From: a bacterium
GTDB taxonomy: Bacteria > Patescibacteriota > UBA1384 > 2-12-FULL-50-11
Assembly (NCBI GenBank): GCA_021463485.1
Contig: JAJTYJ010000001.1
Span: 139,932 to 203,931 of the forward strand
Direction of reading: 5' to 3'
Length of the DNA stretch: 64,000 nt
The translations under genes were made by a program, and so were the position numbers. This document shows positions 1-64,000 of this stretch, piece by piece. The notes below the pieces were generated by a model. The model had not been told where the DNA came from. It ran no database searches and saw nothing but the letters and a program-made list of their open reading frames with translations. Numbering within the stretch: position 1 is the stretch's first letter; the number at the start of each line of letters is the position of its first letter.

Positions 1-29
1 CGCCCAAAGAGGCCGCGCTTAGCCACCCA

Positions 30-51
30 GGAGCCTCACGGCTCCTTTTTT
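30..51 (+). terminator. Rho-independent terminator-like hairpin (GGAGCC-tcac-GGCTCC followed by TTTTTT) for a gene upstream of the window
   Basis: Perfect 6-bp stem, 4-nt loop and T-run, read directly from the sequence. Confidence 0.45.
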
Positions 52-98
52 AATTGATCTACCTAGACACGATAGTACGAGACCGTTAGCCTAGCATT

Positions 99-231
99 AT
101 GGAAGCTGAAGAAAATAAGCCAAAGAAAGAGAGTTTTGAATCGCTATCCAAGGACGAACAAATGGAATACCTGGAGAAGGGTATTGTTTTTGGTGACCAC
201 AAACTAAAGAAAAAACGTAAAACCAATGGCT
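99..231 (+). CDS. Possible small ORF (44 aa, Lys/Glu-rich) whose TGA overlaps the ATG of the next CDS (ATGGCTGA)
   Basis: ATG at 99 with an open frame to TGA 229-231; below the ORF-track length cutoff; no homology recognised. Confidence 0.2.
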
Positions 232-1410
232 GAGCGTAACTTTATAGTTGGCTCTTCCTTCGAAGGCGCTGAAGGAATGTTTGAACAGCCAGAAGAACAG
301 AAATCTGAGCTAACTGAAGAACAATACCGTGCCGCTCGAGAAAAGAAAGAGATTATTCCGGATATAAAGGGACGGTTTGAACAAACGCTTACTGAAAACG
401 GTTGGGAGCTCGTTCAGGATATCTCTGAGGATATACACTACCCAAGTATTGAGGAATGGCTCCGATTTAGAATCGAGCATAATCGCGGCACAAAGTTCTA
501 CCCTTGTTTTGTGCGCGATGCAAATGGTGAGGTTAGTTTTGTGAAGTTTCAGGTATCAACCGACCAAAATGCTTTGCATGGTCTGGCGCAGGAGCAGCAT
601 GTTTTTGCAGCAGGTATCCCAGAAATAATTGACTCACCTGCGATGATATCCGATGCTGCACCGGACGAATCACAGCTTGGTTATATGGAATTCGAGGCAA
701 TTCCTTACGAGGAGGGACAGGTACTAAAAACTGAAGATATTTCGCTCGAACAGTGCGATATAGTTGCGGTAAAAATTAATACGTTAGAGAATTACCCGAT
801 CGATCAACTACCAACCGAGTATCATATCCCCGATTTGCTCGGTGACAAATCGATCCAAGAAGTATTCAACGACGAACTTGCCACTATTACTGAAGGACTG
901 CAATCATTACCCGAAGATTGGGGAGTCTCCGAGCTTTTTACGCCTGAGTGGCAGCAGTCAATGAATGACTTTGCTTCGAGACTTTCGACAAGGAAAGTAT
1001 TAGTTCACGGTGATGCTGGGAGAAAGAATATAGTATTTTCACGCGACGGAACGGGAGTAAAATTTGTAGACTGGGAGTTGGCAGGTATTGGCTTTCTCGG
1101 ACAAGATGCAGGAAAATTTTTAAACGGGTTAAATGACGGCTCCCAACAACGACGACAGTTTATACAAACGTACACAAATCCGGAGAATCAATTCGATTCC
1201 GAGCGACTACATGGAATGTTTGGATCAGTAATGTTAGAAACACTGCACTCATTTTCATACAGAATGGCTAGGGTTGATCAACTTCTGAAAGGAACTGATG
1301 CTCAGCTCCAAGAGTTAAAAGAGAAGATTTACGGGTATCATCGCTCAATTTCTAAAAAAATTGAGGAGTTTAACAGCTTTATGCCGCCCGAAACTACCGA
1401 GGAACAATAG
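226..1410 (+). CDS. Hypothetical protein with an acidic N-terminal half and a C-terminal protein-kinase-like phosphotransferase domain (aminoglycoside phosphotransferase / choline kinase family)
   Basis: Motifs LVHGDAGRKNIVF (HGDxxxxN catalytic loop) and VDWELAG (D-[FW]-E metal-binding motif), typical of APH/ChoK-type kinases. Confidence 0.6.
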   Translation: MAERNFIVGSSFEGAEGMFEQPEEQKSELTEEQYRAAREKKEIIPDIKGRFEQTLTENGWELVQDISEDIHYPSIEEWLRFRIEHNRGTKFYPCFVRDANGEVSFVKFQVSTDQNALHGLAQEQHVFAAGIPEIIDSPAMISDAAPDESQLGYMEFEAIPYEEGQVLKTEDISLEQCDIVAVKINTLENYPIDQLPTEYHIPDLLGDKSIQEVFNDELATITEGLQSLPEDWGVSELFTPEWQQSMNDFASRLSTRKVLVHGDAGRKNIVFSRDGTGVKFVDWELAGIGFLGQDAGKFLNGLNDGSQQRRQFIQTYTNPENQFDSERLHGMFGSVMLETLHSFSYRMARVDQLLKGTDAQLQELKEKIYGYHRSISKKIEEFNSFMPPETTEEQ

Positions 1411-1515
1411 ACAGTACAAGACCTCTTACGAAATCACCGATGCGCGAACCATCCGGTAAAGTGTCTACTGTATATGAAGCTAGACATACCTGCGCCAGAC
1501 CGTTAGCGTAGAGGT

Positions 1516-2745
1516 ATGAGTAAAGCTCGAAAGATATTTTTCTTTCTTGTGATCCCACTTGTTCTAGTTTTTGCAATTGCCACAGCAGTTGCTGTCAAAC
1601 GAACACCGATTAACACCACAAATAGCCAGACAACCACCGAAACTAAAGATAATGAGAACGAGGCATATAAGGCTGGTAAAGCGATCAGTCGGGGCTGTGA
1701 GGGCGAAGGTTTCCCTTACAAACTAAGCAAGTTACCGATGGACGAGTCAGATTTTTCCGTTGTTATCCCGTACGGCCTAATGGTTGGTGGACACGTAACG
1801 CCGATCGATCATCAGTATTTCGCTCCAGCTGATTATATGTCGAAGCGAGACATCTACGAAGTTTACGCCATGGCCGACGCAACCATCACAGATATCGGCG
1901 AGCGAACTAACGAACGCGGTACTGAATACCGTCTCGTTTTCTCAATTACCTGCAATTATTTCTACTACTACGATCTTGTTACAAGTTTAACGCCGGAAAT
2001 AAAAAAAGTTTACGACGAAGCTAGAGGCGGCTCGCTCAGAAAGCCAATTAGCATAAAAGTTAAAGCCGGCGAACTGATCGGACGAATCGGTGGTCAGACT
2101 CTAGACTTTGCTGTTTGGGACACAACTAAGCCGCTCAAGGGTTTTATCTATCCCGAACATTACAAAGCCGAAAACTGGAAACTCTACACTGCCGATCCGC
2201 TTGACTACTATACCGATGAGTTGAAAGCAAAAATACTTGCGCGTTCTCCAAGAATAGCTGAGCCGGTTAGCGGCAAAATCGATTACGATATTGACGGAAA
2301 ATTGATTGGAAACTGGTTCGAAGAAGGCACTAATTGGTATGGCGGCAAAACTAACGGTACCGGTGGAGAATATTGGGGTGGCCATCTTTCATTTGCCCCT
2401 GATCACTACGATCCGACATACTTTATTATCTCAATTGGAGATTTTGGTGGAGAAGCGAAACAATTTACTACCGTAGCTAACACACCAGACCCTGCTATCG
2501 TTAGTCCTCAAAGCGGTTTAGTTAAATACGAGCTAGTCCAATGGGAGTACACAGACGCAAACGGCGCGCCGTGGTCAGGTAACACACTTATTAAGGGTCC
2601 AAAAGTTAAGCCACAATCGGCAGTCCACGGGTGTGCGCTTGTTCAAATGAAAGATAACCGTTCAATCCAGTTTGAATCATCCCCTAAACAATCCTGTTCG
2701 TCCGTCGTTGGGTTCTCGGCAAAAGTTAAAACTTACCTCCGCTAA
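1516..2745 (+). CDS. Secreted or membrane-anchored hypothetical protein (409 aa)
   Basis: SD AGAGGT upstream; N-terminal hydrophobic anchor MSKARKIFFFLVIPLVLVFAIATAVA; no family recognised. Confidence 0.6.
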   Translation: MSKARKIFFFLVIPLVLVFAIATAVAVKRTPINTTNSQTTTETKDNENEAYKAGKAISRGCEGEGFPYKLSKLPMDESDFSVVIPYGLMVGGHVTPIDHQYFAPADYMSKRDIYEVYAMADATITDIGERTNERGTEYRLVFSITCNYFYYYDLVTSLTPEIKKVYDEARGGSLRKPISIKVKAGELIGRIGGQTLDFAVWDTTKPLKGFIYPEHYKAENWKLYTADPLDYYTDELKAKILARSPRIAEPVSGKIDYDIDGKLIGNWFEEGTNWYGGKTNGTGGEYWGGHLSFAPDHYDPTYFIISIGDFGGEAKQFTTVANTPDPAIVSPQSGLVKYELVQWEYTDANGAPWSGNTLIKGPKVKPQSAVHGCALVQMKDNRSIQFESSPKQSCSSVVGFSAKVKTYLR

Positions 2746-2752
2746 TCACAGT

Positions 2753-2783
2753 TATAAAAAACCGCTGGGCGAACCATGCGGTT
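2753..2783 (-). terminator. Rho-independent terminator for the minus-strand gene 2797..3111
   Basis: Stem AACCGC/GCGGTT with a 12-nt loop, followed on the minus strand by TTTTTTA. Confidence 0.45.
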
Positions 2784-2796
2784 GAGTCGGAGCGAC

Positions 2797-3111
2797 TTAT
2801 CCGTCGTACTCGACATTGGCGTTGACGTGGGGGTAGAACCTGAGCACCCCCTCTTCGTCGCGCATCAGCGAAACGTTGCCGAACTTGTTGACGAAGAGAA
2901 CTGTCACCTCCTGACCTTCTCGAAGCGGCGGGTCGAACCTCTGCACAGGGATCTGTGAGTTACTGTGCTCGACGTGGTAACCGGCAACTTTGCCGTGTAC
3001 CGGGACAAACGACTTGATCTCGCCAAGAGCGAGACGACGTGCCCAGTCTTGGGCTTCCTCGAAACTAGTCTGTCCGGGTCCGAACAGACTAGCGAAGTAC
3101 AATTTGTGCAT
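2797..3111 (-). CDS. Hypothetical protein (104 aa) in a ~60% GC mini-island
   Basis: SD GGAG 6 nt upstream of the ATG; own terminator; GC content clearly above the flanking sequence; no confident family. Confidence 0.45.
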   Translation of the reverse strand: MHKLYFASLFGPGQTSFEEAQDWARRLALGEIKSFVPVHGKVAGYHVEHSNSQIPVQRFDPPLREGQEVTVLFVNKFGNVSLMRDEEGVLRFYPHVNANVEYDG

Positions 3112-3216
3112 TTGCGATCTCCACTAACTGAGCTTGCTCAATTAGTTTACGTAGTTTAGCAAAAGTCTGAGGAAAATGCAGCGCCCTGGGCTATGGCACT
3201 TCGGTTTATGCAGTTC

Positions 3217-3245
3217 TTGACAGCCCTATCCGATAAGCGTGCAAT
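3217..3245 (+). promoter_or_regulatory. Sigma70-like promoter TTGACA-N17-TGCAAT upstream of the VKOR gene (SD AGGAGG at 3254-3259)
   Basis: Consensus -35 hexamer, 17-nt spacer and a 4/6 -10 hexamer in the expected position before ATG 3264. Confidence 0.4.
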
Positions 3246-3263
3246 GACCTCAAAGGAGGCGCA

Positions 3264-3668
3264 ATGGATAATAAACTTGCGTTGGATATCGTCAAAGTGT
3301 TTGCGGTGATCGGGTTACTTGATACGTTGTATCTTATCTATCACAAACTGCGGGGAACCGACGTTTGGTGTCCGTTTTTTCCCGACGAGTGGTGTAGAAA
3401 AGTTCAAACAGCGCCTCAAAGTAAAACCTTTGGCATTCCGAATCCGATTCTCGGCTTCTTTATGTATGTAATTCTTCTTGCGATCGTTTTCTGGTACAGC
3501 GCCAACGCGCTCGGAATTGCAAAAATTGTTATCTGGATCGGCTTTGCGTTCTCGATGTACTTCACCTACGTCCAGGCATTCGTACTACGAGCGTTTTGTA
3601 CTTGGTGCGTTCTATCAGCAGTCAATTTTACCGTCATGTTTATCGCCAGTTTCTACTTAGTTTCGTAA
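3264..3668 (+). CDS. Vitamin K epoxide reductase (VKOR) family membrane protein
   Basis: Multi-TM protein with the paired cysteine motifs typical of VKOR (WCPFFPDEWC loop and TM CTWC motif). Confidence 0.75.
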   Translation: MDNKLALDIVKVFAVIGLLDTLYLIYHKLRGTDVWCPFFPDEWCRKVQTAPQSKTFGIPNPILGFFMYVILLAIVFWYSANALGIAKIVIWIGFAFSMYFTYVQAFVLRAFCTWCVLSAVNFTVMFIASFYLVS

Positions 3669-4382
3669 ATCGAAACGCTGTTCGAGCCGCATAATCGGAT
3701 CGTACCAGCCGTTATCGAGCACGAACGTTTGGAAGCTTTTGTCTAGGCCAAGTACAACAGCGACACCGGCAACAACGAGTAGTAATCCTATCCCTTTATG
3801 GAACCAGCCGTGGGGATCAGCGGCCCAACCAAGTTTCGAGACAATCGAGCGACCAAGCAGCGCGATCAGCGAGAGCGCGACCGCCAAACCTAGGGCGTAG
3901 AGAATTAAATATAACAATCCCTGGGTAAACGACGTTGGCAAGATTACGGCAACGATAAGCGCATACGTCGGACTACAGCTATTAAATACTGGCCCCAGAG
4001 CCGCACCGAGCAAAAAATCTCCCCATTTATTCCGCTGACCGCCAGCTGATTGCAACGACTGCCCAGCTTTTGCACTAAGTGGCGCTGCGAGTTTTTCCCA
4101 AAGGCCGGGAAAAAGCATAACCAGACCAAAAAACACCAACAACACTCCGGAAACGACTTGCCAGAATTGTTGCGGCACGCCTAATAAAGCTGTGGTTGCT
4201 TTAAGTAGAAGAGAAAAGACGACAACAGAGATTGTGAGTCCGAGGATAATCGTGAAAACTCTCGCGGTCTTCGATGTACCGTTCGTTGTACCAACAAGCA
4301 CAACCGGGAGTAGCGGTAAAATGCACGGCGCTAATACCGTTAAAAACCCGGCAAAAAACGATACGACTACTAGCGAGATCAT
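3657..4382 (-). CDS. ccdA: Cytochrome c-type biogenesis / thiol-disulfide transporter CcdA (DsbD transmembrane-domain family)
   Basis: LAPCILPLLP motif in TM1, second conserved Cys in a later TM, ~240 aa polytopic membrane protein; its ATG overlaps the stop of the upstream thioredoxin gene. Confidence 0.8.
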   Translation of the reverse strand: MISLVVVSFFAGFLTVLAPCILPLLPVVLVGTTNGTSKTARVFTIILGLTISVVVFSLLLKATTALLGVPQQFWQVVSGVLLVFFGLVMLFPGLWEKLAAPLSAKAGQSLQSAGGQRNKWGDFLLGAALGPVFNSCSPTYALIVAVILPTSFTQGLLYLILYALGLAVALSLIALLGRSIVSKLGWAADPHGWFHKGIGLLLVVAGVAVVLGLDKSFQTFVLDNGWYDPIMRLEQRFDLRN

Positions 4383-4861
4383 AATAGGTTGCTTTTAACG
4401 GAGTCGAAGTTAGGCTGATCGTACGCAACGTACTTCTCAACAAGGTTACCTTGTGCGTCGAGCCGAACCACCGTTGTTTGAACTGTTACGCCGTACTGTT
4501 TTCTTAAAGCTTGGTTTGAGTCGTAATCGACTTTAAAGATAGTCACACCGGATGGGATATCGCTCTGTTTAATGCTCGCATCGAGCGCTCGACACTGTGG
4601 GCACCAAGATGCATGAAAAAACAACAGCCGAGTTCCCTCGGTAGCGCTAACTGCCTCGGCGGAATAGTCCTTATACTCTCCCCCAGCAGCAGCGGTGTCC
4701 GTAGCGTCGGCTGAGCCCGAGTCTGTCGGTACGGTCGACTCTTGATTAGTCGGTGCTGTCGCGTTTTCGTCTACTGATTCTTGAGAGTTACTATTTTTGA
4801 TGAATATAACCGCAGCTCCAATCACAACTAACCCTATAACGATACCAATAATTATTTTCAT
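4379..4861 (-). CDS. Membrane-anchored thioredoxin-like thiol-disulfide oxidoreductase (TlpA/ResA-like)
   Basis: N-terminal TM (MKIIIGIVIGLVVIGAAVIFI) plus a thioredoxin fold with a WCPQC active site; start moved to the internal ATG at 4861. Confidence 0.75.
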   Translation of the reverse strand: MKIIIGIVIGLVVIGAAVIFIKNSNSQESVDENATAPTNQESTVPTDSGSADATDTAAAGGEYKDYSAEAVSATEGTRLLFFHASWCPQCRALDASIKQSDIPSGVTIFKVDYDSNQALRKQYGVTVQTTVVRLDAQGNLVEKYVAYDQPNFDSVKSNLL

Positions 4862-4937
4862 TCTTGAACTATAGCAGGAATGAGACTCAAATTGTTGAGA
4901 TGTTTCTATTGCCCCCAATTAGGTGTACATAAATACT

Positions 4938-5336
4938 ATGAGCGAGCTTGAACCGGGCTATAACCCAGAGAATAGCGAGGCTGAGCAGAAACAAGAGTTT
5001 AATCTGCCTAAGATTTTGGAGCTTCTCGGATTTCACGAATCCGAGGAGATGCAACACACGCATCATCTGCTCGCCGAAGCTATCCGAGCGAACAACGAAG
5101 AAGACCGCAAGCAATTACACAACGAGTACAGCGACCAATTAGAGGCGTTAGTCGAAAGTGTGGATTCGGCCGAAGTACGGATTGGCGCTCAGATCGCTCG
5201 AGCCAGTATTTATAAAGAAGGCGGAGATGTTAGCAGATACGTCGAAGATCTCGAGGATATTCCTGAAGCCTTAAATAGTATCGGACTGACTGAACTTGCC
5301 TGGGAGATCGAAGACGAGATCGATTCGTATAAATAA
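4938..5336 (+). CDS. Acidic hypothetical protein
   Basis: SD AGGTG 12 nt upstream of ATG 4938 (the ORF-track start at 4923 is a GTG inside the SD); no family recognised. Confidence 0.5.
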   Translation: MSELEPGYNPENSEAEQKQEFNLPKILELLGFHESEEMQHTHHLLAEAIRANNEEDRKQLHNEYSDQLEALVESVDSAEVRIGAQIARASIYKEGGDVSRYVEDLEDIPEALNSIGLTELAWEIEDEIDSYK

Positions 5337-5347
5337 TAATTAGTTAA

Positions 5348-5905
5348 TTACGAGTTGGCCGCGATCGCCAGCAACAGTATTCCTAGGGTATTTAAGACAA
5401 AAGCTATTAACGCAAGTGAGTGAACTTTTATTTTTGTGATTCCAAGAAGCGTCAATCCTAACTCATCCGGTAGCGGGGACGCGATAATCGCCGCCCCTAA
5501 GACCGGGGCAAACCAACCAAAGTAGCGAGAATTAACAATATTGATCCTCCTGTACAGATGTAATGCTTTTAACAGTGGGTTTAATTCTGCTAGTAAGCGC
5601 TCGCGAACGAAAATAAATCCGATCAAATCTCCGATAGTCGCCCCTAACCCGCCGATAATTGCCACAACTACTGGATCTGTTGTCTTGGCAAAAACAAATA
5701 ATACTGCAGCCGCCGGAACAACGGTAAAGGTAGAAACAAACAGTAACCCCGCAACAAAAATCCCAAGATACCCAAGATAACCCAGTAAGTCGACAACGGA
5801 TTGTAGAGAACCGTTCTTCAGCCCAATGATAGTAAGTAGCACGCTCACTAGTAGGATCGACAGGTTAGGATACTTCCAGTGGAACTCCTCACGAAATAAA
5901 CGCAT
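5348..5905 (-). CDS. Membrane protein, DedA/VTT-domain-like
   Basis: Polytopic membrane protein; the segment VPAAAVLFVFAKTTDPVVVAIIGGLGATIGDLIGFIFVRE resembles the DedA consensus (G-A-x-x-G-D ... G-R). Confidence 0.5.
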   Translation of the reverse strand: MRLFREEFHWKYPNLSILLVSVLLTIIGLKNGSLQSVVDLLGYLGYLGIFVAGLLFVSTFTVVPAAAVLFVFAKTTDPVVVAIIGGLGATIGDLIGFIFVRERLLAELNPLLKALHLYRRINIVNSRYFGWFAPVLGAAIIASPLPDELGLTLLGITKIKVHSLALIAFVLNTLGILLLAIAANS

Positions 5906-5951
5906 ACATCAATATTAGTTTAAAAACTCCTCGTTGCTACCGATTTGTACT

Positions 5952-5978
5952 TTACAGATTCATATATATCGCTATGAT
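5952..5978 (+). promoter_or_regulatory. Candidate promoter TTTACA-N16-TATGAT, giving a ~100-nt leader for the RRM-protein gene
   Basis: -35/-10-like hexamers read directly; spacing is 16 nt. Confidence 0.3.
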
Positions 5979-6083
5979 TACTGTTGTAGGTTCGAGAAGG
6001 TAATGAACTATTTGCAATATTGCGGGTCCATGACCGTTCGACATCAAGGTCGTCCTACGGTGAAAGTGTAAGAAAGGAACGTC

Positions 6084-6407
6084 ATGGAAGAAACAAACAA
6101 CCAAGAACAAGCCGCTTCAGGCAAGCGTCTTTTTATCGGTAACATCAGCTACAACTCGACCAACGACAGCCTCAAGGCTGCCTTTGATCAGTTTGGTACA
6201 GTTGAGTCTGCCGAGATCAAATACGATCGCGACAACCGCTCAAAGGGTTTTGCTTTCGTTGAGATGAGTACCCCAGAAGAAGCGCAAGCTGCTATCGAAG
6301 GTATGAACGGTAAAGAGCTCGACGGTCGACCGCTCACGGTCAACGTTGCTCGTCCAATGCAACCACGCGACAATCGCGGCGGTGGCAACAGTAATTGGAG
6401 CCGATAA
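6084..6407 (+). CDS. RNA-binding protein with an RNA recognition motif (RRM) and a C-terminal Gly/Arg tail
   Basis: RNP2 LFIGNIS and RNP1 KGFAFVEM motifs; SD AAAGGAAC. Confidence 0.9.
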   Translation: MEETNNQEQAASGKRLFIGNISYNSTNDSLKAAFDQFGTVESAEIKYDRDNRSKGFAFVEMSTPEEAQAAIEGMNGKELDGRPLTVNVARPMQPRDNRGGGNSNWSR

Positions 6408-6492
6408 ACAAGTAAAATTGTAGAACAGAACAGCTCCTGTTGCTTCACAGCCGGGAGCTGTTACTGTTATATAAAAGAGAATAGGAGGGGAA

Positions 6493-6711
6493 ATGTTTTG
6501 GAAAAGACAAGACAAGTCGTTCGTAGCAGTAGCATTAAGTGTTATTTTTATCGGTGCGGCAATTTTTGCGTTCGGTGTGAGCGGTTGGTTGATTAACTTC
6601 GCTCAAGAAGAGACGATCGTTGCGTTCCCATCGATTAAAGTAATGGGTGGACTCATTATTATGAGTCTCGGCTATATCCAGCTCGAACTCGGTCTACTTC
6701 GTAACAAGTAA
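6493..6711 (+). CDS. Small two-TM membrane protein (72 aa)
   Basis: SD GGAGGGG upstream; hydrophobic segments; no homology recognised. Confidence 0.4.
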   Translation: MFWKRQDKSFVAVALSVIFIGAAIFAFGVSGWLINFAQEETIVAFPSIKVMGGLIIMSLGYIQLELGLLRNK

Positions 6712-6714
6712 CCG

Positions 6715-8592
6715 ATGCGAAAAAAACTACTGATCATCGCCGGGTTTTTAGTGGTAGTAGGTATCGCCGCTTTTGTATATTTTAATCGCAGCGAAGAGAG
6801 CGGAGAGTTTGAGGCGGCGTCTGTAACAACAGATGTTAAAGCGTATCCAGCTGACTCATTCGTCGAGTCGTTTGGTCTCAACACGCACTTTAGTTACGCC
6901 GACTACAACACTAATAGTTACTTCACCGATGTTTACACTTCTGTTGTTAAGCCAAAACTAAAAGAATTAGGCGTGCGTTATATCCGAGACAGCCATGGCA
7001 CGATGGGAACAGGCAATAACTCATTTAAGCGCTACGCCGAGCGGCTATCAGAACTGAGCAACCCGACAGACGGCAGCGCACCGATTGCGGTTAACTTAAT
7101 AGTTTCTAACTCAACCACATCAACCGCTTTCCCTGGAAATAAATGTTTCCAGGTTAAAAATAAACTACTACTGCAAGGTGGGGTTATCCCGAGCGGCTGT
7201 GGAGAAGAAGTCGGACAAACCGTAACGGCTGCAGTTAAGATCGCCGCGCTTGAAGGACCAAACGAGCCCGATCACTGTTTCTCTTGGAGACCGGAGTGCC
7301 AGATCTCCGGCACTTGGTACGATAAAATTACCAACAGAAATCCAACCTGGATCGAAGATACGATCAGCGCGATGCGATCGCTGTACGACGGGCTAAATGC
7401 CGATCCGTTAACTCAGTCTATTCCGATCCTCTCACCGTCGTACGTTCACCTCGAAGAATTTAGTACCGCAAAAAAGACTAATCCTGATGGTACTACAACA
7501 GACGTTTCGGCTGAGTTAGCGAAACTTGATGTGATTAAACCATTAGTCGACACGGGTAGCTTTCACCCGTACTGCACCGGTAAAGCTCAATCTTCTTGTT
7601 TGGGGCCAAAAGTTCAAGCCTGGCAAGCGTACTTGCCCGGTAAAAAACTAACTGCGACTGAATTAGGTTGGCCTGCCGCTACGCCGGTTCAAACCGGATT
7701 AGTCTCAGAAATCCAACAAGCTAAATATCTTCCGAGATCGCTCTTCACTCACTTTACGACTTCAGTAGACGCTCAAGGTCTTTCAGCGATCGATAAAAGT
7801 TATAACTACGAACTGCTCGACGAAGTTAGCCAATCCGACACTAAACAAAAAAATTTCGGGATCGTACGCGCCAACGGCACACCGAAACCGGCATTTACTG
7901 CCGTAAAGAACATCATCTCTCTACTAAAGGACCCGGGCTCCAGCTTTACAACTGGAAACTTAAACTACTCGCTAGCCAACAGTAGCACAACGCTCCGACA
8001 CGTCCTGTTTCAAAAGCGAGACAAGAGCTTTTGGCTAGTCGCCTATAACGACGTCGCAAGCAGTACCGATACCGACTCGATTGTTCCGGCAACGCTACAG
8101 CTCGGCACAATCTCAGATGTTACCGTCTACTCGCAAGATAGCGTCTCCCCAGTTGCGAGTTACACCAAAACCCAATCAGTAGCGCTTTCCATCCCGGACA
8201 AAATTGTGCTTATAAAAATCGTTCCGTCGGTAGTTGAGGAACCGCCTCCAAGTATTTCGATGCACGTCGGCGATATCGATTCGAGTACTTCTGCAGTTCA
8301 ACGAAACGGGCGATGGTCCGGGTCGGTTACGGTGACTGCCCACGATCAAAATGAAGTAGCGCTTTCTGGTGTGGTCGTACGTGGAACTTGGACCGGCGGG
8401 TATTCTGGGACAACAAGTTGTACAACAATCAACGGTAAATGCGTTATGTCGTTCCCAACAATAAAGAAAGCCTCTGTTACATTAACTGTAACTTCGCTAA
8501 GTAAGTCTGGTTACGTCTACCAGTCTGTCAGTAACCACGATCCAGACGGGTCGAGTAACGGCACGGTTATTACCGTTCGAAAGCCAAACTAA
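6715..8592 (+). CDS. Large secreted or membrane-anchored hypothetical protein (625 aa)
   Basis: N-terminal TM/signal anchor; long Ser/Thr-rich extracellular sequence; followed by a strong terminator. Confidence 0.65.
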   Translation: MRKKLLIIAGFLVVVGIAAFVYFNRSEESGEFEAASVTTDVKAYPADSFVESFGLNTHFSYADYNTNSYFTDVYTSVVKPKLKELGVRYIRDSHGTMGTGNNSFKRYAERLSELSNPTDGSAPIAVNLIVSNSTTSTAFPGNKCFQVKNKLLLQGGVIPSGCGEEVGQTVTAAVKIAALEGPNEPDHCFSWRPECQISGTWYDKITNRNPTWIEDTISAMRSLYDGLNADPLTQSIPILSPSYVHLEEFSTAKKTNPDGTTTDVSAELAKLDVIKPLVDTGSFHPYCTGKAQSSCLGPKVQAWQAYLPGKKLTATELGWPAATPVQTGLVSEIQQAKYLPRSLFTHFTTSVDAQGLSAIDKSYNYELLDEVSQSDTKQKNFGIVRANGTPKPAFTAVKNIISLLKDPGSSFTTGNLNYSLANSSTTLRHVLFQKRDKSFWLVAYNDVASSTDTDSIVPATLQLGTISDVTVYSQDSVSPVASYTKTQSVALSIPDKIVLIKIVPSVVEEPPPSISMHVGDIDSSTSAVQRNGRWSGSVTVTAHDQNEVALSGVVVRGTWTGGYSGTTSCTTINGKCVMSFPTIKKASVTLTVTSLSKSGYVYQSVSNHDPDGSSNGTVITVRKPN

Positions 8593-8593
8593 A

Positions 8594-8619
8594 AAGAGGG
8601 GTAAAACCCCTCTTTTTAG
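8594..8619. terminator. Rho-independent terminator (AAGAGGGG-taaaa-CCCCTCTT followed by TTTTT)
   Basis: Perfect 8-bp GC-rich stem and T-run immediately after the stop of 6715..8592. Confidence 0.6.
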
Positions 8620-8643
8620 TTTTCGCAATTGCGATAACGCGAA

Positions 8644-8883
8644 CTACATTGGCTTTTGACCGCCCATGCTATTGTCGCTTGAGCCACCCTTACTAAACAT
8701 AGAGATGAGGCTCCACAGCGCCGCTAGACCAACTAGGCTGTAGATAACGCGTGAAAGCATGGAATCCATGCCGCCGAATAAACTTGCCACTAGATCGTAT
8801 TGGAAGAATCCAACAAGACCCCAGTTAAGTCCTCCGATAAACAGTAGGACCCAAACTAACATTCCCATTCCACTCATTTTCAT
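8644..8883 (-). CDS. DUF378-family small membrane protein
   Basis: GGLNWGLVG motif and two TM helices, typical of DUF378. Confidence 0.7.
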   Translation of the reverse strand: MKMSGMGMLVWVLLFIGGLNWGLVGFFQYDLVASLFGGMDSMLSRVIYSLVGLAALWSLISMFSKGGSSDNSMGGQKPM

Positions 8884-9000
8884 ACCACCTCACCTCCTTC
8901 CTCATTTTTGTTAAAACTACTCTTGTCTTTACTTTTACCGTTATTTACTCCGAGCGCAATACCCACTTGAATCGTTCTCGAATGAGCGTACGCTACAAGT

Positions 9001-9480
9001 ATGTTAAAAACACTCTACGTTATCGCGATCGGTTTATTATTTGCCGCTGTTGTTGGGTTAGGAATCGAAGCGTTCTACCCCCAACCAAAGTACCCTGAAT
9101 ACCCGAGAGAGCTAAATTACCCTGGAACTAACGGGTACACCGAAGAACAAAAAGCAGTACAAGATAAATTCGACGAAGAGAACAAAACCTTCATGAAGCG
9201 TATGGACACCTATAACCGAGATGTCTCACTAATACTTATCGGATTTGCGCTAGTAATTCTTGCTGTCTCGATTATCTGGGTCGGTAGTATTGAAGTGATC
9301 GGCGACGGGTTAACACTTGGTGGGGTCTTCACTCTGTTATACGGTCTGGGGCGAGCGTTGGCTGGCGGCGATGAAAAAGTCCGTTTTCTGGCTGTTGCTT
9401 TTGGATTAGTAGTGCTGGTCTTCCTTGCTTACTGGAAATATATTCGGCCGAACCAACAAAAAACGACTCCGCAGTCCTAA
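9001..9480 (+). CDS. Membrane protein (159 aa), hypothetical
   Basis: Several predicted TM helices; no family recognised. Confidence 0.5.
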   Translation: MLKTLYVIAIGLLFAAVVGLGIEAFYPQPKYPEYPRELNYPGTNGYTEEQKAVQDKFDEENKTFMKRMDTYNRDVSLILIGFALVILAVSIIWVGSIEVIGDGLTLGGVFTLLYGLGRALAGGDEKVRFLAVAFGLVVLVFLAYWKYIRPNQQKTTPQS

Positions 9481-9512
9481 GACGTTGGAGTCGTGACGGG
9501 CGGCGATCGCCC

Positions 9513-9815
9513 TCAGGCGTATGCCGGGATACGGGCAGTCGCTCTGGAACCTTGGAGAAGGCGGGTGTGTCGGCGAGCGACACGAAGATGGTGATGGCGC
9601 TCGATCCAAGCGCGAATCGCATCGTAGCCCTCGTAAACCGAGTTTCCGTCGACCTCAAGTCGAACCGAAACGATCGGTCTCATGTTGCGACCATCAGGCT
9701 CAGGCTGGTCATCAACGTACTCGACATTCGCGCCGTCAATGAGCTTGAGCTCCGCTTCCAATTTTGTCGCCGTAGCGACGCACGTTCCAGAATAGATTCT
9801 AAGGTTCATAAGCAT
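9513..9815 (-). CDS. Small glutaredoxin-like (DUF836-like) protein with a degenerate active site, in a GC-rich mini-island
   Basis: SD GAGGGA 7 nt upstream; pattern L-R-I-Y-S-G-T-C ... E-Y-V-D ... P-I-V ... G-Y-D-A-I-R-A-W resembles glutaredoxin-like DUF836 but has a single Cys; ~60% GC. Confidence 0.4.
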   Translation of the reverse strand: MLMNLRIYSGTCVATATKLEAELKLIDGANVEYVDDQPEPDGRNMRPIVSVRLEVDGNSVYEGYDAIRAWIERHHHLRVARRHTRLLQGSRATARIPAYA

Positions 9816-9911
9816 TCCCTCGCTTCCCCGCTGGTTGCGGGTTCTAATATTCTCCTGCTAATTTATTCCATTGACAAGTACTTTTAGCTAATTTTCTGGC
9901 ATACTAGCGAA

Positions 9912-10976
9912 ATGAACGACGTCTATTTTCTTGCCGGTGGAGTGGTGCTTGGCGCCGGTATAACCTATTTTTTACTCAAAAACAGACAAAATGACTTTAG
10001 CTCGGTAAGCGAACAGCTCCTCAACTTAGCGAAAGAAAAGCTCGGCGCCGAGAAGGAAGTAATTAAGACGGATCTCGAGGGCAAAAAAGACGCGATAAAA
10101 ACGCTCGTTGACGAGATTCGCCTTCAACTCAAAGAAACGGACGAAAAACTAAGACGAAGCGAACAAGATAGAATTTCTAGTTTCTCAGCGCTACAAGAAG
10201 AGCTTAAGGCACACAAACAACTAGCCAGCGAACTGCGAGGCTCGACCGATGGATTAAAGAACGTTCTTTCAAACAATCAAACCCGCGGTCAATTCGGCGA
10301 ACGGATCGCTGAAGACCTGTTAAAAATGGCGGGCTTTGTAATCAACCAGGATTACTTTGTTCAGCATCAATCTGGCGAAGGTCGCCCGGACTTTACAGTG
10401 GTGCTGCCAGATAAAACTAAGATAAATATCGACGTAAAGTTCCCGTATCAGAATCTTCAAAAATCAGCGGAGGCGAAAGACCCAGAGGAGAAGAAGCGGC
10501 ATTTCGCTCAATTTCAGCGTGATGTTCGCAAGAAAATTGGCGACATCGCCAATCGTAACTATATAAACCCGGACGACAACACCGTCGATTTTGCCGTAGC
10601 CTTTATTCCTAACGAAATGATCTTTAGTTACATCTACGAACGTTCGAACGACATTTGGGAAGAAGCGATGGCTAAAAAAGTGGTATTAGCTGGTCCATAC
10701 TCGTTTGTGGCGCTCCTAAGACTAATCAAGCAAGCCCATTCTAACTTTCAGATGCAGTCAAATATTCATAATGTTATCTCGCTGGTTCAAAAATTTCGCC
10801 AAGAGTACGAGAAGTTCTCGACCGAGCTAGATGCGCTTGGAACTCGTCTCGAGTCTGCCAGTAAGCAGTATCAAGTTGTTAGTAGTACCCGCAGCCGTCA
10901 ACTCGGGCGTGTGATGGATCAAATCGAGAACCAGCACGTACTAGACAAAACCGAACAGAACTTATTAGACAATTAG
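9912..10976 (+). CDS. rmuC: DNA recombination protein RmuC
   Basis: N-terminal TM, coiled coil, and conserved RmuC core (GQFGERIAEDLL ... PDFTVVLP ... IDVKFP). Confidence 0.85.
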   Translation: MNDVYFLAGGVVLGAGITYFLLKNRQNDFSSVSEQLLNLAKEKLGAEKEVIKTDLEGKKDAIKTLVDEIRLQLKETDEKLRRSEQDRISSFSALQEELKAHKQLASELRGSTDGLKNVLSNNQTRGQFGERIAEDLLKMAGFVINQDYFVQHQSGEGRPDFTVVLPDKTKINIDVKFPYQNLQKSAEAKDPEEKKRHFAQFQRDVRKKIGDIANRNYINPDDNTVDFAVAFIPNEMIFSYIYERSNDIWEEAMAKKVVLAGPYSFVALLRLIKQAHSNFQMQSNIHNVISLVQKFRQEYEKFSTELDALGTRLESASKQYQVVSSTRSRQLGRVMDQIENQHVLDKTEQNLLDN

Positions 10977-11026
10977 TTTCTTGAAAGGATCTCCTAATAA
11001 TGGGGGCTTTCAGGTAGAATCTTGGT

Positions 11027-12511
11027 ATGAGTCAGAACAAGCCTGAGGCTGAGATCCGATTAGACAAGCTAAACGAACTTAAAAAGCTCGGCATCAATCC
11101 GTATCCGAGCAGAACGCCAAGCTTTCACGTAATCGGCGAGGTTCGAAAAAAGAAAGAAGGCGAGAAGATAGCAACGGTGGGTCGGATTACAGCGATTCGA
11201 GAGCACGGCAAGTCGACCTTTTTTGACATCGAAGATCCAGAAGAAAAGCTGCAAGTTTATTTTAAGCTCGACGAAGTCGGCGAGAAGTCGTATGAGCTCT
11301 TGAAACTTCTGGACGTTGGCGATTACGTATGGATCTCGGGGGAGATGTTTATTACCAAAGCTGGCGAGCTTTCGTTAAAAGCTAAAGAATTTCAGCTACT
11401 GTCAAAATCATTACTACCAATTCCGGAGGGCTGGCACGGCCTGACGGACGTCGAAACGCGTTACCGATCGCGCTCTTTGGATTTTAAGATTAACAAATCT
11501 ACCCGAGAAATCATTAAAACCCGCAGTAACATTATTAGCGGTATTCGCGACTTTCTCGATCGCCACGGATTCATCGAAATAACCACGCCGGTACTACAGC
11601 CAATCCCAGGCGGTGCCACCGCTAGGCCGTTTATTACCCACCACAACGCGCTTGACGCCGATTTTTATCTCCGAGTTTCCGACGAGCTGTATTTGAAACG
11701 CTTAGTCGTGGGTGGCTTCGAGCGCGTCTACGAGATCGGCCCGGATTTCCGCAACGAAGGATTGTCTCACATGCATAATCCAGAGTTCACGATGTGTGAG
11801 TTCTACTGGGCGTACCAAACGGCCGAAGGGTTGCGCGGTGTTACTCAAAAACTAGTTCAAGAATTAGTCGAAAAAACAAACGGTACGTTAACTATTGAGT
11901 ACCAAGGTCACAAACTCGACTTTAGCGGTGATTTCGTAGTTAAAAAATATCGCGACCTTATTGAAGAAGAGACCGGGATTAATATCGACACCGAGAACGA
12001 TTTTAAAAAGCTTAACGCCGCTGTTAAAGCAAAAAAAATTGAATTCAAGGGCCAAGATATTAAAGTGTGGAGCGAGTTAGTTGATGAGCTGTTCAAAAAA
12101 ACCTGCCGACCCAAGATTGTTCAACCTACATTCGTTATCGATTACCCGATCGCGACCGCGCCGCTAGCCAAACGTTACGAAGATCGGCCAGAGACTGCAC
12201 AAAAGTTCCAGCTAATTGTGGCGGGTGGGTTTGAATTAGTAAATGCGTACTCAGAGCTAAACGATCCGCTCGATCAAGAAGCGAGATTCCGTGAACAGAT
12301 GGAGATGCGCGAAGAAGGTTGGGACGAAGCGCAGATGCTCGACGAAAACTACATCGAGGCTTTAAAATTCGGTATGCCGCCGACTGCCGGTTGGGGAATG
12401 GGAATCGATCGGATGACGATGATTTTGACGAACCAATATTCTATAAAGGAAGTTATACCCTTTCCTACGCTAAAACCTATCAAGAATATTGGTGAGGAGA
12501 AAACGAAGTAA
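11027..12511 (+). CDS. lysS: Lysine--tRNA ligase, class II
   Basis: OB-fold anticodon-binding N-terminus plus class II motifs (FRNEG, GGxGxGIDR) and a typical C-terminus ...SIKEVIPFP. Confidence 0.95.
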   Translation: MSQNKPEAEIRLDKLNELKKLGINPYPSRTPSFHVIGEVRKKKEGEKIATVGRITAIREHGKSTFFDIEDPEEKLQVYFKLDEVGEKSYELLKLLDVGDYVWISGEMFITKAGELSLKAKEFQLLSKSLLPIPEGWHGLTDVETRYRSRSLDFKINKSTREIIKTRSNIISGIRDFLDRHGFIEITTPVLQPIPGGATARPFITHHNALDADFYLRVSDELYLKRLVVGGFERVYEIGPDFRNEGLSHMHNPEFTMCEFYWAYQTAEGLRGVTQKLVQELVEKTNGTLTIEYQGHKLDFSGDFVVKKYRDLIEEETGINIDTENDFKKLNAAVKAKKIEFKGQDIKVWSELVDELFKKTCRPKIVQPTFVIDYPIATAPLAKRYEDRPETAQKFQLIVAGGFELVNAYSELNDPLDQEARFREQMEMREEGWDEAQMLDENYIEALKFGMPPTAGWGMGIDRMTMILTNQYSIKEVIPFPTLKPIKNIGEEKTK

Positions 12512-12594
12512 TGCTGAGTATTCTCACTAACCAGCACTCAATTAAAGAAGTAATTCCGTTCCCGACGCTTCGCCCAATAAACGAAGGAAAATGA
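12511..12594 (+). repeat. Diverged duplicate of the lysS 3' end as a 27-codon ORF (MLSILTNQHSIKEVIPFPTLRPINEGK); its TGA overlaps the pgeF ATG
   Basis: Compared with lysS 12419..12511 (MILTNQYSIKEVIPFPTLKPIKN...): ~80% aa identity but ~70% nt identity, with differences concentrated at synonymous sites. Confidence 0.6.
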
Positions 12595-13391
12595 GTACTA
12601 TGGAAGCGTATCGTTTCCAAAATCTCTCGAAATTCCCCGAATTGGTTCACGGCGTCGCCACCGCTGCCTTTGGTAATATGTCGTTTCTGTACGGGCGAGA
12701 CGACGAGGTGATCGCTAACCGATATAAGTTCTTCACCTCGCTTGACGTTAACCCAGAGAAAGTTGCTGTCGCCCAGCTCTTTCACGAAGCTGATGTTCTC
12801 GAAGTAACAGAGAAAGATCGCGGTAAGGGCGTCGAAGAGACAAGATCACTCCTGTCGGCCGATATTCTAGTAACCAATAAACCCGATGTTTTTCTGTTCT
12901 TTGTAGTCGCCGACTGTCTGGCGCTTTTCTTCTACGACCCTGTTACTGGTTGCGTAGCGCTTGCTCACGCCGGGTGGAAAGGCGTTCACCGAGAAGTTCC
13001 TCGAGTAGCGATTCAAGCTCTTCGAGAACGTTACGGCGCCAAACCTGAAAATATCCTTGTAGGTATGTCTCCGAGCATTAAGAAGGAGTCGGCTAAATTC
13101 AAAGAGATAAACCAGACAAAGTTCCCTCAGTGGCAGCCGTATATATATAGGTGCAATAAATGCACCTTCTCTGACAAAAATATTGTCAGAGATAACGAGG
13201 TTGAACACTACCATGTTGACGTTTCTCGATTTGCTTACGATCAACTACTTAGCACTGGGATTTACGAGGAACATATCGAAGAATCGCCGATCGACACTCG
13301 TACTAGCTCAGACTTTTTCTCACATCGGCGCAGCGACGAAGAGAATATTCCCGAAGCCCGCTTTGGCTGTGTAATTGGCATTAAGAAATAG
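12591..13391 (+). CDS. pgeF: Peptidoglycan editing factor PgeF / YfiH (laccase-domain, DUF152) family protein
   Basis: Conserved motifs VVADCLALFFYDP and ALAHAGWKG plus the C-terminal His region. Confidence 0.8.
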   Translation: MSTMEAYRFQNLSKFPELVHGVATAAFGNMSFLYGRDDEVIANRYKFFTSLDVNPEKVAVAQLFHEADVLEVTEKDRGKGVEETRSLLSADILVTNKPDVFLFFVVADCLALFFYDPVTGCVALAHAGWKGVHREVPRVAIQALRERYGAKPENILVGMSPSIKKESAKFKEINQTKFPQWQPYIYRCNKCTFSDKNIVRDNEVEHYHVDVSRFAYDQLLSTGIYEEHIEESPIDTRTSSDFFSHRRSDEENIPEARFGCVIGIKK

Positions 13392-13466
13392 TTTTACCCT
13401 ACCCCTTTCTAAAAAATTACTCTGTTAACCAATTAGAAATTATTCCAAAAATTCCGTCTAAACTTA

Positions 13467-13495
13467 TTGACATTTTGCAATGTTTCGGGTATAGT
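13467..13495 (+). promoter_or_regulatory. Consensus sigma70 promoter TTGACA-N17-TATAGT upstream of the GC-rich two-gene module
   Basis: Perfect -35, 17-nt spacer and 5/6 -10, ~100 nt upstream of ATG 13594. Confidence 0.5.
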
Positions 13496-13593
13496 TAGCG
13501 CCGCATCGTGAGAGTTCAGAAAACAACCACGACGCACATAAACATAACGACATTGCTACGACGGCCGGCGACGGCCCAAGGAGACACGCACCA

Positions 13594-14190
13594 ATGAAGA
13601 CTCTGAAAATGCTTCTCTTCGTCATTGTGCTCGTCGTCGGCTCAGCTTCTGCGTTCGCGCAGAGCGTCGACGAACTCGGCGGAGCGAACCCGCCGGTCAC
13701 GAGCACCGACCCAGTCGGCCAAGACCCCACGAACTTGCCGAGTCATCAACCTCCGCCCTGGGAAACTCGGGAGGGAGTTGAGGTAGCGGCTCGGAATTAC
13801 TTCGAGGCAAAAAACCAGTACAACGAGTGTCGGCATCGCGGCGACAAGCCGGGCATGGCTCGCGCCGCGAAGCGGATGCGCACTCACTCGAACGCCCTGG
13901 CTGCCTTTAAAAAGCAGCAAGCGGCGCGCGACAAGGCGCAAGACGCTAGGCTCGATGCTCACAGCAACCTCGTGTGGAAGCACGAGTCGCAGTTGAACGG
14001 CAAAGGCGGTCTTAACGACCGACAAGGCAAAACCGAAAAGCGCGTAAAAACGCTTGAGGAAGAGATGGACGCCGTGACGCCGGCAATCGCCGGCATCAAC
14101 GGAAAGTTCGACGGACTCACTTGGTGGGTTCTGATTCTCACTCTCATCGTTCTGATCGGCTTTGGCCGACGCTACTGGATCCACCGCTAA
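13594..14190 (+). CDS. Secreted protein with a C-terminal TM anchor (198 aa) in a GC-rich island
   Basis: SD AAGGAG; signal peptide MKTLKMLLFVIVLVVGSASAFA; C-terminal TM WWVLILTLIVLIGF; ~60% GC. Confidence 0.55.
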   Translation: MKTLKMLLFVIVLVVGSASAFAQSVDELGGANPPVTSTDPVGQDPTNLPSHQPPPWETREGVEVAARNYFEAKNQYNECRHRGDKPGMARAAKRMRTHSNALAAFKKQQAARDKAQDARLDAHSNLVWKHESQLNGKGGLNDRQGKTEKRVKTLEEEMDAVTPAIAGINGKFDGLTWWVLILTLIVLIGFGRRYWIHR

Positions 14191-14207
14191 GGAGTCGGGA
14201 AGAAACC

Positions 14208-14855
14208 ATGAACATCAGTGACCTCATGCTGACCACGCCCCTCGGGGCGATCCTCATCATCGTCTTGCTCGTCCTGGCCGCCATCGCGGCTTGGGGGGCA
14301 TACGCAAACCGTCCTACCGCCAGGCTGGAGACGGCACCGCCGACTCCGCCTCAGCGACCGACCCCAGCTCCGGAGCCTCCGAAGAAGGAGGAGCCGAAGC
14401 CAATCGTCGAGCAACCCCTCCCCAAAAAGGAGTCGGAACCTTGCACTTGCAAGGAAGAGGAACCGTGCGCCAAGGAGCGCGAGGAGATTAGGCGCCTAGA
14501 AGGCGAGCTGGAGACGGCGAGAGCCGACAGCAACACGAAGGAGGGTGAGAACAACGAACTCACCAAACGTCTCGCCAACGCCAACCGGCGACTCGAGGAG
14601 TCGCAGACGAATGCGAAGCTGGCCAAGCCGCAGAAGGTGACGGCCAGTAACATCCTTCCGTTGCTCGATGATCTCGGCAACATCAACTTCAGCGCTGCAA
14701 AGCAGCTTCGGGCGGAGGCCAACAAGCCTCAGCCTGAGTACGCACGGATCGAGAAGCGACTCGGAGTTTTCGCGGACTACTGCGAGCAGCGCGGCTTCGA
14801 ACGCCCCGACCCCGGCACTCTACTGCAGCTTCTGCAGGAAGCGCTCAAGCAGTAG
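14208..14855 (+). CDS. N-terminally membrane-anchored Pro-rich / coiled-coil protein (215 aa) in a GC-rich island
   Basis: SD AAGGAG 9 nt upstream; TM helix, then a PTPPQRPTPAPEPP linker and a coiled-coil region. Confidence 0.55.
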   Translation: MNISDLMLTTPLGAILIIVLLVLAAIAAWGAYANRPTARLETAPPTPPQRPTPAPEPPKKEEPKPIVEQPLPKKESEPCTCKEEEPCAKEREEIRRLEGELETARADSNTKEGENNELTKRLANANRRLEESQTNAKLAKPQKVTASNILPLLDDLGNINFSAAKQLRAEANKPQPEYARIEKRLGVFADYCEQRGFERPDPGTLLQLLQEALKQ

Positions 14856-14930
14856 CGCAACAATGAATCCACAACGGACCGTTCTCAATGGCACCAGCCA
14901 ACGAGACGGTCCTCTTTTTTTATCTAATTT

Positions 14931-17780
14931 TTATTTGATTAATTTAATTAGCTCCCGGAGCGAGATAGTATGATCGTACTGTTGGTCACCTTCATCACGC
15001 ATTAAAGTAATATTAAAGTCTATGGTCTCCGGTTCTCCAACGCCTTCTGCCATTAGTATTGAAAGCGGAGTCTCCGATAGTTTTTGCGAGCGAGGGATAT
15101 TTAATGCCTCTTTAATCTCTGCTGCTTGTTCGCTGTTATCCGCTGCTTCAGAAAAATTAATTGACTGGCCCTCGGCGAAATCGTCTGGGGTTTTACCCGC
15201 CTCTGTAATTAAATCGTACAACTCCTTGTCGGGCTCAGACTCTGACTCCGGTTCTGGCTCGGGAGCTTGGGTTAGCTGCTCTACTTGTTTTTCAGGTTGT
15301 TGAGTATGATTTGGATTTTCTTCTTCGGTTGGGGACCGATCTTGTTCTGTAACTTCCTCCGATTGAGATGATTCTAGATTTCGCCCAACTACCATTGATT
15401 CGATCGTTGAATACACAAATGGTTGAGCAATTTTGCCAACCTTAGTAACGATCGTTTGACGCTTTGAATCGACTCGATCTACGGTGATTTTTACCAAACC
15501 ATTTTCTTTCTCACCGCTTCGCAGAACAGTAGTGCCGATTCGGCTTGAATCACCCTCAGGAACTCTCAAGAAAAGTACGTCACCTTGGGCTATATCTTCA
15601 AACTTTACGCTCGCTTCGTTCTCCTCAACGCTCTTATTTGCTTCTACCCTTACAGTATTAATATTAGGCTGGCCGTTAACAGTGATGGGCACCGGTTCTT
15701 CCTTTTGAAGCTGTTTCTTGGCGTTAGCATCTTCAAACCGGTCAACAATCTCGTTAAGCAGAGCTGTCACTTCTTTGCTTGATGGGTTTGTTATAACTTT
15801 CCAACCATCTTTCTCCCGTGAATCAGTTCTACCAAGAACAATCTTAGGCGGGTTCGGCAACGGCCGCCCTTCGCGATCGTACTCTGGCTCCGGATATTCT
15901 AACTTAATAGATTGGGAGAAATTGTCTTTGTTTTTCAAGAAGATCGACGTGACCGAACGACCGTCTGGTGCTGGAGTCTTGCTCATTGTGATCCCAAATG
16001 TGTTTAACGTATCTTCGTCTAATTCAGAAGCTCCAAACGAATACAGCTTCTCAACATCTTCAACTATCGACGCAGCGTCACTACTTTCTGGTTCAACTTT
16101 CTTATCGCCTTTTTCGTTATAAGCCTCCAGGAAAGCCTTGCTAATATCCTCTTCAACACCTTCAAGGATTTCTTGATGACCAGTAGTGTCTTTTTCGGCC
16201 CACCGAACCGGTAAGTTCTTGCCATTTTCACCAGCTGGTAATTCTTTTTGGTCACGGGCGTTAAGAGCTGCTTGCTCGCCATCCGTTTTATCAACGCCCG
16301 ATTCTTCTGGTTTTTTGCGCATCGGTAACGCTTTAGCTTCGCCGCCCGGTAATGCTAGCCGATTATCATCAGATTTTGATTCAGTTGCCTTGGGTTCTCC
16401 GCCACTCTTTTTAACAGATGAAAAGAACTCAGCCAAGAACTGCAGCTGTGCCCCAGCTATTGGCACAGCTTCTTTCCAGAACGATCCGGCTAACGCAGCA
16501 GCGCGCTCAGCAAGTTCGGGATTATTTTGCACTATCAAGTTGCGGAAGATACTATCGTTGAGACCTGATAATACGTGAACTTCGCTACCATTATTTAACA
16601 CGGCTGTTGTAACTTCGGCAGCCTTATTGACGCCAAACTCAGCCGCCGCAGTTCCACCGTTGTAGTTAAAGACAAAACCTCCTGTTTTTTCGAGTTGTTG
16701 GGCAAACCCTGGATCGGCGCTAGCGATATCACTCGGGTTAATTTTTTCGACAAAATGTTGTATTCCATCTTTATCAAAATCTGCCCATACCCCACGAACT
16801 TTATCAATATCGGCATTAAGCAAGCTCTCCTGAATTGCATATCCTCCCAGCCCACCTAATATTGAACCACCTGCTGCAATAATGTCAGCTACCTTCTCTC
16901 GTTTTTTTTCAAGACGCATCTTGTCATAGCCAAGTCTTTGCGTTTCAGCTAAACCACTGAGTTCCTTCTCCACTTTATTTTCCGCATAAAGTGCCTGGTA
17001 GCTTTCATAATGAGTGAGGTCAATAAAGTATTGATGGAGTTCTGCAAGTTGTTTGTCGATTTCCACCCTTCGTTCTTCGTCGGCCTCCTCGCGCTCCATG
17101 ACTAGATCCACAGCTTGGTCTTGAAGCCTGGCTGCCTCGGCAAATACCTTAGAGCGAGATTCGATAACTTTGGTTCTACCCTCACGTTCATCCTTCTTAA
17201 AATGTCGGTAAAGCTCGAAGGCCCCTCGCGCCGCAGCACCGCCAGCCAACGCCGCTAGAAAGACAGGCGAGCCGACTGTCCCACCGAGTATTGCGGCAAT
17301 ACCTGCACCGATACCACCAGCAACACCGGTTTTTACACCAATTTTGCCGAGACGAAGTGCGCCATCACGACCTAATAATCGAAATGCTTTTTTAAGTTCT
17401 TTGGCTTGCTCTTCAGGCTTTGCATCAGCAACTCGTTCAGAGATTTTTAAGTCAGAGTATTCACCTGCAAATACAGCTTTGGTTTGCTTAATAAATCGGC
17501 TAAGTACATTACCCTCACTAATTTTATAACGCTCCGCGATCTCTTCGATACTTCGCTGTCGGGCCTGCTCAACGTAATTAATAGCGAATTTCTCGCGTTC
17601 CTGTTTATTATCGACAACCGTATCGGCGTTCTCGGGTGAAATCAGTGGAGCAGGCTCTTCCGGGGTTGGTTCGCTTTCTGGTTTTTCGGCTACTTCCTCA
17701 GTGGTATCTTTCCACTCGTCGGGGCTTAATTCATAAACTTCCGGATCTTGGCCAGCATCAGCGCCCCTCAGCTCCGACAT
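14931..17780 (-). CDS. Large acidic hypothetical protein (949 aa) with Gly/Ala-rich hydrophobic segments
   Basis: Long open frame translationally coupled to the upstream 111-aa gene; glycine-zipper-like segments GVAGGIGAGIAAILGG and IIAAGGSILGGLGG; no NTP-binding motif or known domain recognised. Confidence 0.7.
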   Translation of the reverse strand: MSELRGADAGQDPEVYELSPDEWKDTTEEVAEKPESEPTPEEPAPLISPENADTVVDNKQEREKFAINYVEQARQRSIEEIAERYKISEGNVLSRFIKQTKAVFAGEYSDLKISERVADAKPEEQAKELKKAFRLLGRDGALRLGKIGVKTGVAGGIGAGIAAILGGTVGSPVFLAALAGGAAARGAFELYRHFKKDEREGRTKVIESRSKVFAEAARLQDQAVDLVMEREEADEERRVEIDKQLAELHQYFIDLTHYESYQALYAENKVEKELSGLAETQRLGYDKMRLEKKREKVADIIAAGGSILGGLGGYAIQESLLNADIDKVRGVWADFDKDGIQHFVEKINPSDIASADPGFAQQLEKTGGFVFNYNGGTAAAEFGVNKAAEVTTAVLNNGSEVHVLSGLNDSIFRNLIVQNNPELAERAAALAGSFWKEAVPIAGAQLQFLAEFFSSVKKSGGEPKATESKSDDNRLALPGGEAKALPMRKKPEESGVDKTDGEQAALNARDQKELPAGENGKNLPVRWAEKDTTGHQEILEGVEEDISKAFLEAYNEKGDKKVEPESSDAASIVEDVEKLYSFGASELDEDTLNTFGITMSKTPAPDGRSVTSIFLKNKDNFSQSIKLEYPEPEYDREGRPLPNPPKIVLGRTDSREKDGWKVITNPSSKEVTALLNEIVDRFEDANAKKQLQKEEPVPITVNGQPNINTVRVEANKSVEENEASVKFEDIAQGDVLFLRVPEGDSSRIGTTVLRSGEKENGLVKITVDRVDSKRQTIVTKVGKIAQPFVYSTIESMVVGRNLESSQSEEVTEQDRSPTEEENPNHTQQPEKQVEQLTQAPEPEPESESEPDKELYDLITEAGKTPDDFAEGQSINFSEAADNSEQAAEIKEALNIPRSQKLSETPLSILMAEGVGEPETIDFNITLMRDEGDQQYDHTISLRELIKLIK

Positions 17781-17781
17781 T

Positions 17782-18117
17782 TTAGTTACTCTGGTGCTGA
17801 CCGCGCAGCGTCTCAGAGATAGAAGCCATCTCTACCTTATACGCAAGTGATTCTGTCGTGGCAATCTGATCAATATCAATACCGTTTTCTTCAAAGAACG
17901 CCTGAACAGCCTTGGCATCACCAGCATTAATCAGTTCTTTTAATTTATCTAGACCTTGTTCATCGAGCTGGTCGGCGACTCGCAGCATTACTCGATTCAT
18001 CACCGTCTCATACGCTTTCTGAAAAACGTCTGCCTTTTCTTCCTCAGACAGTCCCTCAAGTTCAGAAACCTCAAACAAGCTCTTCTGTAATACGTCTTCT
18101 AGCCCAATATTACTCAT
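17782..18117 (-). CDS. Small acidic hypothetical protein (111 aa)
   Basis: 36 nt downstream of rpoD with no intervening terminator; its stop lies 1 nt from the ATG of the 949-aa gene. Confidence 0.6.
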   Translation of the reverse strand: MSNIGLEDVLQKSLFEVSELEGLSEEEKADVFQKAYETVMNRVMLRVADQLDEQGLDKLKELINAGDAKAVQAFFEENGIDIDQIATTESLAYKVEMASISETLRGQHQSN

Positions 18118-18153
18118 ACTACGAGCGTAGCAAATTCGAATAACATTACAACG

Positions 18154-19275
18154 CTAGTTTAAGTAGTCTTTGAGCTTTGAGGCTTCTTCGTGTTTTTTGA
18201 GTTTTTGTAATGCTTTAGCTTCTATCTGTCGGATACGCTCGCGAGTAACACCGAACTCTTTTCCGACTTCTTCCAACGTATGGGTACGAGCTGAGCCTTC
18301 TTCAGCATCTAATCCGAAACGCATTCGTAAGATTTTTTGTTCGCGTGGCGTTAAAATCGAGAGCGACTCCTCGACGTGACCCTTCATCAACTGATAAATC
18401 GCTTGCTCTTCCGGTGAGATCGTATTTTTATCTTCAATAAACTCGCCTAGGCTCGAGTCGCCTTCGTCGCCAACAGGGGATTCAAGCGAAACTGTTTCTT
18501 GTGAGATTTTCATAATGTGTTCGAGCTTATCGAGCTCGACGCCGAGTTTTTTGGCTAACTCTTCGTGGGTTGGCTCGCGACCGAGCTCCTGTTGAAGTTC
18601 GCGTTGCGTACGCATATATCGGTTGATGGTCTCGACCATATGAACTGGGATACGAATAGTGCGAGCTTGGTCGGCGATCGCTCGGGTAATTGCTTGGCGG
18701 ATCCACCACGTGGCGTACGTTGAGAACTTAAAGCCTTTTTTGTAATCGAACTTCTCTACCGCCCGATGCAAACCAAGATTTCCTTCTTGGATTAAATCCA
18801 AAAGCGACAAACCGCGACCGATGTATTTTTTGGCAATCGAGACGACTAATCGAAGGTTAGCTTCGGCTAGTTTTCGTTTGGCCGCCTTATCACCACGCTC
18901 AATCCGTTTGGCTAATCGAACCTCTTCGTCACCAGTTAAGAGCGGGTACTGACCGATCTCACGAAGATACATACGGACCGAGTCTTCGCTTAGTCCGGTA
19001 ATATCGTCGTCTTTGACTACTTTTTTCTTGCCGGTTTCTATTTCGGGAATGTCGAGTAAGGGTTTTGGTTCGCGTAACTCAACCCCGATCGTATCTAGGT
19101 AGCGCATAAACTCATCAACTACCTCTAAATCATTTTCCGGCTCGGTGAAGCTCTGCAAGATTTCTTTATATGTTACGAATCCGTGCGCCCGGCCTTTGCG
19201 AATGAGATACATCAGCTCCTCAGGAAAATTAAGACCGACGTCTTGTTTTATTTTTTTCGGCACTGCTTTTGTCAT
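18154..19275 (-). CDS. rpoD: RNA polymerase sigma factor RpoD (sigma-70 family, group 1)
   Basis: Regions 1.2-4 are conserved ([39 protein letters not shown]); its ATG overlaps the dnaG stop. Confidence 0.95.
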
Positions 19276-21023
19276 ACGTTATTCTCCTTAGTCTGTTTTG
19301 ATAGTTCGTTTAATTCGTTCATTAACCGCTTCACTTCTGTTAAATCGCCGGCCTGCTGCGCTCGTTGAATACCACTAGCTAGCGCGGATTTTTGCTGATC
19401 GTATTGTTTTGTTGAGAGTTGAGAAAATTTTTCCTGTAGCAGCTCTTCCGTAAGCGCCGGCGAAAGCTGCTCCCATTGGGAAGAGAGCCAAAATTGCCAC
19501 GAGTCAATCTTCTCACTTATGCGTGGGTCAAGATCGGTTTTCACCTGTGAAGAAAAGCGGGACGGGTTCTTCACCAAAGTTCCATCAGTATACCACTTCT
19601 TGATTGAAGAGGCAATCAGCTCGGCGTCCATGCTCTGCCAAACTACGTCTTCAATTTTTTTAAGATGACGCTTAATCCCAGACGGGTTAGAGAGAAGTAG
19701 TGCAAGTAGCTGCTCCTCATTGGTTAGCGTGGGCGGCTTTTCGACTACTCTTGAGCTGCCAGTGTCTGGAGTTTTTGGTTGGCTCGTTTTTTTTAAGGTT
19801 GTGTATAAGCTTTCCGAGCTAACTTGTAACAGTGAGGCAAGACGCTGAACGTAGTAGTCGAGTCTTGTGGCGTCTGGAACCAGCTGCAGCGTCGGCAAAA
19901 TCATGGAGGTTAATTTCTTTTTGTTCTCGATAAATTGGAGGGAACCAACAGCTCTAACTTTCTGGTTAATAAGCCAATCGACCATTTCTGTAGCGCTTTT
20001 TAGTGTGTCTGCCCACGTCTTCGGCGCCTTTTCAAAGAGCTCGCCGGCATCTTTATACGAACCAAAACTTAACACCCGACCGCTCAGGTCATTCTTGAGT
20101 AGTAATTGAACAACTTTCTCGGTCGTACTGACGCCGGCTGCGTCGCCGTCGAAGCCGAGGACGAAATTTTGAGTGTATTTAGAGAGAATCTGAAGCTGCT
20201 GCTCGGTTACAGCAGTCCCCGAACTGGCAACAACTTCAGTAACACCAGCCTGATGCAGCGCGATAACATCCAGCTGGCCCTCAACTAAAATCACTCGATC
20301 TTCTTTTTTAATACCAGCCTTTGCCAGATGCAGTCCGTATAGAACCCGGCCTTTTGAGAATAATTGAGTTTCAGGAGAGTTGAGATACTTTGGCTGGGCG
20401 TCTCCGAGCGAGCGACCGGTAAAGGCAATAACGTTCCCAAGTACGTCGTAGATTGGGAATATAATTCGATCGAAGAATTTCTCCGGAGAGCCAGCGCGCT
20501 GTAGATCGGCGGCGGTTACCCCTTTGCTAGCCATCAATTTTTGCAACGAGATGCGTTTCGAAGCAAATCCGACACCAAACTCCTTTAACGAATCTGTTGA
20601 AATTTGACGCGACTCTAGATACGCCAAAGCCGCTTTACCTTCTGGTGTCCCAAATAAAACTTTTTGGAATATCGCTGCTGCCAGTTTATTTACTCGATAG
20701 AGCAGCTCCTTGCGACCCTGGCTTTGATGCTCAGCCGTAGTTCGCGGCTGCAACGTAACCCCAGCTTTCTGTGCTAAGAGTCTAAGAACGTCGCCGAACT
20801 CAAGGTGTTCGGCCTCCATTACGAACGTGTAGTGATCGCCGCCCTTACCGCAGCCGAAGCACTTCCAGATCTGTTTTTGCGGGCTAACCATCATCGACGG
20901 CGTTTTCTCCTGATGAAACGGGCAGACGCCTTTGTAGTTAGTACCGGCTTTCTTTAAAACGACGTACTGACTAATCAAATCAACAAGATCCAGCCGTCCC
21001 TTTATTTCCTCAACTTCGTTCAT
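19272..21023 (-). CDS. dnaG: DNA primase DnaG
   Basis: CHC2 zinc finger [13 protein letters not shown]...CFGCG, Toprim domain ([13 protein letters not shown]), C-terminal helicase-interaction region. Confidence 0.95.
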
Positions 21024-21156
21024 CGCTTACACGGAGAATAACAGATACGGGACCAGAAGAGTATACCGAGAAACTACTGGATCTTTCGGACATTTTTTAG
21101 TATCATTCTAAAACGTTTCCGCAAAAACGGAGGCGAACATCGGAGGGTAATGCACA

Positions 21157-21447
21157 TTGCAACTCAGTAACTGTAAGAACGAACGGCAGCTCATGGTAGC
21201 TGCTGCCCAACACATCGGGGCAAACCCGAGAAGTAGGACCATCAATCAGGTCTACCGCGCCGTGCAAAGGTCGGGCCGACTGCTCGACAAACCGCACAAG
21301 ACGCTTCAGCGGATCGACGCGACCCGGGAGGGAATCGCCGAGCTGAAGAAGGACGGTCACGACCATCACATTCCGCGCTACGTCCGACGCGCTCTGGTGG
21401 ACGGGCAGCCCTGCCCCAAGAAGTTCTTGCAATCCGTCGTCGGCTAA
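21157..21447 (+). CDS. Possible small orphan CDS in a GC-rich segment; strand and start are uncertain
   Basis: Open frames on both strands (21157..21447 + with a TTG start, 21103..21432 -); GGAGGG SD-like sequence at 21142; ~60% GC; no homology. Confidence 0.2.
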   Translation: MQLSNCKNERQLMVAAAQHIGANPRSRTINQVYRAVQRSGRLLDKPHKTLQRIDATREGIAELKKDGHDHHIPRYVRRALVDGQPCPKKFLQSVVG

Positions 21448-21527
21448 TTGCCGACCTGCCCACTCGTGCGATGAGTGGGCATATTTTTTTGCATTTTTCA
21501 GGTAAAATTACCAAGAACATAGATTTA

Positions 21528-21617
21528 GGAAGAGTCGCCTAGTGGCCTATGGCGCCGCCTTGGAAAGGCGGTTTATCCGCAAGGGTATCGTGGGTTCGAA
21601 TCCCACCTCTTCCGCCA
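21528..21617 (+). tRNA. tRNA-Ser (anticodon GGA), type II with a long variable arm and encoded CCA
   Basis: Acceptor GGAAGAG/CTCTTCC, D arm, anticodon stem CCGCC/GGCGG with loop TTGGAAA, long variable arm, T arm GTGGGTTCGAATCCCAC, 3' GCCA. Confidence 0.9.
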
Positions 21618-21689
21618 GTTTTAGATAGACAAGTTGTTAGACATCCCTTATCGTATACAGGACTAACTAACTACTAGCGAGGTGAGCTA

Positions 21690-22067
21690 ATGAGTAAAAA
21701 TAGAGTTGTCCATTTCGAAATCGGCGCAGAGGATCCGGAGAAGTTGTCTGAGTTTTATAAGAAAGCCCTGGGTTGGGAGATTAACTTGTGGCCAGGCAGC
21801 GACTATTGGATGGTTGGCAAGACAGAAGATAGAGCAGAGGGAGCAATTTTTGGCGGCATCATGAAACGTTACGAGAGCGAAAAAACCATCAACACCATTG
21901 AAACCGAAGATATCGCCGCCACAATTAAAGATATTGAGGCTAACGGCGGGAAGGTTGTTAAACCGCTGGCTGATATGCCGATGGGGCCAGAAGAAATTAT
22001 GCGCTGGTGCTACTGCGAAGACCCACAGGGCAATATCTTTGGCCTGATGCAAGCCATCAAAAAGTAA
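21690..22067 (+). CDS. VOC (glyoxalase / bleomycin-resistance / dioxygenase) family protein
   Basis: SD GAGGTGAG; VHFEI...DPEKLSEFYKKALGWE at the N-terminus and a conserved Glu/His pattern, ~125 aa. Confidence 0.8.
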   Translation: MSKNRVVHFEIGAEDPEKLSEFYKKALGWEINLWPGSDYWMVGKTEDRAEGAIFGGIMKRYESEKTINTIETEDIAATIKDIEANGGKVVKPLADMPMGPEEIMRWCYCEDPQGNIFGLMQAIKK

Positions 22068-22119
22068 AAAATTGTTATCTCGACCTGACAATCTCTATAG
22101 CTTTTGCTATGTTGGCTTC

Positions 22120-22860
22120 ATGGATGAATTGCCATCCCCGAACCAACAAACGGTTAACCCAGTAGTAGCCGAGAGGCCAAAGCCTAAACGATTCTGGCTT
22201 ATAATAACTGTGGTTCTTTTATTTCTTGTCGGGGTAGTAGTAGTGTTATCATATGGTAAACAAGATCGTGCTGGCCAATTGGAGCTGAACAATCAAACAA
22301 TGACAGTATCTACATCAGGGGATGTTAGTTGGGCAGATTTTTTTCCTAGACTAAGTTCGTATGGTTCACTAGTAAACAATCGGCCAGCAATACCGAGCGG
22401 TTACGAAAGATTTGCTATGCCAGCCCAAGCTGATCCGCTGCAATCGATCATCTGGGGTATGCCTGCTGATATCAAAAAATTATCTGATGACCCTGAAGGG
22501 TTTAGCTACTCTGAATCAAGTGCGGGGATGTTTGAGGTTAACATTTCTATGAACGTCGGCGTCAACGAGCAAGGCCAATTTGAATCATCAGATGGGACAC
22601 TTTCCGAAGAAAAGCTTTCTAAGCAAGACGGAATAACTGATGTACGGCTTATCGAAGGGACACTCGCTGGCACTTCCAACATACCGGTAGCCGCTGTTAC
22701 CGCAAATCTGTCGGGAAAGCCTATTTACCTTGCCTACGTCGGTATTGGCAAAATAACAGACGAGAATACCGTGATGATGATTTCGTTCAAAGGTGGGCAA
22801 GCATCAGACAAGAACACTATTTGGCAGGAATTTACTAAGAGTCTCGGCATCTCTAATTGA
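22120..22860 (+). CDS. Membrane-anchored hypothetical protein
   Basis: Single N-terminal TM (FWLIITVVLLFLVGVVVVL) and an extracellular domain; the ORF-track start at 22072 is TTG, so the first ATG (22120) is used. Confidence 0.5.
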   Translation: MDELPSPNQQTVNPVVAERPKPKRFWLIITVVLLFLVGVVVVLSYGKQDRAGQLELNNQTMTVSTSGDVSWADFFPRLSSYGSLVNNRPAIPSGYERFAMPAQADPLQSIIWGMPADIKKLSDDPEGFSYSESSAGMFEVNISMNVGVNEQGQFESSDGTLSEEKLSKQDGITDVRLIEGTLAGTSNIPVAAVTANLSGKPIYLAYVGIGKITDENTVMMISFKGGQASDKNTIWQEFTKSLGISN

Positions 22861-22864
22861 CTTA

Positions 22865-23434
22865 ATGGAGCGGTGTAGCTGGCCGGGTAAAAACGAGCTG
22901 ATGGTTCGTTATCACGACGAAGAGTGGGGGGTGCCGTGCTATGACGATCAAAAGCTGTTTGAGTTTGTAGTTCTCGATACATTCCAAGCTGGCTTAAGTT
23001 GGGCAATTGTATTGAATAAACGAGAGGGTTTTCGCCAAGCTTTCGATAACTTTAACCCTCAAAAAATCGCCAATTATTCTGAGAAAAAAATTGAGGAGCT
23101 GATCCAAAATAAAAATATCATTCGGAACAGATTAAAGATCCGGGGGACAGTTAAAAATGCCCAGGCATTCCTGAAAGCTCAGAAGGAGTTCGGCAGCTTC
23201 GCTAGTTATCTTTGGGGATTCGTGAATGATCGGCCAATTATTAATCGTCATGTTCAAGATTCTGATATTGGCGCAACCAGCCCTGAGTCTGACGCAATGA
23301 GTAAAGATATGAAGAAAAGGGGTTTTACGTTTTGCGGCTCGACCGTTTGTTACGCTTTTATGCAGGGCGCTGGTTTGGTTAACGACCACGTTGTTAGTTG
23401 CTTCCGATATAAAGAAGTCCAGGGTATAGTTTAA
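22865..23434 (+). CDS. tag: DNA-3-methyladenine glycosylase I
   Basis: MERCSWPGKNELMVRYHDEEWGVP ... FQAGLSWAIVL ... CYAFMQGAGLVNDHVVSC aligns along its full length with E. coli Tag. Confidence 0.9.
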   Translation: MERCSWPGKNELMVRYHDEEWGVPCYDDQKLFEFVVLDTFQAGLSWAIVLNKREGFRQAFDNFNPQKIANYSEKKIEELIQNKNIIRNRLKIRGTVKNAQAFLKAQKEFGSFASYLWGFVNDRPIINRHVQDSDIGATSPESDAMSKDMKKRGFTFCGSTVCYAFMQGAGLVNDHVVSCFRYKEVQGIV

Positions 23435-23437
23435 GTG

Positions 23438-24187
23438 ATGATTCCTCGAGTAACTATTATTTGTTCAACACTACTTGTGCTTACATGTAACGTTCTGGCT
23501 AACATACTGCCATTTAACGGCATAACCACTGCTGCTGTTTCTGATTCGTTTGACGTCTTTTTTGTGCCGGCAGGATACGTGTTCAGTATCTGGGGAGTGA
23601 TATATCTACTATTGATAAGTTTCACGATCTACACCTTCTTAGATCGATCCGACGACAATGGACGAATTTCTCGAATAGCACCCTGGTACCTGTTAAGTTC
23701 TGTCGCAAATAGTGCCTGGTTATTAAGCTGGCACTACCAACAATTTGGATTGAGCGTAGTCTTAATGGTGGTTCTGCTACTCTCACTAATTCGAATCTAT
23801 ATGCTATCACGACCCGCCCTAGATAAACGTGAGTATTGGATGAGCAGTCTACCTTTTAGTGTTTATTTGGGTTGGATATCAGTGGCTACAATTGCCAACG
23901 TCGCTGCGTACTTGGATTACGTCTCTTGGAACGGCTTTGGAATTATCGAGTCAGCTTGGGCTTCGATAATGATAACTATTGCTGGACTACTTGGCATTAT
24001 CTTTGCATTACGACTTAGGGACGCCGCCTACACACTGGTTATTCTTTGGGCGATCGCTGGAATCTGGGTGAATTTTCCACTTCAAAAAAGTATCGTCACG
24101 GCCGTACAGGCTGTCGGCATACTGCTAGTAGTTGCTGTCATCTTTGCGGTTACTAAACAGAAGCCAACCAATGCAGCAACTAACTGA
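23438..24187 (+). CDS. Polytopic membrane protein, TspO/MBR-like (family assignment tentative)
   Basis: The segment [19 protein letters not shown] resembles the TspO consensus; ~7 TM segments; at 250 aa it is longer than a typical TspO. Confidence 0.55.
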
Positions 24188-24560
24188 GGATCAATGGAAA
24201 GAAAGTCTAACCCCCGAGCAGTACGAAGTATTGAGGCTAAAGGGAACTGACGCACCGTTCTCGGGAGAGTACGTCGATTTTCACGAAAACGGTGATTACG
24301 TCTGCGCAGCCTGTAACAATAAGCTATTTAACTCGGAAACAAAGTACGACTCACACTGCGGCTGGCCGAGCTTTTTTGATATTGCTAAACAAGGAACCAT
24401 AGAATTACACGAAGACCGATCACACGGAATGGTTCGCACTGAAGTAACGTGCGCTAATTGCGGTGGTCACCTAGGACACGTTTTTGACGATGGCCCCAAA
24501 GATAAAACCGGTAAACGGTACTGCATAAACTCCACTTCGCTAAAATTCAAAGCGAGATAG
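24171..24560 (+). CDS. msrB: Peptide-methionine (R)-S-oxide reductase MsrB
   Basis: SelR domain with CxxC ... CxxC zinc site and catalytic RYCINS motif; it overlaps the end of the preceding gene. Confidence 0.9.
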
Positions 24561-24561
24561 C

Positions 24562-25551
24562 ATGAAAAAAATTGTGTTGTGGGCTGTACTCGTCGCAATA
24601 CTACTCGTGAGCGCATTAATTCTCTTTAAAAGAGCGAAACAACCTAGTGCAAATACAGAAACAACCATAAGTTACGACCAACAGAGGTTAAGGGGCGTAA
24701 GTTGGTCGCCAAAATCAAGTAGCATGGCCGACCTCAATGCTTTCTTCCAACTCGTTCCAAGCATCGGCAACGCGCTTAGCTGGGCGGGGAATTATCAAGA
24801 TTTAGCAAAAACAACCGGTAACGCCGCCCGAACTGTCATCGAACAATCTAGGAAGTATAATATTACCCCCATCATTATTACCGGCCCGAACAACAACGAA
24901 GTGCTCGATGGCATCGGTCAAAAAAACTTTCGGAATGCAGTATTGAACTTTGTTAAAGAGAACGACGTTCCCTATATCGGGTTAGGTAACGAGATCGATG
25001 AGATATATTTAGAGTCGCCAACTCGTTACGAGAATTTGATCAGAATAATCGAACAGCTGGCAGTCGATGTTCGGGTTGCTTCACCCGACACTAAAGTATT
25101 TACAATCTTTCAGCTGGAGCGAGTAAAGGGCATGCGTGGCGGTCTATTCGGTGGGAAAAACGATCCCAGTATAAATAGTTGGCCCCTAATTGCCGAGATC
25201 AAGAATCTGGATTTCGTGGCGTTTACCAGCTATCCGTGTTTAATTTACAAGAGCCCTGCCGAAATTCCCGACGAGTACTACTCAGAAATTGCTAATTATA
25301 CGTCGCTACCAGTCATTTTTACTGAAATCGGATGGTTCCGTGAAACTCCGACTACCGGCTGGGAGAGCTCAGAAGCAGAGCAGGCTCAGTTTGTACAACA
25401 ATTTAAACAATTGACCGAACGCATTGCGCCAAGCATTGTAATCTGGCCGTTTTTGTACGATCAAGATATCGCTACCCCATTTAAACAAATCGGACTACTT
25501 GGGCAAGAATCAACAACTTCACTCGGCTACGAAGCTTGGAAAAACTACTAG
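24562..25551 (+). CDS. Membrane-anchored putative glycoside hydrolase (clan GH-A / GH5-like TIM barrel)
   Basis: N-terminal TM; candidate acid/base motif GLGNEIDE and nucleophile motif IFTEIGW, spaced as in GH5/GH26 enzymes. Confidence 0.55.
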   Translation: MKKIVLWAVLVAILLVSALILFKRAKQPSANTETTISYDQQRLRGVSWSPKSSSMADLNAFFQLVPSIGNALSWAGNYQDLAKTTGNAARTVIEQSRKYNITPIIITGPNNNEVLDGIGQKNFRNAVLNFVKENDVPYIGLGNEIDEIYLESPTRYENLIRIIEQLAVDVRVASPDTKVFTIFQLERVKGMRGGLFGGKNDPSINSWPLIAEIKNLDFVAFTSYPCLIYKSPAEIPDEYYSEIANYTSLPVIFTEIGWFRETPTTGWESSEAEQAQFVQQFKQLTERIAPSIVIWPFLYDQDIATPFKQIGLLGQESTTSLGYEAWKNY

Positions 25552-25593
25552 TATTTTGCAAATATTGACTCAATTCGCTATGTATTAGAAATA

Positions 25594-26274
25594 ATGCATG
25601 AGATACAGCAATACGTCATTAATCAGTTAATAAAACAGGACTTCTGTCGGTACCGAGACATTAAGCCGAAAGACATCGAGGGGAACTTATTTATGTATCA
25701 CCTGCGGAAACTAATTCGTGACGGATTTGTCGAGAAGGTAACGGCCGGTTACAGGCTCACTCGAAAAGGGTTGCGTATGGTCGATACGTTGAGTCTAAAA
25801 AATATGCAGCCCCGAATTCAACCAAAAATTGTTACGCTTATCGCTTGCCAAAATGAGCGGGGAGAGTGGCTGCTTTACCGCCGGACTAAACAACCGTTCT
25901 TCGGGCTGATCGGCTTTCCGTACGGTAAAATTCACCTTGGCGAACATATCCAAGACGCCGCGAACCGAGAGCTTGAGGAAAAAACTGGACTAACCGCCGA
26001 GCTCAGACACGCGGGAGACGTCTATCTAACCGTTGAAGACGAAGAGTCGTTGTTAACTCATATGCTCTTCCACGTTTTTCACGGCACACAAACTACTGGA
26101 TCGCTCAAAACCGACTCTGTCATAGGCGAATGTTTTTGGATGAGAGCTAACGATATTAAACCCGAAGAACTAATGCCCGGTTTTGCGGAAATTATCGAGC
26201 TGATTATGACTAAAGGCAAACACTTTTTTGCTGAATACAGCTTTTTGCTACCTGTTAACGAAGTTCGTACGTGA
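25594..26274 (+). CDS. NUDIX hydrolase with an N-terminal winged-helix domain
   Basis: Nudix box GFPYGKIHLGEHIQDAANRELEEKTGL (GX5EX7REUXEEXGU). Confidence 0.8.
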   Translation: MHEIQQYVINQLIKQDFCRYRDIKPKDIEGNLFMYHLRKLIRDGFVEKVTAGYRLTRKGLRMVDTLSLKNMQPRIQPKIVTLIACQNERGEWLLYRRTKQPFFGLIGFPYGKIHLGEHIQDAANRELEEKTGLTAELRHAGDVYLTVEDEESLLTHMLFHVFHGTQTTGSLKTDSVIGECFWMRANDIKPEELMPGFAEIIELIMTKGKHFFAEYSFLLPVNEVRT

Positions 26275-26992
26275 TTGTTATCGAAAAACTTACCTCTTGT
26301 TCGCCGGGTAGAATAATTGGGGAGGTTACCGCGTCAGCGCTGCCGACCTTGCCTTCTAACGGAATAATTCCGCCGCCCCACTGAACTTCTGAGACTTTCT
26401 GAACTTTTCCGAGTTCTACGCCGAGGGTATCGGCTGTTTCTAGCGCTTTCTTTTTCCCGTCAGCTAGGGCAAGCGTTCGTGCTTTCGCTTCAAGTTCTTT
26501 ACGAGTCTTATTACTGAAGCCGTATTGCGGAGTAACTGTGTACTGTACCGGAGTAGTGGCAATGTAATCGGTCACTTTCTGAGCGAGCGTTTTATCGTTG
26601 ACAATCGCCGTTAGGGTGAAAATCGCCGTTAGCGAAGAGTTGTCTTTTCGCAGCGTATCCTCTGAAATAGGCATACCAGGCTCGTAGTAACCGACGCCGG
26701 TACTAATATTGGTGGTGATCTTCTTCTCTTCAACTCCAAGTTCTTTTAGTTTTGTCACAACATCGTTACCGAGCGTGGACACTGCCGCGATCGCTGTCTT
26801 TCGTTCTGAAGCCGTTTTCTGATACGTGGCGTTAAATGTAAACTCATCTGGCTCAGCAGTCAGCTCTGCTTGGCCGGTCACTTCGATCGTTCGGGTTTTT
26901 GTTTTTTCCCAGGGCCGCCAGAGCCCAAACATAACGAGAATCATAACCACCAGCGCTATTACCAGGAGCTTTAGATCGAGCTTAATTGTCAT
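26255..26992 (-). CDS. SIMPL-domain (DUF541) secreted/periplasmic protein
   Basis: N-terminal TM anchor then IEVTGQAELTAEPDEFTFNATY..., characteristic of the SIMPL/DUF541 family. Confidence 0.65.
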   Translation of the reverse strand: MTIKLDLKLLVIALVVMILVMFGLWRPWEKTKTRTIEVTGQAELTAEPDEFTFNATYQKTASERKTAIAAVSTLGNDVVTKLKELGVEEKKITTNISTGVGYYEPGMPISEDTLRKDNSSLTAIFTLTAIVNDKTLAQKVTDYIATTPVQYTVTPQYGFSNKTRKELEAKARTLALADGKKKALETADTLGVELGKVQKVSEVQWGGGIIPLEGKVGSADAVTSPIILPGEQEVSFSITITYELR

Positions 26993-27018
26993 ACAAGAAT
27001 AATACTACTTCACTTCCG

Positions 27019-27047
27019 TTGATTCCACTGGTGTATTTACCTATAAT
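27019..27047 (+). promoter_or_regulatory. Sigma70-like promoter TTGATT-N17-TATAAT upstream of 27080
   Basis: Perfect -10, 4/6 -35 and a 17-nt spacer, read directly. Confidence 0.45.
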
Positions 27048-27079
27048 TGAGCGGTCACGTTTTCGGTGCACCTACTATC

Positions 27080-28207
27080 ATGAAGAGAGAACATATCGGC
27101 TTTCTTATCAACATCCCCGCTAAGGGCGGGCACGGCGCAAAAGAAGCGCTAAAGCTACGCAACGGCCTACTTGGAAGAGTTATCCGAGAAGATACAGCCG
27201 AACAGTTCGCGATCGGACTCAAGTCGTCGCAATGCTACTTCGGTCCTTCCCCGGTAATAACTTGTAGCGACGGTGTCGAGATTGTGGTTCACATTCTCGG
27301 AGTTCCGGCAACTTCTGCAGCGCTACTCGACCAAAAACACCCGCTGCATCACCTTGCTATCGACCGTCTGCTAGCGGCACCAGAGGAACTACGCAAGCTC
27401 GCCAAAACCAGCTTGAGCGTACTTGGTCTTGGGGCGGCAACGGCCATTGCGGCTGGGCACGGCCGTTCGGTATTTCAGCAGGCTCGTTCGCTACCCGATC
27501 CGTACCTCGTCGTTACCTCAGGCAATACCGTTACAAGCGGGCTCTCGGTTGAGATTGCGAAAAAAGTTGTGGAGCAAGCGAGAATCAGCTATCCGTTCTC
27601 GATCGGGGTATTGGGCGGATTCGGCTCCACAGGTTCTCGGGTTGTCACTATGGCCGCTGAGGCTTTTAAACCACAGCGTATCGTAATAACCACAGGAACG
27701 TCAGAGCAAGACCACAGCAAGGAGTTATCCCGATATCGCGAGTGCCACCCACACACCGAGTTTGTCGTTGGAGATCTCTGCCAAGCAGTTGGCTGCCGGT
27801 TATCGTTTCTAGCGACTTCGAGCGTCTCAGCCTTAGCGATTAACCCAAACTGGGTTGCTCGTAACGCGATAATGATCGACATCGGTAAGCCGCTAAACAC
27901 CGAGCTGTCGCTGGCTCTTGCCCGACCCGACGTCACAATCGTTGACGGCTCGCTAGCGCTACTGCCAGAAGGCACCTATTGGAACGACCTTTGTCGACAG
28001 ATGAGCTTAGTAGCCAACATTGTGTTTGGCTGTTTAGCCGAGACAATCTTTCTCGGACATGAAGAAGCCGTCGGCAAACTCCTAGACTTTCACGGTAAAA
28101 CGACGTTCATCGGTCGTCCCGATGGAGAGTTGGCCCGGTCGATGGTCGATGGTTTAAAGAAGATCGGTCTCAACCCGCATGTTGTTCCCGCACATCGTCC
28201 ACACTAA
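27080..28207 (+). CDS. Rossmann-fold hypothetical protein (shikimate/quinate dehydrogenase-like?)
   Basis: Two glycine-rich dinucleotide-binding-like motifs (VLGLGAATAIAAGHG, IGVLGGFGSTGSRV); GC slightly above local background; the ORF-track TTG extension was removed. Confidence 0.55.
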   Translation: MKREHIGFLINIPAKGGHGAKEALKLRNGLLGRVIREDTAEQFAIGLKSSQCYFGPSPVITCSDGVEIVVHILGVPATSAALLDQKHPLHHLAIDRLLAAPEELRKLAKTSLSVLGLGAATAIAAGHGRSVFQQARSLPDPYLVVTSGNTVTSGLSVEIAKKVVEQARISYPFSIGVLGGFGSTGSRVVTMAAEAFKPQRIVITTGTSEQDHSKELSRYRECHPHTEFVVGDLCQAVGCRLSFLATSSVSALAINPNWVARNAIMIDIGKPLNTELSLALARPDVTIVDGSLALLPEGTYWNDLCRQMSLVANIVFGCLAETIFLGHEEAVGKLLDFHGKTTFIGRPDGELARSMVDGLKKIGLNPHVVPAHRPH

Positions 28208-28229
28208 CCCCGCTTGCGGGGTTTCTTTT
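28205..28229. terminator. Hairpin terminator (CCCCGC-tt-GCGGGG followed by TTTCTTTTT) between convergent genes
   Basis: GC-rich palindrome plus T-run directly after stop 28207; it also lies after the ppsA stop (28244) on the other strand. Confidence 0.5.
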
Positions 28230-28243
28230 TACCCAACATGGGA

Positions 28244-30568
28244 CTAGGTATCGATCGCCTGTGCAAGGAGAATTTTCTTTTCAACTGACGCGATTAGCTT
28301 GCGCGTAGAAACAGCGACGTCGGGCGCCACCGAAACGCTAGTAGTACCGGCCTTCACCATCGCCTCGGTAATTTCTGGGTAGACGCTTGGCGCCTGGCCG
28401 CAGATCGAACAAGTAACGTGACGCTTGCGACAGGTTCGGACGACATGAAGAATCGAGTTTAATACCGCCGGATATCGCTCATCGAACTCAGCCGCTAATT
28501 TCGCCGAATCTCTGTCGATGCCAAGCGTTAGTTGTGTTAAGTCGTTTGAGCCGATCGAGACGCCGTCGATGCCTTCTTTGATATACTCTTCGAGTTCAAG
28601 TACTGTTGACGGCACTTCCACCATGATCCAAAGCTTAAAGCCCGGCCCTTGGCGCAAGTTATTCTCATGCATCAGATCTCGGACCTTACGAAATTCTTCG
28701 ACAGTGCGAACAAATGGAATCATTACATGAAGGTTTTTAAGATCCATTCCGTCGCGTACTTGCTTGATCGCTTCGATCTCAAGTGCAAACTCGTCCGGCT
28801 CGGCGATGTAGCGTGACGCACCTCGATAACCAATCATCGGGTTATTCTCTGGCTGCTCAAATTTTTCGCCGCCCTTAAGCGACTTGTATTCGTTGGTCTT
28901 GAAATCAGTAAAACGATAGACGACCGGTCGCGGATGAAACGCTTGGGTGATAGTAGCGATACCTTGCGAGAGTTTCTGAACGTATTCCTTACTACGACCA
29001 GCTTCGATCATCGCTCGCGGATGTTCACCGATACCAGCGATAATAAACTCGGCTCGCAATAACCCGACGCCATCAACTGGTAATCCGGCGTACTCTTCGG
29101 CTTTTTCTGGCTCTGCTAGATTCAAATACACCTTTGTAGCCGTAACCGGTACTGTCATAAGTGCCTGTGAAGCAGTTAATTTAGTTGGAGCAGCTGCCGA
29201 CACCTCAGAAGAACCGACCTTACCTTTGTAAATTTTACCGGACTGTCCGTCGACTGTTACCACTTGACCGGTTTTAAGCGTTGCGGTGGCGGTACCGGTA
29301 CCAACAACACACGGAATGCCAAGCTCCCTGGAAACGATCGCGGCGTGAGAGGTTCTGCCACCAGTGTCGGTTACGATCGCCGAGGCGCGACGCATCGCCG
29401 GTACGTAGTCGGGAGAGGTCATCTCTGTCACCAATACGTCGCCCTGGAGTACTTTATCGATCTCGCTCGGTTTATGGATAACTTTGACCGGACCGCTCCG
29501 CAGCCCAACTGACGCCGCGGCGCCGCTCAACAAAACTTCAGCTTTACTTAAATCCGTTGCTGGCTCCGAACTACTCTCGGGTGTTATCTCGTTAGCTTTT
29601 TTCTCGCCAAGAGTAGTAACTGGTCGGGCCTGGACCATGAAAAAACTACCGTTCTCGAACGCCCACTCAGTATCTTGTGGCTTACCGTAATGCTTCTCAA
29701 CCTGAGCACCAATTTTCGCTAGCGCAATAATCTGCTCGTCTGACAGCTTCGGATTCTTTTTCTGTTCGTCCGTTAGATTCTTGTGAATATTCTTGCCGTC
29801 GGTATCTCGAACAAACATCCAGGCTTGCGGCTGAATCTCTTTACTGACGATCTCCATTTTTTCTTTATCGACGACGTAGTGGTCGGGGGTTACGGAACCA
29901 GAAACGATCGCTTCACCTAGACCGAGCCCTGCGTCGATAACGATCTTGCCGGTGTCCTCACTAACTGGGTCGACGGTAAACATTATCCCGGAAACCTCGC
30001 TCTGAACCATTTTCTGAACTGGCACAGCGATACCGACTTTCATATGATCGAATTTATTAACTGTCCGATAGTAGATCGCTCGTGCTCCAAATAGCGACGC
30101 CCAACACTCTCGGATAGCTTTAATAAGCTGCTTTTTCCCCTCAATATTCAAAAATGTTGCTTGCTGCCCAGCGAACGAAGCATCAGGTAGATCTTCGGCG
30201 GTTGCGCTCGAACGAACAGCAACCGGACCCTCGTGCATCTCTTCGTAGGCTTTTTCAATTTGCTGCTGCAGTGCCTTTGGTAACTCGTTCTCTTTGATGG
30301 CCTTTTGTAGCGCTTCGGCAATGACATTTAGTTTCTTTGAATCTTCAGGATCGAGATTTTTTGTCTCTTTCTCGATAAAACTATCAAGTTTATGATCTTT
30401 GATGAAAGCAAAATAAGCGTCCGCTGTCACAATAAATCCTTGTGGCACCGGTAGGCCAGCTCGGCTCATCTCGCCCAAATTTGCCCCCTTACCTCCAACT
30501 AACGGAATATCGGTGCGGCCGACTTCGCTAAACCACACCACTAATTTTTTCTTTTCCCCTCCAAGCAT
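28244..30568 (-). CDS. ppsA: Phosphoenolpyruvate synthase (pyruvate, water dikinase)
   Basis: N-terminal ATP-grasp domain, central phospho-His mobile domain GGRTSHAAIVSRELGIPCVVG, C-terminal PEP-utilising TIM barrel; 774 aa. Confidence 0.9.
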   Translation of the reverse strand: MLGGEKKKLVVWFSEVGRTDIPLVGGKGANLGEMSRAGLPVPQGFIVTADAYFAFIKDHKLDSFIEKETKNLDPEDSKKLNVIAEALQKAIKENELPKALQQQIEKAYEEMHEGPVAVRSSATAEDLPDASFAGQQATFLNIEGKKQLIKAIRECWASLFGARAIYYRTVNKFDHMKVGIAVPVQKMVQSEVSGIMFTVDPVSEDTGKIVIDAGLGLGEAIVSGSVTPDHYVVDKEKMEIVSKEIQPQAWMFVRDTDGKNIHKNLTDEQKKNPKLSDEQIIALAKIGAQVEKHYGKPQDTEWAFENGSFFMVQARPVTTLGEKKANEITPESSSEPATDLSKAEVLLSGAAASVGLRSGPVKVIHKPSEIDKVLQGDVLVTEMTSPDYVPAMRRASAIVTDTGGRTSHAAIVSRELGIPCVVGTGTATATLKTGQVVTVDGQSGKIYKGKVGSSEVSAAAPTKLTASQALMTVPVTATKVYLNLAEPEKAEEYAGLPVDGVGLLRAEFIIAGIGEHPRAMIEAGRSKEYVQKLSQGIATITQAFHPRPVVYRFTDFKTNEYKSLKGGEKFEQPENNPMIGYRGASRYIAEPDEFALEIEAIKQVRDGMDLKNLHVMIPFVRTVEEFRKVRDLMHENNLRQGPGFKLWIMVEVPSTVLELEEYIKEGIDGVSIGSNDLTQLTLGIDRDSAKLAAEFDERYPAVLNSILHVVRTCRKRHVTCSICGQAPSVYPEITEAMVKAGTTSVSVAPDVAVSTRKLIASVEKKILLAQAIDT

Positions 30569-30735
30569 TCTTCTATGATACCCAGCTACTCAGGTTTCGC
30601 CTAGGGTCGTGTGGGAATTTTTAGCGCGTTATTTCATTCATACGCCTTTGCCAGCCAACTGTGCAAGTCGACTCTGCTCGACTTGAACGACTCTACATCT
30701 CGGCGCAAAACAGTAATGCGGGAGGGGTACCTTAC

Positions 30736-31125
30736 ATGCAAAATTATTCAGATACGATCGGCCTATTTAGGCTACCAGACTCGCGAGCGAGTCGTGCGAT
30801 TACTGCTATGGTTGAGGAGATACAGCAGATGGGCGACCAGCCGTCACCGATCGTGTTTTTCGGCCGCCAGAAGCAGAACGGGATTTCGATCCCAACGATG
30901 TTGGTGGTCGATCTGTATAATCGAGCCACGTACGTTTCGTTAGACGGGTTTGCACCTGTCTGCTCACACCTCGCTCCAACTTGGGCGATCAAGCGAGCTA
31001 GACGGCTTAGCAAGATGCTACTTAGGCAGTATCTCGCCAAGAACGGTCGACGAAAGGTCTCGTGCGCGCCGCAACACCGGATCGAACCAGCCTTTCAATT
31101 TGCCTGCTCGCCCATACAGGCCTAG
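30736..31125 (+). CDS. Orphan hypothetical protein in a GC-rich island
   Basis: SD GGGAGGGG 9 nt upstream of ATG 30736; terminator downstream; ~58% GC; no homology recognised. Confidence 0.3.
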   Translation: MQNYSDTIGLFRLPDSRASRAITAMVEEIQQMGDQPSPIVFFGRQKQNGISIPTMLVVDLYNRATYVSLDGFAPVCSHLAPTWAIKRARRLSKMLLRQYLAKNGRRKVSCAPQHRIEPAFQFACSPIQA

Positions 31126-31139
31126 GACGGGCCAACTCA

Positions 31140-31170
31140 AATTGCCACACGGATGTGGCAATTTATTTTT
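31140..31170 (+). terminator. Rho-independent terminator (AATTGCCAC-acggat-GTGGCAATT followed by TATTTTT)
   Basis: 9-bp perfect stem plus T-run; the recX stop codon lies in the 3' arm. Confidence 0.55.
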
Positions 31171-31612
31171 CTATGGCTTGACGAATAGTTGCTCCGCTAA
31201 AGCCTCGTCGTTGGAGTAGTGAGACTGATCGCTCAAATCGTTGCCGATCTGTTAATTGTCGCCATTGCCGGGTCTTACTCTCCAGCAGGCTTCGGGCCGC
31301 CTCTAGTTCGACCTCTGAGTTAATATTTTTTGTTACTTCCTGAATCAGCTCTTTATCGATACCTTTTTGTAGCAGCTCAAGCGCGATACGATGTCGGCCT
31401 CGACGATATATCCGTACCTTATCCTCAGCGTAAATCTTCGAGAATATTACATCGTCAATTAAACGATTCTTTTCGAGTTGAGAAACTGTAGCCGCAATCT
31501 CCGACTCCGGATACTCTTTGGCTCGCAATTTCTCGACAATCTCGCGCTTAGAGCGCGCTTTGCGACCGAGTAAGTACAGCGCGTAGGCGGTAGCGCTACG
31601 CTTGGGCATCAA
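31163..31612 (-). CDS. recX: Recombination regulator RecX
   Basis: RecX three-repeat helical architecture ([23 protein letters not shown]...); it overlaps recA by 4 nt. Confidence 0.85.
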
Positions 31613-32655
31613 ACCTCTTCCACTGAGATAGTAGTGAGCGGCCCTTCGGCGGCGCTGCGGATTTTAGCTTCGAGCTCGTTCATTAGCTTTGCGTCAGCAC
31701 GGAGAAAAGCTTTGGCAGCCTCCCGTCCCTGCCCAAGCTTCTGTTCTCCGTACTGAAACCATGACCCAGCTTTTTCGATCAAGCCTGACTTTACACCTAA
31801 CTCTAATAGGTCACCTTCTTTAGATATACCGGAATCAAACATTAAATCAAACTCAGCCGTTCGAAACGGCGGCGCAACTTTATTCTTAACTACTTTTACT
31901 CGAACTCTATTCCCGATCGGATTTTCACCGTCTTTAATTTGCTCGCTCCGACGGATATCCAATCTTACCGAGGCGTAAAATTTAAGCGCATTACCGCCCG
32001 AGGTCGTCTCTGGGTTACCGAACATAACGCCGATTTTCATACGAATTTGATTAATGAAGATTAAACAAGTTTTCGACTTAGAAACTGCGCCAGTCAGCTT
32101 GCGTAACGCCTGGCTCATTAAGCGGGCTTGAACGCCGACCATCGCGTCGCCCATCTCGCCCTCGATCTCTGCTCTTGGTACTAACGCCGCTACCGAGTCG
32201 ACAACGATAACGTCAACAGCATTCGAACGAACTAACGTTTCAACAATTTCCAGTGCCTGCTCGCCAGTGTCTGGCTGTGAAATTAATAGCGAATCGAGAT
32301 CAACGCCAAGTTTGGCGGCGTAACTTGGATCGAACGCGTGCTCAGCATCAACCAACGCACCGAGCCCGCCGCCCTTTTGAACCGAGGCGATCGCCGAGAG
32401 CGCTAACGACGTTTTCCCAGAGGATTCAGGGCCGTATATTTCAACAATTCGACCTCGAGGGAAGCCACCCGCACCGAGCGCGATATCAAGCGAAAGCGAA
32501 CCGGTCGAGATCGTCTCGACTTTCAAGTGGCTTTGTTGCCCGAGACGCATAATTGAACCTGCGCCAAATTGTTTCTCAATCTGAGAGAGCGCGGCCTTTA
32601 AGGCCTCTTCGCGTCCAGAATTCTTTTCGGGAGCCGGAGTTTTTTCTTTTGCCAT
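31609..32655 (-). CDS. recA: Recombinase RecA
   Basis: Walker [14 protein letters not shown]1/L2 loops, ...[37 protein letters not shown]. Confidence 0.97.
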
Positions 32656-32699
32656 CTCTCCCTTTCTACTGCCTCACGGCTAGTTTTGCAAGCGACTGG

Positions 32700-33428
32700 T
32701 TACGGAGTAATTTGTGGCGCTGTAGTACCTAAATCTACTTTGGCAACGTCTTGTTTATAGAGAACCTTAACTGTTGTGCGCGACTCTTTCTGAGCGCGAT
32801 TGCGCGCCATTACAACAATTTGATTTAACCCAGGAGAGAGCTGAACTTCTTGAGAGAAGTCGCCCGCAGAGCCGACCGAAATCGGTTCGGTGTTCATCGA
32901 TACGATCACGCCTTCGTCCGTTCGACCGTTAATCGTAACGGTGTCCCGATTGCTCGTGAATTCGTTTGGCACATTCATAACCAACTGCGGCGGCTCGGCA
33001 AATTTACGAACTTGAAGATAGATATAACTAGCGATACCACCAAATAACAAAACCATTCCTACCACCGCAATAAGCTTGGGGGTAATTAAAAAATTCCAGT
33101 CGCCGAGCGTACGCGGACGCAGCTGAACGGTATCGTTACAATCGGTAAATCGGTGCTTCGAGCGCTCTTCTCGATACTGGGCAACGATTTTTTCGGGGTC
33201 GAGTTTCAAAGTCTCGGCGTACCGACGGACAAACCCAATATTGTAAGCCTCAGCTGGTAGTAAATGATATGCGCCCTGTTCGAGCGCCTGTAGATGCTTA
33301 GCTGGGATGTGGGTCTGCTGCTCGACCGCTTCGAGGGTGAGGTCGGCTTTTGTACGCGCGGATTTTAGTATAGAACAAAGCGATCGCGCTCTGCTTTTTG
33401 AGATTTTTTTCGTGACAAATCCAGTCAT
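32700..33428 (-). CDS. HTH (XRE-type) domain membrane protein, RodZ-like
   Basis: N-terminal HTH (LKSARTKADLTLEAVEQQTHIPAKHLQALEQG), one TM, extracytoplasmic C-terminal domain; ATG 33428 is preferred to the upstream GTG. Confidence 0.6.
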   Translation of the reverse strand: MTGFVTKKISKSRARSLCSILKSARTKADLTLEAVEQQTHIPAKHLQALEQGAYHLLPAEAYNIGFVRRYAETLKLDPEKIVAQYREERSKHRFTDCNDTVQLRPRTLGDWNFLITPKLIAVVGMVLLFGGIASYIYLQVRKFAEPPQLVMNVPNEFTSNRDTVTINGRTDEGVIVSMNTEPISVGSAGDFSQEVQLSPGLNQIVVMARNRAQKESRTTVKVLYKQDVAKVDLGTTAPQITP

Positions 33429-33526
33429 GCCCTGTAATTTCCACCGTACGCCAAACGGCACGTACGGTCAATTCGAGTATATACTACGACTTCAAGCAAT
33501 ACTTACTTATTGTTCGTTTATTTGCT

Positions 33527-33587
33527 CTATGGCCCCAAATAATACTCACTACTATTCACTTACTTTTGGCCTACGGCCCCAAGTAAT
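33527..33587 (-). repeat. Two copies of a 17-mer (15/17 identical) spaced 44 nt apart: ATTACTTGGGGCCGTAG at the ftsK stop and ATTATTTGGGGCCATAG downstream
   Basis: Read directly; copy A encodes the ftsK C-terminus ...YLGP*, copy B could also encode YLGP*. Confidence 0.4.
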
Positions 33588-35610
33588 CGTCAGGCTGGAT
33601 CAGGACGTCTCGTGGTTTTGCACCATCAGCTGGGCCGATAATACCCTCAGCTTCGAGAAGATCAAGCAATCGCGCGGCTCGCGCGTAACCGACTTTCAGT
33701 CTTCGCTGCAAGAGCGAGGCCGAGGCCTTACCTGCTTGGATTACCAGCTCGCGAGCTTCGTTAAATAGTTCGTCGTCGTCACCGCTACCGGCTACACCGG
33801 CGTGACCGTCTTTAATTCCGCCTCGATACGACTGGATCGAGTCGTCGTACGCTGGCGGCGCTTGTTTCTTCACAAACTCAGTCACAGCACGTATATCTTT
33901 GTCTTTTAAGAATACCCCTTGAACGCGTCTCGGCTGCGGTTGGTCGGAGCTAAGAAAGAGCATATCACCCTTACCGAGTAACTTCTCAGCGCCACCCTGA
34001 TCAAGAATTGTACGAGAGTCGGCCATACTTGGCACGGCAAAAGCGATACGAGCTGGGATGTTGGCTTTGATTAGACCGGTAATTACATCAACTGACGGTC
34101 GTTGTGTTGCGACGATTAAATGCATACCGACCGCACGTGCCATTTGCGCAATCCGGACGATCGACGACTCAACTTCATTGGCGGCTTGAGTCATAAGGTC
34201 GGCTAATTCGTCGATAACAACAACAATATACGGAAGCTTGTCGAGTCCTTCCGGTGGATTATCGTTAAACGCATCGATATTCCGACGGTTGTTCGACGCC
34301 AGAACTTGGTAACGACGTTCCATTTCTGCAACTGCCCAGCGAAGTGATGAGATTGTTTTATCTGTCTCGGTTACCACGTTAGTTAATAGATGGGCGATCC
34401 CATTGTACTCAACAAACTCTACTCGCTTCGGATCGATAAGAAGTAGTCGTAGATCGTTCGGTGAGTTCTTGTACAAAAGATTCACTAAAATTGCGTTCAT
34501 GCAAACAGACTTTCCGGAACCGGTCGCACCAGCGATTAACAAATGTGGCATTTTCTTTAAATCTGCTGCCATCACCTTGCCAGCTACGTCACGCCCTAAA
34601 CCAAGTGAGAGATTGGATTCTATATCTTTGTAGTCCGGAGCTTCTAAAACTTCCCGCAAACTAACTGTGGCAGAGACTTTATTTGGTACTTCGATACCGA
34701 CTAACGACTTACCGGGGATCGGCGCCTCGATTCGTATCGGGTGAGCTGCTAGAGCCAGGGCGATATCGTTGGAACGTGCGGTTATTGTGTTTAGCTTAAC
34801 GCCCTCTGATGGCTTTAATGTGTACTGCGTTAACGTTGGGCCGACATTGACCTCACTCATCGCTACTTCAATACCGAAGTCCTTAAGCGCTTTTTTGATC
34901 GTCTCGACGTTCTTACCAATATCGCCCGCCTCAGCACGAGTCGAGCTGCTGTATTCGATTAGGTCGAGCTGCGGGAACTGCCAGTCACCGGACGCCGAGA
35001 CCAGTGAAACTGGGTTGACGCCGCCCTTCTCTTGTTTCATGGTTCGAATCGGTACGCGCGGCGTATCGTTGATTTTAACTCCTGCTTCACGCTCGCCGAG
35101 TCTTAAATGACTTAGCAGCTCTCGGACCGAGGCGTTAAACGCAAGGAGCAACGCAATAACAACTGTGCCTAATATCGCTAAATAGCCGGCGACGGTTCCA
35201 AGTACCGAGGTATACACATTAGCAACGCCGCCACCGATTGAGCCGCCTTGAGCGCCGAACATCGCCGGCACAACAAAAAAGAGCAAAAGCACACCGATCA
35301 TACTACTTGCCCTAATGAACTCGCTCTTTAGAAAAAGAAGCTTAACGCCGCTGTAGATAAAAACAAACGGCACAACGTACGCCAGTAGCCCAAATAGCGT
35401 TGTTGATAATTTAAGAAATGTCTCGCCGAACGACCCAGCTAACCGGAAAAGTCCGAGAGCAAACAATAACCCAAAAATAAGCAGGAGAAACGCGAAAATC
35501 TCCCTGGCGGTGTCTGGCTCAACTGCCCAAACCAGATTATCCCAGAATGTTTCTACTCGTCTTCGACGGCGAGAGCCGTAACGTCGACGGCGCTTTCCAA
35601 AGAGTCCCAT
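33571..35610 (-). CDS. ftsK: DNA translocase FtsK/SpoIIIE
   Basis: N-terminal TM domain, motor domain with Walker A GATGSGKS and Walker B VVVIDELADL, C-terminal gamma winged-helix domain. Confidence 0.95.
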   Translation of the reverse strand: MGLFGKRRRRYGSRRRRRVETFWDNLVWAVEPDTAREIFAFLLLIFGLLFALGLFRLAGSFGETFLKLSTTLFGLLAYVVPFVFIYSGVKLLFLKSEFIRASSMIGVLLLFFVVPAMFGAQGGSIGGGVANVYTSVLGTVAGYLAILGTVVIALLLAFNASVRELLSHLRLGEREAGVKINDTPRVPIRTMKQEKGGVNPVSLVSASGDWQFPQLDLIEYSSSTRAEAGDIGKNVETIKKALKDFGIEVAMSEVNVGPTLTQYTLKPSEGVKLNTITARSNDIALALAAHPIRIEAPIPGKSLVGIEVPNKVSATVSLREVLEAPDYKDIESNLSLGLGRDVAGKVMAADLKKMPHLLIAGATGSGKSVCMNAILVNLLYKNSPNDLRLLLIDPKRVEFVEYNGIAHLLTNVVTETDKTISSLRWAVAEMERRYQVLASNNRRNIDAFNDNPPEGLDKLPYIVVVIDELADLMTQAANEVESSIVRIAQMARAVGMHLIVATQRPSVDVITGLIKANIPARIAFAVPSMADSRTILDQGGAEKLLGKGDMLFLSSDQPQPRRVQGVFLKDKDIRAVTEFVKKQAPPAYDDSIQSYRGGIKDGHAGVAGSGDDDELFNEARELVIQAGKASASLLQRRLKVGYARAARLLDLLEAEGIIGPADGAKPRDVLIQPDDYLGP

Positions 35611-35695
35611 GTGTTTACTCTAGCAATTAGGGGGTTATCTTGAAAGCAGCTTGCGAATAATTATTTGCCGTCTACAATCGGCCTGTGAGGTCCAT

Positions 35696-35893
35696 ATGCA
35701 CATTCAGTTCAGAAAAAGTCGTAACCACCCCAGCGACTGGGAGGCGTTCTTTGTCGGTAGCGAAGAGATCTACTCGACGGGCAAAACGATCCCCGAAGCG
35801 ATCGGGTCGCTAATGCAAGAGCACGGCGAACACTTTGGTGTGGTGGTAGAGGACGTTACGCCCTCCGATCAACTCGTTCCGTTCCCCGGCTAA
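35696..35893 (+). CDS. Possible small protein (65 aa), HicB/UPF0150-like fold? (tentative)
   Basis: ATG 35696; the segment WEAFFVGSEEIYSTGKTIPEAIGSLMQEHGEH loosely resembles the HicB antitoxin N-domain pattern; no adjacent HicA; weak. Confidence 0.3.
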   Translation: MHIQFRKSRNHPSDWEAFFVGSEEIYSTGKTIPEAIGSLMQEHGEHFGVVVEDVTPSDQLVPFPG

Positions 35894-35903
35894 GCCGGGA
35901 TTT

Positions 35904-37970
35904 TTATACTTGGATCACCGCGCTGATTACCATTGGAGTGCGTTGCGTTTTCTGAAAGAGAAAATCGCTCATATCGTCGCGAAGAGCCTTCTTGAAGGCG
36001 TCCCATTTAATCGGGCGCTTGGCGGTAAACTGACCGTGAAGTTTTCGCGAGAGCGCTCGGGCGCCACCGATCAGTTCTTCAGACTCTTTCATATAGACGA
36101 ACCCTCGAGAGATAACGTCAGGCGAGCTCACGAGGCGACCGGTTTTACGATCAACCGTCAGGATTATAAGAAAGACGCCGTCTTTAGCCATCGTTTGGCG
36201 GTCTCGCAAGACGATCTCACCGACATCGCCAACACCCGAGCCGTCGATAAGCACTTGACCAACCGGTACGCGCTCGTCAGAGATGCGACCGCCCTTCTCA
36301 TCGAACTCTGCGACGCTACCGTTCTCGAGAATAAGACAGTCTTCGTACTTCATTCCAGCGCTAGTAGCTAATTTCGCGTGCTCAACAAATCGCCGATAAT
36401 CACCGTGGATCGGGATGAGATACTTTGGCTTAATCAGCGAGATCAACAATTTCATTTCCTCGCGATTAGCATGTCCCGACGAGTGAATGTCCAATTCCTT
36501 ATTAGTGATTACTTCGGCACCGAGACGGTAAAGGTTATTAATTGTCTGATCGATACCGCGCTCGTTACCTGGAATCGGTTTGGCTGAAACCACAACCGTA
36601 TCACCGGATTTAATCTTAATATGACGATGTTCGCCGTTAGACATACGAACAAGCGCTGAATACTCCTCGCCTTGCGAACCGGTACACATGACAACAACTT
36701 TATCGTCGGGCGCGCTATTGATCGTTCGAATGTCGCTGATAACGCCCTTTGGCGCCTTGAGGTAGCCGAGCTCCATAGCGATGTTGGCGTTACGCTCCAT
36801 CGAGCGACCAGCTAGCGCCAAGCGGCGGCCGGTATTAGCACAAGCTGTAACGACGTGCTGAATTCGATCGATTCGACTAGAGAACGAGGAGACAATAATT
36901 CGCCCCTTAGCATTTAGGAAGATCTCTTCGAGAGTTCGGCTAACAACTTGTTCGCTCATCGTATAACCAGGCTCAAGAACGTTAGTTGAGTCAGAGAGAA
37001 GTACGGTAACACCGCGCTCCGCTAGCTCAGCCAACTTGGCAAAATCGGTTGACTCGCCGAATGCTGGCGTAAAATCAAATTTCCAGTCGGTGGCGTGATA
37101 GACCAGCCCCGCCGGGCAAGTAATAGCTAGACCAAGAATATCAGGGATTGAGTGCGTCATACGAACTGGTTCGATCATGAACGCACCGATCTGAACTTTA
37201 TCGCCTGGCTGGATAATACGAAATTCGTAACCCTGGATACCGTGTTCTTCAAACTTAGCTTTAATCAGCCCCGCTGTTAGCGGAGCGGTGTAAATCGGAA
37301 CCTGGAATTTTGGCCAGATGAACGGAAATCCACCGATATGATCTTCGTGACCATGGGTAACAACAAACGCCCGGATTCGTTCTTTATTCTCCTCGAGATA
37401 CGTTGTATCGCAAATGACGTAATCGATTCCCGGCATCGAAGCATCAGGGAATTGAATACCGGCGTCGACAATAATAATGTCGTTGTCGTATTCGAATACC
37501 AGCATGTTTTTTTCGCCGATCTCTTTCGAGCCGCCGAGCGGGATAATCCTTAAGTTTTTACTCGGAGCGCGTCGGATGACTGTCGGCCGCGGGTCTTCCT
37601 CTTTGGCTCTCGGGGGACTATAGCGAGGTCGGCGTGGTAGACGATTTTTTTTAGGACGCGGTCTATCTTCTACTGGGTTCGCTACCGTCTGAGGCTCTGG
37701 GGTGCCAGACGTGTTTTCCTGATAACCGCGATTACGACTACGGTTCCGATTTCTTCGGGGACGGCCGAACGGTTTCTGGTTACTCTGTGGGTTACTGTTT
37801 GGTTTTAGTACTGAACCAGCGTCTGATATATCGACGGCTTCGCCTCTGAAAGCTTCCGCTCTACCATTTGGCAAAGAGTCGCTAGCGATTATATCTTTCC
37901 GAGCTGGAAGGTTGTTCTGATTAGGAGTTGGCGCAGTGTCGGGCGAGTTGCCCGTTGAATTTTCTGTCAA
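35904..37970 (-). CDS. rnj: Ribonuclease J with a ~135-aa Arg/Pro/Asn-rich low-complexity N-terminal extension; apparent TTG start
   Basis: Metallo-beta-lactamase HxHxDH (VTHGHEDHIGG), beta-CASP and C-terminal domains; the canonical N-terminus ...KNLRIIPLGG is at residue ~136 with no ATG; SD AAAGGA before TTG 37970. Confidence 0.85.
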   Translation of the reverse strand: MTENSTGNSPDTAPTPNQNNLPARKDIIASDSLPNGRAEAFRGEAVDISDAGSVLKPNSNPQSNQKPFGRPRRNRNRSRNRGYQENTSGTPEPQTVANPVEDRPRPKKNRLPRRPRYSPPRAKEEDPRPTVIRRAPSKNLRIIPLGGSKEIGEKNMLVFEYDNDIIIVDAGIQFPDASMPGIDYVICDTTYLEENKERIRAFVVTHGHEDHIGGFPFIWPKFQVPIYTAPLTAGLIKAKFEEHGIQGYEFRIIQPGDKVQIGAFMIEPVRMTHSIPDILGLAITCPAGLVYHATDWKFDFTPAFGESTDFAKLAELAERGVTVLLSDSTNVLEPGYTMSEQVVSRTLEEIFLNAKGRIIVSSFSSRIDRIQHVVTACANTGRRLALAGRSMERNANIAMELGYLKAPKGVISDIRTINSAPDDKVVVMCTGSQGEEYSALVRMSNGEHRHIKIKSGDTVVVSAKPIPGNERGIDQTINNLYRLGAEVITNKELDIHSSGHANREEMKLLISLIKPKYLIPIHGDYRRFVEHAKLATSAGMKYEDCLILENGSVAEFDEKGGRISDERVPVGQVLIDGSGVGDVGEIVLRDRQTMAKDGVFLIILTVDRKTGRLVSSPDVISRGFVYMKESEELIGGARALSRKLHGQFTAKRPIKWDAFKKALRDDMSDFLFQKTQRTPMVISAVIQV

Positions 37971-38070
37971 AGTAAATCCTTTCTATTTTTATGAATTCTG
38001 TTGTTCGGCTGCCTTAGGGGAGTTCGGCAATCGAAGATTTATATACAAATAGTATACCGGACTCTGGTAA

Positions 38071-38691
38071 TCAGGTCAACGACTCGGTCGAGATCCGATC
38101 CATGTACTCAGGTATTTTCTGAAAATCGTCAACTAACGTTTGGCGCATCCCGCCGTTGTAGAGAGCGGCAGCTGGATGGTAAAGCGGTAGATACCACTGA
38201 TTATCTTTTCGGATGAGTTGGCCGTGAACCTGGCTTATAGTGAGTGGCTTGCTGTCTAGCGGTAGCTTGTCGCTACTTGTTGCCTGACTATAACCGGGGA
38301 GTAGAGCATTATATGAGTGGCGCCCCAGAAAGCAGATCAATTTCGGCTTAATAATCGCGATCTGTTTAAGTAAGAAAGGTAGTTGAAACTGAATTTCTTC
38401 TGGGAGTGGATCGCGGTTGCCTGGCGGCTGATATTTAATAATGTTAGCGATAAATACATCCTGACGCTCGAGTCCGATTGAGTTAAGCATCTCCTCTAAG
38501 AACTTACCGGCAGCGCCGACAAACGGCCGACCGGTCTCGTTTTCTTTAGCGCCAGGCGCCTCGCCGATAAACATAATCTGGGCGTCTGGGTTTCCTTCCC
38601 CGGGTACCGGGTTCTGATCTGGGTAATACTTGCACCGCTCGCACTCAGCGATTCGTTTTGCGACAGCAAGAAGCGCTTCCTCCTTGGTCAT
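38071..38691 (-). CDS. Uracil-DNA glycosylase, family 4
   Basis: Fe-S cysteines (CERCKYY...), motif A GEAPGAKE and motif B near the C-terminus. Confidence 0.85.
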   Translation of the reverse strand: MTKEEALLAVAKRIAECERCKYYPDQNPVPGEGNPDAQIMFIGEAPGAKENETGRPFVGAAGKFLEEMLNSIGLERQDVFIANIIKYQPPGNRDPLPEEIQFQLPFLLKQIAIIKPKLICFLGRHSYNALLPGYSQATSSDKLPLDSKPLTISQVHGQLIRKDNQWYLPLYHPAAALYNGGMRQTLVDDFQKIPEYMDRISTESLT

Positions 38692-38766
38692 ATCAGGTTA
38701 TGTATACCAGATAAAAGAAAAGGACCCAAGCGCTTGTGCGCGAGGGTCCGATAGAGTTTGGCGAGA

Positions 38767-39750
38767 TCATGCTGCCAGGATTCTTTGGAGAAGGGCGGCT
38801 TCCGGCCGGAACGAGAACAGGATGCCGTTCTCAACAGATTGCGCCACTTCTTTAAGCGTCAATTTGGTCGGTTCGACGCCGGTGGCAGTCAGCGAGCCGT
38901 TCAAGCACATCCCGGTTTCCACCTGGAAGTGCCACTTCGGCATCCCGGAGATCGCCGCCTCTCCAAATAGGCGAGGATCCAGCGGCTCGATGGCGAGCCC
39001 GGCAAGCTTGGCCTCAGCCAGACGAATCCGGCCAACGACGTGCGGCATCAGAGCTGCCAGATCTTGGCGCGTCGGCAGGACCTGAATATTACCGCTGGAG
39101 CGCTCGATAATCAGGATTGAGATTCCTCGACCGTGTTTAGCTGAGCGCGCCACGCTCAGTAACTGATCGTTATCGCTGCGAATCGTAGCGATCCGCAGCT
39201 TTCTGCCGCTTGGCAGCTTAACGACTTGAGTCCTGGCTCTCGCGAGCTCGGGAACTGCGCTAGTGTGAAACCGGCGCTGTGCCCGGAGATGGGTCACAAT
39301 CTCCTCGATCGCCCACTCCAAAACTTTCTGGTCGCTCTGGCCGTCCTGGTACTTTGTTCGCATTGAGTGCGCCAAATCCATCATCGAGCTCCGACCCTGC
39401 AGGTCGTTTGCCTTAATCCAGTTAAGGACGTAGGCAACTTCCGGCCTATTGGCGACGCCGAGCGCCTTAGCGACCAGGGTCGCGCAGGTCTCGTTTTCGG
39501 TGCGGGCAGCAGTGTCGGTGGCGTGCTCGTTGAATCGTCCCGAACCGACGCCGACCTGTAGAATCCCTTGAGCTTCGAGCTCTTTAGGATCTTTGCCTTG
39601 GTAGTTCTGATACCCAGAGTCGATGAAGACAATCTGAGCATCTCGAGAGAGATTGAGTTGGTCGCCGCCGTACTCGCGCAACAGCGCGATCGCGGCGGCT
39701 TCGTCCGGGTGCGGACGACGATGAGTGACGATGTTATTGAATTTTCTCAA
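38767..39750 (-). CDS. GC-rich gene for a putative metal-dependent hydrolase, MYG1/UPF0160-like (tentative); TTG start with a GGAG SD
   Basis: The N-terminus IVTHRRPHPDEAAAIALL parallels the MYG1 pattern THxGxFHxDEALAxxLL; later VGVGSGRFNEH and a C-terminal G-x-x-x-NGSLTATG pattern; ~60% GC. Confidence 0.5.
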   Translation of the reverse strand: MRKFNNIVTHRRPHPDEAAAIALLREYGGDQLNLSRDAQIVFIDSGYQNYQGKDPKELEAQGILQVGVGSGRFNEHATDTAARTENETCATLVAKALGVANRPEVAYVLNWIKANDLQGRSSMMDLAHSMRTKYQDGQSDQKVLEWAIEEIVTHLRAQRRFHTSAVPELARARTQVVKLPSGRKLRIATIRSDNDQLLSVARSAKHGRGISILIIERSSGNIQVLPTRQDLAALMPHVVGRIRLAEAKLAGLAIEPLDPRLFGEAAISGMPKWHFQVETGMCLNGSLTATGVEPTKLTLKEVAQSVENGILFSFRPEAALLQRILAA

Positions 39751-39849
39751 ATACTTCTCCTGTTTCCCTGAATAAAGGGTGCGAATTGGGCGAACTGTAC
39801 CAGAAAAACCTGGAAAAATCCAGGGTTTAAGCTCTTAATCTAGCGGTAA

Positions 39850-41946
39850 TTAAACGCGCACTAACGAGATCCGACCGCGCTCCGGGTCGACGTCCTTAAC
39901 GCGAACCTTCACAGTCTCACCAACCGTCACAACGTCAGAGACGTTTTTAACAAACTGGCCGTTACCGAGTGCCGAGATGTGAATCATTCCGTCACGATTC
40001 GGCGTTAGCTGAACGATCGCACCGATGTCTTTACCGGAGTTGCGATCTTTCATAATCTGAACGACTTCCCCAGTAAACTCTTGACCAACCTCGATCGGCT
40101 TGCCGATACCTTCAACTATCGCTTTTACCTGAGCAGCCACGTCAGCATCCACGGTCGTAATCATTACAATACCGTCGTCGTCGATATCAATAAGCACAAC
40201 GTCTTTACCGCCGAAACTATCGATAATACCGTTGATCGTTTTACCGCCCGGTCCGATTAACTCGCCAATCTTTTCTGGATCGATTTTGGTTGAGATGATT
40301 TTCGGCGCGTACTTAGACAATTCTTTGCGCGGCTCTGAAATTACCTTCAACATTTCTTTCATGATTAGCTCTCGACCCTTCTTGGCGTCAGTAAAGGTTT
40401 GGTGGATCATCTCGGCGGTTAAACCTTTATTCTTTACGTCAAGCTGAATAGCAGTAATACCTTTTTCGGTGGCTGCGATCTTAAAGTCCATCTCGCCAGC
40501 AAAATCCTCGAGTCCCTGTAGATCGGTTAGAACTTGGAAATTATCGTCGGATTCGCTAACTAATCCCATCGCAATACCCGCGACTGGGGCTGTAATCGGC
40601 ACACCTGCGTCCATCAACGCTAATGTCGAGCCACAGGTTGCGGCCATCGAACTCGAGCCGTTCGAACCGAGCGTCTCTGAGACGAGTCGGATCGTGTACG
40701 GGAATACTTCTCGAGGCGGAATAACGGGAACGAGCGCTTTTTCGGCAAGTGCGCCGTGTCCGATCTCGCGGCGATTACCGCCGCCGAGACGCTTAACTTC
40801 GCCGGTTGCGTACGGAGGAAAATTGTAATGGTGGATGTAGCGCTTCTTACCGATCTCTTCGACTGTTTCGACCCACTGCTCTAAACTCGGTGCTCCGAGC
40901 GTAGCGATCGTTAAAGCCTGCGTCTCCCCGCGATTAAATAAACCGGAGCCGTGAACACGGGGAAGTAAACCAACCTCGATCGAAATCGGACGAACCTCAT
41001 CCATCTTGCGACCGTCTGGTCGTTGCTTCTTCTCCAAAATCAGTGATCGGACTGCTTTAAGGAACACAACATCCAACGCTTCCTTAACTAACGATTCTTC
41101 AAATTGTTCCAAAAAATGGGCCGTGGTCTCTTCGGTCAGTTTTAGTAAAAGTTCGTCTCTTTTTTGCAGATCGATTTCTGAAACAACGGACTCCATTTTT
41201 TTATAGGAATAGTCTTTGACAGCGGTCCAGTGTTCGGGTTCAACAAAGTCTACCTTCTCTTTATCTGCTCGGATCAATGCCCGTTGTGGCTCGATCGCTG
41301 CAGCGATCGCTTTCTGAGCAAATGCCAGCGCCTCCTCCATCTTCTCTTCGCCGATTTGGTTTGCTAGTACCTCGATCATGGTGATCTTTTTCTCGGTTCC
41401 AGCTGCAAGTAAGTCGAGCTCACTACTCTCCATCTGCTCGACTGTTGGGTTAAGGACGAAAGATCCGTCAACCAATCCAACCCGAACAGCAGCGATCGGC
41501 CCTTCGAACGGAGCGTCTGTTTGCAGTAACGCTGCCGAGGCACCGATTACCGCAATCGCAGTTGGATCGTGAGACTCGTCGTAGGAAAGTGTTGTAATAA
41601 TTACTTGAACGTCGCGACGGAACCCTTTGGGAAACATCGGTCGGATTGAGCGGTCAACGATGCGACTCTTGAGAATGGCTTCATCGGAAGGTCTACCCTC
41701 GCGCTTCATAAACTTAGAGCTAGAAATTTTACCGGCAGCGTACATTCGCTCTTCGTAATCAACTGTGAGAGGGAAAAAGTCTGTTCCTTCACGCGGTTCT
41801 TTTGCTAGCCCAACCGCAACTAGAATTACCGTCTCGCCGTAAGTAACTAACACGGAACCCGCCGCTTGTTTAGCGAGCTTGCCAGATTCGATTTTTAGTT
41901 CTGTCTCACCAAAGGGGATTGCTGCAGATAAGAGTTTGGCACTCAT
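39850..41946 (-). CDS. pnp: Polyribonucleotide nucleotidyltransferase (PNPase)
   Basis: Two RNase PH domains, KH and S1 domains (FTGEVVQIMKDRNSGKDIGAIVQL...). Confidence 0.95.
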   Translation of the reverse strand: MSAKLLSAAIPFGETELKIESGKLAKQAAGSVLVTYGETVILVAVGLAKEPREGTDFFPLTVDYEERMYAAGKISSSKFMKREGRPSDEAILKSRIVDRSIRPMFPKGFRRDVQVIITTLSYDESHDPTAIAVIGASAALLQTDAPFEGPIAAVRVGLVDGSFVLNPTVEQMESSELDLLAAGTEKKITMIEVLANQIGEEKMEEALAFAQKAIAAAIEPQRALIRADKEKVDFVEPEHWTAVKDYSYKKMESVVSEIDLQKRDELLLKLTEETTAHFLEQFEESLVKEALDVVFLKAVRSLILEKKQRPDGRKMDEVRPISIEVGLLPRVHGSGLFNRGETQALTIATLGAPSLEQWVETVEEIGKKRYIHHYNFPPYATGEVKRLGGGNRREIGHGALAEKALVPVIPPREVFPYTIRLVSETLGSNGSSSMAATCGSTLALMDAGVPITAPVAGIAMGLVSESDDNFQVLTDLQGLEDFAGEMDFKIAATEKGITAIQLDVKNKGLTAEMIHQTFTDAKKGRELIMKEMLKVISEPRKELSKYAPKIISTKIDPEKIGELIGPGGKTINGIIDSFGGKDVVLIDIDDDGIVMITTVDADVAAQVKAIVEGIGKPIEVGQEFTGEVVQIMKDRNSGKDIGAIVQLTPNRDGMIHISALGNGQFVKNVSDVVTVGETVKVRVKDVDPERGRISLVRV

Positions 41947-41951
41947 CGCCG

Positions 41952-42329
41952 TTACTTACGTAGTCCGAGGCTGGCGATTAGTTTTTTATATTGTTCTGGT
42001 TGCTTTCTCTCTAAATAACCAAGAAGGCTGCGACGATGGCTAATCATTTTTAGTAAGCCCATACGAGAGTCGTTGTCTTTTTTGTGAGACGAGAGATGGG
42101 AAGATAATTGAGCGATCTTCTCGCTTAGAACTGCCACCTGTACCTCTGTTGAGCCGGTGTCTTTGGCGTTTCGCTGGAACTTCTTAATTGCGTCGCTCTT
42201 TTTTGATGGTTTTTTAGCAACTTTAGGCTCTGCTTTAGGTTCAACAGCAACAACCTCTTCGGTCTTCTTAGTTTTCTTAGTAGCTTTTTCGACTACCTCA
42301 GGAGTTTCTTTTGTAGTTTTCTTTGGCAT
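41952..42329 (-). CDS. rpsO: 30S ribosomal protein S15 with a Lys-rich N-terminal extension
   Basis: The C-terminal ~85 aa match S15 (GSTEVQVAVLSEKIAQLSSHLSSHKKDNDSRMGLLKMISHRRSLLGYL); the preceding ~40 aa are K/E/T-rich; ATG 42329 is preferred to the ORF-track TTG. Confidence 0.9.
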   Translation of the reverse strand: MPKKTTKETPEVVEKATKKTKKTEEVVAVEPKAEPKVAKKPSKKSDAIKKFQRNAKDTGSTEVQVAVLSEKIAQLSSHLSSHKKDNDSRMGLLKMISHRRSLLGYLERKQPEQYKKLIASLGLRK

Positions 42330-42354
42330 TAGTGATAAAAGTTTACCAAATTTG

Positions 42355-43554
42355 CTACTTCTGTTCAAGGATCGTCTCAGGGAGTATCAGCGAGCCTTTC
42401 GCCGATTTCGATCGAACGAACTCGGTAATCTTGCGAATAATTTGCTCTTCCTGTTGATCGAGCGTGCCGTTAAGCGCGAAACCGGCAGCAGGGACATGGC
42501 CGCCGCCGCCGAAAAGTTTTGCGATCTCAGCAACGTTATAAGAAGGCTTAACTGAGCGTAAGCTTCCGTGAATCTCTTCACCTTTCTCACTTAACAGAAA
42601 AACGAAGTCGACGTTGGCGATACTCTTTAGTAGCTCATCAATAAGACCGCCCTTTGACTCATCTGGATCTGCTCCGACTTCGCGCATCTCGCTCTCTCGA
42701 AGCGTCGCCCAGGCAAATCGGAGTTCACGGTTCTCTTGGATATTTGACAGAATCTTTCCCCAGAGTTTCAACGTGATAAAACGCTTTGTTCGGTAAATCT
42801 TCTCAACGATCTCTTGCTGGCGAGCTCCGGCTGCGATCAACTGCGCGGCGACCGTTAGAGATTTCGGTGTCGTATTCATATTTTGGAAACTATCGGTATC
42901 GGTAATGAGGCCGGTTAGTAAGCAGGTGGCGATATCGGCATCCAGCAGCGTCTCTTGACGACCGAGCGATTCGATAAGTGAAACCAGCATCTCTGCCGTG
43001 GAGGTCGAAGTCATATCGACCCAGTTCACTTTGGCAAAGTACGAATTTGTTGGATGGTGATCGATAGAGATCGTTGGTGTTTCGTATAGTAAATCGGGAA
43101 AATCGGCGAGAATATCTCCCAGCAAGCTCAAATCAGCGGTGTCGAGAACGATAACCAGATCGTACTTAGGTCCGGATCTGGTAATAGTAACGTCTTCCGG
43201 CACCAACGTACCGCGTTGCGGCGAGATAATAATAGTTACCCGATGGTCTTCTGCCGACTTTTTATGGCCGAGTCGCAAATCTTCACCGGTCGAACGCGTA
43301 TCAATTGTAAGTAGTAAGTCGCTGCTGGCTTCAAGCTTCTTTGATAACAAACTCACCCCAGGCAAAAACTCGAGGCTTGGATTTAACCGACCTGAGATGG
43401 CGACATCCGCTGTTTTTTCGATTTTCTTTAGTGCCGCTTGCAGAGCCAGTGCCGAGCCAAGAGCGTCGCCGTCTGGATCTTGGTGGGTCAGGATGAGGAT
43501 ATTCTGCGAGCTGCGGATCAGTTCAACTGCTTGGGCTTTCGGTGTTAATTCCAT
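42355..43554 (-). CDS. nrnA: DHH-family phosphoesterase, NrnA-like (oligoribonuclease / pAp phosphatase)
   Basis: DHH motif ILTHQDPDGDALGS, IDHH and the DHHA1 GGGGH motif; the ORF-track 5' extension was removed because rpsT lies opposite (start = MELTPKA, ATG 43554). Confidence 0.8.
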   Translation of the reverse strand: MELTPKAQAVELIRSSQNILILTHQDPDGDALGSALALQAALKKIEKTADVAISGRLNPSLEFLPGVSLLSKKLEASSDLLLTIDTRSTGEDLRLGHKKSAEDHRVTIIISPQRGTLVPEDVTITRSGPKYDLVIVLDTADLSLLGDILADFPDLLYETPTISIDHHPTNSYFAKVNWVDMTSTSTAEMLVSLIESLGRQETLLDADIATCLLTGLITDTDSFQNMNTTPKSLTVAAQLIAAGARQQEIVEKIYRTKRFITLKLWGKILSNIQENRELRFAWATLRESEMREVGADPDESKGGLIDELLKSIANVDFVFLLSEKGEEIHGSLRSVKPSYNVAEIAKLFGGGGHVPAAGFALNGTLDQQEEQIIRKITEFVRSKSAKGSLILPETILEQK

Positions 43555-43678
43555 CGCGATGCTCCAGGGTTTCTGTCGACTTTCATACTGGGGACAGTAT
43601 ACCGCAAACGCTATGAGGTTCAAGAAGCTAACCGCCGTCTTTACCGAGCAGAATAAATCAGGTACAATTTGCTTCGAA

Positions 43679-43966
43679 ATGCCAATTAGTAATAGCGCCA
43701 AAAAAGCCTTGCGTAGCGCAGAGCGAAAGACATCACTTAATCGGTACCGTAAAGCTCGTCTTAAAGACGCGCTTCGAGTTACGGAAGACAAACAGGTTAA
43801 TACCGCTGTTTCGCTCATCGACAAAGCCGCCAAATGGGGGATTATCCACCCAAACAAGGCAGCTCGGCTAAAATCGCGCCTTTCGAAAAAATTCAGCTCA
43901 ACAAGTACCGCCGAAACAAAGAAAAGCGCGCCCAAAAAACCTAAAACTGCAGCCAAGAAGAAATAA
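43679..43966 (+). CDS. rpsT: 30S ribosomal protein S20
   Basis: MPISNSAKKALRSAERKTSLNRYRKARLK...AAKWGIIHPNKAARLKSRLSKK matches the S20 family. Confidence 0.85.
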   Translation: MPISNSAKKALRSAERKTSLNRYRKARLKDALRVTEDKQVNTAVSLIDKAAKWGIIHPNKAARLKSRLSKKFSSTSTAETKKSAPKKPKTAAKKK

Positions 43967-44004
43967 CGCTCGTCAGAGCGCTTAGTTCGTCGTAGACTAG
44001 TCGT

Positions 44005-44553
44005 ATGGGCGAGTCACGATTTTCCGGATTTTCGATTAATTTATTTAGCTTAATTCGAGCGGCGCTGTTGGTGGTAATCGGCGCAGCGATCTTTGTTGTC
44101 TTTATCGGTTTACCGTTGTTTGTGAGCGGCCAGAGCATGGAACCTAACTTCGAGTCGCGTGAGTTAATTTTCGTTGAGAAGCTAAGTTACGCCAACGACG
44201 GTGAGATTAGACGATTCGACGTCGTCGCTGCCAAGTTTCCAGCCGACCCGGACAAAACCAGACTCATTAAGCGAGTTATCGGTCTACCCGGAGAAACAGT
44301 TCGAGTTAGTAACGGAACGTTTACGATTAATGGCACGCCACTAACCGAACCATACTCGATAACATTAGGCGAGATGCCGTATACGGAGCTTGAAGAGGTT
44401 GAATTAAGAACTGGTGAGTACTTTCTAGCCGGCGATAACCGACCTGGTTCGAGCGACTCAAGGCTCTGGGGAGCGGTGCAGCGAAGCGACATTTTAGGAC
44501 GAGTTTGGGCGATCCTTCTGCCGATGAACAAGGCCCGGGTGCTAGTACGTTAG
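44005..44553 (+). CDS. lepB: Signal peptidase I
   Basis: N-terminal TM, catalytic Ser motif GQSMEP, box KRVIGLPGE, GDNRPGSSDSR. Confidence 0.9.
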   Translation: MGESRFSGFSINLFSLIRAALLVVIGAAIFVVFIGLPLFVSGQSMEPNFESRELIFVEKLSYANDGEIRRFDVVAAKFPADPDKTRLIKRVIGLPGETVRVSNGTFTINGTPLTEPYSITLGEMPYTELEEVELRTGEYFLAGDNRPGSSDSRLWGAVQRSDILGRVWAILLPMNKARVLVR

Positions 44554-46079
44554 CGCGCTGCAGGTTGAGAGCTTGAGGCTAGTATATGAGATAAGTAGCC
44601 AAAAAGCGGGAATACTTTATTAGCAAACTGGTCGATTGTGGCGATATTTGCGGCGACATACCAATTCGGTTGGATAAACGGCAACTCATAAAAGCTCTGT
44701 GTCCATTCTACTTCGACGCCGAAAATAATTGCGTACGGCAGATAGCTTAAGTACTTCTCCTGGCTATGCGAGGCGAAGTTCGCCGGAGCCTTACTGCTAA
44801 GATACCTGCCAAAAGCGAGCCATTTAGCCAATTCACGATCACCAAAAACGGTGCGACTCGGTAGCGATTTCGCGAAGTGGGTAACAAACATCGCTGAGAG
44901 AATCATGCCGATCCAAAAGAACAGAAGACTCGGGATAGCGGTAAATACAAACAAATTACTAAAGAATCCGACCACCCCAAGCAGAAAGAGGAAGATACCA
45001 GCGTATTGGTAGCGTCGATGCAACCGCAGCGGATTGGTATAGAAGAACCCAAGCGCGTTAATTTTTCGGTAGGCAAGAATAAACGATTGACTAACTCGCT
45101 TACTAAAAACCTCTTGAGCTAGCGAGAAACTAACCTCGTCTGAGCTTGCCCGATTCGCAGACGGCCCGAAAATTTGCTCGAGCAGTACCTTCTCGAAGTC
45201 CTCCAGTTTTTCTTGGCTCTCAAGCCGCCGAAATCGATAATCGTCCACCGAGTAGTGGTGAATCGCCAAATGACCGCGACGCGCTAAATCTAATAGCGTC
45301 GCCGCTAGCTCCCTACTTGTGAGCCGACCGCGCAGCAGAATACCGACCAACGCCGGAGCTAAACGGCTCGGCGGGGCAGTCACCTCCTCTTTTAACGGAC
45401 TTACTCGTCTCGATCTGGCGACCGCGAGTACGAGCAATAGTAAGATTGTTAGCGCCGGTAACGCAATTGAGACACTTGTCCAAAGCGCGCTCGGAAGTTC
45501 TGACGCGCGCTCCTGTAGGGCAAAAAGCGCCGATCTCTGAATGAAATTCTTCGGAATCTCAAACTCGATCGCTAGCTGTGACTCTGTACCGACGTCCAGC
45601 GCCGTGAAATATATCACCTGTGATTCGATTAATTCGCTACTAGTACTTAAGGCGCCGCCGTTATTAATAAAACGGTGTCCGATCGTTTCTTCGGTACCAC
45701 TTTCTGGCAACCAAACTGCAGCAGCAATTTCGCTAGTAAACTCGGTTGGTCGGTTCACTACCTGCAATCGGTAACGGTACGTGGTCTCGGTACTAAATAC
45801 TTCTGGCGATTGTTTGGTTTTGCCGAAAATTAACGATCCGTCTTTCGTTAAGGTGTAAAGCAAGAGCGAGTCGCTTTGGAGTCTCGGATCGGCTGGTAGC
45901 ACCGGATCCTCTGCCCGAAGCGCAGAGCTCTGCAGGTAAACTCCGCCGCCAAGAAGCGTTAAACCGATTATTAGGAAAAAACCGGCAGAACGTCGGTACA
46001 GACCGATCTGTCCTAATAACTGAAAAAACCAGTTCGGTTGTTTAACTATGCGTGTATCTCCTCCCATACTTGTTCCCAT
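44550..46079 (-). CDS. Membrane protein (509 aa), hypothetical (DUF2207-like topology)
   Basis: N-terminal TM/signal, large extracytoplasmic domain and a C-terminal cluster of TM helices. Confidence 0.55.
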   Translation of the reverse strand: MGTSMGGDTRIVKQPNWFFQLLGQIGLYRRSAGFFLIIGLTLLGGGVYLQSSALRAEDPVLPADPRLQSDSLLLYTLTKDGSLIFGKTKQSPEVFSTETTYRYRLQVVNRPTEFTSEIAAAVWLPESGTEETIGHRFINNGGALSTSSELIESQVIYFTALDVGTESQLAIEFEIPKNFIQRSALFALQERASELPSALWTSVSIALPALTILLLLVLAVARSRRVSPLKEEVTAPPSRLAPALVGILLRGRLTSRELAATLLDLARRGHLAIHHYSVDDYRFRRLESQEKLEDFEKVLLEQIFGPSANRASSDEVSFSLAQEVFSKRVSQSFILAYRKINALGFFYTNPLRLHRRYQYAGIFLFLLGVVGFFSNLFVFTAIPSLLFFWIGMILSAMFVTHFAKSLPSRTVFGDRELAKWLAFGRYLSSKAPANFASHSQEKYLSYLPYAIIFGVEVEWTQSFYELPFIQPNWYVAANIATIDQFANKVFPLFGYLSHILASSSQPAAR

Positions 46080-46897
46080 TGTAGCCGATAACCTGTCGGA
46101 TCGGGTAGGTAACGTCGTAGAAGCGCGATCGCGTCTTCCTCCTCAACAAGACCAGTTTTTAGCGCCAAATCGAAGTCAGCCAAGAGCTCGACTCTTTGGA
46201 GTCGATCCTCGATATTAGCTCGCGACCGCCGCAACGCCGAGGCGATGGCGCCGATAAGCATCTCGATCGGCTTACCCGAGCGATACTCCTCAACCAGAGC
46301 GTCGGCGACACTGCCCCATCGTTGTTGGTCGACAAAACGGAAAAGGGCAAATCGTTCCAATTCCCGACTATTACCACCCATACTTGACGCCTTCCCACCG
46401 CTAATTCGCGTGAAGATCGCGCTCTCAAGCGCCCACAAATCCGAACCGTTTTCTGCGATTAACTCTTTGTAGACTCCCAGCTCAAACGGCTCCGCACCAA
46501 GTTCTTTAGTAATACTTCGTAGTAGTGCCATTAGTTCGCGCTCATTCGGGTGATTGGCGAGAACTACTTTCGAGGCGCTATTTGCCACCGCCAACAACTG
46601 CTCGCCGAGTTTTTTACCGTCCCAGATCGCCACCACAGTAGTCGGTGGTAAAGCTTCGAGCGTTCGAGCCAGGCCCTCTTGTAGTTCGGCTGAGAGCAAC
46701 CCGGCGCGCTGGATAACAACCAAACGGCTGGAGGCAAAAAGAGGGACAGCCAACAAATCGGCCCAAGAGGTAATGCGCGAATCGCTGTCGAGCTCTAGTA
46801 ACTCTGCGTCGCTGTTTTTTGCTAAATATTTAGCTTTAATTTGCTTGATCGATCGCCTGGCTAAGTACTGGTTCTCGCCCGTTATAAAAATCAGCAT
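46046..46897 (-). CDS. holA: DNA polymerase III delta subunit-like (HolA/YqeN), tentative
   Basis: The N-terminus MLIFITGENQYLARRSIKQIKAKYL resembles the delta-subunit N-domain; ~285 aa; its ATG overlaps the polA TAA (TAATG). Confidence 0.5.
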   Translation of the reverse strand: MLIFITGENQYLARRSIKQIKAKYLAKNSDAELLELDSDSRITSWADLLAVPLFASSRLVVIQRAGLLSAELQEGLARTLEALPPTTVVAIWDGKKLGEQLLAVANSASKVVLANHPNERELMALLRSITKELGAEPFELGVYKELIAENGSDLWALESAIFTRISGGKASSMGGNSRELERFALFRFVDQQRWGSVADALVEEYRSGKPIEMLIGAIASALRRSRANIEDRLQRVELLADFDLALKTGLVEEEDAIALLRRYLPDPTGYRLQWEQVWEEIHA

Positions 46898-49596
46898 TAG
46901 TTTTGTTTTGAATCCATATCCGCCCAATTCGGACCGTACTTAATATCCACTACCAGAGGCACTTTAAGCTCGGCGATCGTACTCATAACCGCTCGGATGT
47001 GTTCACCTGTTTTCTCCACTGCTTTTGCATCAACCTCAAAAAGTAGCTCGTCGTGTATCTGTAATAGCATCGCCGCTTCGCTTGGTAAGCCATCGACAAT
47101 TCTGATCATCGACATCTTCATTAAATCGGCGACTGTTCCTTGGCACGGCATATTAACAGCCATGCGTTCAGCGGCTGAGCGTAGCATCATGTTCGGAGCG
47201 TGTATATCTGGTAAATACCGACGACGACCAAACAGCGTCGAGACGTAGCCTAAATCAGCAGCTTCGCGTTTCTTAGCCTCAATAAACGCCCTAACTCCTG
47301 GGAACGTTGTGAAGTACTTATCAATAAATGTTCTGGCTTCGGTTGACGATATATCTAAGTCGTTCGCTAACGCGTTAGCGCCGAGTCCGTAGATAATACC
47401 GAAATTAATTGCTTTGGCAGAGCGGCGATCAACGCCAAGTTGGGCGGCGACAGCGGCGTGAAAGTCTTCGCCTTGCTGGAAGGCGTCGATGAGACCCGCG
47501 TCTTCTGAGAGATGCGCCAGCACTCTAAGCTCGGCCTGTGAGTAATCGGCTCCGAGTAGCACTTTACCGGGCGCAGCGACAAACGCCCGCCGAACGCGGT
47601 TACCGAGTTCGGTTCGGATCGGGATATTTTGCAAGTTCGGCTCAGTTGAGGCTAACCGGCCGGTAGCAGCACCGATTTGGACAAACGAGGTATGGATACG
47701 GCCGTGCTCGTCGGTTTGTTCGGGTAACGTCTCAACGTAAGTGTTAAGTAGTTTTGCTAACTCTCGGTACTCTAGGATTTTTTGAATAATCGGGTGCGCG
47801 CCTTTAAGCTTGGTTAGCGAATCGGCGTCGGTTGAGTAACCGGACTTGATTTTTTTGATGCCGGTGGCTGGCAACTTTAGGTTGGTGAATAATACCTGCT
47901 GCAACTGAGCAGGGGAGGCGATATTAAACTCCCTGCCGGCGAGTTCGTGTGTTTTCTTTTCGATCGATCGCAAGTCCTCTCGTAATTTCTCCCCCAAACT
48001 TCTTAAGTACTCTCGATCGAGTTGGATACCGACGCGTTCCATCTTTTCCAAAATCGGCAGCAGCGGCATTTCGATCTCATAAAATACGCGTTTAATCGAC
48101 GGCTCTTCTAGGCTCGGCATAAGCTTATCGAACAGCCGCCAAGTAACAATTACGTCTTCGCAAGCGTAGGCCGCCAAATCGTTAACCGGTGCCTCGGTCA
48201 TAACCAAACCCTTATCACCCTTTATTAGTAGTTGTGATGTGGGAATTTTTTTGAAGCCAAGCTCCGAGAACGCCAGCGCATCAAGTCCGTGGCTGTAGAG
48301 CTGGGTGTTCACTAACTGCGACGCGATCATCGTGTCAGCCCAAATGTTCTCTACCTCGAACCCTGAACGCGCTAGCGCTGTCAGATCGTACTTAATATTA
48401 TGGCCAACCTTCTTTATCGCCGGGTTGCCGAGAATCTGCTGGACTGTCGTTCGTACTGTTTCGATGTCGAGACCGTCTTTGTAGGCTGGGGCGAGTGGCA
48501 AGTAGGCAGCGTCAGTAGCGCTCCAGCAAAAGGCAATGCCTATCAGCTCACCGTTAACGTCAACTGTTTCGGTGTCAATAACCAGCAACGGCTGCTTATT
48601 GAGAAACACGGCCAGCTCGTACCAACGCTTAATTGTAGTTACTGCCTCCCACGGCAGCGTTGGCTCAACCTTCACTGCTTCTCGCTTGGTACTGGTTGAG
48701 CTAAACAGCTCTACTTGAACTGATTGCGCCGATTGCGGCAGTTTACTGAGAAGCGACTTAAAATCTAGTTCATGAAAGAGCGTGACTACTTTTGAGAAAT
48801 CAAAGTTCGCGATATCAGCCGCCTCAAGATCTAAGTCGATCTCAAGATCGCACTTTATCTGAGCTAGCTCTTTACTCATATACACCTGGGACTTGTTATC
48901 GGTGAGTATTTGTTTAGTGCGTTCTTTGAGTTCGTTTAGATGCGCGTAGACGTTATCAAGCGTCTGATACTTTTCGAGAAGCTCGATAGCCGTTTTCGGT
49001 CCGATGCCCGGTGCGCCTGGGATATTGTCTGACGAGTCGCCGGCGAGCGCCTTATAGTCGACGATCTGCTCGGGATACACACCCATTTTTTCTTTTACAG
49101 TTGTTCGATTGTATGTAAGTGTATCAGTCACCCCTCGTCGCAAGCTGTAGACACTCGTTGAGTCGTTCACAAGCTGCAACGCGTCGTTGTCGCCGGTTAC
49201 GATCACCGATTGAATACCTTTCTTCGCAGCGATCTTAGTAAGCGACCCAACTAAGTCATCTGCTTCAACACCTTTCTGACCAAATAGCGGGATATTCAGC
49301 ACTTCAACGATCTCACGAACCCGAGGGATTTGGAGTGTTAATGCTTCGTCTGTTTCTTTACGGTGTGCTTTATAGCCATCAAAGATTTTATTGCGAAACG
49401 TTTCGCGCCCGACATCAAAACATGCCACGACGTAATCCGGCTTTTCGTCTTTGATCGCTTTTAGGAGCGTACTAGCGAATCCGAATACAGCGTTTACCTG
49501 TTCGCCTTTCGGCGTCGTTAACGGCGGGAGAGCGTGGTAGGAGCGGTGAATTAGGGCGTTCGAGTCTAATAGTAGGATTTTCGGTACTCGGCTCAT
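46897..49596 (-). CDS. polA: DNA polymerase I
   Basis: 5'-3' exonuclease domain (LLLDSNALIHRSYHAL), 3'-5' exonuclease-like domain, polymerase motifs A (DYSQAELR) and B (RRSAKAINFGIIYG), motif C QIHDEL. Confidence 0.95.
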   Translation of the reverse strand: MSRVPKILLLDSNALIHRSYHALPPLTTPKGEQVNAVFGFASTLLKAIKDEKPDYVVACFDVGRETFRNKIFDGYKAHRKETDEALTLQIPRVREIVEVLNIPLFGQKGVEADDLVGSLTKIAAKKGIQSVIVTGDNDALQLVNDSTSVYSLRRGVTDTLTYNRTTVKEKMGVYPEQIVDYKALAGDSSDNIPGAPGIGPKTAIELLEKYQTLDNVYAHLNELKERTKQILTDNKSQVYMSKELAQIKCDLEIDLDLEAADIANFDFSKVVTLFHELDFKSLLSKLPQSAQSVQVELFSSTSTKREAVKVEPTLPWEAVTTIKRWYELAVFLNKQPLLVIDTETVDVNGELIGIAFCWSATDAAYLPLAPAYKDGLDIETVRTTVQQILGNPAIKKVGHNIKYDLTALARSGFEVENIWADTMIASQLVNTQLYSHGLDALAFSELGFKKIPTSQLLIKGDKGLVMTEAPVNDLAAYACEDVIVTWRLFDKLMPSLEEPSIKRVFYEIEMPLLPILEKMERVGIQLDREYLRSLGEKLREDLRSIEKKTHELAGREFNIASPAQLQQVLFTNLKLPATGIKKIKSGYSTDADSLTKLKGAHPIIQKILEYRELAKLLNTYVETLPEQTDEHGRIHTSFVQIGAATGRLASTEPNLQNIPIRTELGNRVRRAFVAAPGKVLLGADYSQAELRVLAHLSEDAGLIDAFQQGEDFHAAVAAQLGVDRRSAKAINFGIIYGLGANALANDLDISSTEARTFIDKYFTTFPGVRAFIEAKKREAADLGYVSTLFGRRRYLPDIHAPNMMLRSAAERMAVNMPCQGTVADLMKMSMIRIVDGLPSEAAMLLQIHDELLFEVDAKAVEKTGEHIRAVMSTIAELKVPLVVDIKYGPNWADMDSKQN

Positions 49597-49614
49597 GTGC
49601 CGAGTATACCAACT

Positions 49615-50961
49615 TTAACGGACTTGGTATTTAACCAATAGCTCTTCAAGAACGGCTTTATCGCTCCACGGCACCAATCTATCACCGACAGCCATAACTT
49701 TTTCGGCGCCCTTACCAGTAACTAGGACAACGTCTTGCGGCCTCGCCATCGAGAGTGCCTTAGCGATCGCTTCACGACGATCTAGTATCCTCCACCACCA
49801 AATGTCCTCGCCGGAGTCTTTGTATTTGAACGGCACCTCAGATTCTTTATTAACTTTCATCCGACCACCGCGGTTCGGTCGCCCGCGCGGAACGCCGGCG
49901 GCAACGGCATCGATAATATCGCCCGGGTCTTCGTCGTACGGATCCTCGTTAGTTAAAATTACAAAGTCTGCGTATTTACCTGCAAGCGCCCCCAGAATCG
50001 GTCGCTTAGTTTTATCGCGTCTGCCGGTTGCACCAAGTACTGAGATCAGTTTGCCTCGAACAGTTGGTTTAATCGTTTCGTAAACCTTTTGCAGCGCGTC
50101 CGGGGTGTGAGCGTAGTCAACGATAACGGTAAACGGCTGACCGACTTCGATTACTTCCATCCGTCCCGGAATCGGTCGGATATTGCGCAGTCCTTCAATT
50201 ACGTCTTCGATACTGATGTTAAGCCCGATACCGACCGTCGCTGCCGCTAACGCGTTATAGACGTTAAACATTCCCGGTAACGGCAGGTTAAGTGCCGCCT
50301 GGCGCTGGCCGACCACCAAGATAAAGTCTGTCCCACCCGGTCTGGTTAGTACTTTTTTGGCAGCGATAAGCGAGCTGTGTTTTAGACCGTAGGTCAGCAG
50401 ATGGTCTGCGGGATACTTAGCGAACTCCTGAAAAGCCGGGTCGTCGCTATTAACAACCGAGAAGACCGGATGGCTGGCAAATAGCGCTTCTTTAGCAAGC
50501 CGGTACTGCTCCATCGTTTTATGATAATCGAGGTGATCGTGAGTAAGATTAGTAAAAACAGTCGTGTGAAAATCAATCCCCAAGAGCCGATGTTGATCGA
50601 GCGCAATTGAGGTCACTTCAATAACCGCGTCCTGACAACCGGCATCAACCATCTGCCGAAGCATTTTTTGCAGTAAAAACGGGCTGACGGTCGTCATCTT
50701 TAGATTATTCTCGAATCGACTCTCGCCAACCTGGAAGTTAATAGTCGTGGTCATCCCTACTTTCCGCCCCGAGGCTTCGAGCACTGCGGTAATCATATGA
50801 CACGTCGTAGTCTTGCCATTTGTCCCGGTTACACCGATCACTCTCAGCTGTCGTGACGGAAACCGATATAGCACGTTAGCCAGAATCGCCGTGGCTAAGT
50901 GGTAGTAGTTAATGGTTTTTTGCGAGAAGACCTTTCGACCGAGTTTTTTGAGTATATTCAT
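49615..50961 (-). CDS. Mur ligase family protein (MurE-like UDP-N-acetylmuramoyl-tripeptide ligase; short N-terminal domain)
   Basis: P-loop IGVTGTNGKTTT at residue ~45, Mur ligase middle and C-terminal domains. Confidence 0.75.
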   Translation of the reverse strand: MNILKKLGRKVFSQKTINYYHLATAILANVLYRFPSRQLRVIGVTGTNGKTTTCHMITAVLEASGRKVGMTTTINFQVGESRFENNLKMTTVSPFLLQKMLRQMVDAGCQDAVIEVTSIALDQHRLLGIDFHTTVFTNLTHDHLDYHKTMEQYRLAKEALFASHPVFSVVNSDDPAFQEFAKYPADHLLTYGLKHSSLIAAKKVLTRPGGTDFILVVGQRQAALNLPLPGMFNVYNALAAATVGIGLNISIEDVIEGLRNIRPIPGRMEVIEVGQPFTVIVDYAHTPDALQKVYETIKPTVRGKLISVLGATGRRDKTKRPILGALAGKYADFVILTNEDPYDEDPGDIIDAVAAGVPRGRPNRGGRMKVNKESEVPFKYKDSGEDIWWWRILDRREAIAKALSMARPQDVVLVTGKGAEKVMAVGDRLVPWSDKAVLEELLVKYQVR

Positions 50962-50970
50962 CGTTATTAG

Positions 50971-51879
50971 CTAGCGCAGCGCCTGTCTGCGTCGACGCTC
51001 TGCGAACTGGTATACGGTATACCAAAACGGTTTGCGGATAAAGTCCCAACTCCCGAGTAATCGCACCGACTCGCCTCCAAACTGCGTTTTAAAACGGGTG
51101 AGACTGGCGTAAGAATGGTTCGGTCTGTCTGGCGGAGCGATCGCTAATAAGTCGTAAATCCGACAACCCCTCTCTCTCGAGCGTTTCATCGCCGCCCAGT
51201 GCATTAGATACGGAGCCATTAAGTTTCGATCGCCGCCCGACGCTCCGTACAGAAAACTACCGGCGCCGCCCCAGTACAAAAATATCCCGGCAGAAAGCGC
51301 CGTACCGTTCTTTGAAACAACGAGCACCTCGCCGACGCCTTCTTTGGCTAAAAGCTTAACTAGCCCCTCAAAGTAACCGAGCTCGCGACCCTGGAACCGG
51401 TTTCGCTCCGATGTCTGTTGATACAGGCCGAAAAACTGTCCGACGGCCGATCGGTCGGTTGAAAAGTGTATTTGCAGATGATTGCGCTCAGCGACCTTGA
51501 TGTTATAGCGACCTTTCGGTTTCATCTCACTTAAAAGTTCCTCGTCGGACCTATCAAGATGAATCCACTGTCGGTATTCTGGCTGTACTTCCTCAAACGA
51601 CTTTCTCAGGCCGATGCCTTGCAGTTTCTCTACCGTCTCTGGCGAGTATCGTTCGAGAAATTCAAATCGAGTGAATATATCTGGTACCGCAGCCGCGCAC
51701 TCAGCCTTAACTTCCTGCAGTACTTCTTGAGAATAAGGCAGTTCCGGCCAGTACTCGAGCGATAGACCGAGCGGTAACTCCTTACGCAGGGCTAAGTGCT
51801 CGCCAACACGTCGCGGTCGCCAGCCACTTTTTTGCTTAAAATTCGCCCAAGCATCAGTCTGAAAGAAGGATGTAATCAC
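50971..51879 (-). CDS. FemAB-family peptidoglycan interpeptide-bridge aminoacyltransferase-like protein; apparent GTG start
   Basis: Length and C-terminal region MAPYLMHWAAMKRSRERGCRIYDL resemble FemAB/FemX; the first in-frame start is GTG at 51879. Confidence 0.6.
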   Translation of the reverse strand: MITSFFQTDAWANFKQKSGWRPRRVGEHLALRKELPLGLSLEYWPELPYSQEVLQEVKAECAAAVPDIFTRFEFLERYSPETVEKLQGIGLRKSFEEVQPEYRQWIHLDRSDEELLSEMKPKGRYNIKVAERNHLQIHFSTDRSAVGQFFGLYQQTSERNRFQGRELGYFEGLVKLLAKEGVGEVLVVSKNGTALSAGIFLYWGGAGSFLYGASGGDRNLMAPYLMHWAAMKRSRERGCRIYDLLAIAPPDRPNHSYASLTRFKTQFGGESVRLLGSWDFIRKPFWYTVYQFAERRRRQALR

Positions 51880-51930
51880 CTTATTAGTATACCCTGCCCG
51901 AAACAGGCTAATCCAGGTAAAATATAAGGG

Positions 51931-52017
51931 ATGAAGATACTTGCCATCGAAACTAGTTGTGACGCTTGCGAATCGTCCGAAGGACGCGGGAACATCCCGA
52001 GCAGGAGAATACCATGA
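51931..52017 (+). other. 28-codon upstream ORF whose first 11 codons (MKILAIETSCD) duplicate the tsaD N-terminus; its TGA overlaps the tsaD ATG (ATGA) and its 3' end carries the tsaD SD (AGGAG)
   Basis: Read directly: copy atgaagatacttgccatcgaaactagttgtgac versus tsaD atgaaaatactagccattgagacctcctgcgac; every difference is synonymous, including an AGT-to-TCC Ser codon-family switch. Confidence 0.5.
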
Positions 52018-53027
52018 AAATACTAGCCATTGAGACCTCCTGCGACGAAACAGCGGCAGCGATCGTTGAAGATCAAAATTACCGTCCGGTTGTACTAAGC
52101 GAAGTAGTCGCGTCTCAGATGGAGGTTCACGCCGAAACTGGTGGCGTCGTTCCCAATATCGCCGCTCGTCTTCACACTGAAGCTCTGCCGCAAGTACTCG
52201 CTCAGGTCACCAATAAGAAACGGCTGGACTTTGATGCCGTCGCTGTAACTGTTGGCCCGGGGCTAATCGGCTCGCTACTAGTGGGGGTTGCTGCGGCCAA
52301 AAGTATCGCTATGAGCAAAGACCTACCGTTTTTCGCGATTAATCACCTCGAAGGACATATTTACTCGGCTTGGCTTAACGAACAGTTGCCAGAGTTGCCG
52401 GCGATTATTGTGATAGTTTCTGGCGGTCACACCGAACTTGTCTTAATGGAACGACACGGAGTTTATCAGCACCTCGGCTCAACTCGCGACGACGCCGCCG
52501 GCGAGGCCTTCGATAAGGTTGCCAGACTACTCGAGCTAGGGTACCCGGGTGGACCGGAAATCGCGAAACTGGCGCTTCACGGCGCTCGTGACGCTTACCA
52601 ATTCCCAATCGGACTCGACGAGCGCGACAGTCTAGAGTTTTCGTTTAGCGGTCTAAAGGCATCTGTTTATTCGCTCCTTCAAAAGTTACCCACACCGCTA
52701 CCAGAGCATACAAAAGCCGATATTGCAGCCAGTTTTGAGCATACCGTTGCAGCTACGATCGCTCGCAAAACCGTAACAGCAGTCGGCCACTACCCAGGAT
52801 TACGCTCGGTCTGTTTGGTTGGCGGGGTCGCAGCCAATCGCTATTTGCGAACCTATCTCGAACAAACACTCAACCAGCGTCGACCGGACGTTCGCTTCTC
52901 GATCGCACCGCTCAACTACTGCACCGACAACGCAGCGATGATTGGAGCAGCGGCTGTCTATCACCATCTTTTTGGTAAACCTGATTCTTGGTATGCTAGT
53001 CAGGCTAATCCAAGCCTAGAGCTCTGA
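52014..53027 (+). CDS. tsaD: tRNA N6-adenosine threonylcarbamoyltransferase TsaD (Kae1/Gcp family)
   Basis: MKILAIETSCDETAAAIV N-terminus, HxEGH metal site (NHLEGH), C-terminal SGGVAAN; its stop overlaps the valS ATG. Confidence 0.9.
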   Translation: MKILAIETSCDETAAAIVEDQNYRPVVLSEVVASQMEVHAETGGVVPNIAARLHTEALPQVLAQVTNKKRLDFDAVAVTVGPGLIGSLLVGVAAAKSIAMSKDLPFFAINHLEGHIYSAWLNEQLPELPAIIVIVSGGHTELVLMERHGVYQHLGSTRDDAAGEAFDKVARLLELGYPGGPEIAKLALHGARDAYQFPIGLDERDSLEFSFSGLKASVYSLLQKLPTPLPEHTKADIAASFEHTVAATIARKTVTAVGHYPGLRSVCLVGGVAANRYLRTYLEQTLNQRRPDVRFSIAPLNYCTDNAAMIGAAAVYHHLFGKPDSWYASQANPSLEL

Positions 53028-55111
53028 TGAAAGAAATACCAACTCGCTACGACCACACCACCGAGCCTGCAACCTACGACGAGTGGGAGAAGTCTGGATT
53101 GTTCTCGCCGAAAGGCAAGGGTGAACCGTTTAGTATGATCATGCCACCGCCTAACGTTACCGGCGACCTCCACCTCGGTCACGGTTTAACTTATGCAGTT
53201 CACGATACCATTGCCCGCTACCAACGACGTCTCGGTAAAGACGTTCTAATTCTGCCGGGTGCCGACCACGCAGCGATTGCCGTTCAGGCCCTAGTCGAAA
53301 AGAAAGTCCAAAAAGAGCAGGGTATGAGCCGAACACAACTAGGTAAAGAAAAGTTCCTCGAAGAAGTTTGGAAATGGATCGAGTATTACATGCCTCGTAT
53401 GAAAGTATCACTTCGTCGATTTGGCCTATCGGCCGACTGGACTAAATTTCGTTTTACGATGGACGAGCACTCCCAATACGCCGTTCAGACAGCGTTTATC
53501 GAGCTCTATAAAAAGGATTTGATCTATCGGGGCAATTATCTGGTTAACTGGGACCCAAAACTACAAACCGCTATTTCCGACGATGAAGTTGTCTATCAAG
53601 AAGTGCCCGGTAAGCTGTATTGGATAAAATACGGGCCGATTACGTTGGCAACCGTTAGACCCGAGACAAAATTCGGCGACACCGCCATTGCCGTTCACCC
53701 AGAAGATCATCGCTACAAAAAATACGTCGGAACAGAAATTGAAGTAACACTGGTAACCGGCGAGAAGAAGAAAATCCCCGTTGTCGCCGACGAAGCCGTC
53801 GACCCCGAGTTTGGCACCGGCGCGGTTAAAGTTACACCGGCTCATGACCCGGCCGATTTTGAGATTGCTAAGCGCCACAATCTGCCGGCGATCGAAGTGA
53901 TTGACCAGTACGGCAAACTCACGGCCGTTGCCGGTGAGTTTGTTGGCCTTAAAGCCAGCGACGCTCGTGAAATCGTAGCGAAAAAATTAGAAGAGATGGG
54001 CCTTCTCGAAAAAACAGAAGACTACACGATCCGCCAACCGATTAGTGAACGAAGCGGTGCCGTCATCGAGCCACGTCTTTCGACGCAGTGGTTCATGAAA
54101 ACAACAGAACTAAAGAAAGAGGCGCTAGCGGTCGTTCGATCAGGTAAAATTACGTTTTTCCCAAAGAGTATTGAGAAAACGTATGAACACTGGCTAAGCA
54201 ACCTCCACGACTGGTGTATCTCACGTCAGCTCTGGTGGGGACACCCTATCCCAGCATACTACGACGAGAAAGGTAACATTTTCGTAGCTGATTCGCTCGA
54301 GTCAGCCCAAAAAGAAGCTGGCAAAGACGTCAAATTAACTGCCGATCAAGATGTTCTCGATACCTGGTTCTCGTCAGGGCTCTGGCCGTTCTCAACGCTC
54401 GGCTGGCCGAACGCTGAGGCACCAGATCTAAAACGGTACTTTCCTACTAGCCTACTAGAAACCGGCACAGATATTCTTTTCTTTTGGGTGGCCCGGATGA
54501 TTATCTTGAGTCTTGCCTTGCAAAAAGAAGTGCCCTTCAAGCAAGTCTACTTTCACGGTCTTATTTTGGACGAAGACGGTAAAAAAATGAGTAAAAGTAA
54601 GGGTAATGTTCTTGACCCGCTGATACTTATTGATAAATACGGCGCTGATGCGTTCCGGATGAGCGTAATCGGTGGCAATTCGGTCGGACAGCCGCAAAGA
54701 TACTCCGAACAAAAGATCATTAAGTATCGAAATTTTGTTACAAAAGTGTGGAACGCAGCACGGTTTGTGGCTATAACCGCCGACAACACTAAACCAGTAA
54801 AGCCAACTAAACTCGACCGAACTGAAACCGAGTTTTGCCAAAAACTAGAGCGTCTAACTCAAGACAACCAAAAGTTCTTCGCTAACTACCAACTCGGAGT
54901 GGCGTTAGAAGAATTGTACGAGTTTTTCTGGCACGAATTCGCCGATAAACTAATCGAATATGAGAAGAAAGTGATCCAAGAAACTACCGACGTCGAGCGA
55001 GCCAAGGAGGCCAAAGCCTTCTTAAGTTGGGCGCTGCAAGAACAGCTACCGCTCCTTTCCGACTTTGCGCCGTTTCTTGTTGATCGCATCAAGAAGGAGA
55101 TGTTTCAATGA
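53027..55111 (+). CDS. valS: Valine--tRNA ligase (short form, no long C-terminal coiled coil)
   Basis: Class I HIGH region PPPNVTGDLHLGHG (ValRS-type), CP1 editing domain, WCISRQLWWGHPIP, KMSKS (KKMSKSKGNV). Confidence 0.85.
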   Translation: MKEIPTRYDHTTEPATYDEWEKSGLFSPKGKGEPFSMIMPPPNVTGDLHLGHGLTYAVHDTIARYQRRLGKDVLILPGADHAAIAVQALVEKKVQKEQGMSRTQLGKEKFLEEVWKWIEYYMPRMKVSLRRFGLSADWTKFRFTMDEHSQYAVQTAFIELYKKDLIYRGNYLVNWDPKLQTAISDDEVVYQEVPGKLYWIKYGPITLATVRPETKFGDTAIAVHPEDHRYKKYVGTEIEVTLVTGEKKKIPVVADEAVDPEFGTGAVKVTPAHDPADFEIAKRHNLPAIEVIDQYGKLTAVAGEFVGLKASDAREIVAKKLEEMGLLEKTEDYTIRQPISERSGAVIEPRLSTQWFMKTTELKKEALAVVRSGKITFFPKSIEKTYEHWLSNLHDWCISRQLWWGHPIPAYYDEKGNIFVADSLESAQKEAGKDVKLTADQDVLDTWFSSGLWPFSTLGWPNAEAPDLKRYFPTSLLETGTDILFFWVARMIILSLALQKEVPFKQVYFHGLILDEDGKKMSKSKGNVLDPLILIDKYGADAFRMSVIGGNSVGQPQRYSEQKIIKYRNFVTKVWNAARFVAITADNTKPVKPTKLDRTETEFCQKLERLTQDNQKFFANYQLGVALEELYEFFWHEFADKLIEYEKKVIQETTDVERAKEAKAFLSWALQEQLPLLSDFAPFLVDRIKKEMFQ

Positions 55112-55461
55112 CGCCGAGAGCGTTGTTTTGGATCGGCGCGCTCATCGCCTTTAGCGCAATTGTTAGTTTGTACTCAGCCGAGCGCGCAAAAATTTCCAGA
55201 GAATTACTCCAACAACAAGAACAGTTCCAGCAAGCTCAGGTAGAAAGTATGAAAAATTTTCTACAAGAACAAAAGGACGGCAAAAAACTTATTGGACTTG
55301 CTAAGCGCTTACCGAGCGAAAACGCCGAGTTGATAAAATTGGTGGTGCTACGCGCTTACGAGCTAGAGCCAAATAGTCGAGATATCGCCGTGCTTGCCAG
55401 CGCTTACGACCCCGGCGCTAAGGCTCGGGTTAAAGAGATCGACCCGCTTTACTCCGAATAA
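55108..55461 (+). CDS. Small N-terminally anchored hypothetical protein (117 aa)
   Basis: Its ATG overlaps the valS stop; one TM; no family recognised. Confidence 0.5.
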   Translation: MTPRALFWIGALIAFSAIVSLYSAERAKISRELLQQQEQFQQAQVESMKNFLQEQKDGKKLIGLAKRLPSENAELIKLVVLRAYELEPNSRDIAVLASAYDPGAKARVKEIDPLYSE

Positions 55462-55465
55462 AAAA

Positions 55466-55485
55466 TTGGGCCAAGGTTGGCCCAA
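55466..55485. terminator. Palindrome TTGGGCCAA/TTGGCCCAA between convergent genes; an A/T run on the minus-strand side
   Basis: Read directly; most plausibly terminates the minus-strand gene 55490..56113. Confidence 0.35.
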
Positions 55486-55489
55486 CGAG

Positions 55490-56113
55490 TTATTCCCCCT
55501 TTTGCCAGAGCAGGGGTTTTGCTCTTGTCGTATCGTCCCAGACGTGGAAACGTGCGAGCGCCTCTTTGAAGTCTGCTGCGAACATCGGTTTGCCAGCTGA
55601 GACGGTAAGAGAAATTGGTTGTGCGCTTTTCCAGCCGGTCTGATCACCCCAACAGAGTAGAGTCGCAGTACATCGAGGCGATGTGACGCTCACCGACCAG
55701 TAGGCGCCGGGCCTAACCGTCTCTGTGAGGTACTCAACGGATCGCTGGCTTTCCTGACCGAAAAGACGCAATAGCTCCTCGGGTACCGGGACGCTTTTTG
55801 TGAGCTCTATGAAACCAATATTGAGCTCGGGCTTGGTTCCAGTCCCGCTTTCGACCAGGCTAACCACGAGGTTCTCTCCCTGTGATTTATTAACAGCCAG
55901 ATCCACTGTCTTGAAGCGGTAACGACCAAGCAACGAGTGCAACTCAGAGTTGCGACGAGCTGACGGGGCGTCGGTCTCAACCGGCTTTCCACCAGCTAAC
56001 ACAGCTTCGTTTTTCCCCTGTAGGAAGTCAGCTACTCGCTGCTCTACTAGGGTTGTTGTGGCTTCGCCGAGCGACAAGCCAGACATGACAATTGCGAGTA
56101 ATGCGCTATACAT
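55490..56113 (-). CDS. Secreted hypothetical protein (207 aa)
   Basis: N-terminal signal peptide MYSALLAIVMSGLSLGEA; no homology recognised. Confidence 0.55.
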   Translation of the reverse strand: MYSALLAIVMSGLSLGEATTTLVEQRVADFLQGKNEAVLAGGKPVETDAPSARRNSELHSLLGRYRFKTVDLAVNKSQGENLVVSLVESGTGTKPELNIGFIELTKSVPVPEELLRLFGQESQRSVEYLTETVRPGAYWSVSVTSPRCTATLLCWGDQTGWKSAQPISLTVSAGKPMFAADFKEALARFHVWDDTTRAKPLLWQKGE

Positions 56114-56202
56114 AAAGCACCTCTGTTAATGAACTGGCCACAGTATATCACGAAATCCGGCTAGTTAATTAAAAAATCCTCCGAGAATGCTATGCTAAAG
56201 AT

Positions 56203-57687
56203 ATGCGCGCGAGGGGAAACTTGGCCTGGTTACTAGCTCTGTTTATGTTGCTCCAATTATTTCCTGTGCCTGTCCTAGGACAGGCGGGAGAAGTTCGAGA
56301 AGGGGCTTTCGGCCAGGCTTGTACCGCAGATTATTACCGCGAGGGGATCAACGTTACAAAAAGCACGTTTAGGGTGGAAGAGGCAGAAAGCGGATCAGTA
56401 CCGAACAAGATCTACCTCTTTATGACCACCAACCGCGGCAGAACTTGCCGTGATATTCTTAGACCAAAGAACGACAACATCCCTCGTAGCGAGTTTGAAA
56501 ACCCGAGTAGCCTAGGCAGTGGGACTCGGTTTACGTCATTTCAGAGTGGAATAATGCCCAAATACTTTGTGTTGCATGGTCGCCGCGCAACTGGACAAAG
56601 GATCGAAAAGAATTTTGAAGTTTCCATCATAGTTGATACCGACCCTAACTCTTCTACGTACGCGTACACAAGGGGTGTTTACCTGAGAAATGAAAGTAAT
56701 GATGTTTTACCTTGGTTGGGCTTGGGCGGCTTTCATGAGGTAATTAACGGCCCGTATATGGATTGGCCCACTTTTAAGAGTAGGTATAACGAGAACAATA
56801 TGGCTAACGATATCTCGCGCGAGCATTTCCGAACTTTCAAACCGATACTTGACGGCTTGCACTCGATGACGGGAAGGCTTGTTAAAGGGCTCACCCTCGG
56901 GGAAGAGACCACTAATAACGTTAAGCTGGAGGGTAACCTAGATATTGACTTTACTGGTTCGGAGTTAGAGGCAGCCAACGTCCGGGATGACGTTGGCCCA
57001 TTTAAGGGATTACGGGATCGGCTGCCAAACCTCGGCGATGGTGAGTTAAAAATCGCGCTTTGGTTCCGTAATCCAGATTACTTCCTTGGCTACTCATTAA
57101 AGGAAACAATAAGTATTCCTCTTCGAGCCGGCGAGAAGTCGACTGGAAAGTTTTCTCTTAATAAAAAACTTTTAACCGGCGAGTATTTCGCAACGGGCGC
57201 TGTAGACATAAAGACCGATGCAACCGTCCAAGCAGCTGGGGAGACTCTATTAGTCGAACCGATTGGTAAACCAATAGACCTATCGCAATACGAACGCCAA
57301 CTTTCAGAAGTCGAAGCTAGTCTGACCAACGATAACGTCTCTCAATACTACGTCGGGATAACAGGAGAAGGTCGTACAGCAGTGTTCTTTGGTTTAGATA
57401 AGTTCACCGTCGAGAAGGAGACAACTCAGATTACCACTAACCCAGTTATGAAATTACTAAGCGAAACCCCTTCGGACGGCTCCTTGACTGTTGGGAATGA
57501 CGAGTGCGGTATCTTCAGTATTATCGCCGCGGGTGACATCGGGGAAATTTTCTCAAAAATGATCGACTGTATGTTCAAGAGAGTCTTTAGACCTATGATC
57601 GACTGGGCAGCTGATCTTGTTCAGAAAGCGGCTGGTGTTTCTTGGGGTCCAGAGCCTGCAATCCATCGAAAGCAATTATTAGTATGA
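56203..57687 (+). CDS. Secreted hypothetical protein (494 aa), first gene of the T4SS-like cluster
   Basis: Signal peptide MRARGNLAWLLALFMLLQLFPVPVLGQ; its stop overlaps the next ATG (ATGA). Confidence 0.6.
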   Translation: MRARGNLAWLLALFMLLQLFPVPVLGQAGEVREGAFGQACTADYYREGINVTKSTFRVEEAESGSVPNKIYLFMTTNRGRTCRDILRPKNDNIPRSEFENPSSLGSGTRFTSFQSGIMPKYFVLHGRRATGQRIEKNFEVSIIVDTDPNSSTYAYTRGVYLRNESNDVLPWLGLGGFHEVINGPYMDWPTFKSRYNENNMANDISREHFRTFKPILDGLHSMTGRLVKGLTLGEETTNNVKLEGNLDIDFTGSELEAANVRDDVGPFKGLRDRLPNLGDGELKIALWFRNPDYFLGYSLKETISIPLRAGEKSTGKFSLNKKLLTGEYFATGAVDIKTDATVQAAGETLLVEPIGKPIDLSQYERQLSEVEASLTNDNVSQYYVGITGEGRTAVFFGLDKFTVEKETTQITTNPVMKLLSETPSDGSLTVGNDECGIFSIIAAGDIGEIFSKMIDCMFKRVFRPMIDWAADLVQKAAGVSWGPEPAIHRKQLLV

Positions 57688-59846
57688 AGCGAAGTGTGAC
57701 TAAGCCATACATTTTTTACCTGGTATTTTTCATTTTGCTAATCTTGCCTATCACCGTGTTCGCCCAAGATTCTGGTGGTAGCACTACTGGGCCAGCAGGG
57801 TTTGGGAGCCCGCTCGGTGCGTTAATCTCAGAAGAAACCGGCTTCGTTTACCAGGCCTGGCGAGTAACTAGAAGCGTCATCAATATATTGCTTATTATCG
57901 CCCTATTCGCGATTTCTTTTTCCAACATTACTCGTATCAATATCGATACTTACACTATTAAAAAAGCGTTACCAAACTTAATTATTGGGATAATTCTGGC
58001 TAACGCCAGTCTATATATCATCAGGTTTATGTCCGATATCACCACCGTAGTTACCTACTTTTTTGTTAACCAAGTTGGATCAACGACATTTGCCGATTTC
58101 ATTGGTGACACAGCCGAGTTAATAGGAAGAAACACCCTCGAGACAATTGGTTGGGGAGTCGGATTGCTCGCACCGCTGTTAATATTCTTGTTCGCTCTTG
58201 TTACGATTATTGGTTTATTATGGCTAGCGTTTCTGCTCTACTTCCGGCTAGTAGCAATCTACCTGCTCACAATTCTCTCTCCGCTAGCATTCGTCTCTTA
58301 CGGTATTCCTGGTTTCGACAAGTACTTTAAACAGTGGTGGCAGCAGTTTACTAAGTGGTTATTTATCCTTCCGGCAATGTCGGCCGTTTTCTGGCTAATG
58401 CTGGTTATTGGGGAGGCTGGGGAGAACGAAAGTATCGCGCGTCTCCTTATCATGTATGTTCTGTTTTTCACCGCTTTAACGTTGCCAAGCAAGATGGGTG
58501 GCGCTGTCATCGATAAAGCTTCAAAGGCGTTTATGAAATATACGGGTGCCGGCGCAGCAAAACAGGGGGCGATAGAGACGGCTGGGCGTACTGGGCAACA
58601 GCTAGCGCTCCGAGCACCGCTATACGGTCGACTTAAAAAGTCGATGGAATTTGCAAAAAAAGCGCAGGAACAAGATATAAAAAATTTACAAACATCTGCT
58701 GAAAGTAAGGCAATGCGGGGGCGCAATTACCGGAAATTCGCCCGTACAACCAAACGCGGCGAGGAGTTATCTAACTACTTGGCAGCCGAACAAGCTAAGG
58801 CGAACACAAAGGCTGGGGAGGGCAAGCTTGCCAACTTCTTAGACCGACTGCAGCGCCGAGGCGGTTCTCTACCAGAGCGCCAAATATCCTCTGCCTACAA
58901 CAAAGGTTTGGAAGAGGCTCGAGAAAAGATAGAGATGAATCGAAAAAGAGTTGCCTTTACCAAAAACGATGACAACAAGAAACTCATGGAGCAATTCGCG
59001 GCAGCAAGTTCTAAAGACAAAGCATTTGCTGACGCAGTACAGAGCGCTGAGCGTGAAGTTACTGGCATCTACACAACGGGGCGCAAGGACGTTATTAGTA
59101 AGCTTCGAGAGGCTGGCGATATCGCTGGAGAAATCGACAAGATCGAGAAGAAACCAGAGTCCGAACGAACCGATGAAGAAAAGGGCGATTTAACTTTCTG
59201 GAAATCTTACCACTCCGAGTTATTAGCAGACCTAGAGAAGCTTAAGGTCGGTCACGACGACTTGGCCGGCATGAGCGCCGAAGATATGGTACAGAAATAT
59301 CAAACCGATAAAACCTTCTCGACTCTGGTGAAGGCTGAGGAGAAACGGCAGGCCAAGGCCTTTAATGAAGGGATTAAAGCTCAGAACGAGGACACGCTCG
59401 CCGATGGGAGCGTTAAAAGTATCCTTAAGGATATCAACGAAGGCCTTAAGGATCTTAACGAGACTGAACGCGCTAATCTTAAAAAGAAGTTCTTTAACAG
59501 CGACACAATTGGAATGGATGCAAAGTTCCAAAACACGTTAATTAAAAACATCCAAGCGCTAAAAGATATCGGCAAAAATCAGCGCGACACCCGAAGCCCA
59601 GAAGCACTGCGGGAACTCGCTAGCATGATTATGAAAGATGGCGAGAAACCAATCGTTGTTAAGAGCAGAACAACTGGCGAAGAACACACGTTTGATAATT
59701 TTGATGAATTCCAGTCGAAACTATTTAGTGGTGATAAGGATAAGAAGCTAACCACACAAGATATGAAAAACGCCGTACTATCCCACGACTCAGTTTCTGG
59801 CACCCCGGCTTCACATCTAGGAAAGGTCCCAAAGAAAGATGACTGA
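57684..59846 (+). CDS. Polytopic membrane protein with a long charged C-terminal tail; VirB6/TrbL-like T4SS channel component (tentative)
   Basis: Signal/TM then ~6 TM helices over ~300 aa, then a ~400-aa K/E-rich hydrophilic tail; position upstream of VirB3-like and VirB4 genes. Confidence 0.55.
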   Translation: MKRSVTKPYIFYLVFFILLILPITVFAQDSGGSTTGPAGFGSPLGALISEETGFVYQAWRVTRSVINILLIIALFAISFSNITRINIDTYTIKKALPNLIIGIILANASLYIIRFMSDITTVVTYFFVNQVGSTTFADFIGDTAELIGRNTLETIGWGVGLLAPLLIFLFALVTIIGLLWLAFLLYFRLVAIYLLTILSPLAFVSYGIPGFDKYFKQWWQQFTKWLFILPAMSAVFWLMLVIGEAGENESIARLLIMYVLFFTALTLPSKMGGAVIDKASKAFMKYTGAGAAKQGAIETAGRTGQQLALRAPLYGRLKKSMEFAKKAQEQDIKNLQTSAESKAMRGRNYRKFARTTKRGEELSNYLAAEQAKANTKAGEGKLANFLDRLQRRGGSLPERQISSAYNKGLEEAREKIEMNRKRVAFTKNDDNKKLMEQFAAASSKDKAFADAVQSAEREVTGIYTTGRKDVISKLREAGDIAGEIDKIEKKPESERTDEEKGDLTFWKSYHSELLADLEKLKVGHDDLAGMSAEDMVQKYQTDKTFSTLVKAEEKRQAKAFNEGIKAQNEDTLADGSVKSILKDINEGLKDLNETERANLKKKFFNSDTIGMDAKFQNTLIKNIQALKDIGKNQRDTRSPEALRELASMIMKDGEKPIVVKSRTTGEEHTFDNFDEFQSKLFSGDKDKKLTTQDMKNAVLSHDSVSGTPASHLGKVPKKDD

Positions 59847-60612
59847 TCGAATTTGGAACGAAACCGAGGATCAGGTTATCCTACAAATCCAACAACTGCT
59901 TTACTACGGCGACGGAGATATTTTTACTCAGGTCCAAACGCTATTGGGTTCGGTTGGCGACGAAGTCAGACAAGAGCTGTTTGAGTCCGCGTTGTCACAA
60001 GTTAGATATGAGCAGGCAGAGCGTAGGAGGTTTATTTGCGAACAATATCTATTTAACAGCGAACAACTTAATCGAACACAACAGGAAGGATTTATTAGAA
60101 GTTTATACGGAACCGGGATTGATCAGCCGATACCAACAACAGAATCGAATATTGTAGCGCCAGGCGGCCAATTAAAACAAAGCACAATAACAAAAAATGT
60201 GTTTGAGCAGCTAGCGTTATATCAAAGGGTGGAAGATAACATCGCGAACTACTACCAGCGCAAAAATAGCCTCGAGCTTGTTGCTCCCTACTATAACTCT
60301 CTAAAGCAGGCAACAAAGGAGCAGCGCCTCGCTCTTTACGGTGGAATCGAACAATTCTTTTCTGGGTTAGCAGCCTACGGCAACAACCCGCCATTTAACC
60401 ATATCACCATACCAAATAGTTTAGTGGCGATGCTAGAATCCTTAGGTTTAGCAGGCTCCCTCGAACGATTTGAGATGTTCGGTGAACAGTTAAACTTTTT
60501 AGTTCGGCTAAAACGCATTATTGAAGCGCTTGATGCGGTAGAGAATAAACAAGTCTCCGAGGAAACCGCAATCACCGCAACTGGTCTCTACTTACAACAG
60601 TACGGTAGCTAA
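59839..60612 (+). CDS. Soluble hypothetical protein (257 aa) within the T4SS-like cluster
   Basis: Overlaps the previous gene by 8 nt; no family recognised. Confidence 0.55.
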   Translation: MTDRIWNETEDQVILQIQQLLYYGDGDIFTQVQTLLGSVGDEVRQELFESALSQVRYEQAERRRFICEQYLFNSEQLNRTQQEGFIRSLYGTGIDQPIPTTESNIVAPGGQLKQSTITKNVFEQLALYQRVEDNIANYYQRKNSLELVAPYYNSLKQATKEQRLALYGGIEQFFSGLAAYGNNPPFNHITIPNSLVAMLESLGLAGSLERFEMFGEQLNFLVRLKRIIEALDAVENKQVSEETAITATGLYLQQYGS

Positions 60613-60658
60613 CTGGCGCCTAGTATACTGATACGGTAGATTGTAACTATGGGGGGAA

Positions 60659-61075
60659 ATGCAATTTAAAGTTCCTCAGAATATAGATATGCAGGACCGA
60701 ATTATTGGTCCGCTAACCTTGAGCCAATTTTTCTACTTACTCTTTGGCGGACTAATTATCTATATTTTATTTAGCAAATTAGTTCTAAGCGGCTTCTCTT
60801 TTCTCTTTTGGATTTTAGCCATCCCGATCGGGGTATTTAGCTTCTGTATGGCGTTTATAAAGATACAAGACCGGCCGTTCCCTGTTTTCTTTATGGCGAT
60901 GGTTCGCTACATGTCTCAGCCTCGAGCTCGAGTTTGGCAACACTACACCCCGGCGCAACAATCTCGACCAGTAAAACAAACTAAAAAAGTTGAGCAACAA
61001 CCAAAGAAAGCGCTTGATCCGATTCGGGTTAACGAACTAGCTAGTGTTTTGGACGATCCGGAGACTAAACAATAA
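60659..61075 (+). CDS. PrgI / VirB3-like small membrane protein
   Basis: ~138 aa with two TM helices, directly upstream of and nearly abutting the VirB4 ATPase, as in Gram-positive T4SS loci; strong SD GGGGGGAA. Confidence 0.55.
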   Translation: MQFKVPQNIDMQDRIIGPLTLSQFFYLLFGGLIIYILFSKLVLSGFSFLFWILAIPIGVFSFCMAFIKIQDRPFPVFFMAMVRYMSQPRARVWQHYTPAQQSRPVKQTKKVEQQPKKALDPIRVNELASVLDDPETKQ

Positions 61076-61077
61076 CG

Positions 61078-63699
61078 ATGGCGAAAAAACCACAAATCGC
61101 TCCAACACAGAAGTATCTACAGATCGAACGAATTCGAGACGGTATTATCATCCTTAAAGACGGGCGCCTGCGAAAAGTAATTAAAGCCGTACCTGTTAAC
61201 TTCGATTTGAAAAGCGAGAACGAGAAAGAAGTGGCGGTTTATCAGTATCAAAGTTTTTTAAATTCGCTCAAGTTTCCTGTGGAAATTGTCGTGCAGTCAC
61301 GACGAGTCGACTTAGCGGCGTATATCGATAAAGTTGAACGCGCTAGTGCCGGCGAGATTAATGAGTTACTCCAAAGACAAGCTAAGGACTATTTAGATTT
61401 CGTCAAAACTCTAAGTGAGCAGATTAACATTATGGAGAAATCGATCTATATCGTTATTAGTCACACCGCTAAAGGCGCTGTCGAGAACGAAACGCTTATC
61501 GACAAAGTACTCAAACGAAAGAAGGTCGGCGTTACTGCGATCAGTGACGACGAATTTAAGGGTTATAAAGAAATACTCGAGGAGCGATCGCGCACAATTA
61601 GCGGTCGTCTGAACTCACTCGGCGTCACTACTAAAGAACTAGATACTAAAGAGATTATTGAACTCTTTTATAACACCTATAATCCAGAAGAATCGTATAC
61701 CCAGCACCTAAAAGACCCTGAGCAGTTTACGGCCCCAATCTTGGAGCACGGCCAAAAACTGCTCGAGGAAGCGACGAATAAAAACGCACCGCAATCCGAC
61801 GTTAAGTTACAACAAGCGCAAGCGGCACCAAACCCAGAAAAAACGGCAAACGCTCCGACTAAGGAGGAGATCGAGCTAGCTAACCCGTCGGCGATGAAAA
61901 AGACCACCGTCAGCGAGATATTCGGCAAGTTGGGCGTCAAGCATAGCGACCCAACGAGTACCGATGAGGTGTTACGTCAGGGTGTAGCTAGCGTGTTAGA
62001 CATTATCGCACCAGGCGGTATGAATATCACGCCGAACTATATCCAGCTCGGCAGCTTCTTTGTTCGAACGCTTTTTGTCTACACGTACCCACGATACTTA
62101 CAGGCAAACTGGCTTTCACCGATTATTAACTACGACGCAACGCTCGACATTAGTATGTTTATTTATCCGATCGAGACGAACGTGTTACTCGGACAGCTTC
62201 GTCGAAAAACTACGCAGCTCCAGTCGAGCTTACAGATAGAAGCTGAGAAAGGACTTGTGAGAAATCCTGAGCTTGAGACTGCCGTCGGCGATATCGAAGA
62301 GCTTCGCGACACATTACAAAAAGGTGAGACTCGGCTTTTCCAGATGAGTCTTTACTTCACTTTGTACTCCACCTCGATCGACGAACTAAATAAAATGTCT
62401 AAGCAATTCGAGGCGATCCTAGGTGGGCAACTAATTTACACCAAACAAGCGCTCCTACAGATGGAGCAGGGCTTTAATTCGACGTTACCGCTCGGCGACG
62501 ACCAATTGGATGTTGTTCGAAATCTCGACACCGCTTCACTCTCAACAACGTTTCCGTTTACCTCAGCTGAGCTGTCTCACCACGACGGCGTACTGTACGG
62601 CATTAATCTCCATAACAGCTCGTTGGTACTATTTGACCGCTTCAAAATGGAGAACGCTAATCAGGTTGTCTTCGCCAAATCCGGTGCCGGTAAATCGTAC
62701 GCCGTGAAGCTTGAAGCGATTAGATCGCTGATGCTTGGCTCTGAAGTAATCGTGATCGACCCAGAAAATGAGTACAAATCTTTAGCAGAAGCTGTCGGCG
62801 GCACCTACATTAACCTCTCGCTCAACTCGCAGCAAAAAATTAACCCATTCGATCTGCCAAAGTATCGAGAAGGAAGCGACGAGACCGGCGAGCAGCTCCT
62901 GCGTGCCACAGTAACGTCAGTTCATGGACTGGTTGCGCTAATGGCAGGAAGCCTATCCCCAGAGGAAGACAACCTACTGGATAAAGCGCTCTACGAAACG
63001 TACGCCCTTCGCGACATCACCACCGACGCCGCCACCCACTCAAATACTCCCCCCACACTGAGCGACCTTACGACAGTCCTACAAAATATGACGGGTACCG
63101 AGTCGCTCGTGAACCGGCTCGCTAAATACACCGACGGGAGCTTTGCCAGTCTCTTCAACGCCCAAACTAATATCGATATGAACAATAAAGTCACCGTCTT
63201 CTCGATTCGGGATATGGAAGAGGAGCTGCGGCCGATCGCGATGTATATGGCGTTAAATTACATCTGGAGCCGCGTTAAAAGCGATCTCAAGAAACGGATG
63301 ATGATTCTAGACGAGGGCTGGATTATGATGCGCTACGAAGATTCGGCGAAGTTTGTTAATGCGATCGCTAAACGCGCGCGTAAATACTACCTTGGTTTAA
63401 CTGTTATTAGCCAAGACGTTGAGGATTTTTTGAGCTCCAACTACGGCCGGTCGGTCGTTAACAACTCTTCGACGCAACTACTACTCGGGCAATCTACCTC
63501 CGCCATCGATAAAATTGCAGAGACCTTCAAGCTTACTGATGGCGAAAAGTTCTTTTTGACCGAAGCTGAGGTTGGGCAGGGGTTGTTCTTCGCTGGCAAT
63601 AATCGCGCTGCCATTCAAATCGTATCGTCGTACACCGAAGACCAGATTATCACCACCGATCCAAAGCAATTATTAGAGCTCTACGGAATAAGTGAGTAA
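61078..63699 (+). CDS. virB4: Type IV secretion system ATPase VirB4 (TrsE/PrgJ/CagE family)
   Basis: 873 aa; Walker A VVFAKSGAGKSYAVK, Walker B RMMILDEGW, conserved VirB4 N-terminal region. Confidence 0.9.
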   Translation: MAKKPQIAPTQKYLQIERIRDGIIILKDGRLRKVIKAVPVNFDLKSENEKEVAVYQYQSFLNSLKFPVEIVVQSRRVDLAAYIDKVERASAGEINELLQRQAKDYLDFVKTLSEQINIMEKSIYIVISHTAKGAVENETLIDKVLKRKKVGVTAISDDEFKGYKEILEERSRTISGRLNSLGVTTKELDTKEIIELFYNTYNPEESYTQHLKDPEQFTAPILEHGQKLLEEATNKNAPQSDVKLQQAQAAPNPEKTANAPTKEEIELANPSAMKKTTVSEIFGKLGVKHSDPTSTDEVLRQGVASVLDIIAPGGMNITPNYIQLGSFFVRTLFVYTYPRYLQANWLSPIINYDATLDISMFIYPIETNVLLGQLRRKTTQLQSSLQIEAEKGLVRNPELETAVGDIEELRDTLQKGETRLFQMSLYFTLYSTSIDELNKMSKQFEAILGGQLIYTKQALLQMEQGFNSTLPLGDDQLDVVRNLDTASLSTTFPFTSAELSHHDGVLYGINLHNSSLVLFDRFKMENANQVVFAKSGAGKSYAVKLEAIRSLMLGSEVIVIDPENEYKSLAEAVGGTYINLSLNSQQKINPFDLPKYREGSDETGEQLLRATVTSVHGLVALMAGSLSPEEDNLLDKALYETYALRDITTDAATHSNTPPTLSDLTTVLQNMTGTESLVNRLAKYTDGSFASLFNAQTNIDMNNKVTVFSIRDMEEELRPIAMYMALNYIWSRVKSDLKKRMMILDEGWIMMRYEDSAKFVNAIAKRARKYYLGLTVISQDVEDFLSSNYGRSVVNNSSTQLLLGQSTSAIDKIAETFKLTDGEKFFLTEAEVGQGLFFAGNNRAAIQIVSSYTEDQIITTDPKQLLELYGISE

Positions 63700-63701
63700 A
63701 A

Positions 63702-64000
63702 ATGGCCGGAGGGGATCCAAAAACACTACCACCACTAACACCAGAAGAGGAGTTCGACGATACCCCAGAGGAGCTCGTCGGACAGCTTAATGAACAAGAA
63801 GAGTCCGAGCCTGATCTTCAACAAGTCTGGGACGAGATTAGACAGCGCCGCAGCACTGAGTCGCCTACTAAAACGGACCCGATAGAAGCGACTAAGCGTC
63901 AGGAGTTGCATCAGAAGGAACTAGAGCGTTCTCAGCAAATAGCCGACAAAGTGAAAACCGGCAAGCAAGTTGCCCAGAAAACTGTTACTAAGGGCTCGGA
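63702..64000 (+). CDS. Acidic hypothetical protein, 3'-truncated by the window edge
   Basis: ATG 2 nt after the virB4 stop; open to the window end. Confidence 0.4.
   Translation, partial: MAGGDPKTLPPLTPEEEFDDTPEELVGQLNEQEESEPDLQQVWDEIRQRRSTESPTKTDPIEATKRQELHQKELERSQQIADKVKTGKQVAQKTVTKGS

Follow-up and report, generated by a model that had tools for sequence, protein, structure and literature searches.

The gene tsaD begins twice in the window, as the whole stretch of 64,000 nucleotides analysed in this study is called here. A stub that repeats the first 11 codons of the gene lies upstream of it, and the open reading frame that starts in this stub (the uORF) ends on the start codon of tsaD itself. 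The best explanation overall, to which we assign a probability of about 0.6, is a recombination scar whose stub reading frame is translationally coupled to tsaD. The feature is probably a duplication of a 5' gene end that was born by recombination, with the relic start reused as a coupled uORF.

The duplicated start of tsaD and its ancestry

The features discussed below are as follows (positions are those of the window).

12511-12594, plus strand: lysS C-terminal stub reading frame, 27 codons, MLSILTNQHSIKEVIPFPTLRPINEGK; also present in L113
51879 (GTG start), minus strand: femAB-like gene, the upstream divergent neighbour of tsaD
51880-51930, no strand assigned: native intergenic region that divides the divergent femAB-like gene from the ancestral tsaD start; aligns with the upstream flank of L091 and L099
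51931-51963, plus strand: stub, ancestral tsaD codons 1-11 (MKILAIETSCD), at the position of the tsaD start in L091 and L099
51931-52017, plus strand: uORF (stub reading frame), 28 codons, MKILAIETSCDACESSEGRGNIPSRRIP; its TGA overlaps the tsaD ATG
51964-52013, plus strand: cassette leader (spacer), 50 nt; homologous spacers in L085, L093 and L097, that of L111 more diverged
51974-51986, plus strand: predicted hairpin 1, CGTCC-GAA-GGACG, with compensatory changes in relatives
51998-52007, plus strand: predicted 5' arm of stem 2, CG-A-GCAGGAG; holds the AGGAG Shine-Dalgarno sequence and lies in the last uORF codons
52014-53027, plus strand: tsaD, 337 amino acids, full-length Pfam TsaD (E = 4.5e-82); codons 1 to ~10 assigned to the cassette, the remainder to the native body
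52037-52047, plus strand: predicted 3' arm of stem 2, CTCCTGC-GA-CG, equal to tsaD codons 8-12

The stub at 51931-51963 (ATGAAGATACTTGCCATCGAAACTAGTTGTGAC) and tsaD codons 1-11 at 52014-52046 (ATGAAAATACTAGCCATTGAGACCTCCTGCGAC) both encode MKILAIETSCD. They are identical at 24 of 33 nt, and the nine differences, which fall in seven codons, are all synonymous; the serine codon is AGT in the stub and TCC in the gene, as a preliminary description of this DNA had reported. From codon 12 onward the two copies are unrelated. The uORF continues through 17 codons without relation to tsaD to a TGA (52015-52017) that overlaps the tsaD ATG (52014-52016) within an ATGA at 52014-52017, and this part of the earlier account was likewise borne out by the sequence. 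The same account had taken the AGGAG at 52003-52007, 6 nt 5' of the ATG, to be the tsaD Shine-Dalgarno sequence. It is present as described, with the addition that it also belongs to the 5' arm of a predicted stem with codons 8-10. A chance origin of the repeat was ruled out by simulations in which nine random substitutions never left the peptide unchanged (0 of 200,000) and by codon-shuffled windows, which contained no peptide repeats of 8 residues. An N-terminally extended TsaD that starts at the in-frame TTG at 51966 was rejected, given that all of the approximately 90 clade homologues begin M[KR]IL and that the extension is not conserved in L111.

The structure is reproducible. Contigs of four separately assembled runs encode the exact tsaD protein, with no difference among the four in the 200 nt around the stub; six JGI metagenome contigs with a 98% identical TsaD have the same structure with few changes. 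Identical or near-identical sequence in at least 10 independent assemblies from several projects excludes an assembly artefact. Homologues of TsaD and LysS form an unbroken series from 98% down to ~55% identity, all from uncultivated Patescibacteria (CPR), with source names that include Berkelbacteria and Saccharimonadales. The gene order is conserved in the clade, with polA, a Mur ligase gene and the femAB-like gene (minus strand) followed by tsaD and valS (plus strand). As a negative control, the stub was absent from 80 tsaD loci of other phyla (TsaD at most 51% identical) among the matches listed. A pattern scan of metagenomes returned one locus, L097; the collection scanned evidently did not include the JGI samples that carry L085-90.

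Comparison with relatives indicates which of the two copies is older. The nearest relatives of the window without the inserted segment (the cassette, see below) are L091 and L099, with 82% and 77% TsaD identity, and in both of them tsaD starts exactly at the stub position behind a homologous flank (...agtataccctgcc...ccaggtaaa...ATG). The stubs of L093 and L111 start with GTG, and L100, which is the closest relative of both (91-92% identical), has a GTG start for its tsaD at that same site, preceded by a nearly identical flank, so that this rare start codon is common to all three. L097 carries a stub, and its nearest relatives, L101-109, of the type of Berkelbacteria GW2011_GWA2_46_7, start tsaD at the stub position. 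The uninterrupted gene thus stands at the same place in L091, L099, L100 and L101-109. Because these relatives start tsaD at the stub position behind the same flank, the stub, judged from this comparison, is the ancestral tsaD start. Additionally, at codon 7 the five stubs and the seven uninterrupted genes all have GAA, and all five cassette-borne starts have GAG. The shared start position and this codon 7 signature argue that the stub is the native copy and that the copy joined to the gene arrived together with the spacer.

The preliminary description had proposed, among other possibilities, an origin from a divergent tsaD homolog that left an imprecise gene-replacement scar, and the comparison supports this in so far as the two copies must have diverged as functional tsaD starts of separate lineages before recombination joined them. 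Both copies would have been real TsaD N-termini until they were joined, which would be why they differ only synonymously; protein-level constraint on the stub, also put forward in that description, is unnecessary to explain the pattern. Its suggestion that tsaD as a whole is a xenolog did not hold. The body of the gene groups with uninterrupted close relatives (L093 with L100 and L098, at 91-92% amino-acid identity), and in related loci the synteny is conserved and only ~85 nt at the 5' end of tsaD are foreign.

Exchange of the cassette and other gene-end scars

The cassette comprises 83-86 nt between the stub and the gene body, of which 50-53 nt form the leader and the rest is the second copy of codons 1 to ~10. 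Five variants were found (the window, L085-90, L093, L111 and L097), distributed over three sublineages of a Berkelbacteria-like CPR clade. The offset from ATG to ATG is 83 nt in the window, L085-90 and L111, 86 nt in L093 and 85 nt in L097. All variants share the architecture and the motifs GCTTGCGA and CATTCCGAGCA, from which a common origin is deduced. Clade-wide conservation of the uORF, which in the preliminary description was held to favour a regulatory leader peptide over a scar, applies only in part. The architecture does recur in three sublineages; however, the nearest relatives of each of these sublineages are without the cassette, and close relatives differ sharply only across it. 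The cassette is, on this distribution, best described as a transferable, polymorphic allele and not as a clade-wide leader, although vertical inheritance with several precise losses may be an alternative cause of the patchiness.

The clearest comparison is that of L093 with L111. These two loci are 90-100% identical over hundreds of bases on either side, and the figure drops to 44-62% between about -60 and +35, counted from the tsaD ATG. The divergent island extends from stub codon 9 across the spacer to codon 11 of the real gene, and by 20-70 nt into tsaD identity has recovered to 92-100%. Because the two loci differ sharply only across the cassette, it changes hands as a whole. Between the window and L085 there are seven differing sites within -54 to -18 and two in the surrounding ~700 nt; a further 45 differences, mostly at third codon positions, are packed into tsaD +758 to +875 with near-identical DNA around them. 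These dense patches of differences in otherwise near-identical DNA suggest that short, very divergent segments have evidently been recombined into these genomes. Changes of ancestry on this local scale are found in the L093/L111 island, in the GAG/GAA difference at codon 7 and in a block behind lysS that is 93-100% identical between flanks of ~80%.

With regard to the origin of the inserted DNA, TGYGAC followed by GCT-TGCGA stands at the cassette joint, and TGYGAC repeats bound the cassette unit. A donor context for the leader was searched for and none was found; there was no second copy of the spacer in the window, in the 118 fetched loci or in viral contigs, and no larger version of the cassette among these loci or the viral contigs. 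Read forward, the spacer resembles neither tsaD nt 34-130 nor the upstream flank, and because it is no forward copy of codons 12-28 or of that flank, a simple tandem duplication of tsaD nt 1-83 was ruled out. The 3' half of the L093 spacer matches codons 8-16 in inverted orientation, imperfectly and over 25 nt (p = 0.002).

Both ends of the 54 genes in the window were scanned, and the two stubs that had been pointed out beforehand, at tsaD and lysS, were recovered and none besides. The lysS stub opens with an ATG that shares bases with the lysS TAA, and it closes with a TGA that forms an ATGA with the start of the next gene, one of the Cu-oxidase_4 family. The lysS gene of the window ends in ...ILTNQYSIKEVIPFPTLKPIKNIGEEKTK*, while the short tail of the stub is the usual form in the clade. 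L113, with 92% amino-acid identity in LysS, has three consecutive lysS ends that are joined by overlapping stop and start codons. The first of these is its own; the second is the real end of the window's gene as a 35-codon reading frame, with a single nucleotide difference over the shared stretch; and the third is the stub of the window with four synonymous differences. Identity to the window is 93-100% in the block with the two older ends, compared with ~80% for the lysS body and 65-90% for the downstream gene. The stacked ends show a layered, imprecise replacement of the gene together with its end, in agreement with the earlier view of the lysS stub as a replacement scar. Such layers could be gained or lost if a stub and a real end underwent unequal homologous exchange. 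In L111, moreover, a new tsaD end and a hairpin are followed by a C-terminal stub of 29 codons, and in the same locus the 3' end of the Mur ligase gene is exactly duplicated across a 480-nt insert. Gene-end scars are, on these examples, apparently common in the clade and can be stacked.

A putative coupled reading frame and the stems at the start codon

The stub reading frame is open in all cassette variants and has 28 codons in four of the five. Its stop forms ATGA with the real start wherever codon 2 begins with A (the window, L085 and L111). In L093, where codon 2 is CGT, the stop falls in TAATG with 3 extra nt, and the 34-codon uORF of L097 stops 18 nt inside tsaD. A sixth form, L110, has lost the TsaD-like peptide. 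It still has a reading frame of 14 codons, which opens where the native start lies and closes in an ATGA overlap. The start codon of L110 again lies in a predicted stem, although the L110 folds are no more stable than shuffled ones (z = -1.3 and -0.15). It should be noted that an open uORF frame is weak evidence when taken alone, because the spacer is open in most reading frames.

The bases 13-19 nt 5' of the real ATG are, in all variants, the reverse complement of tsaD codons 8-10, and an outer CG/CG extension of this predicted stem (stem 2) reaches codon 12. The arms are GCAGGAG/CTCCTGC in the window and L085, GCAGGAGG/CCTCCTGC in L093, GCATGACG/CGTCATGC in L111 and GCAACTGGT/ACCAGTTGC in L097. 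The 3' arm varies only by synonymous threonine and serine codons, and the 5' arm changes to match it, so that four of 11 pairs have both partners changed and every core pair is intact. The covariation score was reached by 1 of 500 shuffles, with slid registers near zero, though these statistics are thin because only 4-5 cassette variants are available. The complement at -13 to -19 is present in all five cassette alleles and in none of the seven uninterrupted ones, and the random expectation for a complement of 7-9 nt at that position is 4% to 0.2%. Local folds at the cassette starts have z-scores of -3.6 (window), -4.3, -2.5 and -4.05, while the native starts of uninterrupted alleles are unstructured (+1.1 and +0.2). 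Codons 8-10 of the stub itself were searched for a stem with the upstream flank, and none was found. The 5' arm contains the AGGAG in the window and is not Shine-Dalgarno-like in L111 and L097, which have no such sequence 5' of the real ATG. Hairpin 1 also has compensatory changes, its stem being CGTCC/GGACG in the window, CGTTC/GAACG in L093 and CCGCC/GGCGG in L097, and in L085 the loop alone differs. Templated correction of a quasi-palindrome could, instead of selection, have produced the perfect stem arms.

A mechanism can be proposed that would join these observations. A cassette of 83-86 nt, in which the second copy of codons 1 to ~10 had evolved in another lineage, would have been recombined in after tsaD codon 11. 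It would have been kept as an allele, and short-patch recombination among diverged relatives would exchange it, gain it or lose it. Ribosomes would enter at the native start, which would lie near the 5' end of the mRNA and be unstructured, and translate the 28-codon stub reading frame. In the last uORF codons they would melt the stem that locks away the new Shine-Dalgarno sequence and ATG, terminate at the TGA overlapping the tsaD ATG and reinitiate on tsaD. Expression of tsaD would therefore still depend on the old start, and the uORF would be translated with translation of tsaD dependent on it. An earlier suggestion of a translationally coupled leader reading frame agrees with this anatomy. 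Because the distance between femAB and tsaD in uninterrupted relatives is only 12-50 nt, the native tsaD mRNA probably has a very short leader or none. A consensus scan found no promoter in the femAB-tsaD intergenic region and no intrinsic terminator-like site at the locus, and the Rfam 15 covariance models gave no match to 51700-52200 up to E = 1. A transcription start inside the spacer would bypass the uORF, and the real start of the window, with its good AGGAG, might also initiate independently when the stem breathes.

The same origin could have left an inert scar, in which the stub reading frame and the stems play no role and tsaD uses its own AGGAG and ATG. Several observations would suit it: the spacer changes fast between near-identical strains and is open in most frames regardless, the scans gave no promoter, terminator or Rfam family, and the lysS and tsaD 3' stubs resemble recombination by-products. 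We nevertheless consider it unlikely, as stem 2 shows covariation and is confined to cassette alleles, the uORF stop is held on the start by two sequence solutions and also in the peptide-less L110, and neither L111 nor L097 has a Shine-Dalgarno-like sequence from which independent initiation could proceed. It is hardly credible that the whole of tsaD was displaced by a xenolog or that strains were merged in assembly. Either event could leave a duplicated gene end with synonymous differences, and whole-gene replacement did occur at lysS in L113; however, the TsaD body follows close relatives with synteny intact, L093 and L111 agree again at 92-100% within 20-70 nt, and the structure was reproduced across several projects and assemblers.

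Two bolder readings were considered, namely a tiny, selfish and self-restoring insertion specialised for the ETSCD-coding site of tsaD, and a t6A-dependent autoregulatory leader of that gene; that one or the other is correct is quite unlikely. In the former, a site-specific mini-element or the remnant of an integrative element would have brought its own replacement 5' end. The single insertion point in three sublineages, the patchy distribution, a unit that is bounded by TGYGAC repeats and block-swapped between close relatives, the internal hairpin with inverted repeats and the precedent of icd/icdC (PMC13626634) all point in this direction. With only 50-53 nt between the copies, no integrase, transposase or nuclease gene called within ~6 kb, no second copy in the window, the 118 loci or viral contigs, no larger version found, and no such spacer at the lysS and tsaD 3' stubs, this reading is improbable. 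The other, a dedicated sensing leader in which ribosome speed on an ANN-rich uORF sets tsaD translation through the open stem, is very unlikely. Decoding of ANN codons depends on the t6A modification, which is made by TsaD, and such codons make up 12 of the 28 in the window's uORF and six of the last eight, which cover the 5' arm; the geometry of stem and uORF is also like that of leader-peptide control. However, there are 9-13 ANN codons per uORF and in L097 9 of 34, not clearly above background, and this content is partly forced by the arm sequence. There is neither a regulatory codon run nor a terminator/antiterminator pair, and most relatives have no leader.

If the preferred reading, a coupled scar, is true, an essential and universally conserved gene tolerates an insertion within its first codons, because the displaced original start serves as a ribosome-loading mini-ORF for the new one. 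It would also point to a habit of this clade, the recombination of short, very divergent patches of DNA into core genes, which leaves stacked gene-end stubs joined by overlapping stop and start codons. Such stubs could be used to date and trace recombination in uncultivated bacteria. They would be a source of small reading frames and leaders that annotation pipelines ignore, and gene callers and pseudogene filters should be able to cope with them. A selfish insertion, if true, would mean that a tiny insertion is spreading between diverged CPR lineages; a t6A-sensing leader, if true, would mean that ANN decoding sets the time for which the stem is open and that TsaD exerts feedback through its own product. 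Either would be much more interesting than a coupled scar.

Comparison with known systems

In mok/hok and in MS2, an upstream ribosome unfolds a structure that hides a downstream start, and the two reading frames are coupled in this way. Stem 2 would hide a start of this kind in silico, as every variant is predicted to form it, its pairs covary and the uninterrupted alleles do not have it. Both translational coupling at overlaps of the ATGA kind and coupling by the unfolding of inhibitory structure are established (PMC6728339, PMC4538824, PMC12548453). The tsaD locus resembles termination-reinitiation coupling in that a co-directional reading frame ends with its stop overlapping the downstream start, as ATGA or TAATG, and in that the downstream Shine-Dalgarno sequence and ATG lie in a predicted stem whose 5' arm is inside the upstream frame. 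It differs from known coupling in that the upstream frame is not a gene and would be the displaced original start of the same gene, in that the 3' arm of the stem is made of tsaD's own conserved codons 8-12, and in that the coupling is predicted here. Coupling by a reading frame that unfolds a start-hiding stem is, by analogy, the closest functional counterpart.

Other described forms of leader control fit less well. A leader-peptide attenuator was rejected on the grounds of no terminator-like site, no codon run and variable ANN content, and a described RNA family on the lack of a match in Rfam 15. Programmed translational bypassing is known from T4 gene 60 and the mitochondrial byps elements. 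As in gene 60, a non-coding gap of ~50 nt with a hairpin interrupts what could pass for a single coding sequence and is flanked here by identical codons (GAC). Unlike in gene 60, the take-off codon GAC is followed by GCT and not by a stop, and the downstream copy forms a complete reading frame with its own ATG. Bypassing is not needed for this reason, and it was rejected.

The closest structural analogue is E. coli icd/icdC at the attachment site of e14 (and phage 21), described in PMC13626634, which cites Hill et al. 1989. There a conserved gene end is present twice, once joined to the gene and once as a stub, and the differences are conservative, since the DNA that integrated carried a gene end of its own; the same would hold at tsaD, where a gene end likewise occurs in two copies that differ mainly by synonymous changes. 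In icd/icdC a 15 kb prophage with an integrase lies between the copies and the 3' end is duplicated, whereas at tsaD the gap between the copies is only 50 nt, there is no recombinase close by and it is the 5' end that is duplicated. No recombinase-bearing mobile element was found between or beside the copies, the neighbours being the femAB-like, Mur ligase, polA and valS genes, and the locus fails as a member of the icd/icdC class because of this.

Natural transformation with its mosaic, short-patch products and homology-facilitated illegitimate recombination are the likeliest source processes (PMC3240628; PMC13344027). Saccharibacteria have been shown to be naturally competent, which supports this view (PMC10633639). 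In homology-facilitated illegitimate recombination, as would be the case here, foreign DNA is anchored by homology on one side and has an out-of-register joint on the other, and transformation mosaics share with these loci the dense, short donor patches in near-identical genomes. Unlike those recombination products, the tsaD cassette has spread or persisted across sublineages and appears to have acquired or kept an RNA structure.

Mosaic sequence and insertions at the tsaD-valS locus

The tsaD-valS region of the window is a mosaic carrying short imports out of divergent relatives. When the window was compared with a 98%-identical strain (represented by loci L085 and L086), the differences were clustered and fell mostly at third codon positions, with long, nearly identical stretches between the patches. 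The dense patches of difference are:

Window 52772-52889: patch in tsaD (+758 to +875)
Window about 53227-53290: patch
Window about 53869-54394: patch in valS

The gene junctions of this locus are hot spots of insertion. Small genes have been inserted around tsaD and valS, and the junction differs from relative to relative; in the window and the related locus L100 there is a direct overlap of tsaD with valS. The small genes belong to the Pfam 23S_rRNA_IVP four-helix-bundle family or carry an NYN domain.

L094 7021-7416 and 9585-9953: small inserted genes
L101 1564-1923: small inserted gene
L098 5404-5922: small inserted gene

Other regions of the window

The G+C content of window 14001-15000 reaches 0.58, compared with about 0.47 in the adjoining DNA, and its AT skew is strong; an RNA family search of this segment gave zero matches at the gathering threshold. 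Elsewhere, one ORF matched a type IV secretion-like family, the match being made on the contig copy of the ORF, and it adjoins several ORFs with no recorded Pfam match.

Window 57642-59846: ORF with TrbL_3 Pfam match

Altered gene ends in the window and its relatives

The features listed here lie at either end of tsaD and at the 3' ends of two other genes:

L110 2960-3004: 14-codon ORF, MKRKLFFLAPRRSK, from the native tsaD start position to an ATGA on the tsaD ATG
L111 7030-7152: tsaD 3' region with spacer, hairpin and second C-terminus
L111 about 3149-3629, minus strand: Mur ligase gene with a doubled 3' end
Window 12511-12594: lysS C-terminal stub ORF, between lysS and the next gene
L113 4476-4666: three stacked lysS ends

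The L110 ORF contains the hairpin GAAAAG-AAAA-CTTTTC. It may represent a variant, either derived or of independent origin, of the cassette, the 83-86 nt insert that separates the tsaD stub from the tsaD body. In L111 the tsaD stop is followed by a 36-nt spacer, in which CTGAACT...AGTTCAG forms a 7-bp hairpin, then by a second, older tsaD C-terminus, IGAAAVYRHLFGKPDDWKTVEANPNLSL and stop, and a 128-aa ORF lies between this C-terminus and valS. The two copies of the Mur ligase 3' end in L111 (...KAVLEELLVKY; identity 20-21/21 nt) are 480 nt apart and stand on both sides of an insert with a 97-aa ORF. This arrangement resembles the outcome of a recent insertion in which the end of the gene was duplicated. 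The lysS stub of the window is joined to lysS and to the next gene by TAATG and ATGA overlaps, and the middle one of the stacked ends in L113 is the same as the real lysS end of the window.

Follow-up and report, generated by a model that had tools for sequence, protein, structure and literature searches.

At the right end of the 64,000-nt stretch of DNA analyzed here (the window), positions 56203 to 64000 are filled by closely packed, co-directional + strand genes that make up the left two-thirds of a chromosomal type IV secretion system (T4SS) operon of approximately 15 kb and ten genes. In order, these encode a 494-aa protein, a VirB6-like protein, a 257-aa protein, PrgI/VirB3, an 873-aa VirB4 and the N-terminal part of a 437-aa NlpC/P60 hydrolase. 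By sequence comparison, the window is identical to L001 and close to Patescibacteria bacterium BroJett034, a near-identical strain; the organism is a Patescibacterium, which agrees with the small-genome organism postulated in an earlier, sequence-only reading of this DNA. The sequence examined extends 9 kb past the window (in total 73 kb of an approximately 685-kb contig). The genes downstream are, in order, the NlpC/P60 hydrolase, a 1429-aa protein, an M23 peptidase, a 200-aa protein, a DciA-like gene, recF and dnaN. The operon is flanked by valS on the left and, directly downstream, by the replication-origin genes recF-dnaN on the right. The remaining genes of the window are housekeeping genes (polA, pnp, rnj, ftsK, recA, ppdK, dnaG, rpoD, aspS, valS), and the same gene order was found in all family-level relatives examined (L004, L005, L007, L008, L009 and L027). 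The GC and GC3 of the cluster are native, at most 1.6 SD from those of the window's genes, and this comparison of composition, of the kind suggested earlier as a check, did not set the cluster apart.

All six + strand ORFs described in the sequence-only reading are present where it had placed them, while one of the three ATGA junctions claimed between them was retained upon inspection. At 57684, the stop codon of the 494-aa gene overlaps the start of the VirB6 gene in a genuine ATGA; the junction at 59839 between the VirB6 and 257-aa genes is instead an 8-nt overlap (ATGACTGA), and at 63702 the VirB4 and hydrolase genes are separated by a 2-nt spacer (TAA AA ATG) with no overlap. The left edge of the neighborhood is marked by a bidirectional terminator-like hairpin (55465..55486, 9-bp stem with 5 GC pairs, T-run) located between g117, in the valS operon, and an ORF on the - strand (55490..56113) for a 207-aa protein with a short signal-peptide-like N-terminus. 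This ORF had been reported as convergent with the operon; it does exist, but it is divergent from the operon and convergent with valS/g117. The 207-aa protein has no family match in Pfam, NCBIfam or PHROGs and is 93–95% identical among strains of the same species. Its candidacy as a T4SS component was unsupported: relatives carry heterogeneous, unrelated genes at that position, and for this reason we do not tie the gene to the T4SS.

The 873-aa protein (61078..63699, + strand) was identified as a VirB4 ATPase by family, PDB and motif matches, as had been proposed from its sequence. It scored 386.5 bits against a cut-off of 325 with the NCBIfam model for the VirB4-like protein conju_CD1110 (residues 294–842), matched P-loop_TraG (1.7e-26) and AAA_10 in Pfam, and matched the solved VirB4 C-terminal domain (PDB 4AG5, 1.3e-39). 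Both the Walker A motif AKSGAGKS (aa 533–540, nt 62674–62697) and the Walker B motif MMILDE (aa 741–746, nt 63298–63315) are intact, and a TrsD-like N-terminal domain (aa 22–202, nt 61141–61683) is part of the same polypeptide as the ATPase. Among the curated NCBIfam families, the best is that of the CD1110 VirB4 from clostridial conjugative transposons, and the VirB4 type is that of monoderms (MPF-FATA, CD1110-like). Immediately upstream, with 2 nt between its end and the virB4 start, lies the gene for a 138-aa protein with two membrane helices (60659..61075, + strand), whose proposed PrgI/VirB3-like identity was borne out by a match to Pfam PrgI (2.8e-10, 41 bits with a cut-off of 27).

Across relatives, VirB4 showed the highest identity of all genes at the locus (71–80%), compared with 57–65% for ValRS, 43–55% for DnaN and 41–44% for RecF in the same relatives; TsaD was also less conserved than VirB4. 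This high conservation with respect to ValRS seems to be a new detail, and the fact that VirB4 exceeds an aminoacyl-tRNA synthetase and replication genes supports the T4SS being part of core physiology rather than an accessory. VirB4 relatives at 44–100% identity are all from Patescibacteria, save for one record (L017) titled Gammaproteobacteria, and the closest clearly non-patescibacterial match, from a Ruminococcus MAG, is 27% identical.

The polytopic 720-aa protein (57684..59846, + strand) is a VirB6/TrbL-like channel protein according to weak profile matches. Its signal peptide is followed by a membrane core of 5–6 helices, conserved over nt 57786–58540, and by a 436-aa charged tail that, from hydropathy and a positive-inside argument, is probably cytoplasmic. 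The VirB6-like assignment made earlier holds weakly: the profile of the core has one PDB match, to TrwI/VirB6 of R388 (E 0.003). Precomputed annotation assigns it to PF19590 TrbL_3, scanning the window's protein directly against Pfam gave no match, and the L027 ortholog matches TrbL at 1.8e-4, under the cut-off. A conserved 35-mer from the core had 0 exact matches in JGI metagenomes. In one pair of loci from a protein-based scan of these metagenomes (L044/L051), VirB6 is more divergent and its C-terminus cannot be aligned, while the downstream genes are 87% identical.

Preceding VirB6, the 494-aa secreted protein (56203..57687, + strand, an ORF with a hydrophobic N-terminus) consists of a signal peptide followed by an ectodomain that varies and a C-terminal module that is conserved (57505..57645, + strand; C..I..C..P.I.WAA.L...AAG). 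Alignments show this module to be common to all ectodomain alleles; in the P0004 allele, approximately 46 consecutive module residues are kept with a single conservative substitution (S/A), and the remainder of the allele is unrelated. The protein had been described as having no recognizable family, and none was found in Pfam, NCBIfam or PHROGs. A word-indexed homologue search returned just 4 relatives, the 60-aa C-terminal module used as query found nothing at database-wide E-values, and the structure prediction suggested in the sequence-only reading gave an unusable AF2 model (pLDDT 48 from a 4-sequence alignment). In L009 and L027, the counterpart of this protein is fused in frame to VirB6, the L027 fusion being present in two data sets. 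Based on the fusion, the ATGA coupling and the conserved module, we interpreted the 494-aa protein as an extracellular N-terminal part of VirB6 that has become detached; such a split-off VirB6 domain seems to be a further new detail.

Between VirB6 and PrgI, a position that is constant in the relatives including L027, lies the gene for a 257-aa cytoplasmic protein (59839..60612, + strand). AF2 predicted it to be all-alpha (pLDDT 92.3, pTM 0.86), and comparison of the model with PDB structures gave no convincing fold match. It too had been put forward as a protein of no recognizable family, in line with negative results from Pfam, NCBIfam and PHROGs. The family is small and lineage-restricted, with 41 representative clusters in 1.84 billion, and the word-indexed search found only 2 relatives. 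Two candidate identities were rejected: the NCBIfam TrsD model hits VirB4 residues 22–202 (9e-5) and not the 257-aa protein, and homology of the family to the VirB4 N-domain received an hhalign probability of 0.4%.

The operon continues with cell-wall hydrolases and surface proteins. The window ends within the NlpC/P60 hydrolase gene, of which it holds the first 99 of 437 codons (63702..64000, + strand); the full gene in L001/L006 scored 28.3 bits with NLPC_P60 (cut-off 23), and from its sequence this membrane-anchored enzyme may have a VirB1-like role. Past the window, the M23 peptidase scored 62.8 bits with Peptidase_M23 (cut-off 28.7), and both hydrolases carry an N-terminal membrane helix. 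Also just past the window are the 200-aa exported protein and the conserved 1429-aa surface protein, whose orthologs all carry an SxHxxGxAxD motif. Its assignment as a LAS/VanY-type peptidase was rejected, with no Pfam or PDB profile support and an expected downstream histidine that is not conserved.

Comparison with closely related strains uncovered two hypervariable cassettes in the operon. Cassette 1 (56085..57500) runs from the 5′ end of the 207-aa gene across the promoter region between the two genes and through the part of the 494-aa gene that encodes the ectodomain. It shows no similarity in nucleotides to strains with flanks of 94–97% identity; against BroJett034, the unmatched stretch of the window is 56102–57785. 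Three unrelated 494-aa ectodomains occur within one species, and each of the cassette alleles was found in independent assemblies. Cassette 2 (58541..60643), which spans the tail of VirB6 plus the 257-aa gene, lacks nucleotide similarity to strain L023, whose PrgI and VirB4, just 3′ of the cassette, are 97% identical in nucleotides and 99–100% in amino acids. Between strains that are 94–97% identical, unrelated or barely related alleles thus take the place both of the ectodomain and of the VirB6 tail plus 257-aa gene, and this wholesale exchange of cassettes between near-identical strains seems not to have been described before. A protein-based scan of JGI metagenomes yielded 33 loci with close strain pairs nearly absent, and we therefore do not generalize cassette replacement beyond the species.

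We also searched for the parts that would accompany a conjugative system. The sequence-only reading had seen no VirD4, relaxase, pilin or integrase in the window; this was confirmed, and the same is true of the 9 kb downstream, so that the 73 kb covered of the approximately 685-kb contig contain no relaxase, T4CP or integrase. Examination of that downstream sequence, recommended at the time, revealed hydrolases followed by recF/dnaN and no conjugative element. The sole FtsK-like ATPase in the 73 kb has the 4TM, alpha and gamma domains of a complete FtsK. For a VirB2-like pilin, the small membrane ORFs of the window were compared with Pfam T4SS_pilin and TrbC, with no match, and no ORF resembling a pilin was found within the cluster or next to it. 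Sequence searches of the cluster proteins gave no match to a VirB8-like protein (in the 73 kb) or to a VirB9/VirB10 outer-membrane core, and no flanking repeats or tRNA were found at the locus. VirB8 is rarely detected in Patescibacteria generally (PMC12102498).

Patescibacteria T4SSs have already been described across the group (Quinonero-Coronel et al. 2025, PMC12102498): their VirB4 proteins form a clade within MPF-FATA, relaxases are lacking, virB4 is often near dnaA/dnaN, and a VirB2-like pilin gene or array lies near virB4 in many classes, though not all. The best-matched experimental case is the T4SS locus SEML1_0004-0019 of Southlakia epibionticum ML1, shown by Tn-seq to be essential for epibiotic growth (PMC10633639, Wang et al. 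2023). Like the locus in the window, it is chromosomal, adjoins recF-dnaN and is without a relaxase or coupling protein, and the two share the gene order of a long-tailed VirB6-like protein, PrgI, VirB4, a wall hydrolase, a giant of >1000 aa, a hydrolase and a small exported protein. They differ in that S. epibionticum has a 612-aa VirB4 plus a separate 293-aa protein, whereas one 873-aa chain here includes the TrsD-like N-domain; two VirB6 genes rather than one; a PrgI of 300 aa rather than 138 aa; and lysozyme-like hydrolases in place of NlpC/P60 and M23. Saccharibacteria also have an essential pilin array within the locus, while no VirB2-like array was found here in 73 kb, and the window lineage, unlike S. 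epibionticum, adds the 257-aa helical protein and the split VirB6 ectodomain.

With the MPF-FATA conjugative T4SSs (clostridial CTn CD1110 type, pCF10 PrgH-I-J-K, Tn916 Orf16-15-14), the locus shares VirB4, PrgI and a VirB6-like protein, a membrane-anchored NlpC/P60 or M23 hydrolase after VirB4, and the lack of an outer-membrane core. The earlier view of a Gram-positive-type minimal T4SS is accordingly well founded, given the CD1110-type VirB4, PrgI, hydrolases and missing relaxase and coupling protein. Unlike those conjugative systems, however, the locus has no relaxase, coupling protein, oriT, integrase or recognizable VirB8-like protein, and it resides off mobile elements, vertically inherited at the origin region. 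As for the 494-aa protein, the R388 T4SS described by Mace et al. in 2022 reportedly has a VirB5-VirB6 stalk (PDB 7O3V and related) that places an extracytoplasmic protein on the VirB6 channel; the likeness to our protein is one of analogy, since it is based on gene fusion and translational coupling and not on sequence or structure. Extended VirB6 proteins such as F-plasmid TraG, for which an exclusion/specificity role has been proposed, and the Rickettsiales VirB6 paralogues resemble the protein here in joining a VirB6 core to large hydrophilic extensions. What sets the present protein apart is that near-identical strains swap its extensions as cassettes and that the N-terminal extension is sometimes encoded by a gene of its own. 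The role of VirB6 extensions is unknown according to a review (PMC12857230).

Taken as a whole, we consider it highly likely that the locus is a non-conjugative, MPF-FATA-derived T4SS of the Patescibacteria type that serves epibiotic life at contact with a host. The sequence-only reading had named host or partner interaction as a candidate role, and this is supported by the essentiality of the syntenic locus for epibiotic growth in a Saccharibacterium (PMC10633639). Such a T4SS would act at host-cell contact and not in conjugation, possibly to export proteins or to take up host material. Assembly and transport would be driven by VirB4 hexamers bound to PrgI and VirB6, and the hydrolases would breach the cell wall, either the cell's own or the host's. 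The 494-aa protein may use its conserved C-terminal module to attach to the channel, with the exchangeable distal domain facing the target surface, and the VirB6 cytoplasmic tail with the 257-aa helical protein could make up another exchangeable module, this one on the cytoplasmic face. More tentatively, and as a pair of claims that we rate as possible rather than probable, these would be exchangeable specificity modules, namely a host-recognizing VirB6 cap and a substrate-recruiting cytoplasmic platform. The 494-aa protein would then be a detachable cap that functionally corresponds to VirB5 or an adhesin, and whose distal domain recognizes the host surface, such that its replacement sets or shifts host range. 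The VirB6 tail and 257-aa protein would, for their part, take the place of the absent coupling protein and fit a cargo that differs from strain to strain.

Other explanations fit parts of these observations. The sequence-only reading had allowed for a conjugative remnant, and the conjugative ancestry evident in the CD1110 VirB4 family is what one would expect of a decaying integrated conjugative element or plasmid. Yet every ORF is intact with translational coupling kept, VirB4 retains its catalytic motifs and is conserved above ValRS, TsaD, DnaN and RecF, synteny is kept across genera, and there is no integrase, flanking repeat, tRNA or compositional anomaly; decay is now extremely unlikely. 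A working conjugation or mobilization system, with its relaxase, coupling protein and oriT located at other sites of the genome, would draw on the VirD4-like proteins common in Patescibacteria genomes, usually far from virB4 (PMC12102498), and the portion of the genome covered here is 73 kb. We nonetheless judge it very unlikely, considering that no more than 103 of 3,035 Patescibacteria genomes were found to have relaxases, that S. epibionticum needs its T4SS but not its T4CP homologue (PMC12102498), and that the present locus is vertically inherited, native in composition and set among housekeeping genes beside the origin.

Two further alternatives concern what an active apparatus would do. 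Import of DNA or nucleotides, in the manner of ComB of Helicobacter or the archaeal Ced system, would feed an organism unable to make nucleotides; a review raised this option on the grounds that S. epibionticum can do without competence (ComEC) but not without the T4SS (PMC11665869; PMC12857230), and it accords with the absence of a relaxase or T4CP nearby. The accompanying NCBIfam matches to CedB and CedD are very weak (23–30 bits for cut-offs of 600–700) and so far under the cut-off that they indicate only shared P-loop ancestry, the locus has no DNA-binding or nuclease component, and its sequence gives no sign of transport direction. We judge import in this form unlikely, although not negligible. 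An organelle mainly for attachment and wall breaching, which holds the epibiont and cuts host peptidoglycan with no specific translocation of macromolecules, would suit a locus dominated by two to three wall hydrolases and very large surface proteins, whose surface module is exchanged between strains in adhesin-like fashion. The conserved, catalytically intact VirB4 together with PrgI and VirB6 implies an energized membrane channel, however, and host adhesion in cultivated Saccharibacteria has so far been assigned to type IV pili (PMC12857230), leaving this explanation doubtful and, in our estimate, quite improbable.

For a T4SS at host contact, the cassette-wise replacement found here is the pattern expected of parts that meet a variable partner, whether host surface or cargo. 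The T4SS is near-universal in Patescibacteria, a radiation with a large share of bacterial diversity, and is essential in the one species tested, and a 2024 review called its role in these bacteria "completely unknown" (PMC11665869). The locus is no new system; it offers concrete handles on the Patescibacteria T4SS.

Every one of the seven cluster-region genes proposed in the sequence-only reading was recovered by an ORF listing: a 207-aa gene on the reverse strand (55490-56113), followed on the forward strand by genes for a 494-aa protein (56203-57687), a VirB6-like protein (57684-59846; 720 aa counted from the ATG), a 257-aa protein (59839-60612), PrgI (60659-61075; 138 aa) and VirB4 (61078-63699; 873 aa), and by an NlpC/P60 hydrolase ORF that starts at 63702 and continues off the window end. 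The tight packing of the operon holds, while of the three proposed ATGA junctions only that at 57684 is a true ATGA overlap; the genes meeting at 59839 overlap by 8 nt (ATGACTGA), and 2-nt spacers separate PrgI from VirB4 and VirB4 from the next gene at 63702. The 207-aa gene had been described as convergent to the operon but is divergent from it; its convergent neighbour is the valS-g117 unit, across a hairpin terminator (55465-55486). The small gene of that unit, g117 (55108-55461), overlaps the stop codon of valS and encodes 117 aa, with a single membrane helix at the N-terminus; it is kept between valS and the T4SS in every relative examined (33-46% identity).

We identify the 873-aa protein as VirB4, as first proposed, on profile and structure matches: it scored 386.5 bits over residues 294-842 against the NCBIfam CD1110 VirB4 family from clostridial conjugative transposons (curated cut-off 325), matched Pfam P-loop_TraG and AAA_10 as well as the solved structures of the VirB4 C-terminal domain (4AG5, 1.3e-39) and TrwK, and has intact Walker A and Walker B motifs. 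A weak TrsD/TraD family match (NCBIfam, 9e-5) falls within residues 22-202, which places the TrsD-like domain inside the VirB4 chain here, whereas Southlakia epibionticum has it as a separate protein of 293 aa. Amino-acid identity of VirB4 among six relatives is 71-80%, above that of ValRS (57-65%), TsaD (62-71%), DnaN (43-55%) and RecF (41-44%) at the same six loci (VirB4, 61078-63699; ValRS, 53027-55111; also 21399-22481 of L001, a locus identical to the window that extends past its end), and VirB4 is therefore under strong purifying selection, as fits an essential machine. The 138-aa protein exceeds the Pfam PrgI cut-off, confirming the PrgI/VirB3-like call. In the 720-aa protein, a signal peptide precedes a hydrophobic core of 5-6 helices, and the tail of 436 aa is 35% charged. 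Its VirB6/TrbL-like assignment is accepted with the caveat that our own Pfam scans gave no match: a core profile of eight orthologs had a single match among 177,635 PDB sequences, namely the R388 VirB6 protein TrwI (E 0.003); TrbL_3 is listed for the protein in precomputed annotation, and the ortholog in a relative's locus, L027, matched TrbL at 1.8e-4.

The VirB4 sequence was found on contigs of three sequencing runs, all identical to the window over 12.9 kb, and VirB4 is also encoded by an approximately 94% identical strain, Patescibacteria group bacterium BroJett034 (685-kb contig). Most relatives whose VirB4 is 73-80% identical carry the label Berkelbacteria or Saccharibacteria. Past the window end, the operon goes on to encode the NlpC/P60 hydrolase (437 aa, with an acidic N-terminus and a single membrane helix), a 1429-aa protein that combines a signal peptide with two helices at its C-terminus, a membrane-anchored M23 peptidase (421 aa) and a 200-aa exported protein. 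A DciA-like gene, recF and dnaN follow in convergent orientation. The complete system thus spans about 15 kb and ten genes, with valS/g117 and origin-region genes at its edges. The 99-aa DciA-like product (L001 20075-20374, reverse strand) has a weak match below the cut-off (Pfam E 0.004), and its position between the operon and recF-dnaN fits a replication-origin neighbourhood. The 1429-aa protein (L001 13938-18227, corresponding to 65015-69304 in window numbering) carries an SxHxxGxAxD motif, with a weak EF-hand-like loop immediately upstream, that is invariant in 7/7 orthologs and also present in the Saccharibacteria locus L016. This motif is the zinc-ligand signature of LAS/VanY-type peptidases; the protein gave no Pfam or PDB profile match to that family, and the expected downstream histidine is unconserved.

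That the cluster is a conjugative remnant, one option left by the sequence-only reading, is set aside. Both refuting checks named in the sequence-only reading came out in its favour: VirB4 is real, and the downstream sequence shows no conjugative element. Within the 73 kb examined, searches for a relaxase, a VirD4/TcpA coupling protein, an integrase and a VirB2-like pilin gave none, as had been noted for the window; no VirB8-like component was identified. Cluster-gene GC and GC3 deviate by at most 1.6 SD from the 58 genes of the window, and the remaining window is ordinary chromosome (polA, murE-like, femAB, pnp, rnj, ftsK, recA, recX, ppdK, dnaG, rpoD, aspS). The chromosomal context is native, with no DNA-processing genes nearby. 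Elsewhere in the window, 47 kb away from the T4SS, a single ORF (9001-9480) has a pilin-like layout: its 159-aa product starts with a signal-peptide-like stretch, has two membrane helices at the C-terminus, and gave no T4SS_pilin/TrbC match. Two adjacent small GC-rich genes (13594-14855; GC 0.59-0.61, z +2.5 to +2.9), one encoding a signal peptide and C-terminal membrane helix and the other an N-terminal helix and proline-rich region, matched no family and could be a small insert, either foreign or fast-evolving. Upstream of rpoD-dnaG, and adjoining a DUF5663 gene (17782-18117, reverse strand), is a gene (14931-17780, reverse strand) for a 949-aa protein with an acidic N-terminus, a glycine/alanine-rich membrane-helix pair and no family match. 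Two further GC-rich reverse-strand ORFs (38767-39750 and 2797-3111; GC 0.58 and 0.56, z about +2) have no recorded Pfam family.

VirB4 occurs in 2,417 of 3,035 Patescibacteria genomes, nearly all in one clade nested in MPF-FATA, often close to dnaA/dnaN and almost always without relaxases (Quinonero-Coronel et al. 2025, PMC12102498). In S. epibionticum, genes SEML1_0004-0019, which adjoin recF and encode in order an exported protein, a hydrolase, a 1113-aa protein, VirB4, the 293-aa protein, PrgI, a VirB6-like protein and others, are essential for epibiotic growth by Tn-seq (Wang et al. 2023, PMC10633639). The window locus and SEML1_0004-0019 are plainly the same system in different lineages. 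The T4SS itself is already known, and our additions are its conservation, the split ectodomain, the cassettes and the 257-aa protein.

Among positional orthologs of the 494-aa protein, similarity is limited to a module of about 50 residues at the C-terminus, which contains two conserved cysteines and the motif P-x-I-x-W-A-A-x-L...A-A-G. In two relatives' loci, L009 and L027, the same ectodomain and module are fused in frame to the VirB6 N-terminus (1319 and 1305 aa; the L027 version was found in two data sets). In the window they are encoded by a separate gene, translationally coupled to that of VirB6, which there starts with a signal peptide of its own. From this arrangement we interpret the 494-aa protein as a split-off VirB6 ectodomain. 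Between the window and L023, another strain of the species, two segments lack nucleotide similarity: 56085-57500, replaced by a 497-aa protein unrelated to the 494-aa protein save for the C-terminal module, and 58541-60643, carrying another VirB6 tail (VirB6 being 1036 aa) and another allele of the 257-aa gene, its product only 26% identical. Across the flanks (tsaD, valS, g117, g207, VirB6 core, PrgI, VirB4, NlpC/P60), identity is 93-99.8% for the proteins and 94-97% for the DNA, and the L023 allele set was found in three independent samples. BroJett034 has a third ectodomain (398 aa) in place of 56102-57785, with window-type VirB6 tail and 257-aa allele and flanks of about 94% DNA identity. 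Fast evolution alone does not explain these differences, since L026, from a far more distant lineage (neighbours 44-46% identical), has a window-type 494-aa protein (46% identity along the entire length); unrelated alleles are exchanged at one fixed slot. The pattern comes from three strains of one species and one weaker example in JGI metagenome loci of another Patescibacteria lineage (L044/L051), where the VirB6-like genes share 76% DNA identity, their last ~120 codons being unalignable, and the genes downstream share 87%, a hint of VirB6 C-terminal variability beyond the window's species. VirB6 of BroJett034 (L006 5896-8769) and L023 (11487-14597) also carries, at the N-terminus, two tandem ~100-aa repeats as an additional extracellular region. 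These repeats are 34% identical to one another and 29% between the strains, and the window VirB6 lacks them.

The 257-aa family comprises 41 representative clusters, all of about 260 aa, among 1.84 billion proteins, and its gene lies between VirB6 and PrgI in the relatives examined. The predicted structure is all-alpha with high confidence (pLDDT 92.3, pTM 0.86), and resembled nothing among solved structures beyond generic helical hairpins; a TrsD-like identity for the protein was rejected. Because the 257-aa protein is replaced together with the VirB6 tail, which the positive-inside rule would place in the cytoplasm, the two may form a matched module, possibly recruiting cargo without a coupling protein, though linkage alone could explain their co-replacement.

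Reviews describe the role of the Patescibacteria T4SS as unknown and name effector delivery and nucleic-acid import as proposals (PMC12857230, PMC11665869). Here the VirB4/PrgI/VirB6 membrane core is intact and accompanied by wall hydrolases and large surface proteins. By analogy with the syntenic essential system, the machine would work at host-bacterium contact rather than in conjugation, with NlpC/P60 and M23 enzymes opening peptidoglycan and VirB4 powering assembly and transport through a VirB6/PrgI channel. More speculatively, the VirB6-attached ectodomain may be the part that touches the host surface, which would account for its replacement between strains.
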